A stretch of DNA of 64,000 nucleotides from Escherichia phage anhysbys. The stretch lies in the sequence record NC_052656.1; one strand, written 5' to 3'. The notes beneath the pieces are model-generated. The model worked only from the letters and a program-made list of their open reading frames with translations, had not been told where the DNA came from and searched no databases. Within the stretch, counting starts at the first letter, position 1. Each line of letters starts with the position of its first letter. The position numbers were made by a program, and so were the translations under genes. Positions 1-64,000 of this stretch are shown here, in pieces.

Positions 1-194
1 AGTATGATGGCAAGTTTCCGTGGGAGAAAGATGTTTGTGCCTGTGATTCAGCAGCACATGCCAAAGCAGCGGGTCAGGCAGTAGTTGACATGTATAACAA
101 CACCCCCTTTGATCCAGAAATGGCAGGTGTTACAATGAGCATGTTCACTTACTATTCTTTTGAGGTTTACTATCACGAAGGAGAGTGGAAATGA
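1..194 (+). CDS. hypothetical protein (5'-truncated at window edge)
   Basis: Frame open from position 3 to TGA at 192-194; stop overlaps next start (ATGA). Confidence 0.4.
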   Translation, partial: YDGKFPWEKDVCACDSAAHAKAAGQAVVDMYNNTPFDPEMAGVTMSMFTYYSFEVYYHEGEWK

Positions 195-511
195 GCGAAG
201 AGCTATTAACATTTTACCGCACGTATTTGGCATGGTTGGAAGCTGGTGCTCCTGAAGGTGAACCGTTCACCCGTTGCACAGGTTTGTGCACGAACCTCTA
301 TGATTTTTACGACATAGGAGAAAGCGAACGATACGAACCTGTACTGGATGAAATGCATGAGCAGTTCTACCTCAAAGGTTTGGTTATGGTGTTGCCTTTC
401 AACAGTAATTTTGGAAAGTACACCTTAGAAGCGGAAAAAGGCCGTTGTCATTTGAATGTGGATCGTGTGAACTGGGTAAAAGAACGTGTAGCAGAAGAAA
501 TAATTGGTTGA
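191..511 (+). CDS. hypothetical protein, paralog family 1 (C-terminal D-R-V-x-W-V-K-E-R-V motif)
   Basis: ORF track 185..511; ATG at 191 follows AGGAG; C-terminus aligns with ORFs at 3029 and 4334. Confidence 0.55.
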   Translation: MSEELLTFYRTYLAWLEAGAPEGEPFTRCTGLCTNLYDFYDIGESERYEPVLDEMHEQFYLKGLVMVLPFNSNFGKYTLEAEKGRCHLNVDRVNWVKERVAEEIIG

Positions 512-565
512 CAGAAGGATCTGTCTTTGTCATAATCGTCTCATCGAAACAGAGAGGAGAAAATC

Positions 566-979
566 ATGAAAAAGTTTATTTGCACCCGTTCCACTAACAG
601 TGATATCCTTGTAGGTAAAGTTATCAAAGGAGAACTCTTCCATGCAAACGGTAAGAAATATATTCTGCTGAAAGATTCTTTCAACGGGGAATATCCGCGC
701 TGCACTTTCTTCAATTACAATACTCCATTTGCTTTAGAAGGAGATGCTTGGGACTGGGCTGAACTTCATCCTTGTTGTGAGGAAGAAGAATCTATGTTCT
801 TAGGTTTAAACGTTTACCGTGTAGATTACACCATGTGCGGAGCGGAATATTCTGTTCGCGTAGAAGCCGAATCCAAACTACAAGCACCTTTCAAGGCGGG
901 ATTGACTTTGGGTCATTGTTTGGCAAACATTGAAGATGTTGTGATCCAAAGAGTTGTTTTAGAGAAAGAGGCTATTTGA
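566..979 (+). CDS. hypothetical protein
   Basis: 137-aa ORF, RBS gagaggagaaaatc upstream of ATG. Confidence 0.5.
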   Translation: MKKFICTRSTNSDILVGKVIKGELFHANGKKYILLKDSFNGEYPRCTFFNYNTPFALEGDAWDWAELHPCCEEEESMFLGLNVYRVDYTMCGAEYSVRVEAESKLQAPFKAGLTLGHCLANIEDVVIQRVVLEKEAI

Positions 980-1031
980 CAGAAGACGGTACAATATTTA
1001 AAATATAAAGATTAACCACAAAGGAGAGAAT

Positions 1032-1331
1032 ATGCAAGTTGAAGACCTGATCCACATTCTGAATAAAGCTAAAGAGAAGGGTGCTATCAAAGACTGGAAA
1101 CGTGAAACAAGTGAAGATTTATCTCATTGTTGCCGAGAATTTTACATCGAAGGTATTGCTGACGATCATTATACTATTGAATGGTATATCAACTTAATGA
1201 CTCTTAAGCACGGTTCATTTGAGGTTTGGTTTGATGATATTGATGTAAATGGTTTCCATCCTGGCTATAAAATCGCTATGCAGTTATCTTATCGTAGAGA
1301 AGTTGTAGCACATTTGGGTTTACATAACTAA
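1032..1331 (+). CDS. hypothetical protein
   Basis: 99-aa ORF preceded by aaaggagag RBS. Confidence 0.5.
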   Translation: MQVEDLIHILNKAKEKGAIKDWKRETSEDLSHCCREFYIEGIADDHYTIEWYINLMTLKHGSFEVWFDDIDVNGFHPGYKIAMQLSYRREVVAHLGLHN

Positions 1332-1341
1332 GGAGAAAAGA

Positions 1342-1665
1342 ATGCAAGCAGTTGTTAACGAAGCTATTATGAACTTATCCTTCTTGTTAGCTGGTTTAGG
1401 AGGTGTTCTCATAGGTTTGGCTCTTATCTGGTGTATTCGTCGATTAATCGGGTACCGACAAAAAGGTGTTTCATGTTTTGTATCTTACAATTTTACAACT
1501 GCTTACAGCAATGAGGTTGGATCTGGCAATGCTCAAGCATTTTTACCAACATATCCTCCTACGGTGGAAGATATTCGAAACTTGGAAGTAGAACTTATGG
1601 GACTAGGTGATAACTATACATCTCTAGTTATTCAAAATATTTTTCGACTAAAACAGGGGGCGTGA
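1342..1665 (+). CDS. hypothetical membrane protein
   Basis: 107-aa ORF; hydrophobic N-terminal segment LSFLLAGLGGVLIGLALIWCI. Confidence 0.45.
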   Translation: MQAVVNEAIMNLSFLLAGLGGVLIGLALIWCIRRLIGYRQKGVSCFVSYNFTTAYSNEVGSGNAQAFLPTYPPTVEDIRNLEVELMGLGDNYTSLVIQNIFRLKQGA

Positions 1666-1878
1666 ATGAAGGTATATTACCCTCATCCGTTTGATCCTAA
1701 AAACAAAGCCGTAATTCTTCGTCAGTGGCAACGGGTTTGTCGTACTAAATGTCCAATCAATAGCCCACACAATGTAGACAAGGACTATCTTGGGACATTT
1801 GTTGAATACACTTACATAGACAAAAACAAGCGTAAACAACATGTCGAGGAATACTGCTTAAGAGTAGAATGGCTGTAA
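1666..1878 (+). CDS. hypothetical protein
   Basis: 70-aa ORF, start overlaps previous stop. Confidence 0.4.
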   Translation: MKVYYPHPFDPKNKAVILRQWQRVCRTKCPINSPHNVDKDYLGTFVEYTYIDKNKRKQHVEEYCLRVEWL

Positions 1879-1890
1879 ATAATAAATACC

Positions 1891-1919
1891 TTGACAAGTG
1901 TTTATTCATTTTGTAAAGT
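1891..1919 (+). promoter_or_regulatory. sigma70-like promoter (TTGACA-17-TGnTAAAGT)
   Basis: TTGACA at 1891-1896, 17-nt spacer, TG-extended -10 TAAAGT at 1914-1919, upstream of recombinase gene. Confidence 0.4.
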
Positions 1920-1948
1920 GAGAATACAGCAATGGTTTAGGAGTGGTT

Positions 1949-2620
1949 ATGAAAAAGTTTGTTGTTTACAGTCGTCTTTCTAAACAGAAAAAAGGCGAGG
2001 CACAATATGGTATGGAGAGCCAAGAGAACGATATCCGTTACTTCTTAGACTCTGTGCCTGATGCGGAAGTTATTGGTCAATTTTCTGAATACTATTCGGG
2101 TAAGGGCGATTGGAAGCAACGTAAGGAACTGGTTAAAGCGGTTGAAATGTGTAAAGCTACCGGAGCAACTTTATTGGTAGCTAAAGTTGACCGCTTGGGT
2201 CGTAACAACGCCTCCGTAGCAACTCTTCTAGAAATGATTGATGTTAAGATAGCCATTATGCCAGATGCAGATAAAATGGTTATACAGCTTCTGTCTGTTC
2301 TGGCTGAACAAGAGGTTAGAGGTATTGCTGATCGTATTAAAAAGGGTCTTGCTGTAGCAAAAAGCAAAGGTGTTTTATTAGGCAGTGCTAATCCTAAAAC
2401 TGCCGCTGCACGTAGAAAAGGAAAAATGGAATACAACTCTGTTAAAGCAGACGCTTTTGCAGAGACATTTCGTGAACGTTTGGAGATCCTGAGAGATTTA
2501 AATACACCTTACAAAACTATTGCTGAAAAATTCAATAGTAAGAAAATAGCAACAGCACGTGGTGGTAAATGGGATGCTAAGACTGTTTCTCGTTTGTGTG
2601 CCAGACTGAACATTAAATAG
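1949..2620 (+). CDS. serine recombinase (resolvase/invertase family)
   Basis: N-terminal VVYSRLSKQ (catalytic Ser region), LLVAKVDRLGRN resolvase core motif, C-terminal HTH-like segment; RBS aggag before ATG 1949. Confidence 0.7.
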   Translation: MKKFVVYSRLSKQKKGEAQYGMESQENDIRYFLDSVPDAEVIGQFSEYYSGKGDWKQRKELVKAVEMCKATGATLLVAKVDRLGRNNASVATLLEMIDVKIAIMPDADKMVIQLLSVLAEQEVRGIADRIKKGLAVAKSKGVLLGSANPKTAAARRKGKMEYNSVKADAFAETFRERLEILRDLNTPYKTIAEKFNSKKIATARGGKWDAKTVSRLCARLNIK

Positions 2621-2628
2621 GAGAGGAT

Positions 2629-3051
2629 ATGAAACAAGAAAATGAATCTGTAGATCACTTAATCATGCTGTCAGCCCTTTTTGCAGGATGGGACGTATTT
2701 TTTGAAAATTTGTTCAATTCTGCTACAGATGGTTCCGATTTTATGCGCCAATTTAAACGACGAACTGTTGAGGACTATACCTTCTATTCAGGTCTGATTG
2801 AAAAAGGTTACGAAGATACAAATACAACACTCACCATTAAAGTTTTAGATGTGATGTTTAGTGTTATAGATGCTATCGACGAAAGTCTTCCGATCCTAGA
2901 CAATTGTAATACGAAAGCCTATGTTTACAAAATAGCTCGTGCTTATGTGTCTGCAAACAGTTGTCTTCTTTCCACCCAGATTGCCGTGAACAATCTTGCC
3001 AACTTGTTTGATGAAGGAGAAACTTTTTATGACAATCGATTTGAAGTGTAA
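2629..3051 (+). CDS. hypothetical protein
   Basis: 140-aa ORF with aggagaggat RBS. Confidence 0.45.
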   Translation: MKQENESVDHLIMLSALFAGWDVFFENLFNSATDGSDFMRQFKRRTVEDYTFYSGLIEKGYEDTNTTLTIKVLDVMFSVIDAIDESLPILDNCNTKAYVYKIARAYVSANSCLLSTQIAVNNLANLFDEGETFYDNRFEV

Positions 3052-3394
3052 GAGGATTCTTTTAGATTTCTATAATAATTGGTTAGAACACCTCCGTCTC
3101 TTTCCAAGAGAAAGTGGTTACGCTGATGTTGGCTTATGCCGAGGTCTGCGTATGTATATAAGCGATGAATTTCGGGCAGAGCATTCTTTAGCATATTCTG
3201 TTTATGGTATGCAATTAGCCAGTTTTGAAAACGCTGGCTTAGATACAACTTTCCCATTTAACACAGCAAAATCTTTTGAGCAAGAGTGTAAGGAAAAACG
3301 TTGTATGTTTAATGAAAAACGTGTACAGTGGGTTAAGGATCGAGTTAAACAACTGGAACAAGAGTTGGATTTCTTTTATGACGAGGCAGAATAA
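3029..3394 (+). CDS. hypothetical protein, paralog family 1
   Basis: ATG 3029 after gaaggag; shares FY..WLE / GLC / KRVQWVKDRV motifs with ORFs at 191 and 4334. Confidence 0.5.
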   Translation: MTIDLKCKRILLDFYNNWLEHLRLFPRESGYADVGLCRGLRMYISDEFRAEHSLAYSVYGMQLASFENAGLDTTFPFNTAKSFEQECKEKRCMFNEKRVQWVKDRVKQLEQELDFFYDEAE

Positions 3395-3666
3395 TGGATA
3401 GACAAACCTTAAAAACAATGGCAGATGCTACTAATTCTCCGTACTTTGAAAAAGTAAGTAAATTGGTAGCTCAAGCCGCAGAGGAAGGATATTATAACAT
3501 AAACATCCACAACCCAAGTCTTATACTAGAAATGCCAAGTGATAAAAAGATACAAGAGAGTATCTGTGAAGGTATTGTTAGTTACTGGCGCGAGCGTGGG
3601 TGTGGTGCAAACATGGCTTTAGACAGTGCAAACATTGTAAGATATATAAATATTTCTTGGGGGTGA
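3394..3666 (+). CDS. hypothetical protein
   Basis: 90-aa ORF. Confidence 0.45.
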   Translation: MDRQTLKTMADATNSPYFEKVSKLVAQAAEEGYYNINIHNPSLILEMPSDKKIQESICEGIVSYWRERGCGANMALDSANIVRYINISWG

Positions 3667-3670
3667 TTTT

Positions 3671-4282
3671 ATGATTCAATGCACTCATATCCAAATTACT
3701 TGGAGAGATGAACTTTACCATTTGGGACAATTTACTGTAGGGGAAACATACCCTATCATTAAACATAATCCTAACATCGCAAACTTTGACAGGATGGTTC
3801 TTGTTGAGGACGATCTAGGTCAAACTTATTCTTTAGATCTAAAATATCCGTTTTCTTACGGCTACGATTGGATCGTTACTTTTGAAGACGCGGAGGAAAA
3901 TAAAACAATGAACGAAAAAAATTCTTGGTATTATCGTTGCGAACTGCCGCCAGTAGGTGAAAAGGTTATCTTTGTTCCCGATTTGGAAAGATATTCTTGG
4001 GATAGTTCTTATTCTGTTCCTAAAGAAGGCACCGAAGTTGAAGTTATTGCACATCGCACAACTTCGCATGGTAACGACGTAGCAGTTGTTTTCTGGGATG
4101 ATGAAGGTGCTGCTTGTGCAGGTGGCTTTGTTGCAGGTAATTTTGAACCCCTGCCAGATCCTCTGAAGGAGGCAATTTTAGGCGTAGCTTCTTTTGGACT
4201 CTCTTACACGTCTGCACAAGAGATTGTAGAAGGTATTTTAAACGGTACCGTTCCAAACGAAATTTTCAAACAGATTAAATAA
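3671..4282 (+). CDS. hypothetical protein
   Basis: 203-aa ORF. Confidence 0.5.
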   Translation: MIQCTHIQITWRDELYHLGQFTVGETYPIIKHNPNIANFDRMVLVEDDLGQTYSLDLKYPFSYGYDWIVTFEDAEENKTMNEKNSWYYRCELPPVGEKVIFVPDLERYSWDSSYSVPKEGTEVEVIAHRTTSHGNDVAVVFWDDEGAACAGGFVAGNFEPLPDPLKEAILGVASFGLSYTSAQEIVEGILNGTVPNEIFKQIK

Positions 4283-4287
4283 CAGTT

Positions 4288-4313
4288 GCACCCCGTTCTT
4301 CGGGGTGTTATTG
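4288..4313 (+). terminator. intrinsic terminator-like hairpin
   Basis: GCACCCCG-ttctt-CGGGGTG stem-loop followed by T-rich tract. Confidence 0.45.
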
Positions 4314-4333
4314 TATACGTAAAGGAGGAGATA

Positions 4334-4672
4334 ATGTATTACACTGAAGACTACATACTGTATAACTTTTTTAAAGGCTGGTTGGAATGGGCGGAAAAAG
4401 CTCCTGTTGGAGATTGTGTTTTTCCTTGGGACTCTCGTCAAGGTTTGTGTCGTTGTTTGGAAGACTGGCTTATAACCACAAGCTACAACTCAGAAACTAA
4501 GAAATCTACATCACAAAGGTTAAAAATTTTATTTGAAGAAGATGGTTTAGATCCAATTTATCCTTTCGGTGAGGAAAGTTTCCACAATGGTCTTTTCCTT
4601 GGCACTCAACATTATGATAAAGATCGTGTAGATTGGGTAAAAGAAAAGGTAGCACAGTATGAATGGGGTTAA
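4334..4672 (+). CDS. hypothetical protein, paralog family 1
   Basis: ATG 4334 after aaggagg; C-terminal DKDRVDWVKEKV motif shared with ORFs at 191 and 3029. Confidence 0.5.
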   Translation: MYYTEDYILYNFFKGWLEWAEKAPVGDCVFPWDSRQGLCRCLEDWLITTSYNSETKKSTSQRLKILFEEDGLDPIYPFGEESFHNGLFLGTQHYDKDRVDWVKEKVAQYEWG

Positions 4673-4862
4673 GAATTATCACCGCTGGTTACAAAGCTAT
4701 CTTAAGAAATGTGAACTTGGTGTTCCAGGTTATACTTACGACACAGACGAGATCCTTGATGAAATGGAAGTTTGGTTTAAAGAACCTCGTGAGCTATTGG
4801 CAAATATTCTAATGGCTTGGGATGGTACGGCACAAAGCATCGAAGGGGGTAGAAATGAGTAA
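4659..4862 (+). CDS. hypothetical protein
   Basis: 67-aa ORF. Confidence 0.4.
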   Translation: MNGVKNYHRWLQSYLKKCELGVPGYTYDTDEILDEMEVWFKEPRELLANILMAWDGTAQSIEGGRNE

Positions 4863-5006
4863 GAAATTGTTTAATATTCGTGAGAATCGTGATGGATCGT
4901 TCTCTGTAGTCAATGAATTTAACGTTTCGGTTGGGACTTTTATTACTAAACGTCAAGCAGAACAAGTAAGAGATACTTTAAACAAGTAAATTTTTAAGGG
5001 GGACTT

Positions 5007-5426
5007 ATGTTAGGTAAGATCAAAGCTTTTTTCAAACGTATTGTTGAAGGAAGTCCAACAGAAGGTGCATTAGGAAGATCTCTAACAGGAGAACCACTTG
5101 CCATAATTTCTATCAGTCGGCATGGCGGATATTCCATTCGACAAACACCTTTAGGTATAAAAGGTAGTATGCTTTCTTGGACAATATCTCAAGTTGGTGA
5201 TAACAGACTTGCAGCTATAGCATTGCTTCGTGGGGAGTATGACTATTGTTTATCAGCATCTTGTAAAAAGCACCTCATAGAGCACATTAGAGACAGAGTA
5301 GAAAGAGAAGGCGGATACTTCTTCGAAACTAAGAGAAACGAACAAGGAACTCTTGACTTCACTAAGGTTTACTGGGACAATCATACTCGTCAAACTGTTG
5401 AACAACTTCTGGAGGAAAGATGTTAA
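5007..5426 (+). CDS. hypothetical protein
   Basis: 139-aa ORF with aagggggac RBS. Confidence 0.45.
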   Translation: MLGKIKAFFKRIVEGSPTEGALGRSLTGEPLAIISISRHGGYSIRQTPLGIKGSMLSWTISQVGDNRLAAIALLRGEYDYCLSASCKKHLIEHIRDRVEREGGYFFETKRNEQGTLDFTKVYWDNHTRQTVEQLLEERC

Positions 5427-5629
5427 AAGCTTTTGCTGTATACTCTACTGTAGGATTCTTTTATTGGATTATAGTTATTGTCGGATGTTGGTTAGGTTCT
5501 TGTGTTGTGATGGGAGAATGGTTAACATACAACGTATTTGAATGGGATGTAGTTTGTAGATCATTACTTGTTATATGGACTGCTATTGTTTGTTGGACAA
5601 CTGTTAGTCTAACATTGGATCTATACTGA
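5420..5629 (+). CDS. hypothetical membrane protein
   Basis: 69-aa ORF, two hydrophobic segments. Confidence 0.4.
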   Translation: MLKAFAVYSTVGFFYWIIVIVGCWLGSCVVMGEWLTYNVFEWDVVCRSLLVIWTAIVCWTTVSLTLDLY

Positions 5630-5638
5630 TTAATAGAT

Positions 5639-5667
5639 GGTAGATAGATGATCATAGTTTATCTACC
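5639..5667. repeat. inverted repeat GGTAGATA / TATCTACC (8-bp arms, 13-nt spacer)
   Basis: Perfect 8-bp inverted repeat directly after the stop of the 5420..5629 ORF. Confidence 0.6.
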
Positions 5668-5797
5668 TTCACTTACGTTTCATACCTCACTATCGTGAGT
5701 AACATGAAACATTATTATATAGAAATCTACTACTCGCTATCGCTCGTAAACATATGTTTAGGGTACCATATTTTTTTGAAAAAGTCAATGCTGATTC

Positions 5798-5867
5798 ACC
5801 TATCAATTATCTGTTTAAGATAAGTCTTACCTATCAATCTAACTCTTAACTAGTATTGCACCTATAG
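5798..5867. repeat. three phased direct repeats ACCTAT(C/A) at about 31-bp spacing
   Basis: ACCTATCA at 5798 and 5829, ACCTATAG at 5860, inside a 360-bp non-coding AT-rich region. Confidence 0.5.
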
Positions 5868-5922
5868 TAAGATTATTCCTATGGTTATTAACCCTCTTCT
5901 TCTATAGAATGTAATTAGATCC

Positions 5923-5952
5923 TTGACAAACTCACAAAACTTGTGTTACATT
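5923..5952 (+). promoter_or_regulatory. sigma70-like promoter
   Basis: TTGACA at 5923-5928, 17/18-nt spacer, TTACAT/TACATT -10, about 40 nt before the ORF at 5990. Confidence 0.45.
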
Positions 5953-5989
5953 GTGTCTCACAGGTGAATAATACCGAACAGGAGGAAGA

Positions 5990-6205
5990 ATGAGTTCCAA
6001 TTTTCTATACAAAGCAAAAGATTCACGAGATGGAGAGAAACATTGGTGGTTGATCACAGGAGATGGTGTTATCATCCTACCGTGGGACGGAGAGACAAAA
6101 GTTCAAATACTGGAGAAAGTAAAAGGTGTTAGTTTTAATGTTAGTCATGACATAACAACTTTCAAAGCTTTTGCAATGAATCCCAGTCTTGTTGCTGAAT
6201 GGTAA
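5990..6205 (+). CDS. hypothetical protein
   Basis: 71-aa ORF with aggagg RBS. Confidence 0.5.
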   Translation: MSSNFLYKAKDSRDGEKHWWLITGDGVIILPWDGETKVQILEKVKGVSFNVSHDITTFKAFAMNPSLVAEW

Positions 6206-6437
6206 TCCAGGAGAAAATATGACTAAAATGTATGCAGCCGTTGATAAGCTGGATGGGTCTGATTCTGTTTTTATTTTGAATAAAATGGGTGTCTTAGTTT
6301 ATGCCCGAACTTCTCAAAACATAGAGCACCAAGTGGAAGCAGCACAAATTTTAGAGCAAATAACCCCTCCATACCTATACTCAAATGTTGAGCGTTTTAA
6401 CGATGCACTTGGTTTGACGTTAATAGCGGAATGGTAA
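6189..6437 (+). CDS. hypothetical protein
   Basis: 82-aa ORF. Confidence 0.45.
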   Translation: MLLNGNPGENMTKMYAAVDKLDGSDSVFILNKMGVLVYARTSQNIEHQVEAAQILEQITPPYLYSNVERFNDALGLTLIAEW

Positions 6438-6637
6438 TAATGGCGAAAATGTTGAAAATTGATAATGTCGTAACAATCACTACGTCTATACCTTGTCCTC
6501 CTATGCCTTGCCCCTATTGTGGTGGTGCAGGATATGTTATGGCGGATGTAGGTCAAATTTACGAGTGTAACCCGTGCAAAACCACAGGTTATATCCAAAT
6601 AGAATCAGAGGAGAAACACTATGAGCCAAAACGCTAA
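6431..6637 (+). CDS. hypothetical zinc-ribbon protein
   Basis: CPYCGG ... CNPCKTTG cysteine pairs. Confidence 0.4.
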   Translation: MVIMAKMLKIDNVVTITTSIPCPPMPCPYCGGAGYVMADVGQIYECNPCKTTGYIQIESEEKHYEPKR

Positions 6638-7070
6638 AGAAAAAGAAGTAATCACGGTAATCCGTCAGATGGAAGGTGCCGAAAACAATGCTTTTGTTAC
6701 TAAGATTCTTCTTAATATCTTTGAAGATGTTATTTTAAACAACCCTGGTCATAAAGATTATCAGTATGATGTTATGATGGGTGCTTTACTTGAGATTAAC
6801 AAAAACACTTTTGCTGAATATGAGCAACACATGCTTTTACCAGAGGAAGATCAGGATTATTTGTTATCTGGTGCTTTAAGTGCACAAGAAAATTTCTACC
6901 ACGTTCTTAATATGGCTTATGCAGATGAACTTGCTGTTTCCCTTGAAGAGCGGATTCAAATGGTTCGTGACGTAATGAATGAACAAATCCAAGAAGTTGA
7001 AGACTTGGTAGCAGAACCTTTAGCAGAAATTCGTGCAGCTATTGAAAAACAAAAAGGAACTCAATCATGA
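6621..7070 (+). CDS. hypothetical protein
   Basis: 149-aa ORF. Confidence 0.5.
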   Translation: MSQNAKEKEVITVIRQMEGAENNAFVTKILLNIFEDVILNNPGHKDYQYDVMMGALLEINKNTFAEYEQHMLLPEEDQDYLLSGALSAQENFYHVLNMAYADELAVSLEERIQMVRDVMNEQIQEVEDLVAEPLAEIRAAIEKQKGTQS

Positions 7071-7234
7071 TGCAAGTAGGTGATGTGGTTTGTCTTAAAG
7101 GTGCAAACAAACAAATGACAGTAATAGAAAGTTATGGTGAATCTTGTAAAGTAACTTGGTTCGATGAAAACGGGGAATTGCAACACGCCATATTCGATCA
7201 AAAAGCTTTGAGGAAGGTTGAAGAAAAAGAATGA
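7067..7234 (+). CDS. hypothetical small protein (55 aa)
   Basis: ATG 7067 to TGA 7232-7234, below the ORF-track size cutoff; fills the gap between flanking genes. Confidence 0.35.
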   Translation: MMQVGDVVCLKGANKQMTVIESYGESCKVTWFDENGELQHAIFDQKALRKVEEKE

Positions 7235-7494
7235 GCCATCCGTCAATATTTTTCTGTTTTGTAGATCTTGAAAACGAGTCTTTAATCGTTGATAGTGAGG
7301 GTTACTTCACTTATTGGGAATCCGAGCACGAAACTATAAGTGTAGTGAAAGAAATTATGCAAACCAATCCAAGCCTACCAGCGCATAAGTACGGTATTGC
7401 AAAAGTGTTTGTTACTAAAACAGAGTACACAAAAGAGCGAAGCACTTTGTACCATAATATTGAAGTGATTCACTATTTCAAAGATGTTATTTAG
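7231..7494 (+). CDS. hypothetical protein
   Basis: 87-aa ORF. Confidence 0.45.
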   Translation: MSHPSIFFCFVDLENESLIVDSEGYFTYWESEHETISVVKEIMQTNPSLPAHKYGIAKVFVTKTEYTKERSTLYHNIEVIHYFKDVI

Positions 7495-7502
7495 GAGGTT
7501 AT

Positions 7503-8111
7503 ATGGAAGAGAAGATTTGGGATGGTAAAGATCCTTTAGAAGTTGGACACGTAGCGCGTGTCAAAAAATCTACTACAGGTCCTGGTTTTTCTGGTTTGTA
7601 TCATATACCAGAAGAAGGTCAGCACGTTACAATTTTGGCTCGTGACAAACAAAACGGAGCAACGCCTGTGTGGATTGTTCGTTGGTATGACAAAGATCTT
7701 AACATTTGCTTGTCACCTATTATGGCTCATTTGCTGGAAGCCCCTTGCTCTGAAGAAGCTCTAATTTTTGTTTCGGCTTTTCAGAAAGCCACAGGTTTAA
7801 CATTAGATGCAAAAGATGTGCAAAAAGCATTTGACATTATTCAGGAAGACAACGATACTACATCTAACGACGAACTGGTTGAAGTTACAATCTTATCTTC
7901 AGCAGATATCCGAGAGATTGATAATTGTGATTTTCCAATCACATTTAAAATGTCGCAGAAAGACATGCAGTCATCTGGAAGTTGTTTTGGTATACCTCGT
8001 TGGTTTTTTGATTCTATCAAAAATTCTACTACAGAGGGATCAGACTATGATCAAGATGACGTGCTTTGGTTCTTAAAAAACCGAGAGATTGTTCTCTCAC
8101 CACTTAAATAA
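7503..8111 (+). CDS. hypothetical protein
   Basis: 202-aa ORF with aggagg RBS. Confidence 0.5.
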   Translation: MEEKIWDGKDPLEVGHVARVKKSTTGPGFSGLYHIPEEGQHVTILARDKQNGATPVWIVRWYDKDLNICLSPIMAHLLEAPCSEEALIFVSAFQKATGLTLDAKDVQKAFDIIQEDNDTTSNDELVEVTILSSADIREIDNCDFPITFKMSQKDMQSSGSCFGIPRWFFDSIKNSTTEGSDYDQDDVLWFLKNREIVLSPLK

Positions 8112-8231
8112 GGAGAAATAATGGTTTCATTTATCGTAGGTGTAGTTGTAGGCTATCTTATTAACAAATATCAAGACGTTATCACGGCAAAAGTAAAAGA
8201 CATTTTAGACTCATCTAAATAATCTATCAAA

Positions 8232-8259
8232 GCTGCATCTTCAATAGGTGCAGCCTTTT
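8232..8259 (+). terminator. intrinsic terminator
   Basis: GCTGCA ... TGCAGC stem-loop followed by CTTTT. Confidence 0.45.
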
Positions 8260-8274
8260 AAAAGGAGATATGGC

Positions 8275-8448
8275 ATGACTAAACGCACTGATTTTAAATG
8301 TATGCATTGTGGGAAATCTTTTGGGGATCATCAAGCTCGCACATTCAACTGTCCACGTAAAGGTCGCGGAAATTTTAAAGGTTTTAATCCCGCACATGTT
8401 TATTCTCCAGATTACGATAAGCCAGAAGAAGAAAAATTTGTTATTTAA
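8275..8448 (+). CDS. hypothetical Cys-rich small protein
   Basis: ATG 8275 after aaaggag; CMHCG ... FNCPRKG. Confidence 0.45.
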   Translation: MTKRTDFKCMHCGKSFGDHQARTFNCPRKGRGNFKGFNPAHVYSPDYDKPEEEKFVI

Positions 8449-8460
8449 TAAGGAGGTCAT

Positions 8461-8742
8461 ATGGAACTCGTTCAAGAATTGTATAATGCTTTAGGAGCAA
8501 AAGGAAAAGATTGGCCCGAACATGCGCTTATTGCTATAAGAGACTCCGATGGTGAGATTAAGTTTTCAAGCGTAAGTAAAGAGCACATCGTAGAAACAAA
8601 ACTGGGTATTTACATGCGTGGAACTTATTGCTTATTCAACACCAGAATGGTAGAAGCCCCTGTTATCGAGGATGGAACAAAAGATTGCCCCACAATCGTA
8701 ACAAAATCTGAATATGAGAAGTTTTTCTACGCTAAGGCTTGA
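8461..8742 (+). CDS. hypothetical protein
   Basis: 93-aa ORF with aaggagg RBS. Confidence 0.5.
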   Translation: MELVQELYNALGAKGKDWPEHALIAIRDSDGEIKFSSVSKEHIVETKLGIYMRGTYCLFNTRMVEAPVIEDGTKDCPTIVTKSEYEKFFYAKA

Positions 8743-8787
8743 CACAGAAACAATACTATAGGATAGTGATCCTATCGTAGCAATAGA

Positions 8788-8808
8788 ACCCGCTTCGGCG
8801 GGTTTTTT
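8788..8808 (+). terminator. intrinsic terminator (UUCG tetraloop)
   Basis: ACCCGC-TTCG-GCGGGT followed by TTTTTT. Confidence 0.7.
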
Positions 8809-8833
8809 CATATCTGTAGCAATAGGAGGTCGT

Positions 8834-9064
8834 GTGTTAAATAAAATCGAAGAAGGTTGTATGGCATTTTTGGTAGATAACCCGTTTCCCTTTATGGTTA
8901 AGGTCCATGTAGGAGAGTATTTAGGTTATGACGAATGGGATTGTAGTATCAATAGTGAAATGCACCACTACCAACCAACAATACTTAAGACGGATCAAAT
9001 GGCGCGTATTACAGTAGAGGATGAATTGATCATTGAGTTATACGAGAGAGCACTACACAAGTAA
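8834..9064 (+). CDS. hypothetical protein
   Basis: 76-aa ORF, GTG start after aggagg. Confidence 0.45.
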   Translation: MLNKIEEGCMAFLVDNPFPFMVKVHVGEYLGYDEWDCSINSEMHHYQPTILKTDQMARITVEDELIIELYERALHK

Positions 9065-9105
9065 GCTAGAACCCACCTAAATCGAACAGAGACGCTCTAA
9101 AATAG

Positions 9106-9135
9106 AAAAGGCACCCACTTGGGTGCCTTTGTTTT
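9106..9135. terminator. bidirectional intrinsic terminator at the convergence of plus and minus blocks
   Basis: AGGCACCC-ACTT-GGGTGCCT hairpin flanked by A-run upstream and T-run downstream. Confidence 0.65.
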
Positions 9136-9406
9136 ATTCTTCGTTAGATTGCGTCTCAGACGCGTTAAATTCGGTTTCAGTACAACTTGCTAAGTAACTT
9201 ATATTTTGCATCACTACAACTACAGGTGTTTGAAGTTTATCTTCTAGCCCCGCAGCCACTTGAGCCAAGGCATTATCAATATTTGATTTCCTAACGCCTG
9301 TTCCATGTCCTGTTGCCAAGTAAAGATTACCTTCCCCTTTTTGTGTAGCATTGGCAAAGTAGTAAACGTAATGTGCAAGGTAGTAATCACGGATTTCTTC
9401 AGTCAT
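9134..9406 (-). CDS. hypothetical protein
   Basis: 90-aa ORF. Confidence 0.45.
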   Translation of the reverse strand: MTEEIRDYYLAHYVYYFANATQKGEGNLYLATGHGTGVRKSNIDNALAQVAAGLEDKLQTPVVVVMQNISYLASCTETEFNASETQSNEE

Positions 9407-9449
9407 TTTATTCTCCTAATAAGAAAGGGGCCGAAGCCCCTTGAGTGGT

Positions 9450-10265
9450 TTATTTGTTTAAGTGGTCTTCGACCATTTTAATGAAACCTTCATTGCTGAA
9501 GGCTGTTGCAGCTTTTTCTCGGTAAACAAAAACTCCACGATCTTCATAGAGAAGTGTTTCTTCGTAATTAACTCCAGGGTTAACTACAACCATTTTTGTA
9601 CCCATACTAAGTGCAGGAAATAATTCCCAATTAAAATTGATAATTTGGTTTGAACATCCTACTACTACAACCAAATCTTGCATGGTCAAAGTATCGAACA
9701 AGTGAGCCATATCTGCATACAAAGGTGCAGCCTCACCAAAAAATACAACATTAGGCTTCACCCAGTTATAATCATCTATGTTTATACTATTGTAACCAAT
9801 ATCTACCAGTGTTTTGTAATCTCCAGGATGCATACGGTAAACTACTTCAGGAAGATAGCCGTGTACGTGAATAACAGAATCTCTGTCTACACCTGCTCGC
9901 TCTAGTAGATCATCAACGTTTGTTGTCAAGTTTACTATTTGGTTAGGATATTCCTTAAACCACTTTGCTATTTGAATATGTGCAGCATTAGGTTGTACAT
10001 CTTTAAGCTCAACACGTCTTTTGTTATAAAATTCGTGTGTTTTGGCATACAAATCCATACCGTTCTCGTCTACACCACCGACCACTGGAAGATCTGGAGA
10101 TGTTCTAACACGATAACCTGCTTGGAAAGCTCCAATATCGCAGACCTCTTCTAAATCATATTCTTCCCATAAAGCACGACCACTATCTGTGTCTGTTCTA
10201 AATGTTCGAATCCCACTGTCTGCACTTAAACCTGCACCGCTTACAAAAATCACTCGTCTTGGCAT
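9450..10265 (-). CDS. SIR2-family (sirtuin-like) NAD-binding protein
   Basis: GAGLSADSGIRTFR, TTNVDDLLERAG, VIHVHG, NVVFFGE and VVVVGCS match sirtuin core motifs; no Zn-ribbon cysteines. Confidence 0.7.
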   Translation of the reverse strand: MPRRVIFVSGAGLSADSGIRTFRTDTDSGRALWEEYDLEEVCDIGAFQAGYRVRTSPDLPVVGGVDENGMDLYAKTHEFYNKRRVELKDVQPNAAHIQIAKWFKEYPNQIVNLTTNVDDLLERAGVDRDSVIHVHGYLPEVVYRMHPGDYKTLVDIGYNSINIDDYNWVKPNVVFFGEAAPLYADMAHLFDTLTMQDLVVVVGCSNQIINFNWELFPALSMGTKMVVVNPGVNYEETLLYEDRGVFVYREKAATAFSNEGFIKMVEDHLNK

Positions 10266-10735
10266 TCTTCCTCCTCAAATGGATCATAAGAATTGTACTC
10301 GTAAGTATCATCTTCTGAAAATTCTACTTCGAAATAAATATCAAACTCTGCAAACAGACGTAGGATGTTAGACATGCTGTAATAATTATCGTAGGCAGAT
10401 TCAGCTTCATAGTAAACATAAAGCAAATGGTTAGCCTTATCATCTTCCAAATATTTCCCGTCTGCATACGCATAGTCTGCATATGCTTTACCTGCATCTT
10501 CCACAAGAGAACGATCAAGCAGAGTAGGAAATGGTTTCTCTTTTTCTTTTAGTTTGCTCACTAACCAATGTGCAATATCATTCCATTCTGCATCCATACC
10601 ACTAAAGCAACTTGCTTCTTCTCCAAAAGAAGCTTCTCCTAAATCGCCACTAATACGAATAACATTAGATGAATTATAGCCACACGTTTCACAATCAGAG
10701 TAACTATTATGCACATTGACATTTACTTGAAACAT
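10250..10735 (-). CDS. hypothetical acidic protein
   Basis: 161-aa ORF rich in D/E/Y. Confidence 0.45.
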   Translation of the reverse strand: MFQVNVNVHNSYSDCETCGYNSSNVIRISGDLGEASFGEEASCFSGMDAEWNDIAHWLVSKLKEKEKPFPTLLDRSLVEDAGKAYADYAYADGKYLEDDKANHLLYVYYEAESAYDNYYSMSNILRLFAEFDIYFEVEFSEDDTYEYNSYDPFEEEECQDE

Positions 10736-10793
10736 ATTCCCTCCTATAAAAGAAAAGCCCCCTGAAACAGGAGGCTTTGTTCAGATGCTGGCA

Positions 10794-11447
10794 CTATACC
10801 AGACTTTGTAGGTATTTGTCAAGGGCTTCTTGATCGCCTTGACAAACATAGCAACGGAAGTCTTGAGCCGAAGGTTGTTTATTTTCATCCCAGTCCCAAT
10901 AAACATTACCCTTATAACGTGAACCAGGAAACTCAAAAGAGGCTGTATGTGTAATGTATCCTGGGCCACCAGTGAAATCACAGAATGAGAATTGGGGGTA
11001 TGCCGCCTTTACTGCCTCAATAAACCAAGCTTTACGATCTAAAGCTTCATTGATGCTATACGCATGTCTCTCCATTTCTTCCCACGTTTTCCAGACACTT
11101 CTCTCATCAGGAGAAAAGACAAGCCATTCTGGAAGGTATAGAGTGTCATAGTAATCATCATATTCGATCTCGGAGGCGCACGAAGCTGACTCCTCCAGTT
11201 TTGAGTAATCAAAAGCAGAATATACCCACCAACCATCTTCCAGTAACGCTTTGATAGGGACGAAGCCTTTATCAGCATATTGATCGAATTGTTTGACACG
11301 GTGGCTTGTGCAGTCTTCAAACTCACATTCTAAACGATATGCACCTTTTCGACGAGCCTCAAGACCGTGTGTACTGAAAATAACAACACTTCCTTCACCA
11401 TCATTACGATCTACTTGATAAGCAACCACTGGTTTTGAATTTGACAT
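10794..11447 (-). CDS. hypothetical protein
   Basis: 217-aa ORF. Confidence 0.5.
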   Translation of the reverse strand: MSNSKPVVAYQVDRNDGEGSVVIFSTHGLEARRKGAYRLECEFEDCTSHRVKQFDQYADKGFVPIKALLEDGWWVYSAFDYSKLEESASCASEIEYDDYYDTLYLPEWLVFSPDERSVWKTWEEMERHAYSINEALDRKAWFIEAVKAAYPQFSFCDFTGGPGYITHTASFEFPGSRYKGNVYWDWDENKQPSAQDFRCYVCQGDQEALDKYLQSLV

Positions 11448-12130
11448 TATTTCTCCTTATCTAGAAGATTGTTAGACAAAAACACTGCACGAGCAAAACC
11501 ACGTGCGGTTAGTGATCTAAGTTGTTTTGTTTTTGCACTAGCTCCACCTAAGCTTTTCCAACCCCAGAAGCAGCCTATATGATCTACTGGTTTCTTAACT
11601 GGTTGAACAAAACCATTGCCGTGCCAAATACAAGTTTTCTTTGTATACCCATCACGGGTAGGCATTTTAGGATGAAAGCTTCCTTCCTCTTCAAACAAAT
11701 ACCCACCATACTCATAAGGATCAAAGTAAAAATCGGGTTTACGCCATAAGGTTGAAAGTTTACCTACTGGGTTCTCAATCATCCAAGGAACATTATATTT
11801 GTTACCCAAAGCTTCCACTACACGAATATTAGCTAAAGCTTCATCCAATTCCTCTGTGCTGCGTTCGTGTTTGCTACCACTACCTGCTAACATAGTGCAA
11901 GGTGGAAATCCAAAAATAATATCGGGTTTAGGTATCCCATGATCTTCAGGGTTGAATGTAGAATCTATCCAGGCATTCACATAGGTTATGTTTGGGTGCT
12001 CCATCCTAACCTCGTATTTACCGTGATCCCCTTCATCAGCGTTTACACAAAAACACTTGTGACCTGCTTCGGCATAACGTAACACCATGATCCCAGATCC
12101 GTCAAACATAGACAAAACTGTTTTACTCAT
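11447..12130 (-). CDS. putative methyltransferase-like protein (C5-MTase-like FDGSG and GFPPC motifs)
   Basis: Start moved to ATG 12130 after GGAGGGG; SMFDGSG and FGFPPC resemble motifs I and IV of cytosine-C5 MTases; protein is short for a full MTase. Confidence 0.35.
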   Translation of the reverse strand: MSKTVLSMFDGSGIMVLRYAEAGHKCFCVNADEGDHGKYEVRMEHPNITYVNAWIDSTFNPEDHGIPKPDIIFGFPPCTMLAGSGSKHERSTEELDEALANIRVVEALGNKYNVPWMIENPVGKLSTLWRKPDFYFDPYEYGGYLFEEEGSFHPKMPTRDGYTKKTCIWHGNGFVQPVKKPVDHIGCFWGWKSLGGASAKTKQLRSLTARGFARAVFLSNNLLDKEK

Positions 12131-12536
12131 TACCCCTCCATTCAAGACAAGCCATAACTTTACGCCAATCACTTTCTGTAAGAAAAATCTCGTTTGCTTT
12201 CTTCCACAAATCTAAATCGTGAAGGGTTGGAATACGATATGTTAGTTCACAGAATCTATGCTCTTCTTCTGTAATATAACCAAAATGCAGAGCCACATCG
12301 TGAAACCAACACCAACCATGCATCTCTCGAACAACATGGTCATGTTGAGACATTATTTTATGCCGTAAACCTAACCAACAAGGAACAGATACTTTAGTAG
12401 TCTTTAATCTGTGATCAACAGTATTAGAGTATTCAATAATAGCTGTCAGTTTCAATCGTGCTTTTTCTAAATCCTCATGCGTCACTTTGAAATAACTTTC
12501 TGAAAGATATCCACACATATTAATAACCTCCTTCAA
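12123..12536 (-). CDS. hypothetical protein
   Basis: 137-aa ORF. Confidence 0.45.
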   Translation of the reverse strand: MKEVINMCGYLSESYFKVTHEDLEKARLKLTAIIEYSNTVDHRLKTTKVSVPCWLGLRHKIMSQHDHVVREMHGWCWFHDVALHFGYITEEEHRFCELTYRIPTLHDLDLWKKANEIFLTESDWRKVMACLEWRGNE

Positions 12537-13461
12537 AAGGCTTTACTACATGTTGATTAGCTTTAAAACGTTCAACATAGTCGTTTTCGCCCATGTTTTC
12601 ATATAGCTTAATAACAACATAAAAGTTTTCCCAAGCATATTCCCTAAACCAACCACTAGTGATGGATGTGCAGACTTTAGATAAAGCCATTATAAAACTT
12701 TGCTTAGGGGTTGGACCTCCGATCTCTCCACCGAAAGGAATTTGTGAACGTTCCAAAGCCAAAACACACGCTTCTTCATAAACACCTAACAGGCGCACAT
12801 GTTTTGGTTGAGCAAAAAACTTTTCTTTGCTGGTCATAACTTCACTTCCATCTTTCATATAAGATTTATATGCTGGGGCATCCATTACCGCGATTGCTTC
12901 ATGGATAGAATCATGATCATAAACATACGGAACCTCATCACCTTTAAAAAAGTCTTTACTTTTTACGTTTAAGTTCGGATGAGAGTAAGTGTATGTTTCT
13001 TTCTCACGCAACTCATAAATACTCTTAAGATTTTCTGGGATCTTTGCGCCAAGTGACCGCATGAAATGAATATCTTTCATAGTTTTAAAGAAGTGAGGAC
13101 TATCCTTTTTAAAACGATGACTCATTTTAAGAAGGTAGAGCACATCTAAAGGAGCAACAACATGTCCAGCATAAGTTCGACGAACATCATCAGAATCTTC
13201 ACAATAACTAATCAAAGCTTCTGTGCTATCTCCTTGAGAAGCAATATCGTATTCCAAATGTGCACCAGCTATCATTTTGACATGGCCTTTGTTCCCTTTA
13301 CGTTCTACAAGTTCAACAAACTCATCTTGAGAGAACATTTTTGATAATTCTTCCCACTCTTGTTCTGTACACAGGTAATCTAAATCTACACAAGGGCGAT
13401 ACAAGTCTTTTCCCATGTCCATAGCATGAATTTGTAATGCACGGCTACCAATTAACACCAT
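12520..13461 (-). CDS. hypothetical protein (313 aa)
   Basis: Long ORF; N-terminal GS...DLD pattern is only weakly nucleotidyltransferase-like. Confidence 0.5.
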   Translation of the reverse strand: MVLIGSRALQIHAMDMGKDLYRPCVDLDYLCTEQEWEELSKMFSQDEFVELVERKGNKGHVKMIAGAHLEYDIASQGDSTEALISYCEDSDDVRRTYAGHVVAPLDVLYLLKMSHRFKKDSPHFFKTMKDIHFMRSLGAKIPENLKSIYELREKETYTYSHPNLNVKSKDFFKGDEVPYVYDHDSIHEAIAVMDAPAYKSYMKDGSEVMTSKEKFFAQPKHVRLLGVYEEACVLALERSQIPFGGEIGGPTPKQSFIMALSKVCTSITSGWFREYAWENFYVVIKLYENMGENDYVERFKANQHVVKPFEGGY

Positions 13462-13519
13462 AATATTTCTCCTCTATTGGTTGATAGGTTAAGTTTATCA
13501 AGCTTCCAGATTCCTGTCA

Positions 13520-13545
13520 ATAAAAAACCCGCCGAAGCGGGTTAT
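13520..13545 (-). terminator. intrinsic terminator (UUCG tetraloop) on minus strand
   Basis: Minus-strand CCCGC-UUCG-GCGGG followed by UUUUUU. Confidence 0.7.
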
Positions 13546-13551
13546 TATTTA

Positions 13552-13824
13552 CTAACACATTGAGGAAGAAGAGATCCAAACACCTCTTGTGGTTAAACCA
13601 TTTTCATCCAACTCTACACCATAATCTTCACAAATGAAATCAATATAGTGATCTGCGGCTGGCGTTCCTGTAGGGTAATAAGTTTCTCCGTTACCGTAGT
13701 CACCTATCCAAGCTTGTTCCTGAAACTGTTCACAAAGTTCTTCAATTTCCTTACGAAACTTTCTTTGTGCTTGTTCCATCTCTTTAACTTTCTTTTTTAT
13801 CAGCAGTTCGCCTTCAGACTCCAC
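13552..13824 (-). CDS. hypothetical acidic protein, paralog family 2 (C-terminal GVWISSSSMC)
   Basis: 90-aa ORF; GTG start after AAGGAGAG overlapping upstream stop. Confidence 0.5.
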   Translation of the reverse strand: MESEGELLIKKKVKEMEQAQRKFRKEIEELCEQFQEQAWIGDYGNGETYYPTGTPAADHYIDFICEDYGVELDENGLTTRGVWISSSSMC

Positions 13825-13833
13825 AATCTCTCC

Positions 13834-14052
13834 TTAACAGCTACTACTGTGCCAAACGCCTTGAGAATTAACGACGAAACCATCATCACCTTCACCATAA
13901 CAAGAAGAGGATTGCCAATCTTCAAAACAGATTGCGTCATTTTCTAAACTAAGACCAAAACCAGCATCTTCAGCTTCTTTTGTAAGTTCGTCCACTAAAG
14001 CCATAATAGCTTGGGCTTTTTCAGTTAATTCTTCAACATTACGATCACTCAT
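13834..14052 (-). CDS. hypothetical acidic protein, paralog family 2 (EDWQSSSC and C-terminal GVWHSSSC)
   Basis: Start moved to ATG 14052 (aggaga RBS, ATGA overlap with upstream stop). Confidence 0.5.
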   Translation of the reverse strand: MSDRNVEELTEKAQAIMALVDELTKEAEDAGFGLSLENDAICFEDWQSSSCYGEGDDGFVVNSQGVWHSSSC

Positions 14053-14321
14053 TAGTATTTCTCCTCTGGTTGGAAAACTGAACGACAGGCCCACATAGAA
14101 GCTTCTTTCAACTTAGTCTTTGCTATTGAAATTTGGTCAAGGCGGGTGGATATATTGGTAGACTCTTCCAAATCTTCACAATCATCCAGTTCAGCCCACA
14201 ATTCAGACATTAGAGCATCAAAGATTAATCCTAATCGAACTTCAGCATCTTTAATAGCATTCACTTTACCAATTTTGTCATCGGTATGCGGTTTATAACC
14301 TTTGATATCTTCGATTCCCAC
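14052..14321 (-). CDS. hypothetical protein
   Basis: Start moved to GTG 14321 preceded by AGGAGG. Confidence 0.4.
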   Translation of the reverse strand: MGIEDIKGYKPHTDDKIGKVNAIKDAEVRLGLIFDALMSELWAELDDCEDLEESTNISTRLDQISIAKTKLKEASMWACRSVFQPEEKY

Positions 14322-14332
14322 TTTACCTCCTA

Positions 14333-14530
14333 TTAACAACTTAAAGAAGATGGATGCCAATTTGTTCCAGTATTCTCATTTTCATCTTCTGGATCATAAT
14401 AACCTCCCATCCCATATTCAGGGGAGAAACTGAAACCTTCACCAGTCTCGTCTGCTAACTGTTCTGCTTCCGCTAAAGCCTCATAAGCTGCTTTTACGGC
14501 TTCTTCTACTGTTTTAAACTTGGTCGTCAT
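14333..14530 (-). CDS. hypothetical acidic protein, paralog family 2 (C-terminal NWHPSSLSC)
   Basis: 65-aa ORF. Confidence 0.5.
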   Translation of the reverse strand: MTTKFKTVEEAVKAAYEALAEAEQLADETGEGFSFSPEYGMGGYYDPEDENENTGTNWHPSSLSC

Positions 14531-14804
14531 AAAATTTCTCCTCTCCTAAAGACATGTTGACATGAAATGCACGATATGTAAATTCGTTGTCCGTTGTGTT
14601 TGAATAAAACTCAAATTGAACAACACCGTCTTGAGAAGACAGATACATGCCAATTTGAACTGTTCCTTCTGGTACCAGGTAAGCATACTCTGGACGTAGT
14701 GTTACATTGTAAAAATAAAGTTCCCCAACACCCATTTCATCCCAAGCTTCCCAAGCGGTAACGAAGTTACTTTCAAAACTTGTTACTGATCCGAACTCTG
14801 CCAT
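14514..14804 (-). CDS. hypothetical protein
   Basis: 96-aa ORF. Confidence 0.45.
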   Translation of the reverse strand: MAEFGSVTSFESNFVTAWEAWDEMGVGELYFYNVTLRPEYAYLVPEGTVQIGMYLSSQDGVVQFEFYSNTTDNEFTYRAFHVNMSLGEEKFYDDQV

Positions 14805-15295
14805 AAAACCTCCTCAATCTTGTAGTTTGACTCCATCTCCAACACATTTCCACGAACGTCTCTCCGAAGAAAGGCATAAGCTTTATTAGGTATTGTAGAC
14901 TCATATTTAACCATATCTGGCACAGCAAAAGATACTACTACTCCTGCTGGGCTTCTGTCAAGAGCCTTATTAATATTTCTAAGGATATCGTTAGCCAAAA
15001 TTTCTGCCAATTCTCCAAGAACGGTTTCGGTTATATCTTTATATCCCATTAAGTATTTGTTGATATCTTTCATCTCTGTATTGTTCAGAGTATAATCCAA
15101 AGGATAGAAATTCAAAGCGGAGTCACTTTTATGTGTCCACATGAAATGCACCCGATCCGAGCAGAATCGTAACCCTCTTTGAAGAATATCTTCTACAACA
15201 GGCAGAATTTCTTTTGTCACATCATTAACCATGTTGTAATCTAAGATTTCTGCCAAGTTTGTTCTTTGTTCACCACGTTTACGTTTAGGAATCAC
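14783..15295 (-). CDS. hypothetical protein
   Basis: 170-aa ORF. Confidence 0.5.
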   Translation of the reverse strand: MIPKRKRGEQRTNLAEILDYNMVNDVTKEILPVVEDILQRGLRFCSDRVHFMWTHKSDSALNFYPLDYTLNNTEMKDINKYLMGYKDITETVLGELAEILANDILRNINKALDRSPAGVVVSFAVPDMVKYESTIPNKAYAFLRRDVRGNVLEMESNYKIEEVLWQSSDQ

Positions 15296-15866
15296 TTGTT
15301 ATTGCCCTCATTACCAAAGGTCGTAGAAAATCGTAAATCTCTTGTTTTGTTTTCCCACGAATGTTTAAACAAGGAACATTATTGGCTTTAGCTATCTTCC
15401 AAGCCGTAGCTGTTCCACCTTTTGCATCTCCATGTTTATCAGTATTAGCACAAGCCAACAAGAAACATGATGGAGCAGGATTCTCCAAATCTCTACCTAA
15501 CACTTGATGCACATTACGTTGGTGCAATTTTCTAGCACCCTGCTTAAGCTTTTCATAGGCTGGGTGAACATCTTTGATCCATTGCACAGAGATAGCATAG
15601 TTCATTGTATCTGGTTTTGCAAGAACAATAACATCCCCTGGAATCTGATTACCTTTGAAATTTTCCCAAGGAACATAAATCTCCTTGTTAGTAGGATTTT
15701 CAGACTCTTGGACACCTGTTTCAAAAGCAGAATCACTACCCTCTGCCTTCCCAGACCTTAATTTAAACCCAAGGTTTGAAAGCCATTTCCCTATGCCTAC
15801 CATCAAAGCCCACTCTTCTTCGGATATGTCTCTACTTCCAACTCCCGTATAGAACAGTTCTGCCAT
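15285..15866 (-). CDS. DprA/Smf-like Rossmann-fold protein (SLOG superfamily)
   Basis: GVGSRDIS ... GFKLRSGKAEGSDSAFETG resembles the DprA/SLOG nucleotide-binding motif; start moved to ATG 15866 after GAGGTG. Confidence 0.4.
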   Translation of the reverse strand: MAELFYTGVGSRDISEEEWALMVGIGKWLSNLGFKLRSGKAEGSDSAFETGVQESENPTNKEIYVPWENFKGNQIPGDVIVLAKPDTMNYAISVQWIKDVHPAYEKLKQGARKLHQRNVHQVLGRDLENPAPSCFLLACANTDKHGDAKGGTATAWKIAKANNVPCLNIRGKTKQEIYDFLRPLVMRAITSDS

Positions 15867-15873
15867 AATCACC

Positions 15874-16182
15874 TCAACAAGTAATTTCAAAAGGTGTATA
15901 GGGTTCCGTATTTCTCATGATCCAAGGACTGCTAGGATTGCTCGGATCATAAGGGCCAAAAGGTTTTATGGTAGGTTGTGTTTCTTTCTTCTGAATCTCT
16001 TCAAAAATACGACGAAGTTCAGAATATTCTTGATCCACCATAAGATTCGGTGCATCTGATTCTACAGCTTGCAGGTTATCTTCCTTAAGAACAATCTCAC
16101 GAACAAGATTAACATCTTCTGTTTCTAAGATAACTTCTTTACGGATATTACCTACACTTTGAATAATTGTAATCTTATACAT
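15874..16182 (-). CDS. hypothetical protein
   Basis: 102-aa ORF. Confidence 0.45.
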   Translation of the reverse strand: MYKITIIQSVGNIRKEVILETEDVNLVREIVLKEDNLQAVESDAPNLMVDQEYSELRRIFEEIQKKETQPTIKPFGPYDPSNPSSPWIMRNTEPYTPFEITC

Positions 16183-16925
16183 TAATCCTCCTCAAGAGTT
16201 GAATAAAATTGAAGACCACCGTCCATATCGAAATAAGCAAATGTTAAGTTATTATTGAACACAGATCCAGTATCCATATAAACACGATTCGCATTGATAA
16301 TAGGTGTTTTTACATAAGAGTGTCCATGAAACACATAATCCACACCCATCACAACAGGAAGTTTCATTCCCTCTTTAGCACAATCCACCATATCTCTGTC
16401 CCACATAAGTGCTTCAGCAAAACGGTTTTCCTGTGTTTTTGTCATCTTCGAAGTGTATTCTGGAATATCTGTTACAGGGAGATATTCCAAAGAAGACGGA
16501 TACCCACCATGAATAAACGCAAGTTTCATGCCTCTGTAGTTAACAATGAGAACAACAGGTAAATCTTCTGTCATCATTGCTAAGGCTGTAGCTCCTTCTT
16601 CACCACATTCTTCAAAGACCGTATATCCTCCATTTTGATACCAACACTCGTAGTAGCTACGATCTCCTTCCAGCATACCTTTAATCATCATGTCTTCATG
16701 ATTGCCACGAATAGCGTAGCGATTGTGTTTACGAGTAAATTCTAAAACACAACGAAAATTTTGCTTTCCACGGTCAGTAAGATCTCCTAGAGATACAACC
16801 ACATCTGTATCTCGGATACCTAACTTTGCCTTTCCTTTTTCATACAAATTATAACAACCGTGTAGATCTCCAATTATAAAAAGATCTTGATCGCTTTTAA
16901 CAGTAATTTCTCTGTGTATGATCAC
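16182..16925 (-). CDS. Ser/Thr protein phosphatase (PPP family, lambda-PPase-like)
   Basis: GDLHG, GDLTDRG and GNHE metallophosphatase motifs. Confidence 0.85.
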   Translation of the reverse strand: MIIHREITVKSDQDLFIIGDLHGCYNLYEKGKAKLGIRDTDVVVSLGDLTDRGKQNFRCVLEFTRKHNRYAIRGNHEDMMIKGMLEGDRSYYECWYQNGGYTVFEECGEEGATALAMMTEDLPVVLIVNYRGMKLAFIHGGYPSSLEYLPVTDIPEYTSKMTKTQENRFAEALMWDRDMVDCAKEGMKLPVVMGVDYVFHGHSYVKTPIINANRVYMDTGSVFNNNLTFAYFDMDGGLQFYSTLEED

Positions 16926-17251
16926 TTATCCTCCTCAAAATCTAAGAAAATAAAAATATTCACCTTTCCTTCAATCTCTTGTTCTAAAACAAGATCGGCA
17001 AATTCTGCATAAGCTTTCTCTTCAACTTTTTCAATATGTTCTGCGGCATCTTTAAAAGGCGTATCCCCATCCACCTTTACTAATAAGAAAAGAGATCGCA
17101 TTTCGACGTTTTTACTGTTACGAGGAAGGAAATCTACAGCTTCAACAATTCTCCAACCCAAATAGCCAGGGGTTTTATGAATCTCCCCTAAATACTTTTC
17201 TAAGATTTTACGACCCTCGTCGATAAGGGCTTGTTCTGTAGTAATTTCCAT
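16922..17251 (-). CDS. hypothetical protein
   Basis: 109-aa ORF. Confidence 0.45.
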   Translation of the reverse strand: MEITTEQALIDEGRKILEKYLGEIHKTPGYLGWRIVEAVDFLPRNSKNVEMRSLFLLVKVDGDTPFKDAAEHIEKVEEKAYAEFADLVLEQEIEGKVNIFIFLDFEEDK

Positions 17252-17261
17252 TCCTTCCTCC

Positions 17262-17852
17262 TCAAATTATTAACGAAACCGCATGACTAAATCTTGGTTC
17301 AGATATAACCTCTGCTACAGTCACATATGTATCGTGCAGCCAAAAAGATTCTACTCTACAAACACAAATACCGTTGATAATGAAATCTACACAGGCTTTA
17401 TTATTTTCGCACACTTGTTGACTATAAACAACCCCTAAAGAGTCATAAAGTGATCTCACTGTTGCTACCATTTCATCTGTTTCGTCTTCCTGTGAAACAA
17501 AGAAAACGAATACAGACAAGTTATTAGCGAAAGTATTGCTATTCTCTACTTCAACCGACTTACAAGGTAAAAAGGAGTAATATTTACCGTTAGGTATCAA
17601 TTTCGCCTCAACCTGGTTAAGTATGCTTTGAGATGGTTTTGTTACATAAAAAAGATTTTCTGTTGGGTTTTCAACATTGCTCCTTACTATGCAACGAGTG
17701 GGGTTCGAAGGATCAAAAACATGATCGAAATCGACACACACAGGTAAGTTAACAACTTTAAACTTTTTGCTAAGAATGCTTACTGCTGTAAAAATCAAAC
17801 CAGCATTTATTTTGCCAGTGAAAGTTGAACGCATAACTACTCCTCGGATCAT
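17262..17852 (-). CDS. hypothetical protein
   Basis: 196-aa ORF. Confidence 0.5.
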   Translation of the reverse strand: MIRGVVMRSTFTGKINAGLIFTAVSILSKKFKVVNLPVCVDFDHVFDPSNPTRCIVRSNVENPTENLFYVTKPSQSILNQVEAKLIPNGKYYSFLPCKSVEVENSNTFANNLSVFVFFVSQEDETDEMVATVRSLYDSLGVVYSQQVCENNKACVDFIINGICVCRVESFWLHDTYVTVAEVISEPRFSHAVSLII

Positions 17853-18043
17853 TCTACCAAAGAGAATTCCGCCTCTTCTAGGTAGATTACAGACCTTGTT
17901 GCATGATATTTAACGCTCCAGAAATTACCTTCGCGCCGTAAAAGTATCTCATTCACATCAAGATTGCTTAGAAAAACCATATAACTTAAAGCTTGTTGAC
18001 GCGTTGAGAATTGTTTCTCTAAAAGTTCTTCTCCGCTCTGCAT
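17849..18043 (-). CDS. hypothetical protein
   Basis: 64-aa ORF. Confidence 0.4.
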   Translation of the reverse strand: MQSGEELLEKQFSTRQQALSYMVFLSNLDVNEILLRREGNFWSVKYHATRSVIYLEEAEFSLVE

Positions 18044-18089
18044 AATCCCTCCTTAAAAATACTCCCTCCGAAAAGGGAGTATAAGTATA

Positions 18090-18293
18090 TCACGTAGTTG
18101 TTATGTTGTCTTCTTGGATACTAGAATCCACTTCTGCAAACATATCTTCTGCACTGTAATTATTTCCAGTCCAGCGTGATAAAAGGATAGCACCAATCTC
18201 TTTTGCATGAGATTCGGACTCCGCATAAACGTTAGTCCCAGTGTCACCTTTTTTCTTTTCATGTGCATAAATGCAGTAATAATTGTAAGCCAT
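18090..18293 (-). CDS. hypothetical protein
   Basis: 67-aa ORF. Confidence 0.4.
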   Translation of the reverse strand: MAYNYYCIYAHEKKKGDTGTNVYAESESHAKEIGAILLSRWTGNNYSAEDMFAEVDSSIQEDNITTT

Positions 18294-18529
18294 TAATCTT
18301 CCCAGTCATTGCCCTCGGTAGAGTGAACTAAAGCTCGCACGATACCACCGTAATCTACTGCCTGATTTGCAGCATGTTCGGCATAAACTTCAATGGCTTT
18401 TTTGAAGAAAAGAGCAGTAGCTGCTTCAATATTATCCATTTCGCCATCTACGTCAGTAGAAAGTGAAAGGTTGAGGCTTTCATCTACTTCATCAAAATCA
18501 ATAGCCACTGTCATAATTAGTTTACCCAT
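18293..18529 (-). CDS. hypothetical protein
   Basis: 78-aa ORF. Confidence 0.4.
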   Translation of the reverse strand: MGKLIMTVAIDFDEVDESLNLSLSTDVDGEMDNIEAATALFFKKAIEVYAEHAANQAVDYGGIVRALVHSTEGNDWED

Positions 18530-18541
18530 AGTTCACACTCC

Positions 18542-19051
18542 TTAAACAAAATAAAATGGTTGAGAGAGGCCCAAACGATTCTTTGGGTCGTATACATACC
18601 AAGCGTATGCTGTTTTATCTGTTCCACCTGCAACAAACGAAGGCCGTTCTGAAAGGACTATAAGGTTTGTTGGTGGATTCTTTTGATGGAACTCTCGTCG
18701 TTTCTTTGACTCCAAGAAGCCCAACCGAAGAAGATAAATACAAACATCCGCCTCTTTTAAGCTCTTTTCCAAGAACTCCATTGCTAACTTAAATGGAGGA
18801 TTTGTGATTATAATGTCGGGACGATTTTCCCATTCATGACTAAAATAATCTTTACCTTCTTCAAGTTCGCAATATTCTGAACCTTCAGGAAAATGGCGAT
18901 AAATCGCTTCAGCTTCACCTCTGCAAGGTTCTGCAAAAACCCAACCTTCTTCCTTTAGATTTTTGAAATCTATAACACTAAACAAACTATTGATTGCTTT
19001 TTGCGGTGTCGGATAATAATCGCTCGTTGGGCGATCATAATCTAATGCCAT
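18542..19051 (-). CDS. putative DNA N6-adenine methyltransferase (NPPF motif)
   Basis: DYYPTP and IIITNPPF motifs typical of small amino-methyltransferases. Confidence 0.5.
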   Translation of the reverse strand: MALDYDRPTSDYYPTPQKAINSLFSVIDFKNLKEEGWVFAEPCRGEAEAIYRHFPEGSEYCELEEGKDYFSHEWENRPDIIITNPPFKLAMEFLEKSLKEADVCIYLLRLGFLESKKRREFHQKNPPTNLIVLSERPSFVAGGTDKTAYAWYVYDPKNRLGLSQPFYFV

Positions 19052-19469
19052 CTAAAATCTCCTCTTTTGTAATATTATCCAACTCTTTAAAGGATGAAAT
19101 CTCGTTTAATAATCCTATTTGATCAGCTTCTAGAGGATAAGTGTTTTTATCTGTTTTTCTAGACAGAATATCTTCAACAAACTTATCAATAGCCAAAGAA
19201 GAATCATAAAATTTTAAAAGTTGGTAATCCATAGGAGATATTTTGTCATCTCTTAGAAATATTTCTAACATGTTTTCAGGAGTATCATGGTTTAGTTTAT
19301 GTTCACCAAAAATATTAACTTCGTAAACATCTTTGCCAAACCAACGTTTCTTCTTTTCAACAGTATAGGTTTTTTCCACCAGACCATCTAAACAGTTTCT
19401 TGCCCTCTTACATGTTTGACGGTAAGAGTGGATAGCGCCTTCAACAAACTTAGCAGGAACTTGTAACAT
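19035..19469 (-). CDS. hypothetical protein
   Basis: 144-aa ORF. Confidence 0.45.
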   Translation of the reverse strand: MLQVPAKFVEGAIHSYRQTCKRARNCLDGLVEKTYTVEKKKRWFGKDVYEVNIFGEHKLNHDTPENMLEIFLRDDKISPMDYQLLKFYDSSLAIDKFVEDILSRKTDKNTYPLEADQIGLLNEISSFKELDNITKEEILDGIRL

Positions 19470-19514
19470 TATTAATCTCCTATGTTTAAGAAATGCCCCC
19501 GAAGGGGCAGTTTG

Positions 19515-20207
19515 TTAAATAGCGGTTCCTTCGAAATCCGCCACATTTACGAGATTAATATTTTCAGATTTAGAAGTCAAGTTGTTTTCTGCAACAGATT
19601 TTTCTTCAGTATCCGCCTCGTTACCTGCCACGTTACGAGGTTCTTCTTCACCGTAGGGATTACCGAATTTCAAAAGATTGATCAATTCTTCTTTGGAGAA
19701 GTTTTCTAAATCATCATCTGTTAATTCAATAATCTCGTCTTGTTCTTCAATAAATGTTTCACCACCAGAAAAAGCATCTCGCTTTTTAGCTACTTCCATA
19801 GCCTGTTCTGGTGTTGCTCCTGCATCAAGAGCAGCTAAAGCAAAGTCTGACCCGCTTCCTACCGCATAATATTCTTCATCAATCGGATATGCACGTGTTG
19901 GGTTGTTACCTTCGTGCAGGAAAATACGTCCGTCTGGATGAACAACAAGTGCAATAAACTCTTCATCTTCTTTATCTGGATCAGAGTGAATCATCAAACC
20001 AGGGACAGCATCACGTGCTGCTTCGCACTGTAGATTTTGTTCAAACCATTGAAAGAAAGAAAGCACGGAGGTCAGACGACCAGCACCACCTACAAGGTAA
20101 TCTCCAATTTTTCGGACCTTTTTGAAATTAATAGAATCTACACGTCCACCAAAAGTTACCTTACCGTCACTCAAAATCTTATTTTTGGTCGCAATAATTG
20201 TCGTCAC
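19515..20207 (-). CDS. HslV / proteasome-beta-like Ntn-hydrolase peptidase
   Basis: N-terminal MTTIIATKNK (Thr nucleophile after Met), KVRKIGDYLVGGAG and AVGSGSDFALAAL align with HslV motifs; acidic C-terminal extension. Confidence 0.65.
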   Translation of the reverse strand: MTTIIATKNKILSDGKVTFGGRVDSINFKKVRKIGDYLVGGAGRLTSVLSFFQWFEQNLQCEAARDAVPGLMIHSDPDKEDEEFIALVVHPDGRIFLHEGNNPTRAYPIDEEYYAVGSGSDFALAALDAGATPEQAMEVAKKRDAFSGGETFIEEQDEIIELTDDDLENFSKEELINLLKFGNPYGEEEPRNVAGNEADTEEKSVAENNLTSKSENINLVNVADFEGTAI

Positions 20208-20710
20208 TATTCTTCCTCCTCTGTTAATGTTTTAAGAACCGCTTTCCCGCCATTCACATATTTGCAGATGTATTCTATCGCACGTAGTGTCTCTTTGTCA
20301 ACAAAAATTTGATCAGACGTTGCGAGCGGGTTATTAAGAAGATCACTGCAATCACGAACAAGCAGTGCTTTCTTATTAAACAAATTACTTAAGAACAGTA
20401 ACTTCGCCTCTTCTTCTGTTATGTGCAGAAGGCTAGGATCGGAGCCAGCTATTCCTATTATACAATCAAACAAGCTTTCTTTACTATCAGAAAGTTCTTG
20501 AAAATGGTTTAAAAGCCAATCTTCTCCTAGACACCAACATTTAAACATTTCCAGTTTATCTCGGAGGGTCATATTCTCTAAAGTAAGAGCAATCTCTTTT
20601 TCAATATGGTTTACACAAATTTGACGAAATTCGTTAGGTTTTACGAGTCCCGTTTGATAGCACTCATCTATACCGCTTCTTCCGATAGCTATTGTTGCTA
20701 CACCCATCAA
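20207..20710 (-). CDS. hypothetical protein
   Basis: 167-aa ORF. Confidence 0.45.
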   Translation of the reverse strand: MMGVATIAIGRSGIDECYQTGLVKPNEFRQICVNHIEKEIALTLENMTLRDKLEMFKCWCLGEDWLLNHFQELSDSKESLFDCIIGIAGSDPSLLHITEEEAKLLFLSNLFNKKALLVRDCSDLLNNPLATSDQIFVDKETLRAIEYICKYVNGGKAVLKTLTEEEE

Positions 20711-20742
20711 TCCTCCTTATAAATGGCTTCCCTGCCACATTA

Positions 20743-21501
20743 TTAAATAAACACTTCAGTAATCAGTTTAGACAAACGTCCACGTTTATTATCGTCCGTT
20801 GTCAGTTCAACATATCCAATAAAATCTACAATTGGCTCACGAACACCTTCTTCATTCTCTGGATATAAAAGTTCCAAAATTTGATGCAGACCATTGCTAC
20901 GTTTTTTAATTGCATATGTCTGGCGAACATCGCCTAATACAATAACATGCGTATTAATACCTGCACGTTCAATAAGAAGTTTAAGTGTTTCTGTTGACAT
21001 AAGTTGTGCTTCGTCAATAATGACGATTGTATTATCCAGGGTAGCCCCCAACAAATAGTTAGGAATATTCAATTCGATCTTACCTGATCCAATATCGTTT
21101 TCCAATTTGTTGGCTGTCATGAATTGCTGGAAAATACGTTTTGTAGATTCATAGTGTGCTGCTAGTTTATCTGTTTTATCCCCAGACAAGAAACCAATCT
21201 GGTCATCTCCGACTTCAGTAGGGTTCTTGATAAAAAGTAGTTTACGGAAGTCTCCTGAACGAAGCATCTGCAAAGCTTTCCATAAAGCAACAGAGGTTTT
21301 ACCAGTCCCTGCCGGAGCATTTACAACAGTCAGATCATTCCAAATCATGCTTTGAACAATCTTATTTTGGTCCCCTTCAGGCATAAATTCATCTAAACGG
21401 TAATCGTCATTACCTACCGCTTTTGCTGCATAACGGCTTTCAATCTTTGCTGAATTAGCCAGTTTCTGCCGTTGTGTTTTAGCTGCGGTTTTATTTCCCA
21501 T
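20743..21501 (-). CDS. phoH: PhoH-like ATPase
   Basis: Walker A NAPAGTGKTSVAL and PhoH-like core; start moved to ATG 21501 after AAGGAG. Confidence 0.8.
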   Translation of the reverse strand: MGNKTAAKTQRQKLANSAKIESRYAAKAVGNDDYRLDEFMPEGDQNKIVQSMIWNDLTVVNAPAGTGKTSVALWKALQMLRSGDFRKLLFIKNPTEVGDDQIGFLSGDKTDKLAAHYESTKRIFQQFMTANKLENDIGSGKIELNIPNYLLGATLDNTIVIIDEAQLMSTETLKLLIERAGINTHVIVLGDVRQTYAIKKRSNGLHQILELLYPENEEGVREPIVDFIGYVELTTDDNKRGRLSKLITEVFI

Positions 21502-21520
21502 AGTAGCACTCCTTTTAGAA

Positions 21521-21540
21521 GGGGCCGAAGCCCCTTTATT
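21521..21540 (-). promoter_or_regulatory. intergenic GGGGC-CGAA-GCCCC stem-loop between lysozyme and phoH
   Basis: Same hairpin as at 9427 and 25813; minus-strand U-tract is weak, so it may be a processing/stability element rather than a terminator. Confidence 0.4.
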
Positions 21541-22039
21541 AGTTGTAAGCATCTAAAGTTCCAGAAGTCAGAACTTTAATTACTCGTTCAGCACGGTTTG
21601 GCGTCTGGCTATACCATCGGCTTTTACGCATGTTTTTACCTGCTTGAGTATAATATGCATTGCTGATTAAAGTCAAGCTATTTTGAAACCCTTCAGCACC
21701 TTTTAACCCCAACTGGAAAACCATGTTGATTATTCCCAATTTACGAGTATCACTAACCTTATCATAGATTGGTGATAAGATAGTACTGTTTTTTATGTCT
21801 CTCTTCACTTTTGCAACATCGTCAGCAAAGATTTGACGGGCTTCTTTTTCTGTGATAACTCCATTAGTCTTACGACCAAGAAGATTATCTAAGATTTGAA
21901 TAGCCTTTGCTTTATCTTTTATTTTAGTCAGAAGGTGTCCTATGCCGACTGTCCAATAACCAAGATGGTCTTGATAAACAGTAAGCTTCAGTCCTTCATC
22001 GACTCGTAGCATATCAAACTCATCTACTACTTTAGCCAT
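21539..22039 (-). CDS. T4-type lysozyme (endolysin, GH24)
   Basis: FDMLRVDEGLKLTVYQDHLGYWTVGIGHLL closely matches the T4 lysozyme N-terminus including the catalytic Glu/Asp/Thr positions. Confidence 0.9.
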   Translation of the reverse strand: MAKVVDEFDMLRVDEGLKLTVYQDHLGYWTVGIGHLLTKIKDKAKAIQILDNLLGRKTNGVITEKEARQIFADDVAKVKRDIKNSTILSPIYDKVSDTRKLGIINMVFQLGLKGAEGFQNSLTLISNAYYTQAGKNMRKSRWYSQTPNRAERVIKVLTSGTLDAYN

Positions 22040-22046
22040 TTACTTC

Positions 22047-22196
22047 CTACTCGTCGTCTCCTACTCCGTGATCCAACTCGTTAAACAACAGATGTTCTGG
22101 AGAAGTTTCACGTTTTGGTTTCGTTTTCTTTATGTTGGACTTCAGCTCATTTGCCAAAGCACGAGAAAAGATCTTACGTTTCTGTTTACTTTTCAT
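22047..22196 (-). CDS. hypothetical small basic protein (49 aa)
   Basis: ATG 22196 after GGAG, between glutaredoxin and lysozyme genes; below ORF-track cutoff. Confidence 0.3.
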   Translation of the reverse strand: MKSKQKRKIFSRALANELKSNIKKTKPKRETSPEHLLFNELDHGVGDDE

Positions 22197-22201
22197 AATT
22201 G

Positions 22202-22462
22202 TTACTCCGCAATTTGAGCCATGAGATCACGCAGTTCGGTAAAACCGCCTACGTATGTTACCTCCCCGTTCACTTCAGACAGAATTTGTGGAAATGTGCG
22301 TGGAGGAACTCCGGTAAGATCAACAACTGTTTTAGTCATTGATTCTAAATCATAGTCTTGATCAAGACTTAAATATTCAAACTGTTTATTGCGCATGGTT
22401 AATAGTTGTTTTGACATTTCGCAAAATTGACAGTTAGGTTTACCAAAAATTACAAATTCCAT
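22202..22462 (-). CDS. glutaredoxin/NrdH-like redoxin
   Basis: N-terminal FGKPNCQFCEMSK (CxxC) thioredoxin-fold signature; sits near nrdAB. Confidence 0.6.
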   Translation of the reverse strand: MEFVIFGKPNCQFCEMSKQLLTMRNKQFEYLSLDQDYDLESMTKTVVDLTGVPPRTFPQILSEVNGEVTYVGGFTELRDLMAQIAE

Positions 22463-23304
22463 TACCTCTCCTTATTAAGTAATACTGCTAAAGACTGTTC
22501 AATACCTTTATTTAAATCTGATTTTGTAAGATAGTGACTGGTTACTAATTGTGACTTCACCGGACGTGCTGCTGGAGCATTATAGGTTGAAGCTGATACC
22601 GCCGATATCTTAACAGGTTCTGGCATCTGTGTCAAGATCTTTTCCGCAAACTCCGCCCAAGAAATAAAATGGCTTCCTGCAAAATGGTAAGTCTTAACAG
22701 ACCTTGACCAACCTGTTTTTAATACTTCAAAAATAGCTTCTGCTAAATCTGGAGCATATGTTGGACAAGAGAACTGATCAGCAACAACAATAAAATCACG
22801 TTGTCCATCATTATAGCGAGACAACATGGTTTTTAGAAAGTTATTTCCAAATTCGCTATATACCGAGGCTGTTCGAATAATATATGCATTTGGGTTAACT
22901 CCTCGCACCATTTTTTCACCGAGTTCTTTCGTATACCCATAATTGTTTATTGGGTTAGGTGTAGTATCTTCAAAAATAGGATGAGAATAATTAAAAATAT
23001 AATCTGTAGAAATATGCACAAAATCAATTTTAAGTTTGCTGCACACTGCCGCAATATTTGCAGGTCCATACGCATTAACAGCCAAAGCAGTAGCAAAATC
23101 ATGTTCTGCTTTATCTACAGCCGTATAAGCAGCGCAGTTAATAACACCGTCTACATAATCTTCAACAATAGCGTTTCGCACAGCTTCAAAATTTGTAATA
23201 TCTACACGTTCTTTAGGATAAATTAAAGATACATTCGAAGGAACCACTTTACGTAAAGCTTGTCCCAGTTGTCCATTACCACCTAATACCAGATATGTTA
23301 GCAT
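22462..23304 (-). CDS. rmlD: dTDP-4-dehydrorhamnose reductase
   Basis: LVLGGNGQLG NAD(P)-binding N-terminus, AAYTAVDKAE, STDYIF, YGYTK, FSCPTYAPDLA characteristic of RmlD. Confidence 0.8.
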   Translation of the reverse strand: MLTYLVLGGNGQLGQALRKVVPSNVSLIYPKERVDITNFEAVRNAIVEDYVDGVINCAAYTAVDKAEHDFATALAVNAYGPANIAAVCSKLKIDFVHISTDYIFNYSHPIFEDTTPNPINNYGYTKELGEKMVRGVNPNAYIIRTASVYSEFGNNFLKTMLSRYNDGQRDFIVVADQFSCPTYAPDLAEAIFEVLKTGWSRSVKTYHFAGSHFISWAEFAEKILTQMPEPVKISAVSASTYNAPAARPVKSQLVTSHYLTKSDLNKGIEQSLAVLLNKER

Positions 23305-23864
23305 ACACCCTCACTACGTAGCTGTTGAAAAGATTTAGCCATTGCATCTTTTGTTGATAAAATAGGTTTAAAATCTTCATCAAAAATCATATCAAAGCCC
23401 CAATCGATCCCTATATCAGGATCATCCCAACGTAAACTTTGTTCACTAGAAGGGTCGTATGGAGTTGTGCATTTGTATTCAAAGATAGCATCCATACTCA
23501 AAACTATAAAACCGTGTGCCAAACCAGGTGGAAGCCAAAACTGCGTATGGTGTCGTGCACGAAGAACAACACCGTCCCAAGCACCGTAAGTTGGACTATC
23601 TTTACGTAAATCTACAGCGAAATCCAATACTTCTCCACTTACACAACGAACAAGCTTACCTTGCGGGTTGTTTGTTTGGAAGTGCATTCCTCGCAAAACA
23701 CCGAAGTTTGATTTAGACATGTTATCTTGAACGAAAGTTTGTCTACCAATAATATCTTCGTATTTTTGTTCATTGTATGTTTCTAAAAAGAAACCACGAT
23801 CATCTTTATAAACGTCTGGTTTGATAATTACCGCACCTTCAATTTTTGTTTTTTCTACTTTCAT
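23298..23864 (-). CDS. rmlC: dTDP-4-dehydrorhamnose 3,5-epimerase
   Basis: DDRGFFLETYN, LRGMHFQ, AWDGVVL, PPGLAHGF characteristic of RmlC cupin. Confidence 0.8.
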   Translation of the reverse strand: MKVEKTKIEGAVIIKPDVYKDDRGFFLETYNEQKYEDIIGRQTFVQDNMSKSNFGVLRGMHFQTNNPQGKLVRCVSGEVLDFAVDLRKDSPTYGAWDGVVLRARHHTQFWLPPGLAHGFIVLSMDAIFEYKCTTPYDPSSEQSLRWDDPDIGIDWGFDMIFDEDFKPILSTKDAMAKSFQQLRSEGVC

Positions 23865-23873
23865 TTTCTCTCC

Positions 23874-24200
23874 TTACCAGACATGTTGAGAAATAATAGT
23901 TTCCGTTTTAATGTTATATTTTTCAAGTAGCTCTGCATAGGCTTCTTTTGCATTCTCATTTAATTGCTCAAGATCTACAGCTACGCTTCCTTCTCCGCCT
24001 TCTAAATAAATACCATATATGCAATAAGACTCATCAGCATCGTAGAAAGGAGAGATGCGACTTAAGTCCAGACCTTCTTGTAAGAACCAGTTAAAATCTC
24101 CGTCAAATTCTTCTTCAATTCTAGGATCTTCTCCTACAGCCTCTTCCCACTTATTAAAAGGTGCACCCTGTAACATACGCCATTCGATATCAATACCCAT
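23874..24200 (-). CDS. hypothetical protein
   Basis: 108-aa ORF. Confidence 0.45.
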   Translation of the reverse strand: MGIDIEWRMLQGAPFNKWEEAVGEDPRIEEEFDGDFNWFLQEGLDLSRISPFYDADESYCIYGIYLEGGEGSVAVDLEQLNENAKEAYAELLEKYNIKTETIISQHVW

Positions 24201-24495
24201 TTTTCATCTCCTCCTCTTCTTGAGCAGCTTTAATAATTGCTTCATAAATATCGTAAGCAATGCCTCCACAACATCTAGCTTCGAAAGCTATTGCTTCTGC
24301 AATGTGGTCTGTTAATTCTCGTGGAATTCGGACATACTCTTTTTCACTCTCCATCTTCTACCTCCGACCCTGCTTTTTCAAATACTACTACTCGTCCTTC
24401 ACCATGACAATTCAGGCAAGGAAATGTTACCATAATTTCCACTTCCATCTGTCCAGTCCCACCACACACAGGACAAAAAATAAGTTTTTCAGCCA

Positions 24496-24705
24496 TTATT
24501 CCTCCTTAATTATTTCAAACTTGGCAACACCATTTACAATAATATGACCACAAGACATAACTCCTAGCCAAGGATCGCCGTTTTTCTTCAGGCGTTTACC
24601 GAATACATCACAAAAACCATTCTTCATTTCGGAGGCTTCATAAGAAGCCCCTTTGTCAAAAACGTCTTTGAATGTGTCGATTATACCAACACATCTCAAA
24701 ATCAT
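24496..24705 (-). CDS. hypothetical protein
   Basis: 69-aa ORF. Confidence 0.4.
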   Translation of the reverse strand: MILRCVGIIDTFKDVFDKGASYEASEMKNGFCDVFGKRLKKNGDPWLGVMSCGHIIVNGVAKFEIIKEE

Positions 24706-25790
24706 TAGAAGTCAAGCTCCTCATCATCAGAGAGATCTTTGTTAGCTGAATTCAATTTGTAATTAGTTAACTGAATCTCTTGGGCTGCTGACTGAATCAA
24801 ATCAGGATTCAACCATTTTTCCATCCAAGCTAAAGGACTATGTTTAGGTGCTTTAAACTTGGCTTTCATTTTCAATCGACGATAAATAGGAGCAGCATTG
24901 AAATAAACCCACTGTTTAGACAATTCGGCGTTAAGACCTACAATAAAACGACCTTCACTAAACAGGTAGTCACACCACTGTTCCTCTTGTTCAACAACAG
25001 TGTCGAGGATCAAAGTCAACTCTTCAATATTGTCTTCGTAAATTTTACGCCAAATTGGGTCATGCATCAATGCATCAATTACAGCATAATCCATCTTAAC
25101 ATGCAAGATTTCATCTAGCATAATTTTCTGGATCAGCTTACAAGCCCCAACAAACAATTGTTGTTCTGCCATAGCAAAAGTAGCAGAGAAGGAAGATATA
25201 AACTGAATACCTTCTAATCCAATCAGGGCTACCATCCCTTTAAGAATCAGCAATCGAAGTTCATCGTTAGCTTCAATCAATCCTAGAGCATACTTATGAC
25301 CAGCTTCTTCCAACTGACCCATGATATCAGCAATGATACCCATACGATTGAAAATTTTATCATTAATCATAATCTGATTGATGACTTCAATTGGATCTGG
25401 AGTACATTGACGGATTATTTCAGAATACGTTAACGCATGGAGAACTTCCATTTCACTCTGCTTCATCATCATAGCACAGGCTTCATTGTTACTCAAGAAT
25501 GGAGAGAACAAAGTGATGATTGATTTTGCAAGAGAATCATTTTCCCATTGGAACGATAAGTTTTTAATCATAACATCATAGTTGTTTTTAGAACAAGCTA
25601 CGAAATCTTTACGTGTCTGATCCAAGTTAACTTCGTTTTCATCCCAATCTTGTGCTTTTTGAAGTTTGTAGAGTTTGTGCATTTCTGGATAAGTTACGTT
25701 AACAGAATCAAAGATCCCTAATTGCTCCCCCAAAAATACTGGATATTTTCCTGTTTTGTAAACTTCGTTGTGTAAATTAATTGCTGCCAT
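24705..25790 (-). CDS. nrdB: ribonucleotide reductase class Ia beta subunit
   Basis: 361-aa ORF with ferritin-like R2 features (EVLHALTYSEIIR etc.) directly downstream of nrdA. Confidence 0.85.
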   Translation of the reverse strand: MAAINLHNEVYKTGKYPVFLGEQLGIFDSVNVTYPEMHKLYKLQKAQDWDENEVNLDQTRKDFVACSKNNYDVMIKNLSFQWENDSLAKSIITLFSPFLSNNEACAMMMKQSEMEVLHALTYSEIIRQCTPDPIEVINQIMINDKIFNRMGIIADIMGQLEEAGHKYALGLIEANDELRLLILKGMVALIGLEGIQFISSFSATFAMAEQQLFVGACKLIQKIMLDEILHVKMDYAVIDALMHDPIWRKIYEDNIEELTLILDTVVEQEEQWCDYLFSEGRFIVGLNAELSKQWVYFNAAPIYRRLKMKAKFKAPKHSPLAWMEKWLNPDLIQSAAQEIQLTNYKLNSANKDLSDDEELDF

Positions 25791-25807
25791 TTAAAATTCT
25801 CCTCAAT

Positions 25808-25828
25808 AAAAAGGGGCCGAAGCCCCTA
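25808..25828 (-). terminator. intrinsic terminator/attenuator between nrdA and nrdB
   Basis: Minus-strand GGGGC-UUCG-GCCCC followed by UUUUUUAUU. Confidence 0.55.
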
Positions 25829-25834
25829 GTTTCA

Positions 25835-28075
25835 TCACATCTTGCAAGCTTCACAACCACCATCAGAATCTTCTTGTGCTAAAGAGTCTGCTGATTTTGT
25901 TCTACTATTAAGGTAATACAACGACTTACCACCCAGTCTAGCAAAATTCAGAATAAACTGCATCTCAGCTTTCACTGATAAACGTCCACCTACCAATTTA
26001 GAATAATCTAGCCAAGAATCACAAGAAATTCCTTGGTCCGTAAACTTGGTAAAGATACCATACATTTCTGCAAGGTCTTTAGCAGGAGTGTCCCAGGCGG
26101 ACTGGTAGAACATTTTCAGTTTTTCGTAGTCTGGAACAATAAATAATACACTACCTTTCTGACTTTGTTTATACATAATAGTATCACGAACAGGATACAG
26201 AGAGTTAGTAGTATTGCTTACCAAACTGCTGGACTCATTAGGTGCGATAGCAGCCAAGACACTGTTACGGATACCACCTTGTTCAATGATTTCAGCACGT
26301 AAGCCTTCCCAATCCATTTTAAGATCAAAATTACCGATACTATCTACTGTTTTAGCATAAGTGTCAATTGGTAGCCAACCTTGAGGCCATTTGGTCTTAT
26401 CGATCCATTCCGCATTACCTTTTTCCTTAGCCAGACGCAGAGAGGCTTTTGCCAACCAAAAGTAATGACGTTCTGCAAGTTCATGCATTAATTTTTTAGC
26501 ATAAGCATCTGAATAATTTACAAAATTACTTGCCAAGTAATGTGCTAAGTTTGTAATACCTACACCAATAGATCTACGTGCTTTAGCAGTTATTTCGTTA
26601 TGTTTAAATGGATAATCCATTGTTTCAATAACGTTGTCAATTGTCAATACAGTGTAGTATGCAACATCCTCATATTCTTCAGGTAAGACACGACCAGCAA
26701 CAATAGAAGATAAGAAGCATAAAGCCAATTCTTGATCTTCTGTATTCTCACCAGTAAAGAGATCCGGCATACTGTGGAAAGCTTTAGTTGGTAAGAAGAT
26801 CTCTTGACACAGGTTTGATTGATACACCGTATCCAGGAAAGGTGTATGGTTGTTAACGTTGTCCGCAAAGAACATGTAAATACGTCCTGTTTCTGCACGT
26901 TGAACAATAATCTCTGTCAGAAGATCACGAGCCTTAACAAATTTTTTCTTAATGCGACGACGGCTTACTTTGTCATAAACTGCATCAAACTCTTCTTCAC
27001 TTTTATACAAAGCTTCATAAAGTTCAGGAGCATCATCACAACTAACTAACATCCAATCTTCGTTTTTTGCTGCTCGACGCAAGAACGAACGGTTAACAAC
27101 AATAGAATAATCCAGTTTGTCTACTCGTTTATCTATAGGTGTTGTTGGATTCTTCAGTCGAATCAGATCGTCGAAGTCTGGTTCAAGTATGGTAAAGGTA
27201 ACTGTAGCACTACCTCCACGGCTTGCTTGCTTCGAAGCTCCAACACTATCTTCCATCCATTTCAGATACGGAAGAAGACCACCATGAATAATACGATTAT
27301 TCTTAACACCTTGACCTGTGGCACGAGTTTGAAGATTAACACCAATACCTGCGTTATTCAACGTATACTCATGAGCTAAGTAATTAGCAATGGCTAAAGA
27401 CTCTGCTGTGTCATCTGCACGGAATAAACAACAAGACGCACTTCCTTTGATTGGAGTTCGTAGAGTTGTCAGATATGGTGATGGCAGATTAATCTTAAGA
27501 TCGCTAACATAAGTATACAGTTTTTTAATATCTTCTATACGGCGTTCTTTTGGTTGGATCTCCATAACCTTCATTGCGATACCAATGAAAAGAAACTGTG
27601 GAGACTCATGCACCACATCGTTTACTGCATCTCGGATAAGATATTTATCCACCATCTGACGTAAAACAGAATAGCCATAAGTTAGATTTTTATTATGCTT
27701 TACAATCTTACCAATTTCTTTGATCTCTTCATCAGTATAATCCATTTTAGCCCAATGTCCACGTTCTACCATATCATGATAAAAGGTATTCAGTGAAGGG
27801 ATACTGTGGTATCCCCCATGAGCCTGTTTGTAAATCATACCCAGAAGAAGTCTTCCTGCCATATCACTGTAAGCTTGTGTTTTCTTGTCAATACACGCTG
27901 CAATCATTGCTTTATGCAGATCACGTGTAGACACACCGTCATAACACCGCTTCACAGCTTCTAATTCAATTTCAGACCAGTTTAGTTTACCTGCTGCAAA
28001 TTCAGACCACTTGCGAAGTTTTTCTGGATTAAACTCCTCTATCTTACCGTTAGATTTAGTTACAAAACGAATCAA
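25835..28075 (-). CDS. nrdA: ribonucleotide reductase class Ia alpha subunit
   Basis: 746 aa; N-terminal ATP-cone-like segment, NLCQEIFLPT active-site region, C-terminal Cys pair (CEACKM). Confidence 0.9.
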   Translation of the reverse strand: MIRFVTKSNGKIEEFNPEKLRKWSEFAAGKLNWSEIELEAVKRCYDGVSTRDLHKAMIAACIDKKTQAYSDMAGRLLLGMIYKQAHGGYHSIPSLNTFYHDMVERGHWAKMDYTDEEIKEIGKIVKHNKNLTYGYSVLRQMVDKYLIRDAVNDVVHESPQFLFIGIAMKVMEIQPKERRIEDIKKLYTYVSDLKINLPSPYLTTLRTPIKGSASCCLFRADDTAESLAIANYLAHEYTLNNAGIGVNLQTRATGQGVKNNRIIHGGLLPYLKWMEDSVGASKQASRGGSATVTFTILEPDFDDLIRLKNPTTPIDKRVDKLDYSIVVNRSFLRRAAKNEDWMLVSCDDAPELYEALYKSEEEFDAVYDKVSRRRIKKKFVKARDLLTEIIVQRAETGRIYMFFADNVNNHTPFLDTVYQSNLCQEIFLPTKAFHSMPDLFTGENTEDQELALCFLSSIVAGRVLPEEYEDVAYYTVLTIDNVIETMDYPFKHNEITAKARRSIGVGITNLAHYLASNFVNYSDAYAKKLMHELAERHYFWLAKASLRLAKEKGNAEWIDKTKWPQGWLPIDTYAKTVDSIGNFDLKMDWEGLRAEIIEQGGIRNSVLAAIAPNESSSLVSNTTNSLYPVRDTIMYKQSQKGSVLFIVPDYEKLKMFYQSAWDTPAKDLAEMYGIFTKFTDQGISCDSWLDYSKLVGGRLSVKAEMQFILNFARLGGKSLYYLNSRTKSADSLAQEDSDGGCEACKM

Positions 28076-28091
28076 CTTCTCCTCCCTATTA

Positions 28092-28346
28092 TTAATGCAT
28101 ATTCAAAACATCTACATCATAACCGAACTTCATTTCATTAAAAAGTCCATTAGCATATAGAAAACCTTCAAAATGAGTTATGTCATCAAACCCTTTTGCT
28201 TTTGCTCGACGGTCTGCTTCTTGTCTTTTAGGAGATAAACGTTTTGAAGTGTCTAGAATTACAGTTACATTACAACCAACAGTTTCATCAAAATAGACTT
28301 CGATTTCACAGCCTTCATATTTATTATCAGTCATTGTCCCTCTCAT
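28092..28346 (-). CDS. hypothetical protein
   Basis: 84-aa ORF. Confidence 0.4.
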   Translation of the reverse strand: MRGTMTDNKYEGCEIEVYFDETVGCNVTVILDTSKRLSPKRQEADRRAKAKGFDDITHFEGFLYANGLFNEMKFGYDVDVLNMH

Positions 28347-28786
28347 TGATTAGTATCATCTGCTTTCGCAGGATCATAAGAGTTACCGAAATCATCCATC
28401 TTAATATGTGACGCACCCCAACCTGTAAATTCTTCATCACCAAAATGAAAAATATCGTTTTCTTGATAGATTCGTTTAAAACCACAATTAGGTGAAACAG
28501 GGAAAGTGAAAAGCGTTGTATTTGCAAACACTACTCGCTTATCGTTATTGCTTCGGATATTCACATTACGCTCAACAGAATAGTGTGAATCTTCAGCCAT
28601 ACCCAGCATTACAAGCGACGCTCTAATAACAGCATTTTGTTTCTCGTGTGGGATATTGCCATTGTGTTTATTTGATTCTAGTTTCCAGATAGGGGTAGAC
28701 ATTACAGTAGACATGCTTACGGTAGCCCAAGTTGTAGTATTTACTAATGACATATTTTCTCCTTCATTTTGAATGGGAGGACTCAC
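28343..28786 (-). CDS. hypothetical protein
   Basis: 147-aa ORF. Confidence 0.45.
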   Translation of the reverse strand: MSPPIQNEGENMSLVNTTTWATVSMSTVMSTPIWKLESNKHNGNIPHEKQNAVIRASLVMLGMAEDSHYSVERNVNIRSNNDKRVVFANTTLFTFPVSPNCGFKRIYQENDIFHFGDEEFTGWGASHIKMDDFGNSYDPAKADDTNQ

Positions 28787-28851
28787 CTCCTCCCAGTATT
28801 GTGCTATATTATACTAAAACTAATACTAAAGTCAATAATTATTTAAACAGA

Positions 28852-29850
28852 TCACCATTTAGTATGATTTGTTAAAAGTTGACGATGTTGAATCCAGCCT
28901 TTGAAATTGCCAGACCAAAACTTACCATTACGATCTACATGGGTAATACCTGGTTCCCAAGAGTTAAAATCCCAAGGAGCATTGATAAACAAATCTTCAA
29001 AACAGTTCTCCCCATATTGTTCGCATGTTTCTTGCATTGGGGTGGCTTGATGTTCAAACGGAGAAGCATGAACCTTGCGCCCAGTCAGCAAACGACCATA
29101 GATATCTAAAGCTTTATCTTTAGTTGCATTCAAACGACGATAGCTAACCTGTGCACAACACGAAGCTGAAATAGCTTTGGCTTCTTCCAAAGTAAGCACA
29201 ACAACTTCTCCAGATTCATCTTGAACATAGTATCCACCAAAAACAAAATGATCGTCACCTTCTGTGCCAATATTATCATAGAAATGGTCTACATAAGGTG
29301 TGTGCCATTGCCCTGGTTTCAGCACTTCTGGTGTAGATTCTTCATACTCTTTGTGCATCTCTTTAGCCAAAGCTTCGATAGTAGGATCGGCTTCTTTGTC
29401 ATCACGTAGCCACCAGAAATTTTCATATTCTGTTGCTGTCAGAACTGTTTTAATTCGTTGGAAAGGTTCCAGAAGACGGTTTGCAACTTGTTTGTGGTAC
29501 CCTGCCAAAGAGAATTCTTCTGCAAAACGTGCTGCACTAAGCGCGGCAAGATCCCACCACTCTTGAGCAGTATAACCTGCATCAATAAGAGCATCATGGT
29601 CAACACCTTTGTCCTGCATACCAGGTTGGTTAGCCCCAAAACGATAAGGACGAGCAGGCTGATTTCGAACCATTTCGATCAGTGTTTTAACAGGTATAGC
29701 ACGGCTAGAAGCAGCATTACGACTGAACAGGCGGTGAGTCATCAGTTCTGAATGAATAATACGTGGATATTCAAGTTCGAAAGTTACAATCTCTTTTCCG
29801 TCTTCAGTGATGGAATGCGCAATAATACTAGCCGAAATCTGTTTTGTCAT
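28852..29850 (-). CDS. thyX: ThyX-like flavin-dependent thymidylate synthase
   Basis: LMTHRLFSRNAASSR resembles the ThyX RHR...S...SxR signature; longer than typical ThyX. Confidence 0.6.
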   Translation of the reverse strand: MTKQISASIIAHSITEDGKEIVTFELEYPRIIHSELMTHRLFSRNAASSRAIPVKTLIEMVRNQPARPYRFGANQPGMQDKGVDHDALIDAGYTAQEWWDLAALSAARFAEEFSLAGYHKQVANRLLEPFQRIKTVLTATEYENFWWLRDDKEADPTIEALAKEMHKEYEESTPEVLKPGQWHTPYVDHFYDNIGTEGDDHFVFGGYYVQDESGEVVVLTLEEAKAISASCCAQVSYRRLNATKDKALDIYGRLLTGRKVHASPFEHQATPMQETCEQYGENCFEDLFINAPWDFNSWEPGITHVDRNGKFWSGNFKGWIQHRQLLTNHTKW

Positions 29851-29859
29851 TTTTTCTCC

Positions 29860-30468
29860 TTAGTTTTTAAAATTGTTCAAAGTGTTAAAAACATCCAAAC
29901 ATGTTAGCCACTGATCTTCTAAACCTGTGATCACAACATTTGGTTTTTTCTTTAGTTCTTCTAGATGGTTATCTTTATAAGGCGTATTAAAATATATTTT
30001 AACCACTTCATCTGGAAAATATAGTAGGTTATCAGCCCTGTCATCTATTGCTATATCACAAGGCAATAAGTATTTTTCTTTCGTAGCAAAAAAGCCGTTG
30101 CCAGATCCTTTGCTAAAATCAATCGTATCTAATGTTCTTAAAACATGCTTATGTTTAGAACTTAAGTGACCACCTTTTGTCACACTTGCGATCAAAAGAT
30201 TGCTACCTTTCCTTGAAACATACTTTAAGAAATCTGGCATACCTGGAACAAAACCCATTGTATCATAGAGATGAGGATTATCCAGAAATCCGTAAGGATC
30301 TATATTGAACTCCTCCCTGAAACCAGGAAAGTAGTTGGTAAGATCATAGTCTGCATTTTTTGTGAATGTGTCTATCTTAACACCAAGTCCACTAATCTTA
30401 TTCAACCATTCTAACCAAGCAACATCTAATGGAGCCACAACTAAATCCCAATCACATACTATCTGCAT
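29860..30468 (-). CDS. putative HAD-like 5'(3')-deoxyribonucleotidase
   Basis: N-terminal CDWDLVVAPLD (DxD) and C-terminal CDIAIDDRADN resemble HAD motifs I and IV; weak. Confidence 0.35.
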   Translation of the reverse strand: MQIVCDWDLVVAPLDVAWLEWLNKISGLGVKIDTFTKNADYDLTNYFPGFREEFNIDPYGFLDNPHLYDTMGFVPGMPDFLKYVSRKGSNLLIASVTKGGHLSSKHKHVLRTLDTIDFSKGSGNGFFATKEKYLLPCDIAIDDRADNLLYFPDEVVKIYFNTPYKDNHLEELKKKPNVVITGLEDQWLTCLDVFNTLNNFKN

Positions 30469-30504
30469 AAAACCTCCTCTCTCTTTTAGTATAGTTATCT
30501 TATA

Positions 30505-31080
30505 CTAACTTTCAATTTCCTGCAATAGGATTTTGACTATTTGTTTACGGCGTTTTGCTACTGTGCTTTCAGGTTCTATTTTACGCTTCTTCAGCCATGC
30601 TTTATCTTTCTTAGCTCTGCACAAAGCTATCGCTTCTTTTTCAGCTTTCGCTTCTTCAAAAGATATACCTTGTTTATCTGCATAAGCAAGAATAGAGTTG
30701 CACAATTTACAAACCATTCGCAAATCTTCTTCTTTCACATAGATTAAACGGAAAACAAAAAGAGGAATATCATCAAAACATTGAAGTTGTTTTGCTGCGT
30801 GAATATGATCCACTTGGAAGTCTTTCATTCCTCCTCTATGTCCACATATTTCGCACTCACAATTCCAAACTTGTTTTGGTTTTCCAGTTTTCTTGTCTAT
30901 CATCACATTGCCGTCTTTATCTACTCGATCAACTTTAAAACGCCTTGCATTGATAACCTTAATTTTATTAGGGTGTCTCATCCATGCTTTTCTAAAACAT
31001 CCCCTAAGATAAGTATAAAATTCAGCTTGTGTTTTCCAGGGTGTTCCTTCACCCCACATTATTTTTGGTTCACCTGCCAA
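30505..31080 (-). CDS. HNH endonuclease
   Basis: CECEICG ... VDHIHA ... CKLCN: HNH motif flanked by Cys pairs. Confidence 0.6.
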   Translation of the reverse strand: MAGEPKIMWGEGTPWKTQAEFYTYLRGCFRKAWMRHPNKIKVINARRFKVDRVDKDGNVMIDKKTGKPKQVWNCECEICGHRGGMKDFQVDHIHAAKQLQCFDDIPLFVFRLIYVKEEDLRMVCKLCNSILAYADKQGISFEEAKAEKEAIALCRAKKDKAWLKKRKIEPESTVAKRRKQIVKILLQEIES

Positions 31081-31136
31081 TATTGCTCACCTTTTTAGCT
31101 GTATATTCCCCTGGTGGGATATTGTGTTTAAAAAAC

Positions 31137-31167
31137 AAAAGGCGGTCTAACCCCGCCTTGCACATTG
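31137..31167 (-). terminator. intrinsic terminator on minus strand
   Basis: Minus-strand GC-rich hairpin (AAGGCGG...CCGCCUU) followed by UUUUGUUUUUU. Confidence 0.6.
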
Positions 31168-31247
31168 TTTCTGGAATAGTCAAAGTTAGTAAAAGTTTAT
31201 CACCTTTTCGGTTGAATATTTTATAAACTTCTCCTGCTCCATATTGT

Positions 31248-31649
31248 TTAGTATTGCTCGCCACTAATACGTTCCTTAAGTTGTTTAATAGCTTCGATTG
31301 CATCTACATAAGAAGAGTTATACATGTGTTTCAGTGCTACTCGTACTAAAGGATCTTTTGTGAAGAAATCAATAAGAAGCATAGCTTGATCATGTTTAGC
31401 TGCATTTGTCATAGATGGATAATTTTCACGAACCATATACGTGTTATTTTGCATAAGGGTTCTTTCTAGTTCAATACAATGAATAGCTTTATCTAGGTTA
31501 ATCTGACGTTCACCTTTAATACGTGTTGCGTATTTTGCCAATTTGCAAAAACAAGGTGTGCCACCAACCAAATAAGCTAGTTCAATAGGTTGCATTGCCA
31601 TTTTTGTGTAGTGATCACCGTCAACCTGATTATCAAAAGCATTAGACAT
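31248..31649 (-). CDS. hypothetical protein (possibly DUF3310-like)
   Basis: N-terminal NQVDGDHYT resembles the DUF3310 start often found near phage nrd genes; tentative. Confidence 0.4.
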   Translation of the reverse strand: MSNAFDNQVDGDHYTKMAMQPIELAYLVGGTPCFCKLAKYATRIKGERQINLDKAIHCIELERTLMQNNTYMVRENYPSMTNAAKHDQAMLLIDFFTKDPLVRVALKHMYNSSYVDAIEAIKQLKERISGEQY

Positions 31650-31914
31650 AATTTTCCTCCTGAATTCCTACTGCGCCTTCTTCTGGGTAATCTGTATAAT
31701 AAGCTACCCTACCTTGATAGATAACATCACCATCATCATTGTAGATTGCTGTATCTTCTTGAATTGTTATTTCAACGTCAAGTAAATCTGGGTCTTTCTC
31801 GATGGTATAGTTTAAACCTAACATTTCAAACAGTTCGAAAATTTCGTTACCTGTTAATGTAATGCTCATATTTCCTCCTTTTATTGTGGTTAGCAGAGTA
31901 TACACTAATATCAA
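31642..31914 (-). CDS. hypothetical protein
   Basis: 90-aa ORF. Confidence 0.45.
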   Translation of the reverse strand: MILVYTLLTTIKGGNMSITLTGNEIFELFEMLGLNYTIEKDPDLLDVEITIQEDTAIYNDDGDVIYQGRVAYYTDYPEEGAVGIQEENYV

Positions 31915-31955
31915 ATTTTTGTCAATAAAAAAGGGAGCAATAAGCTCCCTGATTA

Positions 31956-32915
31956 TTAGATTCCAATAATAGTTGCTGCTCGTTTATCTTTGGATCTGGT
32001 GTTTGCTCTACTACGTGACAAACCTCCACAAGATTCACAACGAATGATATCGAAAGAACTTACCGCAGTGTGGTATTGCTTACCAGTAACAACGTGAACA
32101 TGATCACTGCCGCAACGAGAACAACGGACTTTCTCATCTGGGTAATAAGCGGATAAGTTAGGATGCTGTGGAATCCACGGAAGGATTTTCATATACAAAT
32201 CACGAAGTGAAACAACATCACCATCATTGTAAATCTGCATACGTTCAAAAGCATCACGATCACCTTCACAACATGCTTTCCATAAAGGGAACCCCTCGTT
32301 ATCCAGTTTTTCACTTTCTGTTTCAAAATACGCTCCCATCTCTTTAAGAGAATTGGAAGGAAGTGCAAACTGTTTCTTAGCTGCCTTCAAGGTATCAACA
32401 ACTACATAGTTAGAAGGTGGAGCCATATCATGATATGCGAAGCGTTGGTTAATGTATGCACGGTCAAACTTGTACCCATTGTGAGCCACAACAACATCAG
32501 CTTCATTCAGAAGATTCCAAAGATCTTGGCAAAGTTCCCAATCATCTGTATGATCGATATCGAAAAGAGGATAAGAAGATAAATTCTTACCTTCTACTTC
32601 ACCTGTATACAAATCAGCAGAAGAGTAAGATAACAAATAACCCCTACGAATTACCTGGTCTGGAGAAATGAAGGCTTTGAATCGACGGAAAGTATATGCA
32701 ATCTCTGGTGCAGTTTCAACATCAATAATTTTAATAACTGGTTGTTTCTTTTTAACTGGCTCTTGTTTACTTGCACCGAAACGTGCAAGAAAATCATTTA
32801 CTGTGCTTTTTCTTGTTGGACTACCTAAAACAATTGCTGCAATATTGCGAGAAGACATACCCTCTGCACTCATACTAAGGATATCTGCTTTCTGCTCTTC
32901 TGTTAATCTGCTCAC
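31956..32915 (-). CDS. DEDD-family 3'-5' exonuclease with N-terminal HTH and C-terminal zinc ribbon
   Basis: IIDVETA (Exo I), VAHNGYKFD (Exo II), YNDGDVV (Exo III); CSRCG ... CESCG at C-terminus. Confidence 0.6.
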   Translation of the reverse strand: MSRLTEEQKADILSMSAEGMSSRNIAAIVLGSPTRKSTVNDFLARFGASKQEPVKKKQPVIKIIDVETAPEIAYTFRRFKAFISPDQVIRRGYLLSYSSADLYTGEVEGKNLSSYPLFDIDHTDDWELCQDLWNLLNEADVVVAHNGYKFDRAYINQRFAYHDMAPPSNYVVVDTLKAAKKQFALPSNSLKEMGAYFETESEKLDNEGFPLWKACCEGDRDAFERMQIYNDGDVVSLRDLYMKILPWIPQHPNLSAYYPDEKVRCSRCGSDHVHVVTGKQYHTAVSSFDIIRCESCGGLSRSRANTRSKDKRAATIIGI

Positions 32916-33601
32916 TCTGCCTCCTGTTGTGAGATGTATGACTGAAGCATACTCTCAAATGTTGTATCGTCATTATCCCAGCGTTTCATGTATACCAACT
33001 GGAAAATTGTTTCTATCCATTCATCTGTTGTCATATGGACTTCTTCTCCATCCCAAGAAGTAAAATTAACGCCATCTGGGAACCACGAGTAGTAAGTATC
33101 TTTAACTGTTTGGAAAAGTTCTGCTTGAGTTTTACAAGCTGAAAGAAGATTAAAACAAGTAATATCTCCGAACTTAATATCAAAATCTTGATAAGGTCGG
33201 ATACTATCTGTTTTATCTCCCATTAGCATCTGATAGGCTAACCAATAACTTCCCCAACCTTTAACTTCTTTCTTTTTACCTTTATCTACGATCCATATGT
33301 CGCCAATAGACTCGTCAATAAGAATTATATCTGGATTTTTAAATACTCCATCCTCTTTGTAGAAATTAAAAAGGATACTAGGAGTATGTAAACTATCTTT
33401 ATCTATAGACACTACGATATAAGAAAATTTACCCGTCCTTTTATAATCTTTATAACCTTGGAAACCATACTTCTCTAACTCATCGTCAGCCTCTATTACA
33501 GTAACAACATCACCATTGTGGAACTCCACAAGATAATCTTTGGTTTCTGAAAGCTGAAGTGGTTTGATATCTAATCGTTCAGATTTATATTCTACAGGCA
33601 T
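32912..33601 (-). CDS. hypothetical protein (possible PD-(D/E)xK-like nuclease)
   Basis: 229-aa ORF; IILIDESIGDIWIVDKGKK resembles a D...E.K core; ATG 33601 has only a weak RBS. Confidence 0.45.
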   Translation of the reverse strand: MPVEYKSERLDIKPLQLSETKDYLVEFHNGDVVTVIEADDELEKYGFQGYKDYKRTGKFSYIVVSIDKDSLHTPSILFNFYKEDGVFKNPDIILIDESIGDIWIVDKGKKKEVKGWGSYWLAYQMLMGDKTDSIRPYQDFDIKFGDITCFNLLSACKTQAELFQTVKDTYYSWFPDGVNFTSWDGEEVHMTTDEWIETIFQLVYMKRWDNDDTTFESMLQSYISQQEAE

Positions 33602-34038
33602 TTTGAAGGCGTGTCTGAAAGTTTTTCCTACGCCAATAACTCCGCAATATTTTTCTAAACGTAGATGTTTTAGAATACCTAAGACTTTTGTTTTAGCTGC
33701 TTGGAAGGTGTGTCCGATATCTTCTGGCGGGTATTGCTTATCAATAATTTCGAACTCTTCCTTTGTGAAGGGACGTTTGTTTTTGGAGGCTCTTTCTGCA
33801 TTTGTATCTCCTAGCCAACCTCCAATTTTAGTCTTACTTTTACCCCAAAACTCTGTCTTATTTTTAAATTCCTTTTGAGCACCTGAAGGGATGTGCTTCG
33901 CAATGATTGTTCTTTTCTCTAATGCAGACGCTGCTTGGAAAGCGATCTGATCATAATCAATTGCAGCTATTGTTTCTTCGTTGACATATAAATGAAGATC
34001 TTCAGGTTTAATTAAAATATAACCGCTAATATTTCCCC
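33595..34038 (-). other. 148-codon stop-free open frame lacking any ATG/GTG/TTG (possible non-canonical start, recoding, or pseudogene)
   Basis: Minus frame read codon by codon from TAG at 34039-34041 to TAG at 33592-33594 with no stop; K/E-rich protein-like translation; different frame from both neighbours. Confidence 0.35.
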
Positions 34039-34042
34039 CTAA

Positions 34043-34252
34043 TTATTCATCGTCATCCTCTGTTGAGAATGTTTTAGTATACGGACATTGACGACTTTTC
34101 GGGATTGCTATAACTTCATCTTGGTTAGCGTTAGAATAGTAGCAATATTTTGTGTTGCCATTAACTTCAGAATCAGACAAGATTAAAGTAATTTGACCTG
34201 CTGCTACTGTGAAACTAAAAGCTAAAAGAACGACTGTCAGAATCTTTTTCAT
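34043..34252 (-). CDS. small secreted/lipoprotein-like protein
   Basis: N-terminal signal-peptide-like MKKILTVVLLAFSFTVAAG; own promoter and AGGAGG RBS. Confidence 0.55.
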   Translation of the reverse strand: MKKILTVVLLAFSFTVAAGQITLILSDSEVNGNTKYCYYSNANQDEVIAIPKSRQCPYTKTFSTEDDDE

Positions 34253-34260
34253 AACGCCTC

Positions 34261-34291
34261 CTAAAAAGCCTACCTCATTAAGTAGGTAGGC
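34261..34291 (-). terminator. intrinsic terminator overlapping the downstream promoter
   Basis: Minus-strand GCCUACCU-ACUUAAUG-AGGUAGGC followed by UUUUUAG. Confidence 0.55.
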
Positions 34292-34320
34292 ATAATATCA
34301 TAACTAATCCCGCAAGTCAA
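34292..34320 (-). promoter_or_regulatory. sigma70-like promoter (TTGACT-17-TATTAT)
   Basis: Minus-strand TTGACT (34315-34320), 17-nt spacer, TATTAT (34292-34297); predicted start falls inside the terminator 5' arm. Confidence 0.55.
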
Positions 34321-34324
34321 GAAC

Positions 34325-35203
34325 TTATTTAAGGATTGTTGCTTTGGTTAAATCTTCCATCAGACCTCGAATCTCATTGAAGCACAGAAGGACTGAAGCT
34401 TCAATACTACCTTCTTCGTCTGCAAAATATTTCGGAAAACGTAGTTTAGAAAGTTTAAACTCTTTATCCACTACAAAATCTACAACACCATCATATTCAA
34501 GACCGATTGCAACCACATCTTTACCATCTTCTTTTAGTTCGACAGCTTTAGACTCGTATAGGGATTCTTTACTCCAAACAACAACGCCCTCGCTATCCTC
34601 CATTTTGATATAATTTCCGAGAGTAATACGATCTGCTTCGTGATTCTCCAACAATTCGCCAAAACCTTTTACAATAGCTTCTTCGTGCACACTAAAACCT
34701 ACCGAAGGGAAAGTCCCCAGAACGGAACGGAGGAAAGAAGTAATCTCTTCTGCAACCTTTTTACTTCCATTAAGAACATAAAGAAGATTCGTAGTTTTAT
34801 CCAAGACAACATAGTTAAAGAAATCTTCAGGTTCTGTTTCAGGCAATAGTGCAAATTCAATATCTTCCTTCATTGCTTTGACTACTTCTTTATCAACATA
34901 AAACTCTTTACCTTCGCTCCCCATGTCCTGACGCATTTCTTCTAGACGTTCATTCAGAATACGTTTAACTTTCTTTTTATCTACTTTCTTCACAGATTGA
35001 CCTACATTAAGTAGTTCAAGATCTGAAAACTCTTTTACAAATTTAGAGTCATCTTCGAAACGAACAAGACCGATAGTGTGTGACTGGGAGCCTTCTGCCG
35101 TTACAAATTCCAGAGGAATATCTGTAATGCTGTTAAGGGATGCTACAGAAGCATTGTCACCAACAACCATAGGCAGAGCGGATTTAAAAGATTTTACAAA
35201 CAT
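34325..35203 (-). CDS. putative RdgC-like recombination-associated protein
   Basis: 292 aa; overall pattern resembles RdgC from memory only. Confidence 0.35.
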   Translation of the reverse strand: MFVKSFKSALPMVVGDNASVASLNSITDIPLEFVTAEGSQSHTIGLVRFEDDSKFVKEFSDLELLNVGQSVKKVDKKKVKRILNERLEEMRQDMGSEGKEFYVDKEVVKAMKEDIEFALLPETEPEDFFNYVVLDKTTNLLYVLNGSKKVAEEITSFLRSVLGTFPSVGFSVHEEAIVKGFGELLENHEADRITLGNYIKMEDSEGVVVWSKESLYESKAVELKEDGKDVVAIGLEYDGVVDFVVDKEFKLSKLRFPKYFADEEGSIEASVLLCFNEIRGLMEDLTKATILK

Positions 35204-35259
35204 GTTTCCTCCTATTTAATACATCTCACATTACCGCCCATAAAGGGCGGCTTACAACA

Positions 35260-35985
35260 TTACTTGTTAATAATACCTGCAATATTAGGTTTGACAAAGG
35301 TCGATGGTTTCATGATCTTACCTTTATCATCAAAGAATACATACACTTTCTGTTTTTCATTATAAACAGCATGAACACCAGTGTATGCCCCTTCTGGACG
35401 ATTGGCATTTCGTTCTTCAATTGCAGCGCATTCTTGTGCAATTGCTGAATCGATATCTGAAGTTTTCCAGGTTTTCAGCAACTGTTGTTTAGTTGGATAC
35501 TTGGAATCATTACTTTTCAATACCTCTTTAATAACTTTCTTTTCTGGATATTTTGAACGGATTAGAGTGTCACGAGACATACGCATAATACCAGCAGCCA
35601 TTAGTGCCATTTGAACTGGCTCTGTAAATGTTTGTTCCAAAGCATCGAAATCGGTATACACAGTTGGAGTAAAAACATCGCCTACAGCATAGTCCAAGAA
35701 ATTCATCGTATGTTCTTCACCAAAGAACATGTAAGTCAGATAACTGGATACTACAAAAATATCCGCTGCTGCATCCAAGAGTTCTACATGATCGTTTACT
35801 TTCGCGGCTGTTTCATACTCTTTAAGCTCTTCACGAACGAACCCGATTTGGGACATAAATAGCTCTTGAGTGAATTCAGGTTGTTCACCACCTCGTGCTT
35901 TGGCATTCCAATCAATCACGTGCTTTGCTGCATTTTTGAAAAATTCAGTATCGAATTTAATATCTTTAAAAAAATTCTCGATCAT
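35260..35985 (-). CDS. putative MazG-like nucleotide pyrophosphohydrolase
   Basis: REELKEYETAAKVNDHVELLDAAADIFVV resembles the MazG EExxE...D helix motif. Confidence 0.4.
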   Translation of the reverse strand: MIENFFKDIKFDTEFFKNAAKHVIDWNAKARGGEQPEFTQELFMSQIGFVREELKEYETAAKVNDHVELLDAAADIFVVSSYLTYMFFGEEHTMNFLDYAVGDVFTPTVYTDFDALEQTFTEPVQMALMAAGIMRMSRDTLIRSKYPEKKVIKEVLKSNDSKYPTKQQLLKTWKTSDIDSAIAQECAAIEERNANRPEGAYTGVHAVYNEKQKVYVFFDDKGKIMKPSTFVKPNIAGIINK

Positions 35986-35994
35986 TATAACTCC

Positions 35995-36177
35995 TTATTT
36001 AAAATAGCTTTCTAGAAAGTTGCTAATATTTACTACAGTCTCACCCATGTAAATTCCTGCGAAACCGAAAACAAGCATACGTGGAATATTGAAATACCAT
36101 TTATCCGCCGGAAAAGATGCCAGAATTACAATAGCAATTGCTATCAACATCATAAGAATTGTTGCTAAAATTATCAT
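35995..36177 (-). CDS. small membrane protein
   Basis: Start moved to ATG 36177 (ATGA overlap with upstream stop); two hydrophobic helices. Confidence 0.4.
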   Translation of the reverse strand: MIILATILMMLIAIAIVILASFPADKWYFNIPRMLVFGFAGIYMGETVVNISNFLESYFK

Positions 36178-36368
36178 AAAAATGCCTCCAGGTATTTTGC
36201 ACAATGGTAAGCTAAGAAACAAGAAACTACCGCATACCCAACTCCAGACATACATGAATCAATCGCAATACATACGGTTCTTTTCTTTGAATTCTTAGGA
36301 AAGCTTTCCGAAGCATTCATACAATAAAAAGAAAGCACACTGAAAACGATTAAAATGGCTAAGAACAT
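36174..36368 (-). CDS. small membrane protein
   Basis: 64-aa ORF with hydrophobic segments. Confidence 0.4.
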   Translation of the reverse strand: MFLAILIVFSVLSFYCMNASESFPKNSKKRTVCIAIDSCMSGVGYAVVSCFLAYHCAKYLEAFL

Positions 36369-36377
36369 TTTTCCTCC

Positions 36378-37505
36378 TTATTCTGCTGGTTCCCAAGTAC
36401 CTGGGATCATTTCTCGAATACGAACACCAACAGGTTTTGTTGGAATACCTTCATCTGAAAATTCTTCATACTCTATTTCAACGAACTGATTAATCAAGGT
36501 AGAAGCATTCTCTGCTTTACGATAATTGATAGTCTCATGAGCATCTTTACGCATTAAGAATTCGACTACTTTACCATTTTCCATCTCACCTGTCAACACT
36601 CCATCACCATTTTTATCACTTTTTGAATTTGTTACTTTAACTTCAAGGGTGTGGCGAGGCTTACGTTTAATAACGTCATAAGAACGTTTATCAAATTCGT
36701 AAACTCCGTGAGCATTACGATATACTACACCTTCAGCTTTCTCAAGTAAAGCTTTTTCATAGAAAGCATCAAACTGTTCTTGGTTTTCAATATACTCTGT
36801 ATGAACTACGCAAATAAGCTCGTCAAGACCATAATCTTCAACTACTGCCTTAAGAGCAGTAAGAACATCAACACGTTTTTCAAACGGTAGATCTGGAACT
36901 GGAATATCATATACGTAATAATTCAGCAAAGGTGTATTTGCATTATGCTTCTTCCAGGCACTGTTAATTTGTTGCAGACTAAGGACACCTAACCCAGCAA
37001 ACACTTCACCATCAAGAGGATGACCAACAACTTCACTAATAAAGTTTGGAATACCTTTCCAATGAGGTGGCAGGTTATACACTTCCCCAGCTTTTGATAA
37101 ACACTCCCCTTTCATGTTAATCATAGAACGTAACCCGTTCAGTTTGTATTGTGCATAACCAGGGAACACAACCCTTTCAGGATAATCTTTATAATCCTGG
37201 CATTTCATTGGTGTAGAAGGAACATGGTTTTCAGCTTCTTCTTTTGTTTTATAATAGCCATTCTTTAACTGTTTTGTCCATTTGGCAAAAGCTTCAAGTT
37301 CAGCTTGTTCTTCTGGTGTTGTTTCATTGGAACGACCGATGTTTTTTGCTTCTGCTGTATAAGATTTTTCTGTGATTTTTCCACCTACCCTTCCATGAGC
37401 TACAGTAACAACTGCACCATCTGTATACACTGTCCACTGTTTAAGTTTTCCTTTTGAATCTTTACCATACAGCGTTTGATTTGTTTGTTGCATTAGTCCT
37501 CCCAT
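36378..37505 (-). CDS. ATP-dependent DNA ligase
   Basis: YKLNGLR (motif I KxNGxR), DGEVF (III), EGVVYR (IV), DVIKRK (V). Confidence 0.7.
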   Translation of the reverse strand: MGGLMQQTNQTLYGKDSKGKLKQWTVYTDGAVVTVAHGRVGGKITEKSYTAEAKNIGRSNETTPEEQAELEAFAKWTKQLKNGYYKTKEEAENHVPSTPMKCQDYKDYPERVVFPGYAQYKLNGLRSMINMKGECLSKAGEVYNLPPHWKGIPNFISEVVGHPLDGEVFAGLGVLSLQQINSAWKKHNANTPLLNYYVYDIPVPDLPFEKRVDVLTALKAVVEDYGLDELICVVHTEYIENQEQFDAFYEKALLEKAEGVVYRNAHGVYEFDKRSYDVIKRKPRHTLEVKVTNSKSDKNGDGVLTGEMENGKVVEFLMRKDAHETINYRKAENASTLINQFVEIEYEEFSDEGIPTKPVGVRIREMIPGTWEPAE

Positions 37506-37714
37506 TTAAAAACTGAAATTTTCAATCTGTTACACACTTCATCCAAATCTGCGTCGAGTAACGTTGTAGATGTTGCCAACATATAATCAATGCTTGTGAA
37601 ACCTTGCCCTTTGGCATAGTCAAGCATATCTTCATACATATCTTCAAGATCACCGTCATCAAAAGTAGCTAGAAAATCCTCGTCCCCGCTACGAACATAA
37701 AATGCAGTACTCAT
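37493..37714 (-). CDS. hypothetical protein
   Basis: 73-aa ORF. Confidence 0.4.
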   Translation of the reverse strand: MSTAFYVRSGDEDFLATFDDGDLEDMYEDMLDYAKGQGFTSIDYMLATSTTLLDADLDEVCNRLKISVFKWED

Positions 37715-37902
37715 TCATCTTCATCCCAAGATTCAAAAACGCAGCAATCATCGGTTTCTATAATACCAACACGTCCGCAGGTATTGCAAGTGATTTTATC
37801 ACCGTAGAATAAATAATTTTTATCACCCTCTGTGTTTACAGTTATGTCATTACTACCACAAGGGCAAGTCAGCCAACCAACAACAACGATATCTTTTTTC
37901 AT
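37711..37902 (-). CDS. hypothetical zinc-ribbon protein
   Basis: CPCG ... CNTCG cysteine pairs. Confidence 0.4.
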   Translation of the reverse strand: MKKDIVVVGWLTCPCGSNDITVNTEGDKNYLFYGDKITCNTCGRVGIIETDDCCVFESWDEDE

Positions 37903-37911
37903 AATCCCTCC

Positions 37912-38238
37912 TTAAGCGTTCAGTTCGTTGTTGAGTTCGTAAATCTCTTCTTGAAGAGCATCAATCTCTTCCTCCAAACGGGAGATCTCTTCTTTTAGAT
38001 ATACCATTTCTGATTCTTTCTCTTCTAATTCATTTTCAAATTTTACTTTATTCGCCTCATTTTCATAATGCAGTTCAGCGTAATCATCACGCATTTGTTC
38101 AATAAGATGAATCAGAGATAAGATATAGTTATCCCCAGTTTCATCTCGCCACTCTTCCCCGTGGCGCAAGATTGTGATTCGTCCCGTGTTTTCATCTAAA
38201 ATTGTCTCATATTTACGATCATCTGTATAAATCTGCAT
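37912..38238 (-). CDS. hypothetical coiled-coil protein
   Basis: 108 aa with heptad-like E/L-rich C-terminus. Confidence 0.45.
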   Translation of the reverse strand: MQIYTDDRKYETILDENTGRITILRHGEEWRDETGDNYILSLIHLIEQMRDDYAELHYENEANKVKFENELEEKESEMVYLKEEISRLEEEIDALQEEIYELNNELNA

Positions 38239-38247
38239 TATTACTCC

Positions 38248-38652
38248 TTATTGAAGTTTAAGTGAACCACGAAGACGTTTCTCTTGCTGATCACGAATAT
38301 ATTGTGGAACCTCGTGAATTGAATCATTACCGTGCCTATTTTCAACAACTAAAGAGATAACTTGATAACCAAACTCTTCAGCAAGAGTTAGATAAGGTTT
38401 AAGTTCTTTCTCTGTGGTTGAAGTGTTAGAAACAATAATCTTGTTAAGATTAGATGCCATAGCATCACGAACAATACTCTGACACCATGCGTGTGCTTTA
38501 CCTACATTTTCTGGCTTCCAATCGTAAACACCACTTTCTGTATAATGATATTGATCTGCCTCACAGATAGGCCAATAACCTTCAGAAATAATTTCTGCTA
38601 CCGTAGATTTACCAGCACCTGAAACGCCACGTAAAATGATAAGTTGTTTCAT
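38248..38652 (-). CDS. P-loop kinase (polynucleotide-kinase-like)
   Basis: Walker A ILRGVSGAGKST at N-terminus; adjacent to RNA ligase and phosphoesterase genes. Confidence 0.55.
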   Translation of the reverse strand: MKQLIILRGVSGAGKSTVAEIISEGYWPICEADQYHYTESGVYDWKPENVGKAHAWCQSIVRDAMASNLNKIIVSNTSTTEKELKPYLTLAEEFGYQVISLVVENRHGNDSIHEVPQYIRDQQEKRLRGSLKLQ

Positions 38653-39585
38653 TTATCCTCCAAAGAAGTTTTCGATTTTTTCACGTCGCTCTTGCTGATT
38701 TAAAGCAGCCCATTGAGTCTTCGTAAAATTATTTCGAATCCATTCTAACAAAGCGTAATATTCTTCGTCAACAATTTGTTTGGCATTTTTCGGATTATCC
38801 CAAATCAGATCCCACTTTTTATCTCCACCACGCATAAGAAACTTCTTAGTAAGATAGTGTGGTGATTTAATTTTTAAAAGTAAGTTGAACGGATAGTTTG
38901 TTTCACGAACTACAAACCCTTCGTGTTTACAATGTTTAGACATTTCAACAACATCTGAAAACTTAACCATTGGATGAACTTCAGGACGCTTAAATTTGGT
39001 GACAGAAGCAATTCCATCAAGAGCACCTTCAGGTAACATAAAACTTGTCCCATCAGGATTTTGAATTCTGGCACCAATTAAGTATGCACCTGGTTCTTCT
39101 TCGACAATATGTGGATCAGAAGGATCACAGATTTCAAACAGGAAAGTTGCTTTTGCACTCTCTGCCCATTTGATGAAATGTTCTATGTCATCGCACTCTG
39201 AAACAATATGATTCTTTGCAATACTTGCAAAATCTGATTCAAGGCTTCCTGTTGTCGATACAATAAGTTGACCTTTATATACACCTACAGAGGCCATAAA
39301 ACCATTTACTTTACGAACCACATCTACAAGTTCATCCGCTGGTAGATCTGTGCCATTCTCAAAACGATTAAAAATCTTAGTGAAAGGCCAAATAACAACA
39401 TTGTCATCAGCATCAACAACGATTCCGCGACATTCTAGAAGACGAGAATCAATGCTCCATAAATTATCCCAGAAAACTTTGTTCTTATACTTAAGAACAG
39501 ATAGACCAGAATACTCTCCTTCTTTATATGTTTTCTTATGAACTAAACCTTTTTCAACCAAATCGTCGCAATTAAATTTAGCCAC
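38653..39585 (-). CDS. RNA ligase (nucleotidyltransferase superfamily)
   Basis: RKVNGFMA (motif I KxNG), HEGFVVRE (motif IV), LLLKIK (motif V). Confidence 0.6.
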   Translation of the reverse strand: MAKFNCDDLVEKGLVHKKTYKEGEYSGLSVLKYKNKVFWDNLWSIDSRLLECRGIVVDADDNVVIWPFTKIFNRFENGTDLPADELVDVVRKVNGFMASVGVYKGQLIVSTTGSLESDFASIAKNHIVSECDDIEHFIKWAESAKATFLFEICDPSDPHIVEEEPGAYLIGARIQNPDGTSFMLPEGALDGIASVTKFKRPEVHPMVKFSDVVEMSKHCKHEGFVVRETNYPFNLLLKIKSPHYLTKKFLMRGGDKKWDLIWDNPKNAKQIVDEEYYALLEWIRNNFTKTQWAALNQQERREKIENFFGG

Positions 39586-39586
39586 A

Positions 39587-40138
39587 TTATTCTCCTTTGA
39601 TTATTTTGTGATGGTCTACAGTCACGATATCTCGTTTACTCATCATAGAAATTATCTCATCAAAATGCAAGATTTTTCCGTGTGCATCCCAACCCACATC
39701 TAACATTTTACCATAAGCTTCATCAGGGAAAGATCCGTGGGAATGCCCGTGTAGCATGATTGATCCACGACCTTGTTTATTCCAGGAGGCCATAGGGTAA
39801 TGGCTTAAGACGAAGAACAGCTTCTGATATTTCACTTCGTCATAATACACCACTTCTCCATACTCTGCAAGCACTTCTCGGTGTTTGCTGTAGTCATGGT
39901 TCCCAACACAGTAGGTGATATCTCCTTGGAGACGGGAAGCAATTTTACGGGTATCTTCTTCAGTTCCGAAACAGAAGTCGCCCAAATGCCACATCTTAAC
40001 ACCAGGAGTAGTAGCACATTTGTTCCATGCTTCGATCAAGGCTTCTGTCATGTGGTCCATATCTTCCCACGGACGATATTCAGGAGCAAACTCTCGAATG
40101 CGTTTATGCATAAAATGCAAATCGCTTGTAATAAACAT
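39587..40138 (-). CDS. calcineurin-like metallophosphoesterase
   Basis: SDLHF (DxH), HLGDF (GD), VGNHDY (GNHD) motifs. Confidence 0.7.
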   Translation of the reverse strand: MFITSDLHFMHKRIREFAPEYRPWEDMDHMTEALIEAWNKCATTPGVKMWHLGDFCFGTEEDTRKIASRLQGDITYCVGNHDYSKHREVLAEYGEVVYYDEVKYQKLFFVLSHYPMASWNKQGRGSIMLHGHSHGSFPDEAYGKMLDVGWDAHGKILHFDEIISMMSKRDIVTVDHHKIIKGE

Positions 40139-40494
40139 TAGTATAATCCCTCGCTAAATAATTCATGGTCGTGACCATTACGCTCATGGTCGATCTGGTC
40201 AGCATTTTCCGCGATGATGTAAGCATCCGCACGACTCCACCAATTGTAATACTGATCGATAAAGCCTTGATTATCTGGTGTGCACAAAGTTTTGTTGATT
40301 ACACCTGCTTCTTTCAACACGTTTAACTGTGCATATAGTACAGGATTTGCATGTCGAACACAAGGAATAATTAACTCTTCGCCATTATTCAAAATATACT
40401 TATTTGCAGCACAGACAATAACACGTTGCGCATAATGACCCTCACCCATCCAGGTAAGAGGTTGGTAACAAATGTTGTTTTCAATACCACTCAT
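40138..40494 (-). CDS. hypothetical protein
   Basis: 118-aa ORF. Confidence 0.45.
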   Translation of the reverse strand: MSGIENNICYQPLTWMGEGHYAQRVIVCAANKYILNNGEELIIPCVRHANPVLYAQLNVLKEAGVINKTLCTPDNQGFIDQYYNWWSRADAYIIAENADQIDHERNGHDHELFSEGLY

Positions 40495-40653
40495 TGTTTC
40501 CTAATCCTCCTCTCTTAAATTATCCTCGAAAAAACTAGTATCTGGAAGTAAAAGATCATTGCTTGTGTCGGGCCAATCCTCTTCTTCTCTGTAGATAAAG
40601 TAACCTTCGTCCTCTTCTTGTTCCGACCAAACCGAATGATGCATGTTCTCTCC

Positions 40654-41010
40654 TTAGTAGTGCACACGAATCATTTTAATACCATAACGCTGCATGGATT
40701 CTTTTGCAAGCATGAATTTATCCCCAGCGGCGGGATTAGAAGTATGCACGAAAATGGTAGGTGAACCAAAGCAAGGTTTACCAAACACCAGAAGTTCTTC
40801 CAGGTGCAGGAAAACATCATACCCATCTTGGTCTGACTCCATACCTAAATCGTTGTCAAAATGCCACTCGTCTACAAAACGATAACCCTTCTGCACCTCA
40901 TTCATGTAACGAGAGGCAAGAAGTTCCTGTGAGGTTTTAAACCAGATTGCATCTGGACAACCATAATCTTTTGGATCACGTAAATCATCAAGCCAAATAA
41001 TAGTACCCAT
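40654..41010 (-). CDS. hypothetical protein
   Basis: 118-aa ORF. Confidence 0.45.
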   Translation of the reverse strand: MGTIIWLDDLRDPKDYGCPDAIWFKTSQELLASRYMNEVQKGYRFVDEWHFDNDLGMESDQDGYDVFLHLEELLVFGKPCFGSPTIFVHTSNPAAGDKFMLAKESMQRYGIKMIRVHY

Positions 41011-41020
41011 ATAACCTCCT

Positions 41021-41491
41021 CTAAGCTGGCATGATTAAAAAAGAACTCTCCACTTCAAAATGCCAATCATCCACAAGCCCTGATTCCCAATCCTTCTCTT
41101 CATGGAAAGAGCAAATCCAACGGTACATACCTGGCGGTGTATTCTCAACATCTTCTGGCAACCCATAATCCAAAGCTGTCTTACCGTTCTCTGTAAAACC
41201 AGGATGGAGATTAGGAGCTTTCAGTACAGAAACCATACCTCCAACATCCACAGCTACGATCCACTCTGTCATGTATGGGCTGTCATATTGAGGCTCATCA
41301 GAACCTACCTCAACAGCCTCTGTGCGTAAGATGATAATAGCCTGCTCTGTGATTGGGGCTTTGACAATATACCCGTGATCCTCAAAAAGATCGATAACCT
41401 CGAACTCATCACCGTTTTCTACACCATAGCTCTTATTCAAAGAGATAAACTTCGGGTTATCATCGTAAGCTTTAGTTACTTTAATTTTCAT
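41021..41491 (-). CDS. hypothetical protein
   Basis: 156-aa ORF. Confidence 0.5.
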   Translation of the reverse strand: MKIKVTKAYDDNPKFISLNKSYGVENGDEFEVIDLFEDHGYIVKAPITEQAIIILRTEAVEVGSDEPQYDSPYMTEWIVAVDVGGMVSVLKAPNLHPGFTENGKTALDYGLPEDVENTPPGMYRWICSFHEEKDWESGLVDDWHFEVESSFLIMPA

Positions 41492-41712
41492 TTTTCCTCC
41501 TTCACTTTAACCTCAAATTCTACAGGCTTACCCTCAATGTAAAAACATTGATACTCTGCCTTATCATCCTCATCACGAGGCCAAGTTACCAAGGAGTTAT
41601 AGCAATCTTCTGGTGCTTTGAAGATGGTTTTAGTCTCCACAGTAACATTCCCATTAAGTGTTGCCAATACCACCCACCCAGCTATAGGGATCATAGTGCC
41701 TCCACTTTCCAC
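41488..41712 (-). CDS. hypothetical protein
   Basis: 74-aa ORF. Confidence 0.4.
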   Translation of the reverse strand: MESGGTMIPIAGWVVLATLNGNVTVETKTIFKAPEDCYNSLVTWPRDEDDKAEYQCFYIEGKPVEFEVKVKEEK

Positions 41713-41873
41713 GTTTTACCCTTATCAACCAAGGTCTTTGCTACAGCATACTCCTTCCCATTAACAAGGAAATAATAAACGATAAAAGATTTCCCGATTG
41801 TTACTGTCTTAGTAACCTCTACACGTTTAACACCTTGCATGTATTTTGCCTTACCGGAATAGAGTAAAATCAT
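41691..41873 (-). CDS. hypothetical protein
   Basis: 60-aa ORF. Confidence 0.3.
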   Translation of the reverse strand: MILLYSGKAKYMQGVKRVEVTKTVTIGKSFIVYYFLVNGKEYAVAKTLVDKGKTWKVEAL

Positions 41874-42151
41874 TTTGCATTCCTCTTGTTGTTGATAACA
41901 TCCATAGCAGTATATGGTTTATTAGTGCCATGATACTCCAGAATCATTGGAGAGCCTTCTTGCACTACTTCAAAGATACCATAAACAGAACTTTCAGCAA
42001 ATACCATTTGCTTCGTTCCTTCATCATTTACAACAAGAGAAAACTTCTTGCCTGTTCCGTTGAGGATCTCGTATTTCTTGCCAGCAGTGAATAATCCAGA
42101 GTACCACTCATTATCTGTTGCTTTTACACACTTCAGAAAAGTCTTGATCAT
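41870..42151 (-). CDS. hypothetical protein
   Basis: 93-aa ORF. Confidence 0.45.
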   Translation of the reverse strand: MIKTFLKCVKATDNEWYSGLFTAGKKYEILNGTGKKFSLVVNDEGTKQMVFAESSVYGIFEVVQEGSPMILEYHGTNKPYTAMDVINNKRNAK

Positions 42152-42501
42152 TTCTTTTTGCTCCTCTTTTTAGATTTCTCATACAAACCTAACACAGCCG
42201 CTTCTTTTGCACAAGTAGGAACTGAAGTCATTCCTCTTCTTTTTGCTTCTGGCAGTTGCAAAGTCCATATTCCCCACCAATAAATTTGGTCTGCCGTGAG
42301 TGGTTCAGCCATTGGATCTGCCTCCTGCTCCTCAAGACGTTGCAACGCTTCTTCAATCTTCTCGATTGGTGTGTCAAAGACGAATGCCTCCGTATCAAAT
42401 TTATCTTTCTTAGGAACTGATTTGGCTACTTTGAGAACCTCGTTTTTCGGTTTCTTAGTAACGTTCTTTGGCTTTGATAACTTCTTCGGTGTTTTCGCCA
42501 C
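42148..42501 (-). CDS. hypothetical basic protein
   Basis: 117 aa, Lys-rich at both termini. Confidence 0.45.
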   Translation of the reverse strand: MAKTPKKLSKPKNVTKKPKNEVLKVAKSVPKKDKFDTEAFVFDTPIEKIEEALQRLEEQEADPMAEPLTADQIYWWGIWTLQLPEAKRRGMTSVPTCAKEAAVLGLYEKSKKRSKKK

Positions 42502-42694
42502 TTACTACCTCCATACGATCTAAAAAGTCATTCACAAATCTCCAGTAACGTTGACCTGTTCTAAGATCTTCATAGATAACCACAGGATCAAACACTTTAG
42601 ATATTCCAGCAGGTTTTGGAAATTCCACTACCGTATATAAACCACCTTTTGCTACACAAGAATAGGTTACGCCTGTAATTGGATAGTTGCTCAT
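42455..42694 (-). CDS. hypothetical protein
   Basis: 79-aa ORF. Confidence 0.4.
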   Translation of the reverse strand: MSNYPITGVTYSCVAKGGLYTVVEFPKPAGISKVFDPVVIYEDLRTGQRYWRFVNDFLDRMEVVSGENTEEVIKAKERY

Positions 42695-42885
42695 TTCTTT
42701 ACGTACTCCATGATTGGGGTATGGTCGCCAGTAAGCGTAACACGGCTGTAGGACACATCTTGTGTCTTCAGTGTATCAATCCACTCTAAGAAGTGTTCTT
42801 TCGCTTCTGTGTAGTTCTGTGTGCCTTTAACAACGTGTATACCATCTAGAGTTACACGGAATACCATTTGAATAACGTCTTTCAT
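42691..42885 (-). CDS. hypothetical protein
   Basis: 64-aa ORF. Confidence 0.4.
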   Translation of the reverse strand: MKDVIQMVFRVTLDGIHVVKGTQNYTEAKEHFLEWIDTLKTQDVSYSRVTLTGDHTPIMEYVKK

Positions 42886-42981
42886 TTCTTACCTCCTTTG
42901 TTGTCAAAATAACTTACCAGAACATCGTGAACCACACACATGGCAAAAATCAGAACAATTGTTGTCAGGACTGGATTCTCA

Positions 42982-43305
42982 CTAATTAGTGCTATCATCT
43001 TTAACCACCTCCAATTGCCTTTCGAGTTTGACTTTGTTTGAGAACTGATAATGACACAACTTACATTGCATGTCAACAATCTGATCGTGATTTAACCCTA
43101 CAATTTTAACTTCCTTTGCACCATCCCATTCCAAATACTCAAAGCCATCCAAATGATTACTCTTGTCCAACAAGAATGCTATCTGCTGCCATTCAATCTG
43201 AATGTCATTTAAATGATATGCTGCACAGAAGATATCCTCGTAGTAAAAGACGATCATTGTCATTGCTTCGTCCAGCACAACTACCTCTTGTCTTGTAAAT
43301 CTCAT
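42982..43305 (-). CDS. hypothetical protein (first gene of the minus-strand block)
   Basis: 107-aa ORF with taggaggcta RBS. Confidence 0.45.
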   Translation of the reverse strand: MRFTRQEVVVLDEAMTMIVFYYEDIFCAAYHLNDIQIEWQQIAFLLDKSNHLDGFEYLEWDGAKEVKIVGLNHDQIVDMQCKLCHYQFSNKVKLERQLEVVKDDSTN

Positions 43306-43536
43306 TCTAGCCTCCTAAACGCGTCTCTGACGCACTTTTTATATATAAGATGATAAATCACCTTACCTAGTAAGTAAACTTGCTCTACGAGCCTCTTATG
43401 AAGCTTGTGTTATAGGCTATACTATTGCTACCTGTTTAAGCAAGGTTTTTGCGCACAGAAAATAATTTTTAATAAAACTCTTGACTTTTGTGTTCGAAGT
43501 ATGCTACCCTAGAAATCTATTAACGAGCGCAGCGAG

Positions 43537-43562
43537 TTAAGGTTTTAAGGTTTTAAGGTTGT
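43537..43562. repeat. tandem repeat, about 3 copies of AAGGTTTT
   Basis: ttaaggttttaaggttttaaggtt read directly. Confidence 0.8.
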
Positions 43563-43569
43563 TGATGTA

Positions 43570-43601
43570 GTACTCTGTACTCAAGTACTGTACTCCGTAC
43601 T
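43570..43601. repeat. cluster of five GTACT pentamers
   Basis: GTACT at 43570, 43577, 43585, 43590 and 43597. Confidence 0.7.
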
Positions 43602-43604
43602 AGA

Positions 43605-43618
43605 TTAATAATTATTAA
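43605..43618. repeat. perfect 14-bp palindrome TTAATAATTATTAA
   Basis: Read directly; sits in an AT-only tract. Confidence 0.7.
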
Positions 43619-43735
43619 ATATTAATAATAAATAATTATTAGATCTAACAAACAGGTATAGTGTATCAGAACTGGTACGTACAGATCAACTTCTATCAAT
43701 TAAAAATAAAATAATAAATTATTATAAATAATACT

Positions 43736-43749
43736 TGATCTATAGATCA
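43736..43749. repeat. perfect 14-bp palindrome TGATCTATAGATCA
   Basis: Read directly, about 45 bp upstream of the first plus-strand late-block ORF. Confidence 0.7.
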
Positions 43750-43795
43750 GTATGAAGTACAGTACGGAACATCTTAACAAGAATGGAGGTGTGCA

Positions 43796-43981
43796 ATGAT
43801 TAGTGAGAATCCGTGCAAATGGCATCATGTGCCTATTAAAGATTGTATGTCTTGTAATCCACGTTCTATTTATAACATTGCATCTTATGATGACGACAAT
43901 GTGTTAGACGATGATGAAGGCTGGGAGGATTTAGATTGGACTGGTTATGAAACCAAAAAGGATAAAATTATTCCTAGTTGA
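43796..43981 (+). CDS. hypothetical Cys-rich small protein
   Basis: 61-aa ORF with ggagg RBS. Confidence 0.45.
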   Translation: MISENPCKWHHVPIKDCMSCNPRSIYNIASYDDDNVLDDDEGWEDLDWTGYETKKDKIIPS

Positions 43982-44018
43982 CTTAAGATATCCTTCGTGC
44001 TAAACTAGAAGTGAGGAG

Positions 44019-44270
44019 ATGCCGATCACTCCCCATTTGGGGTTCGAAGGATATATGCAAAATAGCTTTTATTTTAGGTGCCGTGCTTGTAATAGGCATT
44101 TGACAAACCACTCCAGACGTGATAAAAATGGAGTCATCAAGGAATCAGACCTCTGTTCTATTTGCACAGGTTTGGCTTTTGATGATAGTCCCGAAAGGGT
44201 TTATCAGCATCAATGTATAACAGACGTTCTCGTGTCAAACTTGGTAGAGGACGAACAACTAACAGATTAG
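44019..44270 (+). CDS. hypothetical Cys-rich protein
   Basis: 83 aa; CRACNRH ... CSICTG. Confidence 0.45.
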   Translation: MPITPHLGFEGYMQNSFYFRCRACNRHLTNHSRRDKNGVIKESDLCSICTGLAFDDSPERVYQHQCITDVLVSNLVEDEQLTD

Positions 44271-44278
44271 GAGGAACA

Positions 44279-44527
44279 ATGTCTCTATTAGAAAAACACG
44301 TGTTTGAAGATGGTAACGGCAACGCAGTTTTTCTTTTCCATCCAGAAAAATACACATCTGAAAACAATGGTACAACTTCTATTGTAATCACTAAAGATGT
44401 TAAAGTTATTGATTTCTTGGCTCTGATGCGAGAGATGGATCTTGAAATTAATACTTTTAACGCAGAAGCTTTGGTTGTTGCTCTTCTGGAAAAGAAAGAT
44501 AGTGAAGAAGTAGCAGAATATGCTTAA
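44279..44527 (+). CDS. hypothetical protein
   Basis: Start moved to ATG 44279 after aggagg. Confidence 0.45.
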   Translation: MSLLEKHVFEDGNGNAVFLFHPEKYTSENNGTTSIVITKDVKVIDFLALMREMDLEINTFNAEALVVALLEKKDSEEVAEYA

Positions 44528-44534
44528 ATAACTA

Positions 44535-44564
44535 TTGACAAACGTATCCTTCATATGTTAGGAT
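44535..44564 (+). promoter_or_regulatory. sigma70-like promoter (CTATTGACAA family)
   Basis: TTGACA at 44535-44540, about 18-nt spacer, TAGGAT. Confidence 0.4.
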
Positions 44565-44773
44565 ACGTTCATCAAGTGTGGTAACAGGGTCGTTGACTTT
44601 TGTTAAGAGGGGCTTGCACTGCGGTAGTGTTAGAGACTACTTCTTCAGAGGTTAGCTACCAAAGAGGAAAAGGAATAGTCTCGGCTCAAGAACTTTTACG
44701 CTGAAAGTTGGGCTTGGTCTTAGAGAATGTAGCGGTTCTCTACAATCGTCAGCGTCTCTGTTACCACATTTAT

Positions 44774-44848
44774 GGCCCTGTAGCTCAATGGGAGAGCTGT
44801 CGGCTCATAACCGATAGGTAGCTGGATCGAAACCAGCCAGGGCCACCA
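44774..44848 (+). tRNA. tRNA-Met (anticodon CAT)
   Basis: Manual cloverleaf: acceptor GGCCCTG/CAGGGCC, loop CTCATAA, T-arm GCTGG-ATCGAAA-CCAGC, encoded CCA. Confidence 0.8.
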
Positions 44849-44850
44849 AC

Positions 44851-44925
44851 GTCTTTATGGTGTAATGGATAGCACAGGAGTCTTCTAAACTCTTAGTCAA
44901 GGTTCGATTCCTTGTAAAGACACCA
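44851..44925 (+). tRNA. tRNA-Arg (anticodon TCT)
   Basis: Acceptor GTCTTTA/TAAAGAC, loop CTTCTAA, T-loop TTCGATT, encoded CCA. Confidence 0.8.
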
Positions 44926-45120
44926 GAACATTTTAACATGAATTAGCTCAAGTGATTTGAACCCACTACTGATCATGGTGGCAGAGAATGAGGCAAGTAT
45001 GTCAGACATTATAAACAAAGGCCACGGTTATATTAGAAGACATAAATGCTCGAAGAGCACCGTTCGTTGAGAACGGGGGTTGGTGGAGTCACCATTCATG
45101 GTAAAATGTTTTAAAAACTA

Positions 45121-45150
45121 TTGACAACTAACATTATTTTATGTTAGATT
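45121..45150 (+). promoter_or_regulatory. sigma70-like promoter (CTATTGACAA family)
   Basis: TTGACA at 45121-45126, 18-nt spacer, TAGATT. Confidence 0.4.
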
Positions 45151-45158
45151 ATAAGTAT

Positions 45159-45249
45159 GGAAGGGCAAATCGACGTGGCGACGAAAACGGTCTTGAAAAC
45201 CGCCGAGCTTGAAAGAGCCTTGGGAGTTCGACTCTCCCTCCTTCCGCCA
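45159..45249 (+). tRNA. tRNA-Ser (anticodon TGA), class II
   Basis: Acceptor GGAAGGG/TCCTTCC, loop CTTGAAA, long variable arm, T-arm GGGAG-TTCGACT-CTCCC, encoded CCA. Confidence 0.75.
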
Positions 45250-45254
45250 GATTA

Positions 45255-45340
45255 GGTAGATTGGTGAAATGGTAGCCACAACAGTTTGCTAAACTGTAGT
45301 CGGAAACGGCGTGTAGGTTCGAGTCCTACATCTACCGCCA
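45255..45340 (+). tRNA. tRNA-Ser (anticodon GCT), class II
   Basis: Acceptor GGTAGAT/ATCTACC, stem ACAGT/ACTGT with loop TTGCTAA, long variable arm, encoded CCA. Confidence 0.8.
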
Positions 45341-45470
45341 AGTTCTTTTTAATATAGCTTACTTTAATAGAGTAAACTTTCGGCAGATGGCCTCCACCAT
45401 CTTACCGATAACTCATAGTTAGTGGTGTGAACACTGGCTATTTTAAAAAGAATTTAAATATTAGTATTTA

Positions 45471-45558
45471 GGTGAGTTAATTCCGTAGGGGTAGCGGGGC
45501 AGACTGTAAATCTGTTATCATTGCGATTCGGGTGGTTCGACTCCATCACTCACCACCA
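45471..45558 (+). tRNA. tRNA-Tyr (anticodon GTA), class II
   Basis: Acceptor GGTGAGT/ACTCACC, loop CTGTAAA, long variable arm, T-arm GGTGG-TTCGACT-CCATC, encoded CCA. Confidence 0.75.
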
Positions 45559-45564
45559 AATTAA

Positions 45565-45650
45565 GATGAGTTGGCTGAATGGTTTAAGCGGCGGACTGTT
45601 AATCCGTGTTCGAAAGAACGATATAGGTTCAAATCCTATACTCATCGCCA
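45565..45650 (+). tRNA. class II tRNA with anticodon GTT (Asn-decoding by anticodon, isotype uncertain)
   Basis: Acceptor GATGAGT/ACTCATC, stem GCGGA/TCCGT with loop CTGTTAA, variable-arm hairpin GTTC-GAAA-GAAC, T-arm ATAGG-TTCAAAT-CCTAT, encoded CCA. Confidence 0.6.
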
Positions 45651-45657
45651 GAATTAT

Positions 45658-45734
45658 GGACTTGTAGAGTTAAGGTAAACCCCCAGTCGCCAAGAGGCTT
45701 CTGGAATTGCAGGTATCGAATCCTGCCGAGTCCC
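45658..45734 (+). tRNA. tRNA-like element with non-canonical anticodon arm (possible pseudo-tRNA)
   Basis: 7-bp acceptor GGACTTG/CGAGTCC and T-stem GCAGG/CCTGC with 8-nt loop TATCGAAT, but no standard 5-bp/7-nt anticodon stem-loop; no CCA. Confidence 0.3.
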
Positions 45735-45740
45735 AGCTTT

Positions 45741-45815
45741 GCTCCTATAGTATAATGGCTATTACAACGGTTTTGTAATCCGTGGATCTCTGTTCGATTC
45801 AGAGTGGGAGCACCA
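45741..45815 (+). tRNA. tRNA-Thr (anticodon TGT)
   Basis: Acceptor GCTCCTA/TGGGAGC, loop TTTGTAA, T-arm CTCTG-TTCGATT-CAGAG, encoded CCA. Confidence 0.75.
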
Positions 45816-46088
45816 ACACAACATTAAGGGCACTGTGATTGATCGTCGTATCCTGTGCACAAGGTCTGTTCGAAAGACAGTGTTCTTAGTATTGTGTTGA
45901 TCACACAAAGAGTCACCTGAAACTTGACCGGAGTAGGGTTGGATGGGGCAAAAGAAGAAGCGGCTCTCCCATCGACAGCAACGAAGAATAATATTTGACT
46001 TTGGTTTTGTATTATTTTAAGTTAGCTTACCGAACGTAGGGCTAGTCACCCAATGGGATACTCGTCACTGTCCCACTCAATAAAACTA

Positions 46089-46118
46089 TTGACAACCAAT
46101 AGTAAAATGTAGTATAGT
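46089..46118 (+). promoter_or_regulatory. sigma70-like promoter (CTATTGACAA family)
   Basis: TTGACA at 46089-46094, 18-nt spacer, TATAGT. Confidence 0.45.
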
Positions 46119-46129
46119 AAAGATGTAGG

Positions 46130-46203
46130 GCGTTCTTGGTGTAGCGGTAGCATTCCGTCCTTCCAAGTCGGCGGCACGAGTTCGATCCTCGTAGAACGCT
46201 CCA
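46130..46203 (+). tRNA. tRNA-Gly (anticodon TCC)
   Basis: Acceptor GCGTTCT/AGAACGC, loop CTTCCAA, T-arm ACGAG-TTCGATC-CTCGT, encoded CCA. Confidence 0.75.
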
Positions 46204-46301
46204 AATTATTTAATAAAGGGTTGCCAGAAAACTTTCTCTTTTACTCATGGTTTTCTCCTTCTCTCACACCTCTTCTGGTTGCCCTTCATTAAATGATTTA
46301 T

Positions 46302-46376
46302 TGGTTTGTAGTGTAGTCCGGTAGCACACGACACTTTGACTGTCGTAGGTTTGGTTCAAATCCAGACAGACCAGCC
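46302..46376 (+). tRNA. tRNA-Gln (anticodon TTG)
   Basis: U1-A72 acceptor TGGTTTG/CAGACCA with discriminator G, stem CGACA/TGTCG with loop CTTTGAC, encoded CCA. Confidence 0.8.
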
Positions 46377-46382
46377 ATATAA

Positions 46383-46459
46383 CGGAATTTAGCTCAGTTT
46401 GGTAGAGCATACGCTTTGGGAGCGTAGGGTCGCAGGTTCGAATCCTGCAATTCCGACCA
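46383..46459 (+). tRNA. tRNA-Pro (anticodon TGG)
   Basis: C1-G72 acceptor CGGAATT/AATTCCG, stem TACGC/GCGTA with loop TTTGGGA, T-loop TTCGAAT, encoded CCA. Confidence 0.8.
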
Positions 46460-46465
46460 ATCAAA

Positions 46466-46539
46466 TGTTTCGTAGTTCAATGGTAGAACCCACGACTGAT
46501 AATCGTGAGACACAAGTTCGATTCTTGTCGAAACAACCA
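46466..46539 (+). tRNA. tRNA-Ile (anticodon GAT)
   Basis: Acceptor TGTTTCG/CGAAACA, stem CACGA/TCGTG with loop CTGATAA, T-arm ACAAG-TTCGATT-CTTGT, encoded CCA. Confidence 0.75.
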
Positions 46540-46541
46540 GT

Positions 46542-46611
46542 TTCCCGTTAGACTTACAGGATAAGAGTTCCACAACTTATTGTGATGCTGGTTCGAATCC
46601 AGCACGGGATA
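46542..46611 (+). tRNA. tRNA-like element with non-canonical anticodon arm (possible pseudo-tRNA)
   Basis: Acceptor TTCCCGT/ACGGGAT (1-72 mismatch) and canonical T-arm GCTGG-TTCGAAT-CCAGC, but middle folds only as CACAA-CTTA-TTGTG; no CCA. Confidence 0.3.
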
Positions 46612-46617
46612 CATAAT

Positions 46618-46696
46618 AGCGGGATAGAGGAGTCTGGTCGTCCTCGCCAGTTTCATATGCTGGAGATCATCGGTTCAAATCCGATTCCCGCCTCCA
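46618..46696 (+). tRNA. tRNA-Met (anticodon CAT), second copy, initiator/Ile2 not excluded
   Basis: Acceptor AGCGGGA/TCCCGCC with A1.C72 mismatch, stem CCAGT/GCTGG with loop TTCATAT, T-arm ATCGG-TTCAAAT-CCGAT, encoded CCA. Confidence 0.65.
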
Positions 46697-46811
46697 AATA
46701 TCGCTTGCCAGCGGTATCTTTGAAGACCTTGCCTGGTTCCTTCTAAGATGGAGGGGTGCGACTCCTTAACGCACAATTATAATAAAGCATTTCAAATTAA
46801 CAGTATTTATT

Positions 46812-46835
46812 AGCCTCCTTATTGGAGGCTTTTTG
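46812..46835 (+). terminator. intrinsic terminator closing the tRNA cluster
   Basis: AGCCTCC-ttatt-GGAGGCT followed by TTTTT. Confidence 0.7.
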
Positions 46836-46853
46836 CTATCTATTGAATAAAAC

Positions 46854-46882
46854 TTGACTTATTATTTTTTATATGTTAAGAT
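46854..46882 (+). promoter_or_regulatory. sigma70-like promoter
   Basis: TTGACT at 46854-46859, 17-nt spacer, TAAGAT. Confidence 0.35.
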
Positions 46883-46903
46883 AAAGTTTAGGAGGATTTT
46901 ATT

Positions 46904-47200
46904 ATGCCTAAACTAAAACGTGGTCGTGGAAGACCAACAGCCGAAATGCAACAGATCTACGCAATGGATGCGGCGCAAGCAAGTGTAAAAGAATTATTTG
47001 CAGAGCATTATTTAGAAGCTATGCGATATATTGTTGAACTTGTTAATGATAAGGATGCAGCAAAACCTCTCCGCTTCCAAGCAGCTAAAGCTATTAAAGA
47101 GCAAGTAGAAGAATGGTTAGAAGAACATTATGAAGCTATGGAAGAAGAAACCCCTGCCGTGCAGAATACAGATGACGTTCCTAAAAAGATCGTAATCTAA
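46904..47200 (+). CDS. hypothetical DNA-binding-like protein (small terminase not excluded)
   Basis: 98 aa; N-terminal KRGRGRP (AT-hook-like); strong taggagg RBS. Confidence 0.45.
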   Translation: MPKLKRGRGRPTAEMQQIYAMDAAQASVKELFAEHYLEAMRYIVELVNDKDAAKPLRFQAAKAIKEQVEEWLEEHYEAMEEETPAVQNTDDVPKKIVI

Positions 47201-47214
47201 TCCCTCTCCTCTCT

Positions 47215-47282
47215 TGGGGCTTTGCCCCTCCTCCTTGTTATTTTTAACACCCCTCTCCGAAAGGTTAGGGGCTTTTTTATTT
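47215..47282 (+). terminator. tandem hairpins ending in a T-run (intrinsic terminator)
   Basis: GGGGC-ttt-GCCCC, then CCCCT...AGGGG followed by CTTTTTTATTTTT. Confidence 0.6.
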
Positions 47283-47340
47283 TTAATGCTTGCAATTGTA
47301 TATCATTTTGTGATAAGATCAGATATGAGGAGGATAAAAT

Positions 47341-47511
47341 ATGCGCAATTTTGTAGTTAAAAATGATTTTAACCGTTCTTCTTATCATAAAGATAAAAAG
47401 AATGATTACACACGGGCTTGGAACTTGGAGGAAGAACTTTATGATGACAGAGAAGACGTGGGAAGAGATCCTAGCGGAGGCTCAACCGATGGAAGTGAAG
47501 AAGATAGTTAA
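47341..47511 (+). CDS. hypothetical small protein (56 aa)
   Basis: ATG 47341 preceded by GAGGAGG at ideal spacing; below ORF-track cutoff. Confidence 0.4.
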   Translation: MRNFVVKNDFNRSSYHKDKKNDYTRAWNLEEELYDDREDVGRDPSGGSTDGSEEDS

Positions 47512-47578
47512 CAACGCCCCTTCTCTTCCTAAAATAAAATTTTATGAGGAAGTAGAAGATAATGAATCTAAAGACTAA
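47441..47578 (+). CDS. hypothetical small protein (45 aa), overlapping in another frame
   Basis: ATG 47441 preceded by GGAGGAAG; lies inside ORF-track entry 47363..47578. Confidence 0.35.
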   Translation: MMTEKTWEEILAEAQPMEVKKIVNNAPSLPKIKFYEEVEDNESKD

Positions 47579-47948
47579 AACTGTATTAAGTTTTGTTTTA
47601 ATTGTTATTCTTGCAGGAATGTTTGCTTATAACAAGATACGTGAGTCTGGCTACAAAGATGGTGTTGCCTATCAAACACAAGTATATCAAGCAGCCCAAG
47701 CAAAAGCAAAACAAGATTTTGATGTTCTTCAAAAAAGAGCAGATGAAGAAAGAGCATTATTAAATACTCAAATAAACAACTTGTCTAAAAACAATGCACA
47801 ATTAAAAGCAGATTTAGAGAAGAAGAAACAAACGATCAATGAGGATACAACGAATTATGCAAAAACTAATTCTGGCAGTATGTCTTGCTTTGCCCCTAAT
47901 GATGACGGGTTGTTCATCATCAACAAAAGTTTCCCCAGTTCTTATTGA
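47562..47948 (+). CDS. i-spanin (Rz-like)
   Basis: N-terminal TM segment TVLSFVLIVILAGMFAY followed by coiled-coil periplasmic domain; o-spanin gene embedded at its 3' end. Confidence 0.6.
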   Translation: MNLKTKTVLSFVLIVILAGMFAYNKIRESGYKDGVAYQTQVYQAAQAKAKQDFDVLQKRADEERALLNTQINNLSKNNAQLKADLEKKKQTINEDTTNYAKTNSGSMSCFAPNDDGLFIINKSFPSSY

Positions 47949-48183
47949 TGAGTGTAAGGCTGTAGCCATAGAAAAGGTTAAAGGTCCAGATTCGGACTTG
48001 ATGGATAAAGTATCGACACCTGTGCCATACACTAAAAATCAAATTGCAAAAGGGGTTAGTAGATCTGAAGTTGTTAACAACCAAACTCAAAACAATGCTC
48101 TTTGGGAGCAAGATAGACGAAAGGTTCTAGGTTTACAAACATATATTAAAACACTGCAAGAAAAAGGTATTATTGCTGAATAA
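47839..48183 (+). CDS. o-spanin (Rz1-like outer-membrane lipoprotein)
   Basis: Lipobox LALPLMMTGC; starts inside the i-spanin gene in a different frame and extends beyond it. Confidence 0.55.
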   Translation: MRIQRIMQKLILAVCLALPLMMTGCSSSTKVSPVLIDECKAVAIEKVKGPDSDLMDKVSTPVPYTKNQIAKGVSRSEVVNNQTQNNALWEQDRRKVLGLQTYIKTLQEKGIIAE

Positions 48184-48192
48184 GGAGGGAAT

Positions 48193-50268
48193 GTGGCAAA
48201 GAAAAAGGCAGCAGGTAGTTTAGCTGGAGTAGATATTGAAGTAAAGGCTCAACCAGGTAAACAGACTCTTGCAATGGATTTAATGCCAGAAGTTATGATT
48301 TATGGTGGTGCCGCTGGATGTGTTTCTGCTGAAACGGAATATCTTACAAAAGATGGTTGGAGGCAGATTAGTGAATATTCGGGAGAGGATATTTACCAAT
48401 ATAATCCTAAGAATAAGCGTTTAGAATTGGTAACACCTTATTTTGTAGAATACGATTTAAATGGAGATAACCTATACAGAATAACAAATGGTGTAGGATT
48501 ATTCCAAGAACTTAGTATGGAACACCGTTTTGTATTCTATAAGAAAAAGAAATCAAAGAAACATTTCGAGATTCTTGTAGGAGATCTTATTGCATTACAG
48601 CAAATAGGAAAACCCCTGCAAGGTTATGTAGAAAATCCATTCGGTAAACGTGTTCCTTTTAACATACCTGGTAAAAAGAGCACTTACTTAAAAATACACG
48701 AGGTTATTTCAACAGATGATAAGAAATATTGTTTTGAGACTCCAAGCAGCTATATTGTCTTTAGACGTGGCGATCACTGCTTCGTTACTGGGAATAGCGG
48801 CAAGTCTCGTCTGCTATTGCTGAAAGCTTTAAAATACGCCTACAAAGACCCTTTGTTTGGTGGAATACTTTTCCGTAAGAACACCACTGCTCACCGTAAA
48901 CCAGGTGGTCTGTTTACAGAAGCAAAACGTTTGTATCTTCCTTTACAACCACACGTAAAAGAAAGTACAATGGATATCATTTTTGAAGCCACTGGTGGTG
49001 GAACCCTCAAATTTGACCATTTGGAAAATGATAACGTAACAGCAGAAACAAACCATCAGGGTACCCAGTATTCAATGGTAGGTTTTGACGAGTTAACCCA
49101 CTTCACACAATATGAAATGCTATATCTTCTGGGACGTATGCGTTCAGAGTCAGAAACAAGTTTCATGTTGTGCACATGTAACCCTGACGCAGATAGTTGG
49201 GTTTTGAATTGGGTGTTACCTTATCTTGATGAGGGTGGTTATCCTAGAGAAGATATGTGTGGTAAACAAAAATATTTCATCATTGTTAACGATGAACCTG
49301 TTTTTGCTGACACACCTGAAGAACTGAAAGAAAAATATCCAGAAAACTGTTTCATGGAAAACCCTAATACAGGGGAGACAGTTGTTATTGAACCACAAAC
49401 TTTCGTATTTATTGGTGGGACAATATTTGATAACCCAGAACTCATTAGGCTTAACCCTAATTACTTAGCACAGCTTAAATCACAAACAGCGATCAAAAGA
49501 GCACAGCTTCTGGACGGTTGTTGGTTTGCACGTATCCAGAAAGAATCTTTCTTTCAACGTGAATGGTTACATAAAATATCTTATAAAGATGTTCCTAACA
49601 ATCTTAAACTAATGCGAGCATGGGATAAAGCTGTTTCAGTTCCTACAGAAACTTACCGTTATCCAGACTATACAACATCTGTCAAAATGGGTAAAGATCA
49701 AGATGGTAATATCTACATCTTTGGCGACTATGATTATGATGCTGTGGATGAGAAAAGTAAAATTTTCGGAAGGTTTCGAAGACTACCTGGGGAAAGGGAT
49801 AACCTGATTCTAAATCAATGTAAGATTGATGGACCAGAAGTTACAGTAGTGCTTCCTAAAGACCCATCTGGTGCTGGGACAATAGAATACACAGAGTCTG
49901 CAAAGAAACTTATTCTAGAAGGTTTTGTTGTTAAACCAGATGCTATGCCAGGTAACAAGAAAAAGCTTCAGCGTTTTATGCCTTTTAGTAGTGCGTGTCA
50001 AAACGGTTTTGTTTATATTGTTGAAGATTCTTTCCCTAATGTGGAAACTTTAACCCACTTTTATAAAGAATTGGAATCTTTCAATGGTGAAAGATCTACA
50101 GCCACTATTAAAGATGACATTCCCGATGCTGCTGCCTCTTGTTTTAATACTCTGTCAAAAGAGAATACTTTCAAAGCAGTAGCTATCCCTACAACAACAA
50201 ATGCTCCTACAGGATACAGTAGAATGAACAGCGGATTTCACCAGCCGTATAGTGTCCGTAAAAGATAA
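48193..50268 (+). CDS. terminase large subunit (intein-containing)
   Basis: Walker A GAAG|SGKS split by the insertion, Walker B MVGFDELTH, C-terminal nuclease-size domain; GTG start after AAGGAGGG. Confidence 0.8.
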   Translation: MAKKKAAGSLAGVDIEVKAQPGKQTLAMDLMPEVMIYGGAAGCVSAETEYLTKDGWRQISEYSGEDIYQYNPKNKRLELVTPYFVEYDLNGDNLYRITNGVGLFQELSMEHRFVFYKKKKSKKHFEILVGDLIALQQIGKPLQGYVENPFGKRVPFNIPGKKSTYLKIHEVISTDDKKYCFETPSSYIVFRRGDHCFVTGNSGKSRLLLLKALKYAYKDPLFGGILFRKNTTAHRKPGGLFTEAKRLYLPLQPHVKESTMDIIFEATGGGTLKFDHLENDNVTAETNHQGTQYSMVGFDELTHFTQYEMLYLLGRMRSESETSFMLCTCNPDADSWVLNWVLPYLDEGGYPREDMCGKQKYFIIVNDEPVFADTPEELKEKYPENCFMENPNTGETVVIEPQTFVFIGGTIFDNPELIRLNPNYLAQLKSQTAIKRAQLLDGCWFARIQKESFFQREWLHKISYKDVPNNLKLMRAWDKAVSVPTETYRYPDYTTSVKMGKDQDGNIYIFGDYDYDAVDEKSKIFGRFRRLPGERDNLILNQCKIDGPEVTVVLPKDPSGAGTIEYTESAKKLILEGFVVKPDAMPGNKKKLQRFMPFSSACQNGFVYIVEDSFPNVETLTHFYKELESFNGERSTATIKDDIPDAAASCFNTLSKENTFKAVAIPTTTNAPTGYSRMNSGFHQPYSVRKR
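48319..48795 (+). mobile_element. putative mini-intein (159 aa) in the terminase P-loop
   Basis: Insertion begins with Cys and ends ...FVTGN immediately before Ser; excising it restores GAAGSGKS; too short to carry a homing endonuclease domain. Confidence 0.6.
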
Positions 50269-50271
50269 TTG

Positions 50272-50300
50272 TTGACAAAAGTCACTTTAAAGTGTATTAT
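50272..50300 (+). promoter_or_regulatory. strong sigma70-like promoter (TTGACA-17-TGnTATTAT)
   Basis: TTGACA 50272-50277, 17-nt spacer, TG-extended TATTAT 50295-50300, upstream of portal gene. Confidence 0.55.
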
Positions 50301-50369
50301 AACTAGATAGGTGAGGTTGTATATAATACAGCCTTGCCTTAACGATTTTATACCTGACTGGAGGAACAA

Positions 50370-51935
50370 GTGTCAACAGGAAAAAGAACGTACACTAAAA
50401 AGTCAGAATACTGGGACAAAGGTGCTGCAAATAAAGCTGCTCTCTCTCCAACAAAAGAGGCAGAGAAAGAGAAAACGTTACTCCTGTCACCTGAAATAGG
50501 AACGATCGGATTAAACTCAATCAAAGCATTTACGAATTTCATGCAACCCTATGAGACTCGTTTCCCAGAATGTATTCGCACTTTTAAAGAGATGGGTGAA
50601 GACCCTGATGTAGCTACTGCTCTTGACGCTACATATATCTTTGTAGATAGAGCATTCTTTGATTTCAAGATAAAATACAATGTAAACTCGGCAAAGTCAA
50701 GAAAAGCTGCTAAGTTTATTGATTACATGTTACGCAATATGCAAGCCCCTCTACGTCAATATGTTAGATCACTTTTGACATATAAGCAATATGGTTTTGC
50801 ATTCGCAGAGAAAGTTTATGAGTTGGATGAAGATCCTAAAAGTCCTTACTTTGGGTATTGGCGATTGACCAAATTGGCTTTTAGACCACAAGACACTCTT
50901 CACATGGCTCAACCTTTTACATATTCGGCAGACGGACGTTCTATTCTATCTGTTAACCAGAATATCACCAATACGATGTTAGCTCCAGGTAATACAACTT
51001 TAGAAACGGGTATTAAAGAAATTCCTTTCAGTAAAGTTTTATTTGTTGGTAGCAACATTACAGAGAATAACCCATTAGGAGTTAGTCCGCTTTTAGCTGT
51101 ATATCGTAGCTGGCGTGAAAAATCTCTTATTCAGGAATTTGAGGTTATTGGGGTATCTAAAGATTTAGGCGGTATGCCAGTTCTTAAGGTTCCAAGTGAC
51201 ATTCTAAACAGGGCATCTTTAGATCCTGCGGGGGATGAAGCACAATCTCTTCGAGTTCTCCAAGCCAACATCGCTAACCTGCACTCTGGTGAGCAAGCCT
51301 ACATGGTGTTGCCTTCAGACGTTTATGAAGGCACAGTGATGCGTCAATACGATCTTGTATTCCAAGGTGTTGATGGCACGGGTAAACAGTTTGACACTCA
51401 AGCACTAATCAAACAACGTAAACTGGATATTTATAACCGCTTTGGTGCGGGTGTGTTGATTATGGGTGATGGTGACGCAGGAAGTTTTGCGCTTTCTGAC
51501 AACAAACAAACACTATTGTCTCATTTTATTGAGCGAGATGTAGATATTGTTGTAGAAGCTATAAACTCTCAACTGATCCCTCAAACACTACGACTAAACA
51601 ATATCTTCCTTTCTGATGAAGATATGCCTAAGTTTGTCAGTGGTGAAATGGGTGATCCTGATATTGAAGTAAATGCTAAAGCTATTCAGCAGTTGGTAGC
51701 CTCTGGTGCAATACCTTTAACCCCAGAAGTTATTAACGAGTTTCTTGAAAAAATTGGTTTTGAATATCGCATCCCTGATGATATTGTTGCCAATAAAGAG
51801 AAATTCTTTGAATTCATGGATAACTATATGCCTGACAAAACTTCACGATCAGGAGATGGTTTAGCTACAGCGGGAACTGGAACGTCTGATACTGTTTCTG
51901 CTCTAGATCCTTCAGCACAAAACCTGTCGAATTAA
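50370..51935 (+). CDS. portal protein (putative)
   Basis: 521-aa ORF immediately downstream of terminase; GTG start after GGAGGAACAA; call is positional. Confidence 0.55.
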   Translation: MSTGKRTYTKKSEYWDKGAANKAALSPTKEAEKEKTLLLSPEIGTIGLNSIKAFTNFMQPYETRFPECIRTFKEMGEDPDVATALDATYIFVDRAFFDFKIKYNVNSAKSRKAAKFIDYMLRNMQAPLRQYVRSLLTYKQYGFAFAEKVYELDEDPKSPYFGYWRLTKLAFRPQDTLHMAQPFTYSADGRSILSVNQNITNTMLAPGNTTLETGIKEIPFSKVLFVGSNITENNPLGVSPLLAVYRSWREKSLIQEFEVIGVSKDLGGMPVLKVPSDILNRASLDPAGDEAQSLRVLQANIANLHSGEQAYMVLPSDVYEGTVMRQYDLVFQGVDGTGKQFDTQALIKQRKLDIYNRFGAGVLIMGDGDAGSFALSDNKQTLLSHFIERDVDIVVEAINSQLIPQTLRLNNIFLSDEDMPKFVSGEMGDPDIEVNAKAIQQLVASGAIPLTPEVINEFLEKIGFEYRIPDDIVANKEKFFEFMDNYMPDKTSRSGDGLATAGTGTSDTVSALDPSAQNLSN

Positions 51936-51963
51936 AAATATTTAATATTTTTTAATTTTTCTA

Positions 51964-51992
51964 TTGACAAAACAACAAATATCCTGTAGACT
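51964..51992 (+). promoter_or_regulatory. sigma70-like promoter (CTATTGACAA family)
   Basis: TTGACA 51964-51969, 17-nt spacer, TAGACT. Confidence 0.4.
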
Positions 51993-52028
51993 AAGATTTA
52001 TGGGATATCTGTTTTTAAGAGGTTTCAA

Positions 52029-52508
52029 ATGGAACTCAATAAAGATACACTGTGGGAACTCTTCAAAACCTTCGCTGGTTTTAAAGAGAATTCTGAATCC
52101 CAACAAGATTCTATACCATCTCAAAAACCTGAAACTCTAGTCAAACAAAATAAATTTGATGAAGAAAAGATGCAGGTTATTGAGGTCTTGTATTGTCCAC
52201 CTGAAGAAGACGATCTCCACGGAGAGCGCATGTCTGATTTGGAAATCAGGAAGATGGTTGACAACTTCAATGAGAATATTACCAATATTAGCGGTAATCT
52301 TGGTCACATGAAGAACACCGATAAGTTTGCTCCAATTAAAGCTTGGGTAAATGAAGTCGATTGTTACATTGGTGACGAACTCGTTGTGGAAGGAACTCCC
52401 CTCGTTAAAATCCAATTCAACGACCCTGAATTATATCAAGCTCGTAAAGACGGCGTTCTTAAAGGTTTGAGTATAGGCGCAATGGGCGTTAAAGTCAAGA
52501 AGGACTAA
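52029..52508 (+). CDS. putative head morphogenesis / prohead protease-like protein
   Basis: 159 aa between portal and scaffold genes; assignment is positional. Confidence 0.35.
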   Translation: MELNKDTLWELFKTFAGFKENSESQQDSIPSQKPETLVKQNKFDEEKMQVIEVLYCPPEEDDLHGERMSDLEIRKMVDNFNENITNISGNLGHMKNTDKFAPIKAWVNEVDCYIGDELVVEGTPLVKIQFNDPELYQARKDGVLKGLSIGAMGVKVKKD

Positions 52509-52510
52509 TC

Positions 52511-53626
52511 GTGGCAAATACATATTTAACTAACGTAGACTTTTCAGGAAAAGCTACGGAAGAGTCACTAGGTGCTCATATTGCTTACACTTTTGATTTT
52601 CAAGGTGGAGCGGCATCTGGTTATAATACCCCCCTTTTATTTAAGTCAGACGGATCTCCAGACATAACTTTTGAAAAGTTAGAAGCTCTCACTAAAATGG
52701 GAGAAGATGTTACAGAGTTACGTAAAAGCTATATTCAACAAGTGATGGATCGCATTTCTGAAAAAGTGCGTGAAAAATTTGAAGCTGGTTGGGATTGGGT
52801 TTACGTTATTGATGCTGACTTCGATGCGAACGTTGCAATTTTCTGTTCAGATAACGGTATGTTCTCTGTTGGCTTTAAAGTTGACGGACTGAATGTTGAA
52901 GTTGAAGAGGTTGCTAAACCTGTTGTTCGTGTTACTGATTATCAAGTTGTTGATGGTGATGTAATGATCTCCATTGATTTCTTTGAGGACGTTTTAGACG
53001 ATGCTTTGAGTAATCTCGTTAAGAGTTCCTTGAAACAAAGTCAAGTTAAAGATTATTTAGTGAAAGCTCACGCTAAAGCTAATACAAACTCTGTGGATGC
53101 AGAGGCTAACCCCGCAGGTGATAAATCTGCAAACACAACTGGAATCAATAAAGGAGAAACCCCTTTGGAAAATATCAACAAAGAAGAATTCCTGAAATCT
53201 GCTGAATTCCAAGAACTGATGAAAGCACAGATCGCTGAAGCTGTAGAAAAAGCAGCAGCAGATGCACGTGCAGCCGCAGAACTTGAAGCACAGGAAAAAA
53301 TCGCTAAGGCAGAACAGGAAGCAGAAGAACTTCGTAAAGCTGAACAAGCTCGTATCGAAGAAGAATATACAACTGTTGTTAAATCCTATTCTTTCGTAGA
53401 AGAAGACAAAGTTGAAGCTCTCGTTAAATATCTGGTAGACAATAAAGATATCGCTGAAACTATCGTCAAAGCATTCGAAAAAGCACGTGCAGAAGTGGAC
53501 GCAGTTAAGAAAGAATTTGGAACAGAACGTGGTGTTGACGTGATCAATACTCAACCTGTAGCTAAATCTTCTTCTGAACTGATTAGTCAGAAAGCTGCTG
53601 AACTTAAAAAAGCCCAGAAACAATAA
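52511..53626 (+). CDS. putative capsid scaffolding protein
   Basis: 371 aa with long A/E/K-rich coiled-coil segment, directly upstream of decoration and capsid genes. Confidence 0.5.
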   Translation: MANTYLTNVDFSGKATEESLGAHIAYTFDFQGGAASGYNTPLLFKSDGSPDITFEKLEALTKMGEDVTELRKSYIQQVMDRISEKVREKFEAGWDWVYVIDADFDANVAIFCSDNGMFSVGFKVDGLNVEVEEVAKPVVRVTDYQVVDGDVMISIDFFEDVLDDALSNLVKSSLKQSQVKDYLVKAHAKANTNSVDAEANPAGDKSANTTGINKGETPLENINKEEFLKSAEFQELMKAQIAEAVEKAAADARAAAELEAQEKIAKAEQEAEELRKAEQARIEEEYTTVVKSYSFVEEDKVEALVKYLVDNKDIAETIVKAFEKARAEVDAVKKEFGTERGVDVINTQPVAKSSSELISQKAAELKKAQKQ

Positions 53627-53645
53627 TCTTAGGAGATTAAATTAA

Positions 53646-54044
53646 ATGGCTAAAGGAATTACTTTATCTAACTCTCGCCAGGAATTCGGACACCTGGTTC
53701 TGGGTGGAGTGTTTAGCTCTGACCTTGGACACTGTGTACGTGAAGTTAACCTGGTTAAAACAGCAACCATGAAAATTGGTTCTATCCTGAAAGCTGACAA
53801 CACTGAAGCTGCTAAAGCTGAAGCTGCCGATGCTGCTAAAGTTCTGATTTGGACTGATGCTCTGTTCGGTATTGACGATGTAGCAGTAGGTGACACTTTC
53901 ACCGCAGTTGTTGGCGTACGTGATCTTACTCTGAACCGCTTTGCAGTATACTACAAAGATGGCTCCCTTGTAGATGAAGCTGGCGTAGCAGCACTGGAAA
54001 CACATGATCTGAAACTGACCGAAAAAGTCGTTTTCACTTCTTAA
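53646..54044 (+). CDS. putative head decoration protein
   Basis: 132 aa, strong taggagatta RBS, immediately upstream of major capsid gene (lambda D/E-like arrangement). Confidence 0.45.
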   Translation: MAKGITLSNSRQEFGHLVLGGVFSSDLGHCVREVNLVKTATMKIGSILKADNTEAAKAEAADAAKVLIWTDALFGIDDVAVGDTFTAVVGVRDLTLNRFAVYYKDGSLVDEAGVAALETHDLKLTEKVVFTS

Positions 54045-54065
54045 TTTTAATAGGAGATTAATATA

Positions 54066-55067
54066 ATGCCAGCAGTAATTTTAGATCAGGTTGTAGATTT
54101 CAGCCCTATGATCGAACTTCAGGATTCCCCTGATACACTGATTGCCAGCCTGAATCTGTTCAGTGTTGACTATCATTCAACTACCGCTATTGAAATCGGT
54201 AAAGAAAAAGCTGAAGATGCTCTGATCTCCGCTCGTGAGCGTGGTGGTGAGCGTAACTTCCTGAGCATGAAAAATCCAGAACTGAAAGCGTTCCGCATTC
54301 CGTTCTTCCCTCTGGATAAAAACATCAAAGCTCAAGATATTCAATCTTTCCGTAGCTTTGCAATGGCAGGAATCAATGACTCTCTGCGCACAGACGCTGA
54401 AGTTGTTAACCGCTATATGTCCCAGATTCTGCGTGACGTAGCAAAAACCAAAGAGAAAATCTTTGCAGAAGCAGTTATGGGTCGTGCCTATAACGGCGTA
54501 GGTGGTGCAGCTAACTCTGCATACAACTGGTATACAGAATGGGGTGCTACCCAGAAATCTGTTGCTGTAGACTTTGCTTCTACCACTGTTTCTCCAGCAG
54601 CCACTATCGAGAAAGAAGCTCGTGCTTACATCATCGATACTAAACAAGATGGCTCTACCGCTACTCGTATCGTAGCTCTGTGTTCTCGTGAATTTTTCGC
54701 ATCTCTGGTTAACTCTCCATTTGTTCGCCAGGCATATCAGTATTTCCAGGGAACTCCTAACCTTCTGCGTGATCGCCTTAGCGGTAACATGGATGTTCAG
54801 GTGTTCGAATGGAACGGTGTAACTTACATTGAAGATATCCACGGTAACATCCCTGCTGGTGAAGCATATGTTCTGCCTATGGGTATCGAAGGTATGTTCC
54901 AGGCGCACTACGCTCCTGCGGATACTCCAGAACTGGCTAACACCCAGGCTCGTGAACTGTATACCTTCATGATCAGCCAGCACCGCACTATTCAGCTTCA
55001 GTCTGAATTCTCGCTGCTCGCAGTTAACACCCGTCCAGAACTGGTAGTTAAACTGACTACGGCTTAA
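54066..55067 (+). CDS. major capsid protein (lambda gpE-like)
   Basis: 333 aa; ELANTQARELYTF resembles the lambda gpE NTQARGL segment; strong RBS and terminator right after the gene. Confidence 0.6.
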   Translation: MPAVILDQVVDFSPMIELQDSPDTLIASLNLFSVDYHSTTAIEIGKEKAEDALISARERGGERNFLSMKNPELKAFRIPFFPLDKNIKAQDIQSFRSFAMAGINDSLRTDAEVVNRYMSQILRDVAKTKEKIFAEAVMGRAYNGVGGAANSAYNWYTEWGATQKSVAVDFASTTVSPAATIEKEARAYIIDTKQDGSTATRIVALCSREFFASLVNSPFVRQAYQYFQGTPNLLRDRLSGNMDVQVFEWNGVTYIEDIHGNIPAGEAYVLPMGIEGMFQAHYAPADTPELANTQARELYTFMISQHRTIQLQSEFSLLAVNTRPELVVKLTTA

Positions 55068-55088
55068 TAGAACTCTGTTAAGATTAGA

Positions 55089-55120
55089 GGCTCGTCCGTG
55101 ATGGGCGAGCCTTTTCTGTT
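55089..55120 (+). terminator. intrinsic terminator after major capsid gene
   Basis: GGCTCGTCC-gtgat-GGGCGAGCC followed by TTTTCTGTTT. Confidence 0.7.
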
Positions 55121-55151
55121 TACAATAAGAGTTTACAACGAGGAGATTGAT

Positions 55152-55496
55152 ATGTCAAACCCAGAATTGAAACGTTACTTTAGTTATCACGAAATGATTC
55201 GTGATTTCGAATCGCTTTCACCACTGATCGATGCTGATAAAACATTAGTATCTGCGCCACCAATGTCTTTCTATCTGAAAGATGGTCGTGTTGCATTAGG
55301 TGGAAACTTCATTCACTTCCTCACGCGTTTGAGAGAAGAAACAGGTATTCTTGTGCATCCTTTTGCAAGTGAAGAACACATGGGTTACTATCTTGTAAGT
55401 TACGAAGATTATGCACCTGTAAAAATCAAAGAAGAAGTTTTAAAAGTAGAAGCGGTAGACACTCCAGCTAAAAAACGTTCCCTTCGTAAAAAATAA
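55152..55496 (+). CDS. hypothetical structural protein
   Basis: Start moved to ATG 55152 after gaggag so it does not overlap the terminator. Confidence 0.45.
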   Translation: MSNPELKRYFSYHEMIRDFESLSPLIDADKTLVSAPPMSFYLKDGRVALGGNFIHFLTRLREETGILVHPFASEEHMGYYLVSYEDYAPVKIKEEVLKVEAVDTPAKKRSLRKK

Positions 55497-55505
55497 GGTG
55501 GGTTT

Positions 55506-56054
55506 ATGCTGAATGCGGTAGAGTTGGCACCACTGATCCGAATTCTTGTTTATAACCCTTCTCAAGAAGTATTGCCAGATGCAATGCTGATTCAGATCAT
55601 CCAAACTTGGATTGATATTATAGGGAATGAAGATAAGGATAAGTGTGCAGTATTGTGGAACAGCTTGATTTCTGTTTTAGAGTATTTATGGAACAACGAT
55701 GTTCTTAACAACAGTACTCAAACAGGAGGAGCTATGTCCCGCAGAGAGAAGATGGGTGAAGTCGAAGTTGAAGTTAAATTTAACAACGGTCAAGTAACTT
55801 ATAAGTCTCCGTGGGAAGATATCTATCATAACTATTTAAATGGTCTTATGGTCATTCCTGGGTGCACGGCAGGACGAGGGGCAACCAGTAAAGTTCTTAT
55901 TGGCGGTGTTGATGCTCGTGAGATTGATCGAGTAAACAGCGATCCTAACTCTGTGAATGGTCTTGGTAATGTTGCAAGTGTTGATCGTAATACCCGCAAC
56001 GTTAATTATTTGCGAAATTACGGACCTGTTTCTTTTTATCGTAGGGACAAATAA
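55506..56054 (+). CDS. putative head-tail joining protein
   Basis: 182-aa ORF in the head-to-tail module. Confidence 0.4.
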   Translation: MLNAVELAPLIRILVYNPSQEVLPDAMLIQIIQTWIDIIGNEDKDKCAVLWNSLISVLEYLWNNDVLNNSTQTGGAMSRREKMGEVEVEVKFNNGQVTYKSPWEDIYHNYLNGLMVIPGCTAGRGATSKVLIGGVDAREIDRVNSDPNSVNGLGNVASVDRNTRNVNYLRNYGPVSFYRRDK

Positions 56055-56542
56055 TGGAAAGTGAGATCTTACCAGGTGACGATACAGATTGGGAAACCAT
56101 TATCAAAAAGATGATGGACCTTGAACAAGTTCAAATCGAAGCTGGTTTTTTAACAAACAAAAGGCATCCTGAATCAGATCTCACTATTCCTGCAATAGCA
56201 GCTATTCAACAATATGGTAATGAAACAAATAACATACCTGCTCGCCCTTTTATAACAGATGGTGCTGTTATCTCACAGAACAATATCGCTAAAAAGATGA
56301 AGCAGGTGTTTGCAAATTACTTACTGAATAATGTCGGGTTAGCTGTTTTTGAGCCTATAGCGAGAGCCTCTAGAGAAGGAATAGCTCAAGCGATTGCAAT
56401 GCAACGTTATCGTCCTTTATCTCCTGTGACAATTAAGATACGACAAGATAAAGGCAACTATTCTAATCATATCTTAATAGATACGGCACACATGATAAAT
56501 GCAATCGAAACAAAAATCACAAAAAGCAAGTCTAAAAAATAA
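56054..56542 (+). CDS. putative head-tail joining protein
   Basis: 162-aa ORF, ATGA overlap with previous gene. Confidence 0.4.
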   Translation: MESEILPGDDTDWETIIKKMMDLEQVQIEAGFLTNKRHPESDLTIPAIAAIQQYGNETNNIPARPFITDGAVISQNNIAKKMKQVFANYLLNNVGLAVFEPIARASREGIAQAIAMQRYRPLSPVTIKIRQDKGNYSNHILIDTAHMINAIETKITKSKSKK

Positions 56543-56587
56543 CTTGCATAAACTTTGTTTTTGATGTATACTAAAAAGGAGATACAA

Positions 56588-57004
56588 GTGTTACTAGATC
56601 AATTTACTCTCCTTGATCTAACTGAATACCAAGGTCGTAGACGAGTCTACAAAGAGGCCGTTGGTTCAGTTATTGCTAACTTAGAAAGTAGTGTAGAATA
56701 TGAACCATTTACTATTGAAGCGGCAAGCTTACAACCGATATCTGGTAAAACACTGAATGCACTACCCGAAGGTTACAGATCTAAGGCTCAATATAGTTTC
56801 TGGACTAAAACAGAAATGAAGGGGTTACAACAAGGAACAGAACAGTTATCAGATCAAATATTGATAGATGGTAAATGGTATTCTGTTTATTCCCTTAAAG
56901 ATTGGACCAGAACATCTTTCTTAGTCCATCATCATTGTGTTGCAATATTAGACGATCAAAACAACTCCTGGTCTTATGGAACAGAAGGAGGAAACTTTGG
57001 CTAA
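56588..57004 (+). CDS. hypothetical structural protein
   Basis: Start moved to GTG 56588 after aaaaaggag. Confidence 0.4.
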   Translation: MLLDQFTLLDLTEYQGRRRVYKEAVGSVIANLESSVEYEPFTIEAASLQPISGKTLNALPEGYRSKAQYSFWTKTEMKGLQQGTEQLSDQILIDGKWYSVYSLKDWTRTSFLVHHHCVAILDDQNNSWSYGTEGGNFG

Positions 57005-57635
57005 TATTTACCAACAAATAGAAGCATACGAAAATGCCATCTACTTAAATATAGGTGGCTTCCTTCAAGAATTAGTGGGGTTGCCAGTCTATGTTATGGA
57101 TAAGCCATTCATTAAACCGGATACTCCTTACCTAGCACTACGTATTATCACTTCCAGCGATTCTGGAGGTTGGTCTTACCGAAGCTCTATTCAAAATGAT
57201 ATGTATTCCTACGAGATGGATAATACCTACGAGATTGAACTTGTAGCCTATCGTGGAAGACCTACCACTTTGATGAGCTATGTTCTGGCTGCTCTCCGTG
57301 GTGCAGAGGAATTAAAATACAAACATCTCTATTCTAAAGGTCTTGGTTTTTTAGGAGCCTCCAATATAGCTCAAGCCAATACAATTGTAGACGGAGATAA
57401 GACTGAATTAAGAGCGCGTATGGTTATGACGTTCAACACTCGTATGAGTATTGAAGATATTGCTACTACACCAATAGAAGCAATCAACATGCACATCCGT
57501 TCATTCAGAGATAGTTACAATGATCCTATCCCTTTAGATTTAATTCTAAACAGGGTTTATGCAATTACTTTGGTTCCAGGCGAATACTCGTCAGTCAATC
57601 AAAATGGATCATTATTTAACAACCCTACCGAATAA
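56997..57635 (+). CDS. hypothetical structural protein
   Basis: Start moved to TTG 56997 after GGAGGAAAC. Confidence 0.4.
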   Translation: MANIYQQIEAYENAIYLNIGGFLQELVGLPVYVMDKPFIKPDTPYLALRIITSSDSGGWSYRSSIQNDMYSYEMDNTYEIELVAYRGRPTTLMSYVLAALRGAEELKYKHLYSKGLGFLGASNIAQANTIVDGDKTELRARMVMTFNTRMSIEDIATTPIEAINMHIRSFRDSYNDPIPLDLILNRVYAITLVPGEYSSVNQNGSLFNNPTE

Positions 57636-57669
57636 ACTCATTGGAATTAAGTTTCTAACAGGAGCATAA

Positions 57670-59043
57670 ATGGCAACTTTTCGTGAAAAGGTAGCAACCG
57701 TAACTTTACTGTATGGTGCTACATCAATTCGTGAAACCCAGTTCGATATTCCCCTGATCCTTACAGGTCAGAACGTAACTGGCGAAGCGATTCAATATTA
57801 CTCTTCTTCCGATGCACTTTTGGAAGCAGGTTATGGATTAAATGATCCAGCGTATATTATGGCAGTCAAACTGTTTAACGGTTTGTTCCCACCAGATCAA
57901 GTCATGGTTGGTAAGCGTGAAGTTACAAACTTTACTCTAACTCCAATCGTAGAAGATAGTGCAACTTACACAATTACCATCAAAAATGGTACCAAGAAAA
58001 AAGAATTTAAATTCATTGCTGATGACACTGCAACTGCACAAGAGATTGTAGTTGGTCTGACTGAAATGATCAATGCAGATCTTGTTTATGGCCCACTGTT
58101 TACAGTAGCTAACAACGGCGCTGCAATGACTTTCACTCCAGTAGAAGGTAAGTTTGGTTCTATTGACAGCACAGGTTTCACTCAAGAAACTGTCTATGCT
58201 AATGCTATTACGGAAGATATTGCTGCTCTGCATGATATTGATAGTAGCTGGTTCTGGACCCTTTCAGATTCCCATGAAACAGAAGATGTTCTAGCTTTGG
58301 CTGCATGGGTAGAAGAGAATGATAAAGTTTACTTCTTCTCTAGCTCTGAACCTGGAATTAAAACGAAAGCAGAAGATAACGTTCTGGAACGACTGAATGA
58401 CCTCGGTTATAATAACACTTGCTTTGCTTTGTGGATGACCGATGCAGATTCTGTATTCCCAGAAGCGGCAGTTGTTGGTGCAATCTGTTCTCGTCAACCT
58501 GGTTTAACTACTCTTCACGGTAAAACACTGGTAGGTGTAGAGATCGAGAAACTGGATCAGACTTCGGAAAACAATATTGTTCAACAGAACGGTAACATCT
58601 ATCGTAAAGAGCATGGAACTCTGTTCTATCGTGATGGATTGATGGTTAGCGGTTTCTTTGTTGACTATGTTGTTCATGCTTTGTGGTTTAAAGCTCGCAC
58701 AGAAGAATCACTGTTTACACTGTTTAAACAACAGTCTATGCTGGGTGGTGGTGTTCGTGCTACTTCAAACGGTCTGGCTTTGATTCGACAAGCTGTTCTG
58801 GCTAACCCGATCCAAGTAGGTATCCTCAACGGTTCCATCGCTAATGAAGTTGTTACTTCTGAAGAGACTGGTTTGCGTGTCGATCTGAAACCTATTGTTT
58901 ATATTCCTTCTCGTGCCGATATGACTGATGCGCAAATCAATGCTCGTCTGGTCGATGGGATGAAGATTGAATATGTTTACGCTGGCTTCTTCCATTACGT
59001 TAAAGTTCAGGTCAACGTCCTGACTAACCGTACTGCAAACTAA
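57670..59043 (+). CDS. putative tail sheath (or major tail) protein
   Basis: 457 aa, followed by a 159-aa protein, chaperone pair and tape measure; assignment is positional. Confidence 0.4.
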   Translation: MATFREKVATVTLLYGATSIRETQFDIPLILTGQNVTGEAIQYYSSSDALLEAGYGLNDPAYIMAVKLFNGLFPPDQVMVGKREVTNFTLTPIVEDSATYTITIKNGTKKKEFKFIADDTATAQEIVVGLTEMINADLVYGPLFTVANNGAAMTFTPVEGKFGSIDSTGFTQETVYANAITEDIAALHDIDSSWFWTLSDSHETEDVLALAAWVEENDKVYFFSSSEPGIKTKAEDNVLERLNDLGYNNTCFALWMTDADSVFPEAAVVGAICSRQPGLTTLHGKTLVGVEIEKLDQTSENNIVQQNGNIYRKEHGTLFYRDGLMVSGFFVDYVVHALWFKARTEESLFTLFKQQSMLGGGVRATSNGLALIRQAVLANPIQVGILNGSIANEVVTSEETGLRVDLKPIVYIPSRADMTDAQINARLVDGMKIEYVYAGFFHYVKVQVNVLTNRTAN

Positions 59044-59089
59044 TACGGCGGGGGTTAAGCCCCCGTTATCAAAATAAAGAGGATCTATA

Positions 59090-59569
59090 ATGGATAAAAT
59101 GCTTACTGGCGTAATGGCCTACGACCCATCTCAAGTTATCCTTTCATTAGGTGGTTGGGAACCGTGGGGTTTTGCGGCTGATACTAAAATCGTTATTGCT
59201 AAATCTAACGATATTATCAACCCTTATTCAGGGACTGATGGTGACGTTTCACTAGCTTTGAGTCGTAACCGTTTGGGAACACTCACAATGTCTTTGCAAC
59301 GCACATCTCCAGCTAACGAAGTACTTGCAACATATGCACAAACAATGTATTCTACTCGTCAAGTAGCATTCAGCGTTTACTTGGAAGACCCACGTGGCTA
59401 TTACATTAGCACGATTGGATGGATTCAAAGTCAGCCTGAAGATACTATTGGCGAAATGATTACAGAGAACCAATGGGTTATTGGTCTTAAAGATGCAAGC
59501 CTTCTGCGTAATGAAGTTGGTGTAGGTTTGAGCACCCTTAACTCAATCTCTGCTCTGACAATTCAATAA
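59090..59569 (+). CDS. putative tail tube protein
   Basis: 159 aa, directly upstream of the frameshifted chaperone pair. Confidence 0.4.
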   Translation: MDKMLTGVMAYDPSQVILSLGGWEPWGFAADTKIVIAKSNDIINPYSGTDGDVSLALSRNRLGTLTMSLQRTSPANEVLATYAQTMYSTRQVAFSVYLEDPRGYYISTIGWIQSQPEDTIGEMITENQWVIGLKDASLLRNEVGVGLSTLNSISALTIQ

Positions 59570-59581
59570 TAAATAAAGGGC

Positions 59582-59602
59582 AGAAATGCCCTTTTTATCA
59601 TT
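59582..59602 (+). terminator. intrinsic terminator
   Basis: AAGGGCA-gaaa-TGCCCTT followed by TTT. Confidence 0.6.
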
Positions 59603-59614
59603 AGAGAGGAAAAT

Positions 59615-60097
59615 ATGTCACAAGAACAAGATAACACAATTCAAAAATATGCTCGACCAGAAGAAGTAGTTGAGATTCCGTTAGATGGAAACAGATCTGT
59701 TACTTTCCGTATTATGAAGTGGAGTCCATCTAAAGTGTTTGACAGGATTCCAGAATTGGGTAGTGTTCTGGTTGTTCCTATGACTATGTACAGCACAGCA
59801 ACAATGTCCGCAGACGAAGACCTTGAGTCACGTATTGCTATGGCACTGATCCAACTTTTTGCAGGTTTGGAAGAAAAGAATTTAACTGTCTTTTTGCGTA
59901 AAATTTTAGATGAGGTTTATACTCAAGACGGTTATAACGTTGCAGAAAATTTTGATGAATTATTTATGGCTCACCCAGAACTAGTGTTAGATCTTACGGC
60001 TAAAGTTCTGGAGGTAAACTACGGCCCTTTTTTCAAACGAGGTTTCGGAAAACTGTTCACACAGCTTCAGGCGATGACGAGTTTAGCAGCAAATTAA
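59615..60097 (+). CDS. tail assembly chaperone (G-like)
   Basis: 160-aa ORF immediately upstream of tape measure; contains a slippery heptamer near its 3' end. Confidence 0.55.
   Translation: MSQEQDNTIQKYARPEEVVEIPLDGNRSVTFRIMKWSPSKVFDRIPELGSVLVVPMTMYSTATMSADEDLESRIAMALIQLFAGLEEKNLTVFLRKILDEVYTQDGYNVAENFDELFMAHPELVLDLTAKVLEVNYGPFFKRGFGKLFTQLQAMTSLAAN
60028..60034 (+). promoter_or_regulatory. -1 programmed frameshift slippery site T_TTT_TTC
   Basis: Zero-frame codons CCT TTT TTC; the -1 frame is open from 60004 through 60363. Confidence 0.5.
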
Positions 60098-60144
60098 CAC
60101 CTGCGATTGAACATGCTATCGACACAGCAACGAAAACCCTTACT

Positions 60145-60363
60145 TTGAAGTGGTATGAGGTTATTCTTTGCAAAGTCGTTAAAGATACCTCGGAAACACT
60201 GAAAACATTGGATAACTACGGTGTAGATTATCTTTTAAAACTATATGAGTATTTAACATACGAAGAGTATGTTGAAGCCATGTATGTTAAAGACACTTCA
60301 ATAAAGAGAAAACATCAAAACCAGACAAATAAAATGTCAGATTTGTTTAAGAAACTTGTTTAA
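60145..60363 (+). CDS. -1 frame extension of the tail chaperone (GT-like product)
   Basis: ORF track shows a TTG-initiated ORF with no RBS; frame is -1 relative to 59615..60097 and open back to the slippery site. Confidence 0.5.
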   Translation: MKWYEVILCKVVKDTSETLKTLDNYGVDYLLKLYEYLTYEEYVEAMYVKDTSIKRKHQNQTNKMSDLFKKLV

Positions 60364-60383
60364 TCCAACACGAGGAACATACT

Positions 60384-62372
60384 TTGTTAGAAATTAACGC
60401 CTCCAAAATTAGTAACGTGGTTACGTTTAAGGTGGACAAGAACAGTCTCAAGGAAGCAAAAGATGCCGTGTTGAGTGTTCAGAAGTTTGCAAATAAAATG
60501 CAACCCACTATGAACATGACCAAGTTTAGACAACAAATGAAAGAGATTGAGCGTGAACTTAAGAAAGCTCAAACTCAAAGTCAAAAACCTATGCGAGCAC
60601 CTACTCCCGCTGGAGCGGGTGCTCCTGTAGGTGGATCTGGCAGACCAAGAACTCCTAAAACCCCGCAAGGAAGAGAAGAAGAAAAAGCTCGTAAAGCGGC
60701 TGAACGCGAAGCTAAAGCAGCAGCACGTAGGGAAGACTTAGGTAATCTTCGTTTGCAAAACTTTAACTACCGAGCAAAAGCGTTTAGTAAAGCCAGCCCT
60801 GGCGCTATGCAAGAAGCTAGAGACGTTATGGGTAAAGCTGTAGAGCAATACAAAAAGGGTGAAATAACTCTTCAACGTATGAACCAAGCTCTTGCTCACC
60901 AGTTAGATGCCTTACGCAGATCTCATCGTGAAAAGAATGCTGAAATAGAAGACGAGGTTCGCGGTCGTCGCCGTATTCGTAGAGAGCTAGAAGCAGAAGC
61001 TAAAATGCGTATACGTATGCGAAATCGTGAACTTAGAGATATAGAACGCAACCGTAAGCGTGAATTAGCTCAACAAAAACGTGATCGTGATCGTCGATAT
61101 GGACAATTAAAAGAAGGTGCAGCAGGTCTTAATCCACGTATGATTGCATCCTCTTTGATAGGTGCTGGGCTGTTTGCAGGTGGTTCTGTAGTTGGTAACA
61201 CTTTGATGAATACTAACGAAAGAATTAAAATGGTTAGTCGCGGTGCTGAAAACGTCCAAACAAATGCTAACTCTATTTTAACAATGACCGCATGGGGTGA
61301 ACAAAACGGTGTAGACTCGGCAAATATTATTAAAGCAATAGATAACATTAAAGACGTTCGTGAACGTCTAGGTAATACCATGATGAACACCAAATGGAAC
61401 GCAAAAGAAGGGAAATGGAAAGGTGGTGATAACGGTATTACTGATATTATGAATGCTTTTGGTTGGAACCCCGATCAAATAAAACATTTGCAAAATGACC
61501 CGTTAGCTTTTATCCAAGCCACTGTTAATGAAGGCGAACGTCGAGGCATGAACTCTGCTCAAATCGGGCGACTTCTTGAAAACCTTGGTGATGACCTTAT
61601 GCACTACCAACGCATGTTTAGTAAAAATGGCGAAGGTTACAATGAAACATTGAAAATGCTTCAAAGAACAGGTGCAACATTAACTCAAGAACAAATAGAT
61701 GCTTCTAAAGAGTTTACTCGTTTTGCTGCAACAGTTCAGCTTGTAGGTCAAGGTATGCAGAACCACTTCTTAGAGGGTTTTGTGAAAGCGTTACCTAAAG
61801 ATGATTCTTGGTTGGATAACGTTAAAGTGCTAGATCAGTTTGCCAAAGATTTAGGTGAAGAACTCGGTAAGACAACAGTTCAATTAGGAGGTTTTGCTAA
61901 AGAATTGGGAGATGGTTTCGGATCTTTTACCAATTGGCTTAAAGAAACATTCCCAGATACATTCGGAGACAACACAGATCCTAATAAATCTATGGCACAA
62001 AAAGCATACGAGGCAACGCAAAGTGGAGACAGCAATCCTGTAGCAGATTGGTTGTATAATTTAACAGGTATTGATACACAAGATATTGGTCGTATGTGGA
62101 GAGGAGAACAAACAAGGACACGTGCTTTTGGATTTGGTAATCCTCTTGAAGATTTACGTGAATCAGCCTATACACCTAACGTAAGTTTGGCTCGTAATCA
62201 ACCTGTTGTTGAGAATACGGTAGCAATACCAAGTGATCTTATCAAAGTTACGATCAGTCCTTCTTCCGAGTTTGGAAATATTCTTGATGCAAGAATTCAA
62301 AATAGCGGAAATAGCATTTTCCAACGTTTATCTCTTTCAACTCTAAGTGGACAATCTAACACTGGTGGTTAA
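60384..62372 (+). CDS. tail tape measure protein
   Basis: 662 aa; N-terminal coiled-coil/charged repeats, Gly-rich hydrophobic segment, located after the chaperone pair; TTG start. Confidence 0.65.
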   Translation: MLEINASKISNVVTFKVDKNSLKEAKDAVLSVQKFANKMQPTMNMTKFRQQMKEIERELKKAQTQSQKPMRAPTPAGAGAPVGGSGRPRTPKTPQGREEEKARKAAEREAKAAARREDLGNLRLQNFNYRAKAFSKASPGAMQEARDVMGKAVEQYKKGEITLQRMNQALAHQLDALRRSHREKNAEIEDEVRGRRRIRRELEAEAKMRIRMRNRELRDIERNRKRELAQQKRDRDRRYGQLKEGAAGLNPRMIASSLIGAGLFAGGSVVGNTLMNTNERIKMVSRGAENVQTNANSILTMTAWGEQNGVDSANIIKAIDNIKDVRERLGNTMMNTKWNAKEGKWKGGDNGITDIMNAFGWNPDQIKHLQNDPLAFIQATVNEGERRGMNSAQIGRLLENLGDDLMHYQRMFSKNGEGYNETLKMLQRTGATLTQEQIDASKEFTRFAATVQLVGQGMQNHFLEGFVKALPKDDSWLDNVKVLDQFAKDLGEELGKTTVQLGGFAKELGDGFGSFTNWLKETFPDTFGDNTDPNKSMAQKAYEATQSGDSNPVADWLYNLTGIDTQDIGRMWRGEQTRTRAFGFGNPLEDLRESAYTPNVSLARNQPVVENTVAIPSDLIKVTISPSSEFGNILDARIQNSGNSIFQRLSLSTLSGQSNTGG

Positions 62373-62379
62373 TAAAATA

Positions 62380-62402
62380 CCTCGCTTCGGCGGGGTTTTT
62401 TC
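62380..62402 (+). terminator. intrinsic terminator (UUCG tetraloop) after tape measure gene
   Basis: CCTCGC-TTCG-GCGGGG followed by TTTTTT. Confidence 0.65.
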
Positions 62403-62498
62403 GTTTCCCTTGACACGAAGTTTCTATATGTGTTACAATAATCAATATGGGAAGATCTTGCGTCTTCCTTTTGGCATTATCATTACCACGAGGTTATC

Positions 62499-63206
62499 AT
62501 GGCAGCAATGACTCCACAACAGTCGGTGAGAGCCGTCTACAAGGCAGAACAGGAAATCAACTCTACCGAGAATAAAAATACCTCGGCATCTACCGTAAAG
62601 GGTGATAATGGTTTCTGTATTTTAGCAAGTGTTTATAATAGTTCAAGCGATCAATACATTCAAAACTTTAAAGCAATTACTTTCGATTCAGTCCCTGAAA
62701 TAGGTGTAACTCGTGAAGCAGATGTTACAAGTTTTCCTGTGGAATCAGGATCGGATGTAAGCGATCACGTTCAGATAAAAAATAACAGATTTAAACTTTC
62801 AGGTATAATTACCGAAACACCAATTCGACTTATGCGAGATCAATTATACAGTGCAGGTGTAAATGGAGCGAGGATTTCTCAAGCAATAGAATATCTGGAC
62901 CAAATATTTGAGTCAAGACAACCAATAGTCCTTTTGACAGAACACAGAACTTTTGAAAATGTTATTCTCAAAGGCTACTCTTATGATTATAAATCTGAAT
63001 TTGCTATGCAATTTGATTTAGAGTTCGAACAAATCCGTCTAGTCTCTAAGGCCACTACTAACGCTATCGCTGTAAAAACAGCACCAAATAAGTCAACTGG
63101 TGGTGATGTGAAAGGACAGGTTCCATCTGGCGGTCCTAAAGTGGATAACCCAATTACAAGAAACACTGCGTCATCTACTGGAACACCAACTAATACGGGG
63201 AATTAA
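62499..63206 (+). CDS. hypothetical tail protein
   Basis: 235-aa ORF downstream of tape measure. Confidence 0.45.
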   Translation: MAAMTPQQSVRAVYKAEQEINSTENKNTSASTVKGDNGFCILASVYNSSSDQYIQNFKAITFDSVPEIGVTREADVTSFPVESGSDVSDHVQIKNNRFKLSGIITETPIRLMRDQLYSAGVNGARISQAIEYLDQIFESRQPIVLLTEHRTFENVILKGYSYDYKSEFAMQFDLEFEQIRLVSKATTNAIAVKTAPNKSTGGDVKGQVPSGGPKVDNPITRNTASSTGTPTNTGN

Positions 63207-63208
63207 TA

Positions 63209-63622
63209 ATGGCAACATATTCTAAGACAACCCGATCTACAAGCAATTCTGGTTATAGTGCAGTATATTTAGAAGATCATTCAACATACTTTGCATGGTA
63301 TTTGAAAACAGAGGAATATCCAGACCAAACCTATACAGTAACTTTAGATGGTGTTGATTACGATATCCGTTTAAGGTGGAATACAAGAGATGAATCTTGG
63401 CAATGCCAAATAGGATTGTCTGGGGGTGATCCAAGTATAAGTTTCAAAGTTACAAATGGTTTAGATCTTCTTAAACCTTATAAATATCTTGAAAGTGTGC
63501 CAGATGGTCAATTGTATATAGTAGATACAGTTAAGATTAATGGTCGTCCTGGGTATACAACTACAGGTCGAGATAAACGTTTTGTATTGGTTTATATTGA
63601 TAATAAACCTAATCAGGCGTAA
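63209..63622 (+). CDS. hypothetical tail protein
   Basis: 137-aa ORF. Confidence 0.45.
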   Translation: MATYSKTTRSTSNSGYSAVYLEDHSTYFAWYLKTEEYPDQTYTVTLDGVDYDIRLRWNTRDESWQCQIGLSGGDPSISFKVTNGLDLLKPYKYLESVPDGQLYIVDTVKINGRPGYTTTGRDKRFVLVYIDNKPNQA

Positions 63623-63631
63623 GGAGATAAT

Positions 63632-64000
63632 ATGGCAGAAAGAGAGTATACAAAAGCTCCTGCCCCTAATTTAAACAGGGCATACAAATTATTAATTGGT
63701 TCTGCCACAAACACAATACAGAAGAGAACTAAGAACTCGGCATTTAAATCTACAGTAGATTTGGATACCAAGTTAGGGACAACAGAAAAATCCTCTTCTA
63801 ATTTGTATTTGTTGCAAGACCATCAAATAACCTTCAGTATTAAGAAAGATAATAACAAAGATCCTAACCAAGCAGAGATTGTAGTTTATAACCTTTCGGA
63901 TGATACTGTTAACTATATAAACCGTGGTATCCGAAATAACTTGGCTGTTGCTTTAGCGGTAGGATACGAAGGTGAAGAGTTGGTTATGATCTTCAAAGGA
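63632..64000 (+). CDS. hypothetical tail/baseplate protein (3'-truncated at window edge)
   Basis: ATG 63632 after aaggagataat; frame open to end of window. Confidence 0.45.
   Translation, partial: MAEREYTKAPAPNLNRAYKLLIGSATNTIQKRTKNSAFKSTVDLDTKLGTTEKSSSNLYLLQDHQITFSIKKDNNKDPNQAEIVVYNLSDDTVNYINRGIRNNLAVALAVGYEGEELVMIFKG

Follow-up and report, generated by a model that had tools for sequence, protein, structure and literature searches.

The described systems closest to the gene considered here are the Tn3/γδ resolvases, the Sin/β-type resolvases of plasmids, the Gin/Cin/Hin/Pin invertases, and the large serine integrases (φC31, Bxb1, TP901-1). The Tn3/γδ resolvases (PDB 1GDT, 5CY1) have a C-terminal HTH of about 45 amino acids with a GR(K/P)R arm, and the genes of the Tn3 family lie next to a transposase, with a three-subsite res upstream. 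The invertases have a Hin-type HTH of about 50 amino acids and turn over an invertible segment between inverted crossover sites, adjacent to tail-fibre genes, giving rise to isomers. The large serine integrases run to 450-600 amino acids and carry a zinc-ribbon/coiled-coil domain. Outside the serine enzymes, Cre-loxP of phage P1 makes do with one site per genome, at which it cyclises terminally redundant DNA and resolves dimers.

The window analysed in this work, by which is meant the whole stretch of 64,000 nucleotides from Escherichia phage anhysbys (NC_052656.1), carries a gene for a small serine recombinase, of which the parts are these:

1949 to 2620, plus strand: serine recombinase gene, 223 amino acids, equivalent to phAPEC8_0049 (ORF and sequence, PF00239, PHROG_125)
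1939 to 1943, plus strand: ribosome-binding site AGGAG, 5 nt ahead of the ATG (reading of the sequence)
1979 to 1981, plus strand: codon of Ser11, the predicted nucleophile, which aligns with Ser10 of γδ resolvase (alignments, with Y7, R9, and S11 invariant)
1949 to 2386, plus strand: catalytic domain and αE helix, amino acids 1-146 (Pfam match to residues 5-142; model up to helix 109-139; 95% identity to the phiWec181-type protein)
2387 to 2617, plus strand: C-terminal linker and helical DNA-binding domain, amino acids 147-223, RD-like; the part of the protein that varies (weak PF07508 match, helices of the model, 36% identity to the phiWec181-type protein)

The ORF runs on the plus strand from an ATG at 1949 to a TAG at 2618-2620. 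Among Pfam profiles, Resolvase (PF00239) aligns with residues 5-142 at E 5e-18, scoring 66 bits where the cutoff is 23.3, and the PHROG profiles that respond are PHROG_125, named 'DNA invertase' (E 2.6e-32), and PHROG_95, named 'integrase' (E 7.6e-22). None of the curated NCBIfam equivalog cutoffs was reached, the best score being 32.5 bits to YneB (NF049883), where the cutoff is 175, with the Mpi invertase at 22.6 bits against 272. Solved structures gave their best sequence matches in Tn3 and γδ resolvase (E 3e-6 to 6e-6, residues 45-146), followed by Sin and by invertases of the Gin/Hin type; the DNA-invertase chains in PDB reached phmmer E values of 0.006-0.01. When the protein was aligned with γδ resolvase, Hin, and as many as 49 homologues, residues Y7, R9, S11, R58, D81, R82, and R85 proved invariant over 50 sequences, and E120 and E122 are kept in at least 90%; in γδ resolvase the catalytic set consists of R8, S10, R45, D67, R68, R71, and E118/E124. 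An AlphaFold2 model built from 50 sequences (pLDDT 88.5) has the α/β fold of resolvases, with an αE helix spanning residues 109-139 and, towards the C-terminus, five short helices (149-156, 164-172, 175-183, 188-197, and 210-219). Foldseek, given this model, returned the catalytic domains of Sin, γδ resolvase, TP901-1, and Bxb1 as the top matches in PDB. By profile cutoff, by the Y-x-R-x-S motif with its set of Arg, Asp, and Glu residues, and by modelled fold, then, the protein is a member of the serine recombinase superfamily, as the preliminary description of the locus had it. The catalytic serine on which that description hung is in place as Ser11, and with all catalytic residues present, the enzyme is predicted to be catalytically competent.

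The same description saw an HTH following the catalytic domain. A helical DNA-binding domain is indeed found there, but it is not the three-helix HTH of Hin or γδ resolvase. Its 77 amino acids make it longer, and it resembles the N-terminal part of the RD of large serine recombinases. PF07508 ('Recombinase') gives a weak match, below its cutoff, to residues 187-216 (E 0.003, profile positions 19-48 of 102), and matches to PF07508 are precomputed for some of the homologues. The likeness to the large serine integrases lies in this C-terminal part, which recalls the first RD helices, and in Foldseek the chains of Bxb1 and LI integrases aligned with the phage model over about 250 columns. The phage protein, however, has 223 amino acids and no zinc-ribbon/coiled-coil domain, and no lysogens were found. 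With the Tn3/γδ resolvases it shares its set of catalytic motifs and a long αE helix, besides the sequence matches given above, but its identity to γδ resolvase is about 24%, it lacks some 10 residues in the αD/β4 region, and its gene is accompanied by neither a transposase nor a three-subsite res. The Gin/Cin/Hin/Pin invertases belong to the same superfamily, are of similar size, and lend their name to the PHROG family and to several GenBank annotations, but the identity (to Hin) is about 25%, the C-terminal domain is RD-like, and the gene has no invertible segment, inverted crossover sites, tail-fibre adjacency, or isomers to go with it.

The C-terminal domain is also where phapecoctaviruses part company with one another. 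Compared with the protein of the phiWec181-type phages of this genus, identity is 95% over residues 1-146 and 36% over residues 147-223, and the nucleotide homology stops at window position 2382, at the domain boundary. A breakpoint so placed means that two DNA-binding specificities have probably been set upon one catalytic core within a single genus. No site visibly co-varying with the swapped domain was seen. A natural swap of this kind, in which the catalytic core is held constant and the DNA-binding domain differs, could interest those who engineer recombinases.

The first 8000 nucleotides of the window are 97-98.4% identical to phAPEC8-like phages (Phapecoctavirus, Stephanstirmvirinae), and the whole window is collinear with positions 140903-76905 of phage Mt1B1_P17. 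At least 61 phage records contain the recombinase itself with 100% amino-acid identity. Against Mt1B1_P17 its gene shows 12 substitutions, all at third codon positions, with 12 synonymous and 0 non-synonymous, and the density of substitution, 1.8%, equals or exceeds that of the flanking ORFs. A density that high with no amino acid changed argues for purifying selection on the protein, not for a recent origin or for constraint at the level of DNA. Nor is the gene a truncated remnant in related phages, a circumstance that would have told against the preliminary description: it is intact in the relatives, and the sole exception is the Schickermooser record, where six small deletions fall within the first 230 nt and the remainder differs only synonymously. 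Neighbouring ORFs in that record show similar indels, and sequence error is a more probable cause than decay of the gene.

The gene has been annotated since 2012, but the literature search turned up no functional study, whether of the gene itself or of the homologue in ICP1. As gene 0049 of phAPEC8 it is entered as a 'putative site-specific recombinase'. Elsewhere in GenBank the product is called 'DNA invertase' or 'resolvase', left as 'hypothetical', or mislabelled 'methionine ABC transporter ATP-binding protein'.

All the ORFs surrounding the gene are small and without assigned function. The gap upstream of it measures 70 bp and contains a promoter of its own:

1891 to 1919, plus strand: σ70-type promoter, TTGACA, 17 nt, TAAAGT (10/12 in a consensus scan; hexamers kept in phiWec181-type phages)

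The phiWec181-type phages retain both the -35 and the -10 hexamers around a wholly different spacer, which is the footprint that a real promoter leaves. The upstream intergenic region as a whole is conserved no better than synonymous sites. A TTGAC(A/T) promoter also lies in the gap of 50-80 bp before the gene in Justusliebigvirus, the Klebsiella phages, Shewanella phages 1/4 and 1/40, and the ICP1 homologues; one relative at 78% has no room for a promoter there. To judge from its sequence, this conserved σ70-type promoter would let host RNA polymerase transcribe the gene as soon as the DNA enters, and early transcription is predicted. The placement of the gene in an early region holds up.

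Beyond the phapecoctaviruses, relatives of the protein are found in these phages, listed with their amino-acid identity to the protein encoded in the window:

Justusliebigvirus, Serratia phage KKP_3264, and Klebsiella Stephanstirmvirinae: 52-58%
two marine Vibrio phages: about 38%
Shewanella phages 1/4 and 1/40: about 35%
ICP1, in a minority of its isolates: about 30%

Within Stephanstirmvirinae the gene is universal and very stable. Among about 85 ICP1-type records, it lies in a replaced block in 8 and is absent from about 75, and in the ICP1 lineage it is dispensable.

Its position differs between sister genera. In Justusliebigvirus and Klebsiella phage phi1_175008, the gene is part of an array with the order PhoH, HslV-like, methyltransferase, two small ORFs, recombinase, small ORF, HisRS-like, phosphatase, DprA-like, and in Shewanella phage 1/40 it occupies a similar HslV-ligase-DprA neighbourhood. 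Phapecoctavirus has the array intact, with both small ORFs that flank the recombinase position conserved, but the position itself is empty:

18044 to 18090, minus strand: empty ancestral slot, a terminator-like hairpin ACTCCCT-TTTCGG-AGGGAGT followed by a T-run (synteny of the flanks; alignment of filled and empty sites)

The small ORF that follows the slot is homologous in the filled and the empty genomes. The recombinase of Phapecoctavirus lies 15.5 kb from the slot, on the opposite strand, after a homologue of JohannJBalmer gene 0157. The proteins of Phapecoctavirus and Justusliebigvirus are 57% identical, within the range of their genomes, where the median is about 65%. The simplest reading of these sequences would be vertical inheritance with one relocation of a unit made up of promoter and gene. 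Comparison of the filled and empty sites revealed no junction repeats or target-site signature at either locus. Two genes were considered as conserved partners and rejected: the small ORF downstream of the gene in Justusliebigvirus, which in Phapecoctavirus was left behind at the old locus, and a 367-aa neighbour, which is common to the two Vibrio phages only.

A site on which the enzyme might act was sought in the window and in a composite genome of about 150 kb, made up of the window and the rest of Mt1B1_P17. Within the window, a search for repeats gave only terminators, tRNA-related repeats, and pairs at chance level, and no convincing inverted repeats flank the gene, in agreement with the preliminary description. 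One pair does bracket it (1476-1513 and 3612-3649), but its arms are 74% complementary, they lie inside two coding ORFs, and their quality is that of a chance pair, and the segment between them is never inverted in 58 full-length matches. The search for paired inverted repeats that had been suggested gave, in the window, no pair beyond chance. On both strands of the composite genome, no 28-mer from 1600-2950 has a partner (at least 22/28) beyond four matches that are at chance level or look like ribosome-binding sites. A match between 1936-1960 and 34241-34265 on the other strand was set aside as a shared ribosome-binding site followed by Met-Lys-Lys codons. Strong palindromes throughout the genome are terminators or Fur-box-like dyads, and apart from the Fur-like boxes, the composite genome contains no clusters of repeated 8-mers. 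The arrays of Fur-box-like dyads, which lie outside the window, are unlikely to be recombinase sites, because they are conserved between genera while the DNA-binding domain of the recombinase is not.

Upstream of the gene there is no res-type array of three subsites. The 70 bp gap offers one weak dyad:

1881 to 1906, no strand: weak dyad AATAAATAC-N8-GTGTTTATT over the -35 hexamer, a low-confidence candidate for an operator or site (8/9 arm positions pair)

The dyad is unique in the window, but it is weak, and it is not conserved in phiWec181 (right arm) or in relatives at 74-81%. Dyads of equal quality are common in the AT-rich DNA of this region, and this one is probably due to chance. A 30-bp dyad at 1899-1928, with the geometry of the motif that distant relatives carry (described below), was also discarded: its 10/14 pairing is at background, and polymorphism in Mt1B1 and Schickermooser weakens it.

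The wider family is more generous with dyads. An exhaustive HMMER search produced 2,542 cluster representatives at E ≤ 1e-10, and most of the best 150 of these are about 220 amino acids in length and match over their full length, so that the recombinase belongs to a large uncharacterised subfamily. Full-length relatives (34-40% identity, 95-99% coverage) reside on non-mobilizable plasmids of 5.8-10 kb in Klebsiella, Citrobacter, Synechococcus, and roseobacters, where the gene is preceded by a long stretch of non-coding DNA. On a Klebsiella plasmid, a 34-bp dyad (16-nt arms around a 2-nt centre) stands 34 bp before the recombinase gene. By analogy, multimer resolution is the job expected of a serine recombinase on plasmids so small, and such may be the putative role of these relatives. 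Of other, more distant relatives, one borders on host genes at the margin of a prophage in Pseudomonas aeruginosa, and another belongs to an island that carries a primase. When the 160 bp upstream of the gene was examined in 61 non-redundant viral loci, dyads of 14+14 nt with at least 11/14 pairing appeared in 25%, while control windows reached this score in 5% (Mann-Whitney p 1e-6). Several viral loci have in common a 30-bp motif, AAAAnnnnCTAACG-NN-CGTTAGnnnnTTTT, of which each has a single copy, 9-24 nt ahead of the start codon. Loci of the Justusliebigvirus type have in common an 11-nt block, TAGTGCATACT, which covers the -10 region of the promoter and is found once in the 145 kb JohannJBalmer genome. 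A single dyad adjacent to the gene, common in the wider family, fits resolvases or systems of the attP type and does not fit invertases.

What, then, might the enzyme do? The preliminary description left the role open among concatemer resolution, inversion elsewhere, and regulation. The plasmid relatives and the upstream dyads lend indirect support to resolution or cyclisation, while some 60 collinear assemblies (see below) disfavour inversion, and a purely regulatory function is unlikely because the catalytic residues are strictly conserved. Tentatively, and with low confidence, we suggest that the protein is a resolvase or cyclisation enzyme whose substrate is the chromosome of the phage itself, each genome having one dyad as its site. 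According to this proposal, a dimer of the recombinase would bind the dyad. Two copies of the site would exist only in incoming DNA that is terminally redundant or in head-to-tail multimers produced by replicating circles, and these copies would be brought into synapsis. The four strands would be cut through phosphoserine links to Ser11, one half of the tetramer would rotate, and the ends would be rejoined, to give circles of unit length. A single-site system predicts that neither a second copy of the site, nor pairs of repeats, nor inversion isomers should be found, as is the case. A dimer on a dyad beside its own promoter, acting on direct copies, would make the likeness to Tn3/γδ resolvase closer. 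Another parallel would be the 'recombinase family protein' genes, themselves uncharacterised, that plasmids of 6-10 kb carry, one of them with its upstream dyad, except that the phage has a virulent genome of 150 kb packaged from concatemers and no equivalent dyad upstream. Cre-loxP would be an analogue in function only, as Cre is a tyrosine recombinase from a temperate phage-plasmid, whereas here the enzyme is a serine recombinase and no lox-like site was found. A homologue is present in some isolates of ICP1, a phage whose genome is reported to become circular once inside the cell and then to pass from theta to rolling-circle replication (PMC7145576).

Several observations sit poorly with a single site in the phage genome. 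No site was found in this phage, where the only upstream dyad, at 1881-1906, is weak and unconserved in the phiWec181-type phages. The gene is missing from most ICP1-type records, and the upstream intergenic region enjoys no extra conservation. A change of locus between sister genera, combined with a swapped domain, is awkward for a housekeeping site, and phages that package from concatemers have no obvious need for multimer resolution. Perhaps the target is not in the phage at all but in the host chromosome, a prophage, a plasmid, a satellite, or a co-infecting phage, the enzyme serving early takeover or conflict between elements and the swapped domains serving to retarget a constant core. 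We consider this unlikely, though several observations fit it: the position of the gene among small early ORFs with its own host-type promoter, the divergence of the C-terminal domain between two lineages of Phapecoctavirus from a breakpoint at the domain boundary, the status of the gene in ICP1 as an accessory within a replaced block, and the failure to find a self site in the window or the composite genome. We know of no precedent for a phage recombinase directed at DNA other than its own. Moreover, the flanks have no similarity above chance to 5,426 E. coli genomes, PADLOC gave no match, and the universality and stability of the gene in Stephanstirmvirinae look more like housekeeping than an arms race. 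Less probable again is the wider conjecture that virulent phages of the Stephanstirmvirinae type produce the recombinase within minutes of infection and that it rearranges or breaks the DNA of hosts or rival mobile elements, not of the phage itself, by way of exchangeable domains, or the variant in which the unit is itself a mobile cassette. It is about equally improbable that promoter and gene form a selfish, 'moron'-like cassette, or the relic of an integrase or resolvase, with no part in the lytic cycle. The unit does sit cleanly in one slot in Justusliebigvirus and the Klebsiella phages (and similarly in Shewanella phage 1/40), Phapecoctavirus has nothing of it left in that slot and carries the unit on the other strand, 15.5 kb away, and patchiness in ICP1, distant relatives in a prophage margin of Pseudomonas and in an island with a primase, and the disrupted copy in the Schickermooser record might all be expected of such an element. 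But a gene without a role would hardly be under strong purifying selection, with 0/12 substitutions non-synonymous, or keep its catalytic residues invariant across genera. The 57% identity between genera, set against the genome median of about 65%, speaks for long vertical inheritance and not for recent hopping, neither locus bears junction repeats or a target-site signature, and the Schickermooser indels, which extend to neighbouring ORFs, may be errors of sequence.

Two roles familiar from other phages are both highly improbable. An invertase of the Gin/Cin/Hin type might flip some distant segment, for example as a switch of host range or of a promoter, and the name of PHROG_125, the label 'DNA invertase' in several GenBank records, and the several tail fibre and spike genes carried by these phages invite the idea. 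The fibre genes, however, are about 63 kb from the recombinase and outside the window, judging from the nearly identical Mt1B1_P17, so the earlier statement that the gene is not adjacent to tail-fibre genes was correct. About 60 independent phapecoctavirus assemblies, compared over some 105 kb (window positions 1-8000, 8001-33000, and 33001-58000, a 21.5 kb tail-fibre/baseplate block, and a 25 kb replication block), are collinear and include no inversion isomers; their differences are insertions, deletions, and replacements of cassettes, with 0 inversions. These are consensus assemblies, which may hide minority isomers, and in the early block, which is highly mosaic (Mt1B1 1-25 kb and 141-151 kb), the comparison was too fragmented to count. 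Add to this the lack of inverted-repeat pairs beyond chance in the window, the distant relationship to Hin (phmmer E 0.006-0.01 for the invertases), and a C-terminal domain of another type. The second role, that of a small serine integrase by which the phage could now and then integrate, or persist as a carrier, in one host or another, has just as little to recommend it. A small serine integrase is reportedly used by the filamentous phage φRSM, the distant relatives include those in the Pseudomonas aeruginosa prophage margin and the island with a primase, and a single dyad directly upstream of the gene, as in the relatives, would also fit an attP. Yet neither the gene nor its flanks occur in any complete E. 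coli genome (0/5,426), the best matches being chance ones of 39 nt (E 6), and the region 1500-3100, inspected for attB-like similarity to those genomes, showed none. A profile scan with a narrower alignment found no close relative encoded in 185,579 species-representative GTDB genomes. No repressor or excisionase is annotated, and the phage group is described as virulent (PMC10269720). The enzyme is thus neither a tail-fibre invertase nor an integrase of lysogeny.

To return to the proposed action at a single site in the phage chromosome and its chief competitor, the identity of the site would show one of two things: that the genome is circularised or reduced to monomers by site-specific recombination, or that the enzyme is aimed at other DNA. 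Either would be of value, as there is no established role for a site-specific recombinase that is strictly conserved and predicted to be early in a virulent phage. What is new here is the change of locus relative to Justusliebigvirus, the domain swap, the relatives on plasmids, and the single upstream dyads of distant relatives. The relocation and the swap are unusual as evolutionary features but do not amount to a demonstrated new mechanism.

There is also a practical side. Phapecoctaviruses and justusliebigviruses are popular candidates for therapy, and phages with a recombinase gene usually fall under suspicion of lysogeny. Thousands of host genomes bear no mark of integration by these phages, and the gene, real and active-looking as it is, should not alone disqualify them. 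Phages ESCO5 and ESCO37 are stated in one paper to encode no recombinase (PMC10269720), but tblastn finds the gene present and intact in both.

The recombinase gene occupies different places in the two sister genera of the Stephanstirmvirinae, Phapecoctavirus and Justusliebigvirus. The comparison turns on a slot that has a conserved small ORF on either side, in the following stretches.

Window, 17849-18293, minus strand: stretch with the slot
L001 (a Justusliebigvirus-type locus), 3737-4873: the same slot
L006 (a further compared locus), 22604-23047: the same slot

In Justusliebigvirus and Klebsiella relatives, the slot is filled by a promoter and the recombinase gene. Since in the window phage it contains only a terminator-like hairpin, and the recombinase gene is found 15.5 kb away on the opposite strand, the sister genera differ by a single clean relocation of the gene.

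The gene is also mosaic within Phapecoctavirus. Compared with the phiWec181-type gene (loci L011 and L013), it shows 82% nucleotide identity up to window position 2382 and is unalignable beyond (2382-2620), placing a breakpoint at the boundary between the catalytic and DNA-binding domains. The ORFs downstream of the gene likewise differ between the window and the phiWec181-type loci.

Directly upstream (window 1666-1878) lies an ORF encoding a DUF7202 protein (PF23832, E = 4e-37), which adjoins the recombinase gene across Phapecoctavirus; in the Justusliebigvirus phage JohannJBalmer, the DUF7202 ORF is gene 0157, with no recombinase gene adjoining it. The early region of the window also carries three paralogous ORFs (185-511, 2996-3394, and 4286-4672) that share the C-terminal motif DRV(N/D)WVKE(R/K)V. 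PHROG_2510 matches the latter two, which were the two covered by the scan, and the syntenic early region of JohannJBalmer has at least three further copies. Vibrio phages 277E43-1 and VnaP both encode, just downstream of the recombinase gene, a conserved 367-aa protein:

L096 (Vibrio phage 277E43-1), 6470-7573: 367-aa protein gene
L097 (Vibrio phage VnaP), 5740-6843: 367-aa protein gene

The two proteins are 34% identical, and one is annotated as a "histidine kinase-like ATPase". The protein has no match in Pfam, and the Stephanstirmvirinae, ICP1, and Shewanella loci all lack a homologue of it.

Dyads and conserved blocks lie upstream of several related recombinase genes. In Shewanella phages 1/40 and 1/4 (L021 and L022), a 34-bp dyad, AAACCCAGTGACTTAATATAAGGTTACTGGGTTT, covers the promoter roughly 60-17 nt ahead of the recombinase start, and one sister phage carries the exact reverse complement of the other's. 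The difference is a small hairpin-loop inversion that alters the -10 region. The Justusliebigvirus-type genes (L001, L012, and L014-L018) are preceded by an 11-nt block, TAGTGCATACT, that overlies the -10 region. It is identical in five diverged loci with completely different flanking spacers, occurs once in the JohannJBalmer genome, and in Klebsiella phages forms the center of a 21-25 bp palindrome. The block is a candidate for the operator or site of this type of recombinase. A 30-bp dyad, AAAAnnnnCTAACG-NN-CGTTAGnnnnTTTT, is common to distant relatives (33-38% identity); it stands once per locus, 9-24 nt upstream of the start codon, and looks like a serine-recombinase crossover site.

L035, 552-563: AAAAnnnnCTAACG-NN-CGTTAGnnnnTTTT dyad
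L079 and L090, 5960-5971: the same dyad
L051, L041, and L023: the same dyad

Outside the window, two large noncoding regions flanking a block of small early genes (about 12 kb) are filled with arrays of Fur-box-like 19-bp dyads, AATGATAATNATTCTCATT; the window itself has none.

L004 (Mt1B1_P17), 57, 236, 978 and 13303, 13332, 13361: AATGATAATNATTCTCATT dyads
JohannJBalmer (MZ501084.1), 79033-79126 and 90105-91216: AATGATAATNATTCTCATT dyads

The arrays are kept in both genera. The dyads match the E. coli Fur consensus at up to 16 of 19 positions, a resemblance that may point to control of early transcription by iron or Fur.

In the Schickermooser record (NC_048196.1; L010, 2700-4300), the recombinase gene and neighboring ORFs contain many deletions of 1-7 nt, and because of these only the C-terminal 128 codons of the gene are annotated; the likely cause is poor sequence quality in this stretch, not true decay into a pseudogene. 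The label "methionine ABC transporter ATP-binding protein", given to the gene at the position of window 1949-2620 in several GenBank records (MT496970, NC_052662, OR062524, MW175890, LR597654, OR352956, and others), is wrong. Finally, ESCO5 and ESCO37, said to have no recombinase gene (PMC10269720), both in fact have an intact one.

Follow-up and report, generated by a model that had tools for sequence, protein, structure and literature searches.

A conserved putative promoter-hairpin module directed against the flanking genes in an intergenic region of phAPEC8-like Escherichia phages

The 360-bp intergenic gap at positions 5630-5989 of Escherichia phage anhysbys (NC_052656.1), a phAPEC8-like E. 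coli phage, is, judged from its sequence, most likely a strongly conserved control region with no sign of a gene or a replication origin. Its most conserved feature is a module consisting of a minus-strand promoter and a hairpin (5730-5788), which was missed in the initial annotation. All positions refer to the window, i.e. the whole 64-kb stretch of phage DNA that was analysed. We interpret the gap as a control region with two promoters placed back to back, which probably yields mainly a non-coding RNA transcribed from the minus strand, and we assign a probability of roughly 0.55 to this reading. A search of the literature on the phAPEC8-like phage group found no promoter map, transcriptome, transcription-start or binding data.

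The gap begins directly after the TGA stop codon of an early-gene ORF on the plus strand (5420-5629) and ends at the ATG (5990) of the downstream plus-strand ORF, which is preceded by a ribosome binding site (AGGAGG, 5980-5985). The non-coding gap that had been described is therefore borne out, and so is its AT-richness, with 67.8% AT compared to 61.5% in the whole window, which is only a modest enrichment. The proteins neighbouring the gap contain no Pfam domain and have no annotated PHROG function. For the protein downstream of the gap, usable homologs form just two clusters, too few for a structure model.

Among nine phAPEC8-like relatives, only two of the 161 alignment columns between positions 5630 and 5790 are variable (1.2%), and the flanking coding sequences of the same phages show 6.2-6.7% variable columns. 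This purifying selection is also visible over larger distances. Phage phiWec190 shares 83% DNA identity with window positions 5639-5845, while identity is only 44-56% for the flanking proteins, which are syntenic, and in other genera the element is kept at 79-84% identity next to diverging flanks. The pattern of conservation tracks the promoter and hairpin elements and not codons. When IMG/VR was scanned for close relatives with an exact pattern, a single locus was returned.

The predicted minus-strand promoter (5760-5788, directed leftward) is of the sigma70 type with an extended -10 region. It comprises the -35 hexamer TTGACT (5788-5783), a 17-nt spacer, the triplet TGG (5768-5766) and the -10 hexamer TACCCT (5765-5760), which places the predicted transcription start near 5753. 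Five of the six positions of the -35 hexamer match the consensus TTGACA. The -10 hexamer keeps T1, A2 and T6, i.e. three of six consensus positions, and the promoter is absent from the list of a simple promoter scan; many extended -10 promoters are used by this phage. Only one column of this promoter (5771, inside the spacer) varies among the nine relatives. A -35 element of the form TT(G/T)AC(T/A) at a spacer length of 17-18 nt was found in all 41 distinct members of the module family, although the patterns used to collect the members did not include it. All members were retrieved with patterns fixing either TACCCTA or the box described below, so that the invariance of these two elements is partly a retrieval effect. 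The spacer sequences differ among the copies, and the last position of the TGn triplet can be C, G or A. The possibility that the conserved core serves as a plus-strand promoter or terminator was rejected, as no acceptable pair of -35 and -10 elements exists on this strand and the T-run after TAGGGTAGCAT is missing in several copies.

The predicted leader of the minus-strand transcript opens with a hairpin at 5730-5749 (UAC-GA-GC-GAUA-GC-GA-GUA). Within it, positions 5733-5746 form a conserved and invariant box, CGAGCGATAGCGAG, with the core GCG(N)(N)AGC, which reads GCGATAGC in this gap and GCGAAGC, GCGCAGC, GCGTAGC, GCGAAAGC or GCGGGAGC in the paralogs; the loops across the copies are GAA, GCA, GTA, GATA, GAAA and GGGA. 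The stem flanking the box covaries. Here, 88.5% of the cells are paired, compared to 76.8 +/- 2.0% in shuffled controls, a value reached by none of 500 shuffles, and controls with slid positions gave at most 46% pairing. The flanking stem includes 19 G.U cells and not a single A.C cell, and this strand asymmetry indicates that the promoter-sense strand is the one that folds. Hence, G-N-(N)-A loops on a covarying stem lie about 8-30 nt after the predicted start. Folding further predicts a composite hairpin at 5677-5710, with the outer arms GTTTCAT (5677-5683) and ATGAAAC (5704-5710) and the inner arms CTCAC (5686-5690) and GTGAG (5695-5699). It would belong to the minus strand, based on its position downstream of the minus-strand promoter. 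This structure is the counterpart of a UUUCAUG-loop-CAUGAAA hairpin which is common to the other class A copies of the module and to the leader of the integrative elements discussed below. The hairpin is maintained by compensatory changes, such as UUCCAUG/CAUGGAA in two loci (L017 and L376) and AUUGC/GCAAU in phiWec190. Another hairpin, straddling the predicted start (AAACATATGTTT and its equivalents), is nearly unstable as RNA (mean -0.5 kcal/mol versus -0.1 in shuffles) and was therefore not relied on. Covariance-model searches with Rfam 15 returned only two snoRNA matches at chance level for positions 4500-7000 and nothing relevant for the integrative elements.

The promoter-hairpin module occurs in two or three copies per genome across the Stephanstirmvirinae, and two of them are located in the window. 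The paralogous copy (43481-43535, plus strand) has the arrangement TTGACT-18-TGC-TACCCT followed by UUAAC-GAGCGCAGCGA-GUUAA. It is situated in a divergent gap (43306-43795), 260 nt upstream of a conserved gene (43796-43981). Copies of class B precede a conserved gene for a membrane protein of the phi92 gp208 type, which has a Shine-Dalgarno (SD) sequence, by 65-80 nt, and copies of class D precede a second conserved gene by 200-260 nt. All of these copies lie in the correct orientation upstream of conserved genes, whereas the copy in the gap opposes both flanking genes and is directed towards the 3' end of the ORF at 5420-5629. In 11 class A loci, the promoter is not followed by any conserved minus-strand ORF. 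Together, the opposing orientation and the lack of a conserved ORF make a non-coding antisense RNA the likely product. Since no intrinsic terminator was predicted on the minus strand from 5750 to 1779, this RNA would have no defined 3' end.

On the other side of the gap, a sigma70 promoter on the plus strand (5923-5952; TTGACA-18-(TG)-TACATT, 10 of 12 consensus matches) may serve the downstream early genes. The initial annotation had already noted a promoter after the repeats, and it looks real: both hexamers are invariant in the nine relatives and the spacer is variable. It stands back to back with the minus-strand promoter at a distance of about 135 bp.

Between the two promoters lie the three ACCTAT(C/A) repeats that had been noted at intervals of about 31 bp. 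They start at positions 5798, 5829 and 5860, and both spacings are exactly 31 bp. Repeats 1 (5798-5807) and 2 (5829-5838) both read ACCTATCAAT and repeat 3 (5860-5867) reads ACCTATAG; a fourth CCTAT is found at 5878-5882. Repeat 1 is centred at about -50 from the predicted minus-strand start. In shuffles of the gap, a 10-nt direct repeat appeared in 4% and a phased triple of 6-mers in 0.15% of the cases. Conservation of the repeats in related phages had been chosen beforehand as a test, and all three are indeed invariant in the nine relatives, with mutations accumulating in the spacers, including those flanking repeat 3; repeat 2 is also kept in phiWec190. Overall, the 20 variable columns between 5791 and 5899 all miss the 28 repeat positions (~0.002 by our own arithmetic). 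Related CC(G/T)AT(T/C)(A/G)AT motifs occur at the equivalent place in distant lineages (12 class A loci), 10-11 nt from the -35 element in all class A lineages examined. Their orientation varies, with the site equivalent to repeat 2 being inverted in compact lineages, and the G/T position does not covary. This recurrence with changed orientation and without covariation suggests that the repeats are probably binding sites of a DNA-binding regulator. The missing covariation at the G/T position also led to the rejection of an RNA stem formed by repeats 1 and 2. The earlier proposal of a regulator or initiator array can thus be kept in its first half, as the selection on the repeats and their pattern fit regulator sites. 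An initiator or origin function finds no support in motifs of 8-10 bp, without DnaA boxes and without a change in skew. No candidate for the regulator was found, and the proteins neighbouring the gap carry no known domains. The search of the region for host-factor sites revealed neither DnaA boxes nor exact IHF sites, and boxA was absent as well. A resemblance to the H-NS nucleation motif may exist.

The perfect 8-bp inverted repeat that had attracted attention at first is present, with arms at 5639-5646 (GGTAGATA) and 5660-5667 (TATCTACC), 10 nt after the upstream stop codon. By itself it is not significant, because a perfect inverted repeat of at least 8 bp occurs in 16% of the gap shuffles. 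The stem can be extended to 11 pairs with G.U pairs on the plus strand. It is kept in phiWec190 and PsgM04F, and the changes found there form G.U pairs on the plus strand only, which counts against the reading as a minus-strand RNA. The stem is AT-rich, its tails are TTCACTTACG on the plus and ATCTATTAAT on the minus strand, and the terminator scan detected it on neither strand. With no U-tract after the stem, the hairpin is unlike an intrinsic terminator. It is only a peripheral hairpin of the conserved block.

In the mechanism that we propose on the basis of these elements, the extended -10 promoter would direct the sigma70 RNA polymerase of the host to initiate at about 5753, with transcription proceeding leftward. 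The resulting RNA would begin with the short-stemmed hairpin and its G-N-(N)-A loop (5749-5730), continue with the composite hairpin (5710-5677) and then enter the inverted-repeat region. Since it has neither an ORF nor an intrinsic terminator, the RNA would extend as an antisense transcript over the 3' end of the upstream early gene, encountering rightward early transcripts head-on, and may in this way act as an antisense or interference element. The phased ACCTAT(C/A) motifs, located at about -50, -80 and -111 from the minus-strand start and between the two promoters, are putative regulator sites that might balance the leftward against the rightward promoter.

Several known systems share parts of this architecture. 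OOP RNA of phage lambda is a short cis-antisense RNA which is transcribed from the promoter pO and overlaps the 3' end of cII. Similarly, the RNA predicted here would have its own sigma70 promoter of the constitutive type in an intergenic gap, be directed against the upstream early gene, overlap its 3' end and contain no ORF. In contrast to OOP, which ends at a defined intrinsic terminator, the gap has none; there is no sequence similarity, and the promoter-hairpin unit is repeated in front of genes. The OR region of lambda is a divergent promoter pair separated by operator repeats, and the gap likewise combines back-to-back sigma70 promoters with three or four copies of a short motif between them, in which the motifs are conserved and the spacers drift. 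Here, however, the motifs are direct and not palindromic, are spaced by 31 bp and lie upstream of the promoters instead of overlapping them; moreover, no repressor gene is recognisable and the phage is lytic. Promoter-proximal RNA signals for antitermination are known from the nut sites of lambda and P22 (boxA and a boxB hairpin) and from the put sites of HK022. As in these systems, a few specific early promoters, two or three per genome, are each followed at a fixed short distance by a short conserved hairpin whose loop is of the G-N-(N)-A type. Unlike nut, the stem and loop sequences are unrelated and one copy of the module has no downstream operon; a boxA (CGCTCTTTA-like) was not found on the minus strand.

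The PeSL (promoter-early stem-loop) cassettes of T4-like myoviruses are repeats composed of a terminator and a promoter, and they mediate shuffling (PMC4122927, PMC2839356). The module resembles them as a composite of promoter and stem-loop that is repeated in a large lytic myovirus, lies among small variable early genes and stays conserved while its neighbours are exchanged (PMC4122927, PMC2839356). PeSLs differ in that the terminator precedes the promoter and in that they are co-directional and present in many copies, whereas here the hairpin follows the promoter, two or three copies exist and the gap copy is antisense. Finally, the mini-hairpin DNA motif GCGNAGC/GCGNNAGC has been reported in the primase origins of G4, St-1 and alpha3, in ssiA of RSF1010 and in the early promoters of the N4 virion RNA polymerase, and its RNA version is much less stable than the DNA (PMC13037366). 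The invariant box core is exactly this motif, and the N positions alone vary among the copies. That such a core is more familiar as a stable mini-hairpin of DNA than from RNA counts against the minus-strand RNA. In contrast to these signals, which act in single-stranded DNA, the motif in this phage is part of double-stranded DNA, closely follows a sigma70-type promoter and sits in a longer stem containing G.U pairs. To our knowledge, no N4-like polymerase exists in the phAPEC8-like phage group.

In an extension of the earlier initiator proposal, the gap can be read as a transcription-activated replication origin, which we consider unlikely. The leftward promoter would open the DNA or create an R-loop, the displaced non-template strand would fold the very stable GCG(N)(N)AGC mini-hairpin for priming or helicase loading, and an initiator would bind the ACCTAT repeats. 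It is in line with this that the box core matches the mini-hairpin consensus exactly, that it is the promoter's non-template strand which folds and that each genome carries two or three modules. Furthermore, tandem 8-mers and very AT-rich DNA follow the paralog at 43.5 kb, which coincides with the minimum of the cumulative GC skew. Skew in this phage follows the direction of transcription, however, and the changes of sign at about 9 kb and 43.5 kb are at switches of the coding strand, while over 1-8 kb the skew is constant. No site matches the DnaA box TTWTNCACA and two have one mismatch, the AT enrichment of the gap is slight, and three copies at 31-bp spacing are not iterons of 17-22 bp. An initiator gene is not recognisable among the neighbouring genes, class B copies resemble plain promoters with 5'UTRs of 65-80 nt, and G.U-rich stems suit RNA better than DNA. 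A role mainly at the level of DNA or of plus-strand read-through mRNA seems quite unlikely to us. The module would then be a boundary or insulator cassette between early units and a hotspot of gene exchange comparable to PeSLs, with the leftward promoter as a by-product. This would agree with its conservation amid swapped genes, as three additional genes follow it in phiWec190 and the upstream gene belongs to a different family in other lineages, and with the plus-strand preference of the inverted-repeat hairpin. In compact lineages, moreover, the cassette is not separated from the next gene by a plus-strand promoter, which means that read-through on the plus strand must cross it. Yet recombination alone leaves the 1.2% of variable columns and the minus-strand G.U pattern unexplained, and neither the low copy number nor the inverted gap copy is typical of PeSLs.

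The gap could also be an ordinary spacer, in which a weak terminator hairpin of the upstream operon is followed by a sigma70 promoter for the next operon and both the repeats and the backward promoter match are incidental. In favour of this, promoter-like matches in the region are not more common than in shuffles (40 versus 34 +/- 5), ACCTATCAAT shows no enrichment in the rest of the window, and the inverted repeat alone could be due to chance. We judge it very unlikely and already disfavoured, since the gap is more conserved than the flanking genes, also in other genera with diverged flanks, the hairpin stem covaries, and the repeats are spared by mutation and phased in a way that shuffling rarely reproduces. 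A small protein gene is extremely improbable. The candidate, a 39-aa ORF at 5704-5823 (phAPEC8_0059), is annotated in phAPEC8, dw-ec and phi1_175008, but it lacks an SD sequence, phiWec190 has a stop at codon 3, and the ORF of the same length in Klebsiella phage phi1_175008 encodes an unrelated amino-acid sequence. A protein-coding reading of the gap was rejected, as the plus-strand frame is broken or different in relatives and a conserved minus-strand ORF does not exist. The annotation of phAPEC8_0059 is probably spurious and is corrected here.

A scan of a genome collection returned mostly chance matches, and the full module of promoter and box was found in eight loci, namely four integrase-linked elements, three phage-like contigs and L299. 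The module adjoins integrases in small elements of Citrobacter and Scandinavium (Citrobacter sp. OP27 and a Scandinavium MAG); besides the integrase, these integrative elements contain an EndoVII-like and a primase-like gene. Their leader had no match in complete E. coli genomes. It may be speculated that the module is a signal specific to the Stephanstirmvirinae, for example a nut-like or factor-dependent early promoter, which integrative elements of Enterobacteriaceae have copied to sense infection. The class A RNA would then be homologous to their long structured leader and would be a phage RNA in a conflict between phage and satellite, which can be likened to the RNA-based immunity of P4. 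We regard this as a doubtful scenario.

In phAPEC8-, phi92- and rV5-type phages, several of which are phage-therapy candidates, the control of transcription is essentially unstudied. The analysis yields two or three paralogous modules per genome and an operator-like motif, with conservation above that of the surrounding genes in every case. Should the module be transcribed as predicted, it would offer an entry to the early regulatory circuit of the subfamily, and the integrase-linked elements with the same module may reveal an unrecognised relationship between phages and satellites.

The non-coding gap at 5630-5989 lies between two plus-strand ORFs (5420-5629 and 5990-6205), and the features named for it in the initial annotation could all be located. 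The 8-bp inverted repeat has its arms at 5639-5646 and 5660-5667, the phased repeats lie at 5798 and 5829 (ACCTATCAAT) and at 5860 (ACCTATAG) with a spacing of exactly 31 bp, and the forward sigma70 promoter (TTGACA-18-TACATT with TG) spans 5923-5952. A fourth CCTAT occurs at 5878. Among composition-preserving shuffles of the gap, 16% contained an 8-bp inverted repeat, 4% a 10-nt direct repeat and 0.15% a phased 6-mer triple; the repeats are thus notable in their own right, and the inverted repeat is not.

The window shares 98.7% identity with Escherichia phage phAPEC8 and 95-99% with 63 other Phapecoctavirus records (subfamily Stephanstirmvirinae). Near-identical or closely related Phapecoctavirus sequences are also deposited as Campylobacter phage B15 (MG065650), Acinetobacter phage ABPW7 (OP562383) and Pseudomonas phage PsgM04F (OR584014), host labels that are all far from E. 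coli and look doubtful. Small plus-strand genes whose function is not known occupy 185-9064, the minus strand carries genes at 9134-43305, and small genes, ten tRNAs and larger genes follow on the plus strand from 43796 onwards. The tRNA genes cluster at 44774-46696, with several TTGAC-N-TGTTAnnnT extended -10 promoters interspersed (43978-46854). Where the first two gene blocks converge, a perfect bidirectional terminator-like hairpin (AAAGGCACCC...GGGTGCCTTT, 9107-9130) coincides with the maximum of the cumulative GC-skew.

Across nine close relatives, variable columns amounted to 6.7% in the upstream ORF (5420-5629), 1.2% (2/161) in 5630-5790, 18.3% in 5791-5899, 8.9% in 5900-5989 and 6.2% in the downstream ORF (aligned 5990-6200). 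The repeats are conserved in these relatives, as none of the 20 variable columns of 5791-5899 falls inside the three ACCTAT motifs (chance probability ~0.002 by our arithmetic), and the forward promoter combines a variable spacer with invariant hexamers. In the phiWec190 group, 5639-5845 retains 82-84% DNA identity, while the syntenic proteins flanking it are only 44-56% identical; in Justusliebigvirus (phi92 type), 5696-5792 is the sole recognisable part (79% identity). Judged by its sequence, the gap contains a genuine and strongly conserved regulatory module. A 39-aa ORF at 5704-5823 is annotated in some GenBank records as phAPEC8_0059. We rejected it as a gene since its reading frame is not conserved: in phiWec190 the frame ends in a stop at codon 3, and the same-length ORF of Klebsiella phage phi1_175008 encodes an unrelated peptide. 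The call is thus probably spurious. No conserved ORF was found on the minus strand of the gap, and an Rfam search of the gap gave no match.

The core is repeated at 43497-43537, on the opposite strand and within the divergent gap 43306-43795. When viral, metagenome and genome collections were scanned by pattern, 41 distinct copies of the module were obtained. All copies, read as the reverse complement of the window plus strand, contain TT(G/T)AC(T/A), a variable spacer of 17-18 nt, TGn and TACCCTA, followed by 9-16 variable nt, a short stem GA-GC-[G-N-(N)-A]-GC-GA (the box) and a complementary stem arm. This layout reads as a sigma70 promoter with an extended -10. The search patterns fixed either TACCCTA or the box, and the apparent invariance of both elements is therefore partly a search artefact; the -35 was absent from the patterns and was nevertheless found at the right distance in all copies, while chance matches in GC-rich genomes lacked it. 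The phage has many further extended -10 promoters, which have likewise been noted in rV5.

The copies occur in three contexts. Class A copies, to which the gap belongs, are syntenic in Phapecoctavirus, the phiWec190 group, Klebsiella phages, Justusliebigvirus and several metagenome lineages, and are oriented against the flanking genes. Class B copies, one of them 5' of phi92 gp208, precede a conserved small membrane-protein gene with a Shine-Dalgarno sequence by 65-80 nt, and class D copies, among them the one at window 43481-43535, precede another conserved gene by 200-260 nt, a stretch that includes a second promoter. As the modules of both classes point at the gene, they represent a promoter plus leader in that orientation, and the class B module would drive the small membrane protein (MDVMTMRF..., phi92 gp208 type). 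Class B loci were recovered from other genera (L004 at ~1251-1600, L025, L220, L215, L223 and L224), with a second conserved stem (CTATTCGTTCCTGAC...GGAAGGGACGGATAG) in the 5'UTR; no class B copy was found in Phapecoctavirus records. The deposited genomes MN850601 (inny), OK272470 (JLBYU50) and NC_052659 (nieznany) begin inside the class A cassette or the class D gap, start points that were probably chosen arbitrarily.

The four flanking pairs and two GC pairs of the box hairpin are 88.5% paired among 29 distinct sequences, compared to 76.8 +/- 2.0% in column shuffles, none of which (0/500) reached the observed value, although the mutual relatedness of the family means that these controls overstate significance somewhat; slid controls reached 46% at most. 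The stem contains 19 G.U and no A.C cells, which indicates that the fold belongs to the promoter-sense strand, as RNA or non-template DNA. The wobble pairs, together with the 5'UTR location of the class B and D copies, speak for an RNA hairpin. The core GCG(N)(N)AGC favours a DNA hairpin: it varies solely at N (GAA, GCA, GTA, GATA, GAAA, GGGA) and matches exactly the consensus of the mini-hairpin DNA found in the primase origins of G4, St-1 and alpha3, in RSF1010 ssiA and in N4 early promoters, the RNA version of which is less stable (PMC13037366). In class A, the box is followed by a UUUCAUG-loop-CAUGAAA hairpin (5677-5710) with an inner CUCAC/GUGAG stem, for which compensatory variants exist (UUCCAUG/CAUGGAA in the loci L017 and L376, AUUGC/GCAAU in phiWec190). 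After this hairpin comes the inverted repeat, which in the window and phiWec190 pairs better on the plus strand via G.U and so may be part of the rightward upstream transcript, at its 3' end; lacking a U-tract, it was rejected as a canonical terminator.

A CC(G/T)AT(T/C)(A/G)AT motif lies 10-11 nt beyond the -35 throughout the 12 class A loci examined. Most compact lineages carry a second copy in inverted orientation and a third that overlaps the ribosome-binding site of the next gene; the copies in the window and in phiWec190 are direct, with a spacing of 31 bp. Inverted copies show no covariation at the G/T position, which argues against arms of an RNA stem, and protein-binding sites would be the simplest explanation. 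No enrichment of the motif was seen elsewhere in the window, a search for a DnaA box, an exact IHF site and boxA found none, and the proteins neighbouring the gap have no known domains. A lone ACCTATCAAC copy (13480-13489, minus strand), between the ribosome-binding site of a 313-aa gene (12520-13461) and an extended -10 promoter starting at 13520, may be a further site for the same regulator.

We propose, with a probability of roughly 55%, that the gap serves as a control region with two back-to-back promoters. The leftward one, a sigma70 promoter predicted to start transcription at ~5753, would produce an untranslated structured RNA that enters the upstream early gene in antisense and converges with rightward early transcription; the rightward promoter at 5923-5952 would serve the next early genes, and three or four operator-like motifs between both promoters would bind a putative regulator. 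The sequence data show the architecture, constraint, covariation and paralogy; transcription, RNA function and protein binding are our inference. The module would be a variant of phage promoter-leader cassettes, cis-antisense RNAs and operator arrays.

The initial annotation had suggested a regulator or initiator array, and this interpretation is partly supported: the regulator part agrees with the protein-binding reading, and the initiator part is not supported. A transcription-activated origin, in which the mini-hairpin would act as a single-strand signal, is unlikely; DnaA boxes, long iterons and a skew change are all missing at this site. A DNA-level boundary or recombination cassette, similar to the promoter-early stem-loop cassettes of T4-like phages, would agree with the swapped neighbouring genes but disagrees with the strand-specific covariation and is unlikely. 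The conservation data disfavour both an ordinary spacer, which is improbable, and a small gene, which is highly improbable.

The divergent gap 43306-43795 (490 bp) contains, besides its plus-strand module (43481-43535), three copies of TTAAGGTT (43537-43560), GTACT-rich repeats, AT-rich 17-mers (43604-43641) and a second promoter 3' of the module; the cumulative GC skew of the window also reaches its minimum here. As an origin or master control region, this gap is a stronger candidate than 5630-5989.

Promoter and box are also present in small integrative elements of Citrobacter sp. OP27 (L288, CP191518.1, ~3640-4150, minus strand), a Scandinavium MAG and related contigs (also L286, L361, L376 and L178, the latter at 4712-5650), where they lie immediately 3' of a tyrosine integrase gene. 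There, the box is followed by a structured, ORF-free leader of >400 nt that includes the UUUCAUG/CAUGAAA hairpin and aligns to the class A sequence of the window in two collinear blocks; it matches no Rfam family. The elements also encode EndoVII-like, primase-like and HTH regulator genes. They had no match, leader included, in complete E. coli genomes, and their only matches in the phage collection were modules of Klebsiella Stephanstirmvirinae. These findings hint at a regulatory signal shared between satellite-like elements and Stephanstirmvirinae phages, of which the elements may be satellites.

Follow-up and report, generated by a model that had tools for sequence, protein, structure and literature searches.

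Among described arrangements, the one nearest to the locus reported here is MenAT1 of Mycobacterium tuberculosis, in which a nucleotidyltransferase (NTase), the toxin MenT1, is paired with MenA1, a small helical protein of 68 aa that is encoded upstream of menT1 and blocks the MenT1 active site (PMC10435456). The phage genes described below resemble MenAT in that a small gene lies immediately upstream of a gene for an NTase with a predicted MenT fold, but they depart from it in several respects. MenAT1 is bacterial, whereas the phage module is phage-only; MenAT1 has one antitoxin, whereas the phage module has arrays of one to six diverged paralogues; MenA1 lacks the conserved Trp/Ser/Cys tail that the small phage proteins share; and the phage enzyme, compared to MenT1, has an extra conserved C-terminal region (H183-D184, H187, and the stretch KVCTSITSG). 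We found no sequence or fold similarity between the small phage proteins and the MenA antitoxins.

Other NTases offer more distant parallels. ANT(2'')-Ia and LnuA use antibiotics rather than protein tails as acceptors, have no partner proteins, and show no sequence similarity to the phage enzyme. In GlnE, GlnD, and Legionella DrrA, which have a Pol-beta fold, G-x-D-x-D NTase domains transfer AMP or UMP to a hydroxyl on a substrate protein, and CitX and MdcG, members of the NTase superfamily, modify a Ser of the small acidic acyl-carrier subunits CitD and MdcC. The CitX/MdcG systems have a single carrier, an internal Ser, and a metabolic setting, and we detected no similarity to them here.

The small proteins themselves invite comparison with further systems. 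Ocr, ArdA, and Arn are likewise small, very acidic, early phage proteins, but no fold or sequence resemblance to mimics of this type was found, and Ocr, ArdA, and Arn have neither a conserved C-terminal motif nor a dedicated partner enzyme. LPXTG/sortase, PEP-CTERM/exosortase, and CaaX/prenyltransferase systems offer an analogy, in that many diverged paralogues share one C-terminal motif and one enzyme, although those motifs direct membrane or cell-wall anchoring and their enzymes are unrelated, whereas the phage proteins are cytosolic and acidic and their enzyme is an NTase. The tail consensus S-S-S-x-x-C matches RiPP and lanthipeptide precursors in placing Ser/Thr and Cys in a C-terminal core, but we found neither a maturase nearby nor a disordered leader-core organisation: the only conserved neighbour is the NTase, and the small protein is modelled as a fold with a pLDDT of 92. 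Small zinc- or metal-binding proteins draw three or four Cys/His ligands from the chain, and the phage proteins do not provide these, paralogue C (see below) having one Cys.

We analysed a window of 64,000 nucleotides from Escherichia phage anhysbys (NC_052656.1), in which the region surrounding the genes of interest shares 99% identity with phAPEC8, tuntematon, and similar Phapecoctavirus phages. Three small minus-strand genes, all annotated as hypothetical in phAPEC8, encode acidic proteins of 65–90 aa. Paralogue A (13552–13824, minus strand; 90 aa; phAPEC8 gp191), defined by its ORF and sequence, carries a GDYGNGETYYP motif and ends in GVWISSSSMC, its tail W83-I-S-S-S-S-M-C90 being encoded at nt 13555–13578 (minus strand). 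Paralogue B (13834–14052, minus strand; 72 aa, counted from the ATG given for gp190 in the phAPEC8 annotation) ends in GVWHSSSC, with the terminal W67-H-S-S-S-C72 at nt 13837–13854 (minus strand) and a second, internal copy, EDWQSSSC, at residues 44–51, of which W46-Q-S-S-S-C51 corresponds to nt 13900–13917 (minus strand). Paralogue C (14333–14530, minus strand; 65 aa; phAPEC8 gp188) has an N-terminal helix and a YGMGGYY motif and ends in TNWHPSSLSC, with its tail W58-H-P-S-S-L-S-C65 at nt 14336–14359 (minus strand) and its terminal Cys as its sole Cys. The ORFs and sequences thus agree with a preliminary description of this DNA, which had reported the three acidic proteins, their C-termini, and the internal copy in B. 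That description had also called the genes neighbouring, which holds for their shared strand and proximity but fails for strict adjacency, as another gene (14052–14321, minus strand; 89 aa, GTG start) lies between B and C. The product of this gene is a homologue of the Acb2/Tad1-hairpin family of anti-CBASS sponges (Pfam Acb2_Tad1_hairpin, PF24729; E 1.2e-19, score 70.7 bits, cutoff 27); the gene lies in the same transcription unit but falls outside the tail family. Its position inside the array is lineage-specific, and because other lineages have Acb2 about 7 kb away or lack it at the locus, we down-weighted the adjacency as evidence for an anti-CBASS role.

An intrinsic terminator-like hairpin (AACCCGC-TTCG-GCGGGTT followed by a T run; 13526–13543, minus strand), which is also annotated as a terminator in phAPEC8, closes the small-gene transcription unit. 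A candidate sigma-70-like promoter, recognised by consensus match only (TTGACA, 17 nt spacer, TAAACT, extended -10 TG; 13492–13520, minus strand), precedes the gene of the putative partner enzyme. This gene (12520–13461, minus strand; 313 aa; gp192) lies 91 nt downstream of paralogue A in the same direction and encodes a DUF7277+DUF7275 protein that we describe as a MenT/ANT-like NTase. It lies one gene downstream of the array, beyond the segment that the preliminary description covered.

The three small proteins form a family that is set apart from the rest of the window by their tail. The pattern W.{0,2}SS.{0,3}C$ occurred only in A, B, and C among the 640 stop-to-stop frames of at least 40 aa in the whole window, 29 of which end in Cys. 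A family HMM likewise matched only A, B, and C among the window ORFs (E 2.6e-20 for C and 2.6e-10 for B), and all three belong to PHROG 899, a group of unknown function (E 5.1e-14 for A, 1.4e-5 for B, and 1.4e-13 for C), with alignments covering the C-terminal part of the profile. Their pI values are low (4.40 for A, 4.05 for B, and 4.05 for C), and their net charges range from -10 to -13. Scans of A, B, and C against Pfam, NCBIfam, and PADLOC gave no match, PDB searches with single sequences and with the profile returned no relative, and a fold search of BFVD with a small protein led back to uncharacterised proteins of this family alone; no known fold was matched. The AF2 model of paralogue A (pLDDT 92) predicts a helix at residues 4–34, strands at 38–40, 47–50, and 82–85, and a helix at 86–89, so that in the modelled monomer the tail is packed into the fold as a strand and a short helix.

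Conservation of this tail is at the protein level, as the preliminary description had proposed. Codon readout confirmed that the Ser codons differ between copies, being tct tct tcc tca in A, agt agt agc in the terminal copy of B, tcc tct tct in its internal copy, and tct tct ... agt in C. The possibility raised there that the motif merely reflects an overlapping RBS is contradicted by the position of the next gene's RBS, which lies past the stop codon in each case. More than 200 homologues from very different phages keep the tail, and distant homologues at 28–50% identity retain G-x-W-x-S-S-S-x-x-C. A, B, and C form a true paralogue family. The codon differences, the RBS positions, and the retention of the tail at such low protein identity together refute chance resemblance or a nucleotide-level constraint (an overlapping RBS or a repeat) as its origin, and we assign that explanation a negligible probability.

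We collected 168 unique members of the family, with a median length of 82 aa and a median pI of 4.4. The tail takes the form G-G-W-[V/I]-S-S-S-x-x-C in 126 of them, and a shorter form with four residues between Trp and the terminal Cys in 35. A, B, and C share the family layout of an N-terminal helix, a small beta unit, and a terminal W-x-x-S-[S/A]-x(0-2)-C. The bodies split into subfamilies that are conserved over distant phages, and the tail is common to all of them; the B type, for example, recurs with both motif copies in Aeromonas phage 31 and elsewhere. Homologues from T4-like phages keep both GDYGxGxTYYP and G-x-W-x-S-S-S-x-x-C at 28–57% identity. In one subfamily the order is permuted to C-E-W-x-x-S-A, a hint that Trp, Ser, and Cys come together as a site in space. 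When the last ten residues were removed from the family HMM, 45 of the 55 non-seed matches to this body-only model still ended in W..S..C, and the tail is therefore not an artefact of motif-based selection.

This family is widespread, phage-only, and uncharacterised. A tblastn search with the homologue P0007 as query returned 445 phage records, and a profile search of 1.84 billion representative proteins gave just 35 matches. Several profile matches of 800–1400 aa proved to be SpaA prealbumin-repeat proteins, whose similarity is compositional (a G/Y/D-rich segment), and were rejected. In the 47–80 kb region of T4, the family HMM gave marginal matches to Tk.1 (E 1.7e-4) and gp49.3 (E 2.4e-3); a DUF7275 enzyme was not found in that region, where nrdC.11 is a different NTase.

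The enzyme encoded downstream of the array carries the Pol-beta NTase signature GS...DxD...E. Residues G5, S6, D26, D28, and E70 are invariant in 26 enzyme sequences, and GS and DxD are invariant in about 155, so that the enzyme has a MenT/AbiEii-type motif together with the third carboxylate. K112, K126, H183-D184, H187, R238, and C264 are also invariant, and the C-terminal helical region is highly conserved, including the stretch K-V-C-T-S-I-T-S-G. The AF2 model of the enzyme (pLDDT 89) is similar in its predicted fold to solved MenT toxins, with fold-match figures in the PDB of 11.6 for MenT1, 10.1 for MenT3/TglT, 9.8 for ANT(2''), 9.5 for a Megavirus poly(A) polymerase, 8.9 for MenT4, and 8.8 for LnuA. 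At the sequence level, Pfam gave only DUF7275 and DUF7277 and no match to the DUF1814/AbiEii profile, and neither PADLOC (AbiE models) nor PDB sequence searches gave a match; because of this, we call the enzyme MenT/ANT-like by fold and not a member of either family.

We then asked how closely the tail family and the enzyme travel together, using loci examined within 3–8 kb of the anchor gene and viral contigs whose retrieval depends on conserved peptide patterns. In 85 loci fetched via enzyme homologues (41–78% identity), we found 214 motif-ended ORFs on the enzyme strand, all of them upstream, and none on the opposite strand (6023 ORFs scanned in the 85 loci). When members were counted with the HMM and enzymes were grouped at 65% identity into 38 lineages, at least one member was present in 32 of the 38, with 207 members upstream of the enzyme versus 2 downstream, 0–6 copies per enzyme locus, and a median gap of 346 nt. 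The remaining 6 lineages lacked a recognisable member within 4–5 kb. Variant tails, such as GWAPSNVCW and WTPSGCSY, occur at some of the loci that were scored as empty. In the reverse direction, the enzyme was present within 2 kb in 27 of 28 loci fetched through the small protein, and the 28th contig, 3.6 kb long, stops before its presence could be judged. All-against-all clustering found no other gene family that accompanies the enzyme in more than 6 lineages. These data show that linkage of the tail family to the enzyme is near-obligate and oriented, and the window conforms to it, with its array upstream of, and co-directional with, the enzyme gene.

The same arrangement recurs across distant phages. 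In Mosigvirus Bas46, three tandem paralogues (ending in WVSSSALC, WVASSHTC, and WVSSSYSC) precede the enzyme homologue, and comparable loci are present in Pseudomonas phage phiPsa381, Acidovorax phage ACP17, Aeromonas phage 31, Acinetobacter phage DLP1, and Myxococcus phage Mx1, with Otagovirus and Acinetobacter Lazarusvirus among the unrelated groups in which the linkage holds. Among 185,579 bacterial and archaeal species represented by one genome each, the enzyme appeared only on 9 MAG contigs, from which we conclude that the module is essentially restricted to phages, those of several host phyla. These 9 contigs are phage-like and were binned with Saccharibacteria, Bacteroidota, or cyanobacterial MAGs, and seven of them have tail-family ORFs just upstream of the enzyme. 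The preliminary description had suggested that the C-terminus might be modified, and near-obligate linkage to an enzyme with an NTase fold lends this idea indirect support.

A sister clade of the enzyme repeats this pairing with a different partner. These shorter enzymes (about 250–260 aa) occur in Streptomyces, Gordonia, Vibrio, and Pseudoalteromonas phages and in 58 IMG/VR loci, and still match DUF7275. The tail family was never found with them (63 loci), and about 60 of the 63 loci instead carry 1–4 copies of another small acidic family (median length 122 aa, pI 4.4), located mostly downstream of the enzyme and with a conserved C-terminus of its own, ...WDG.L.EV.P.E.TVT.Y.; hhalign detected no homology between this family and the tail family. 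In 5 loci, the partner continues the enzyme's C-terminus as one in-frame fusion, giving Rosetta-stone support for a direct partnership between enzyme and small acidic protein. Fusion of a tail-family protein to the enzyme was seen in 0 of 184 enzyme ORFs (both clades, with duplicate fetches of some contigs included), so that the tail-family C-terminus is always free. Because the sister-clade partner has a quite different C-terminus, a Ser/Cys tail is unnecessary for the partnership in general.

We hold with roughly even confidence that A, B, and C are partners of the enzyme, the shared tail engaging it and the diverged bodies providing separate roles. The paralogues have one layout in common, with an amphipathic helix at the N-terminus, a small beta-sheet, and the tail W-x-x-S-[S/A]-x(0-2)-Cys-COOH, and we infer that this tail is the element by which all paralogues physically engage the single enzyme. 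By analogy, the tail most likely enters the active site, where the hydroxyl of the invariant Ser, three residues past the Trp, would accept a nucleotidyl group; we propose O-nucleotidylylation of this Ser because fold-related enzymes transfer NMP to hydroxyls of antibiotics (aminoglycosides or lincosamides) or of tRNA 3'-ends. A close alternative is that the tail merely docks the enzyme, in which case each paralogue may act as an adaptor that directs the enzyme to a target of its own. The genes are apparently expressed early, from sigma-70-type promoters in an accessory-gene region, and on such contextual grounds the module probably acts in early host takeover or counter-defence. Counting against partnership, the enzyme gene in the window is cut off from the small genes by a terminator and has its own promoter, and 6 of the 38 enzyme lineages have no recognisable member nearby; counting against a protein substrate, the MenT toxins, which are the closest structural relatives of the enzyme, act on tRNA and not on proteins. 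Tail conservation could also be structural, because the modelled monomer packs the tail into the fold. A bolder form of the proposal, possible but doubtful, is a phage 'tail-tag' system in which the NTase covalently modifies the invariant Ser, or converts the Ser/Cys pair, and so activates or arms the diversified effectors of the array against different host targets; the sister clade would then be a parallel system with a second, unrelated partner family.

The precedent of MenA1 as a small, upstream-encoded blocker of MenT1 (PMC10435456), together with the upstream, co-directional position of the small phage genes and the strong acidity of their products, is consistent with an antitoxin-like role, in which the small proteins would bind the basic active-site face of a MenT-like tRNA NTase and block or time its activity, the phage using the enzyme, for example, for host translation shut-off. 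We consider this unlikely, as up to six diverged paralogues per enzyme, in subfamilies kept across distant phages, would be unexpected for an inhibitor, no similarity in sequence or fold to MenA1 or to any PDB chain was found, the sister-clade partner lies downstream and is sometimes fused to its enzyme, and the phage is lytic, with no addiction logic. It seems quite unlikely that the small proteins are instead independent of the enzyme, acting as stand-alone host-targeting or anti-defence proteins such as nucleic-acid mimics, with the tail as their last strand and cap and the enzyme nearby through shared regulation or an inherited gene block. Small size, acidity, an early accessory region, and the adjoining Acb2 homologue in the anhysbys window fit such effectors, as do the modelling of the tail as part of the fold and the enzyme's own promoter. 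However, the linkage persists in both directions in phage groups with no other common gene there, its orientation is strict (as shown by the upstream and downstream counts above), and the sister clade follows the same logic with another family, fusions included. The preliminary description had raised DNA-mimic anti-defence proteins in particular, an idea that keeps its footing in acidity and the Acb2 neighbour and loses it in the lineage-specificity of that neighbour and in a predicted fold unlike known mimics.

A further reading treats the tail as a chemically special site, either a metal or redox centre formed between molecules or a crosslink or cofactor derived from Ser/Cys or Trp/Cys, such as a lanthionine-type ring formed after Ser activation or a disulfide or metal bridge to the invariant Cys264 of the enzyme. 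The local geometry of the invariant Trp, Ser, and Cys is fixed, the permuted version included, and the residue aligned to Cys264 is Cys in the tail-partnered clade and Ile, Val, or Ala in the other, non-partnered clade. This correlation between Cys264 and the tail Cys is a hint that reflects a single phylogenetic split, and one of the retrieval patterns itself contained, and so selected for, Cys. The conserved neighbourhood includes no dehydratase, cyclase, radical-SAM, or redox gene, the model predicts folded proteins rather than leader/core peptides, and 69 of the 168 family members hold just the terminal Cys, which also leaves metal binding within the chain unsupported as a version of the metal-binding C-terminus suggested in the preliminary description. 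We therefore regard a special site of this kind as highly improbable.

Under the preferred reading, in which the small proteins are partners of the enzyme, the tail-family arrays and the enzyme point to an undescribed two-part phage system. We found no described counterpart for its phage restriction, its multi-paralogue arrays, its Trp/Ser/terminal-Cys tail, or its parallel second partner family, and literature searches for the small-protein family, its DUF enzyme, the ORF names, or such a module returned nothing. Linkage and the repeat of the pairing in the sister clade define a two-component module in phages of several bacterial phyla, the biochemistry of which is now directly testable. Should the tail prove to be nucleotidylylated, phages would have a new type of protein modification and, with it, a novel means of arming several effectors through a single enzyme; should the small proteins prove to be inhibitors, the MenT-like enzyme carried by phages would be a regulated one, possibly acting on tRNA. 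Either outcome, modification or inhibition, bears on host takeover and counter-defence.

The module is present in hundreds of sequenced phages, including RB69-type T4-like phages, Phapecoctavirus, Mosigvirus, Karamvirus-like phages, and Acinetobacter groups, and a tblastn search with the window enzyme returned 734 records. Every database record that we saw for a small protein is labelled hypothetical. A few of the records name the enzyme generically or evidently wrongly, as 'putative nucleotidyltransferase protein' or 'prohead assembly scaffold protein'.

A second small acidic family, unrelated to the Cys-tailed proteins, occurs alongside the short-clade DUF7275 enzyme at about 60 of 63 loci (L124-L188), with one to four copies per locus that lie mostly downstream of the enzyme gene (for example L125:3674-4039, L124:3597-3896 and L129:2070-2366, each in the coordinates of its own locus). 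These proteins have a median length of 122 aa and a C-terminus of the form ...WDG.L.EV.P.E.TVT.Y., and Pfam returned no match for them. The second family was also found joined in frame to the short-clade enzyme, generating single ORFs of 360-387 aa (L132:273-1355, L133:2950-4053, L134:2980-4119, L135:2980-4113 and L138:2845-4008). No fusion of the Cys-tailed family to its own enzyme was seen among the enzyme ORFs examined. Within the lineage comprising L011-L013 and L021, we found no small tail family near the enzyme, and on one metagenomic contig of this lineage the enzyme gene is present as two ORFs (L013:4001-4927), probably due to a frameshift or pseudogene formation.

The tail itself varies. 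An Otagovirus-type subfamily (L003:2411-2827, with further genes in L017, L022, L025, L032, L035 and L037) carries a permuted version, ...GGC-E-W-E-x-S-A-...-YDYGW-N-[V/I/L], in which Cys lies two residues ahead of Trp and the terminal Cys is absent. Upstream of the paralogues, in the same gene string, a 102-aa protein (window 15874-16182, minus strand) likewise ends in Cys (...TEPYTPFEITC), without the Trp/Ser motif and without a match to the family HMM. Two T4 proteins matched this HMM marginally: Tk.1 (L189:5347-5535, E = 1.7e-4), which contains SSEYGDAETYY and lacks the tail, and gp49.3, the product of gene 49.3 (L190:824-1132, E = 2.4e-3), which ends in ...SSWWCEK. T4 nrdC.11 carries a nucleotidyltransferase annotation, yet is no homologue of DUF7275. 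Four large SpaA prealbumin-repeat proteins (P0144, P0148, P0156 and P0159) each gave several matches to the G/Y/D-rich middle of the profile, which we regarded as false positives of compositional origin.

The accessory region around the module (window 15285-15890, minus strand, and the neighbours in phAPEC8, L002) encodes DprA-like and Sir2-like proteins, a NinI-like phosphatase, an HslV-like peptidase and two DNA methyltransferases; no member of this set is kept beside the module in other lineages. Elsewhere in the window, ten tRNA genes (Met, Arg, Ser, Asn, Thr, Gly, Gln, Pro, Ile and Met) are clustered on the plus strand at 44774-46696; this cluster could matter should the MenT-like enzyme target tRNA 3' ends. 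Between paralogues B and C sits a homologue of the Acb2/Tad1-hairpin family of anti-CBASS cyclic-nucleotide sponges (window 14052-14321, minus strand). About 7 kb separates the Acb2 homologue from the small-gene array in T4-like contigs, and paralogues C, B and A are contiguous in the nearest non-identical relative of the window locus.
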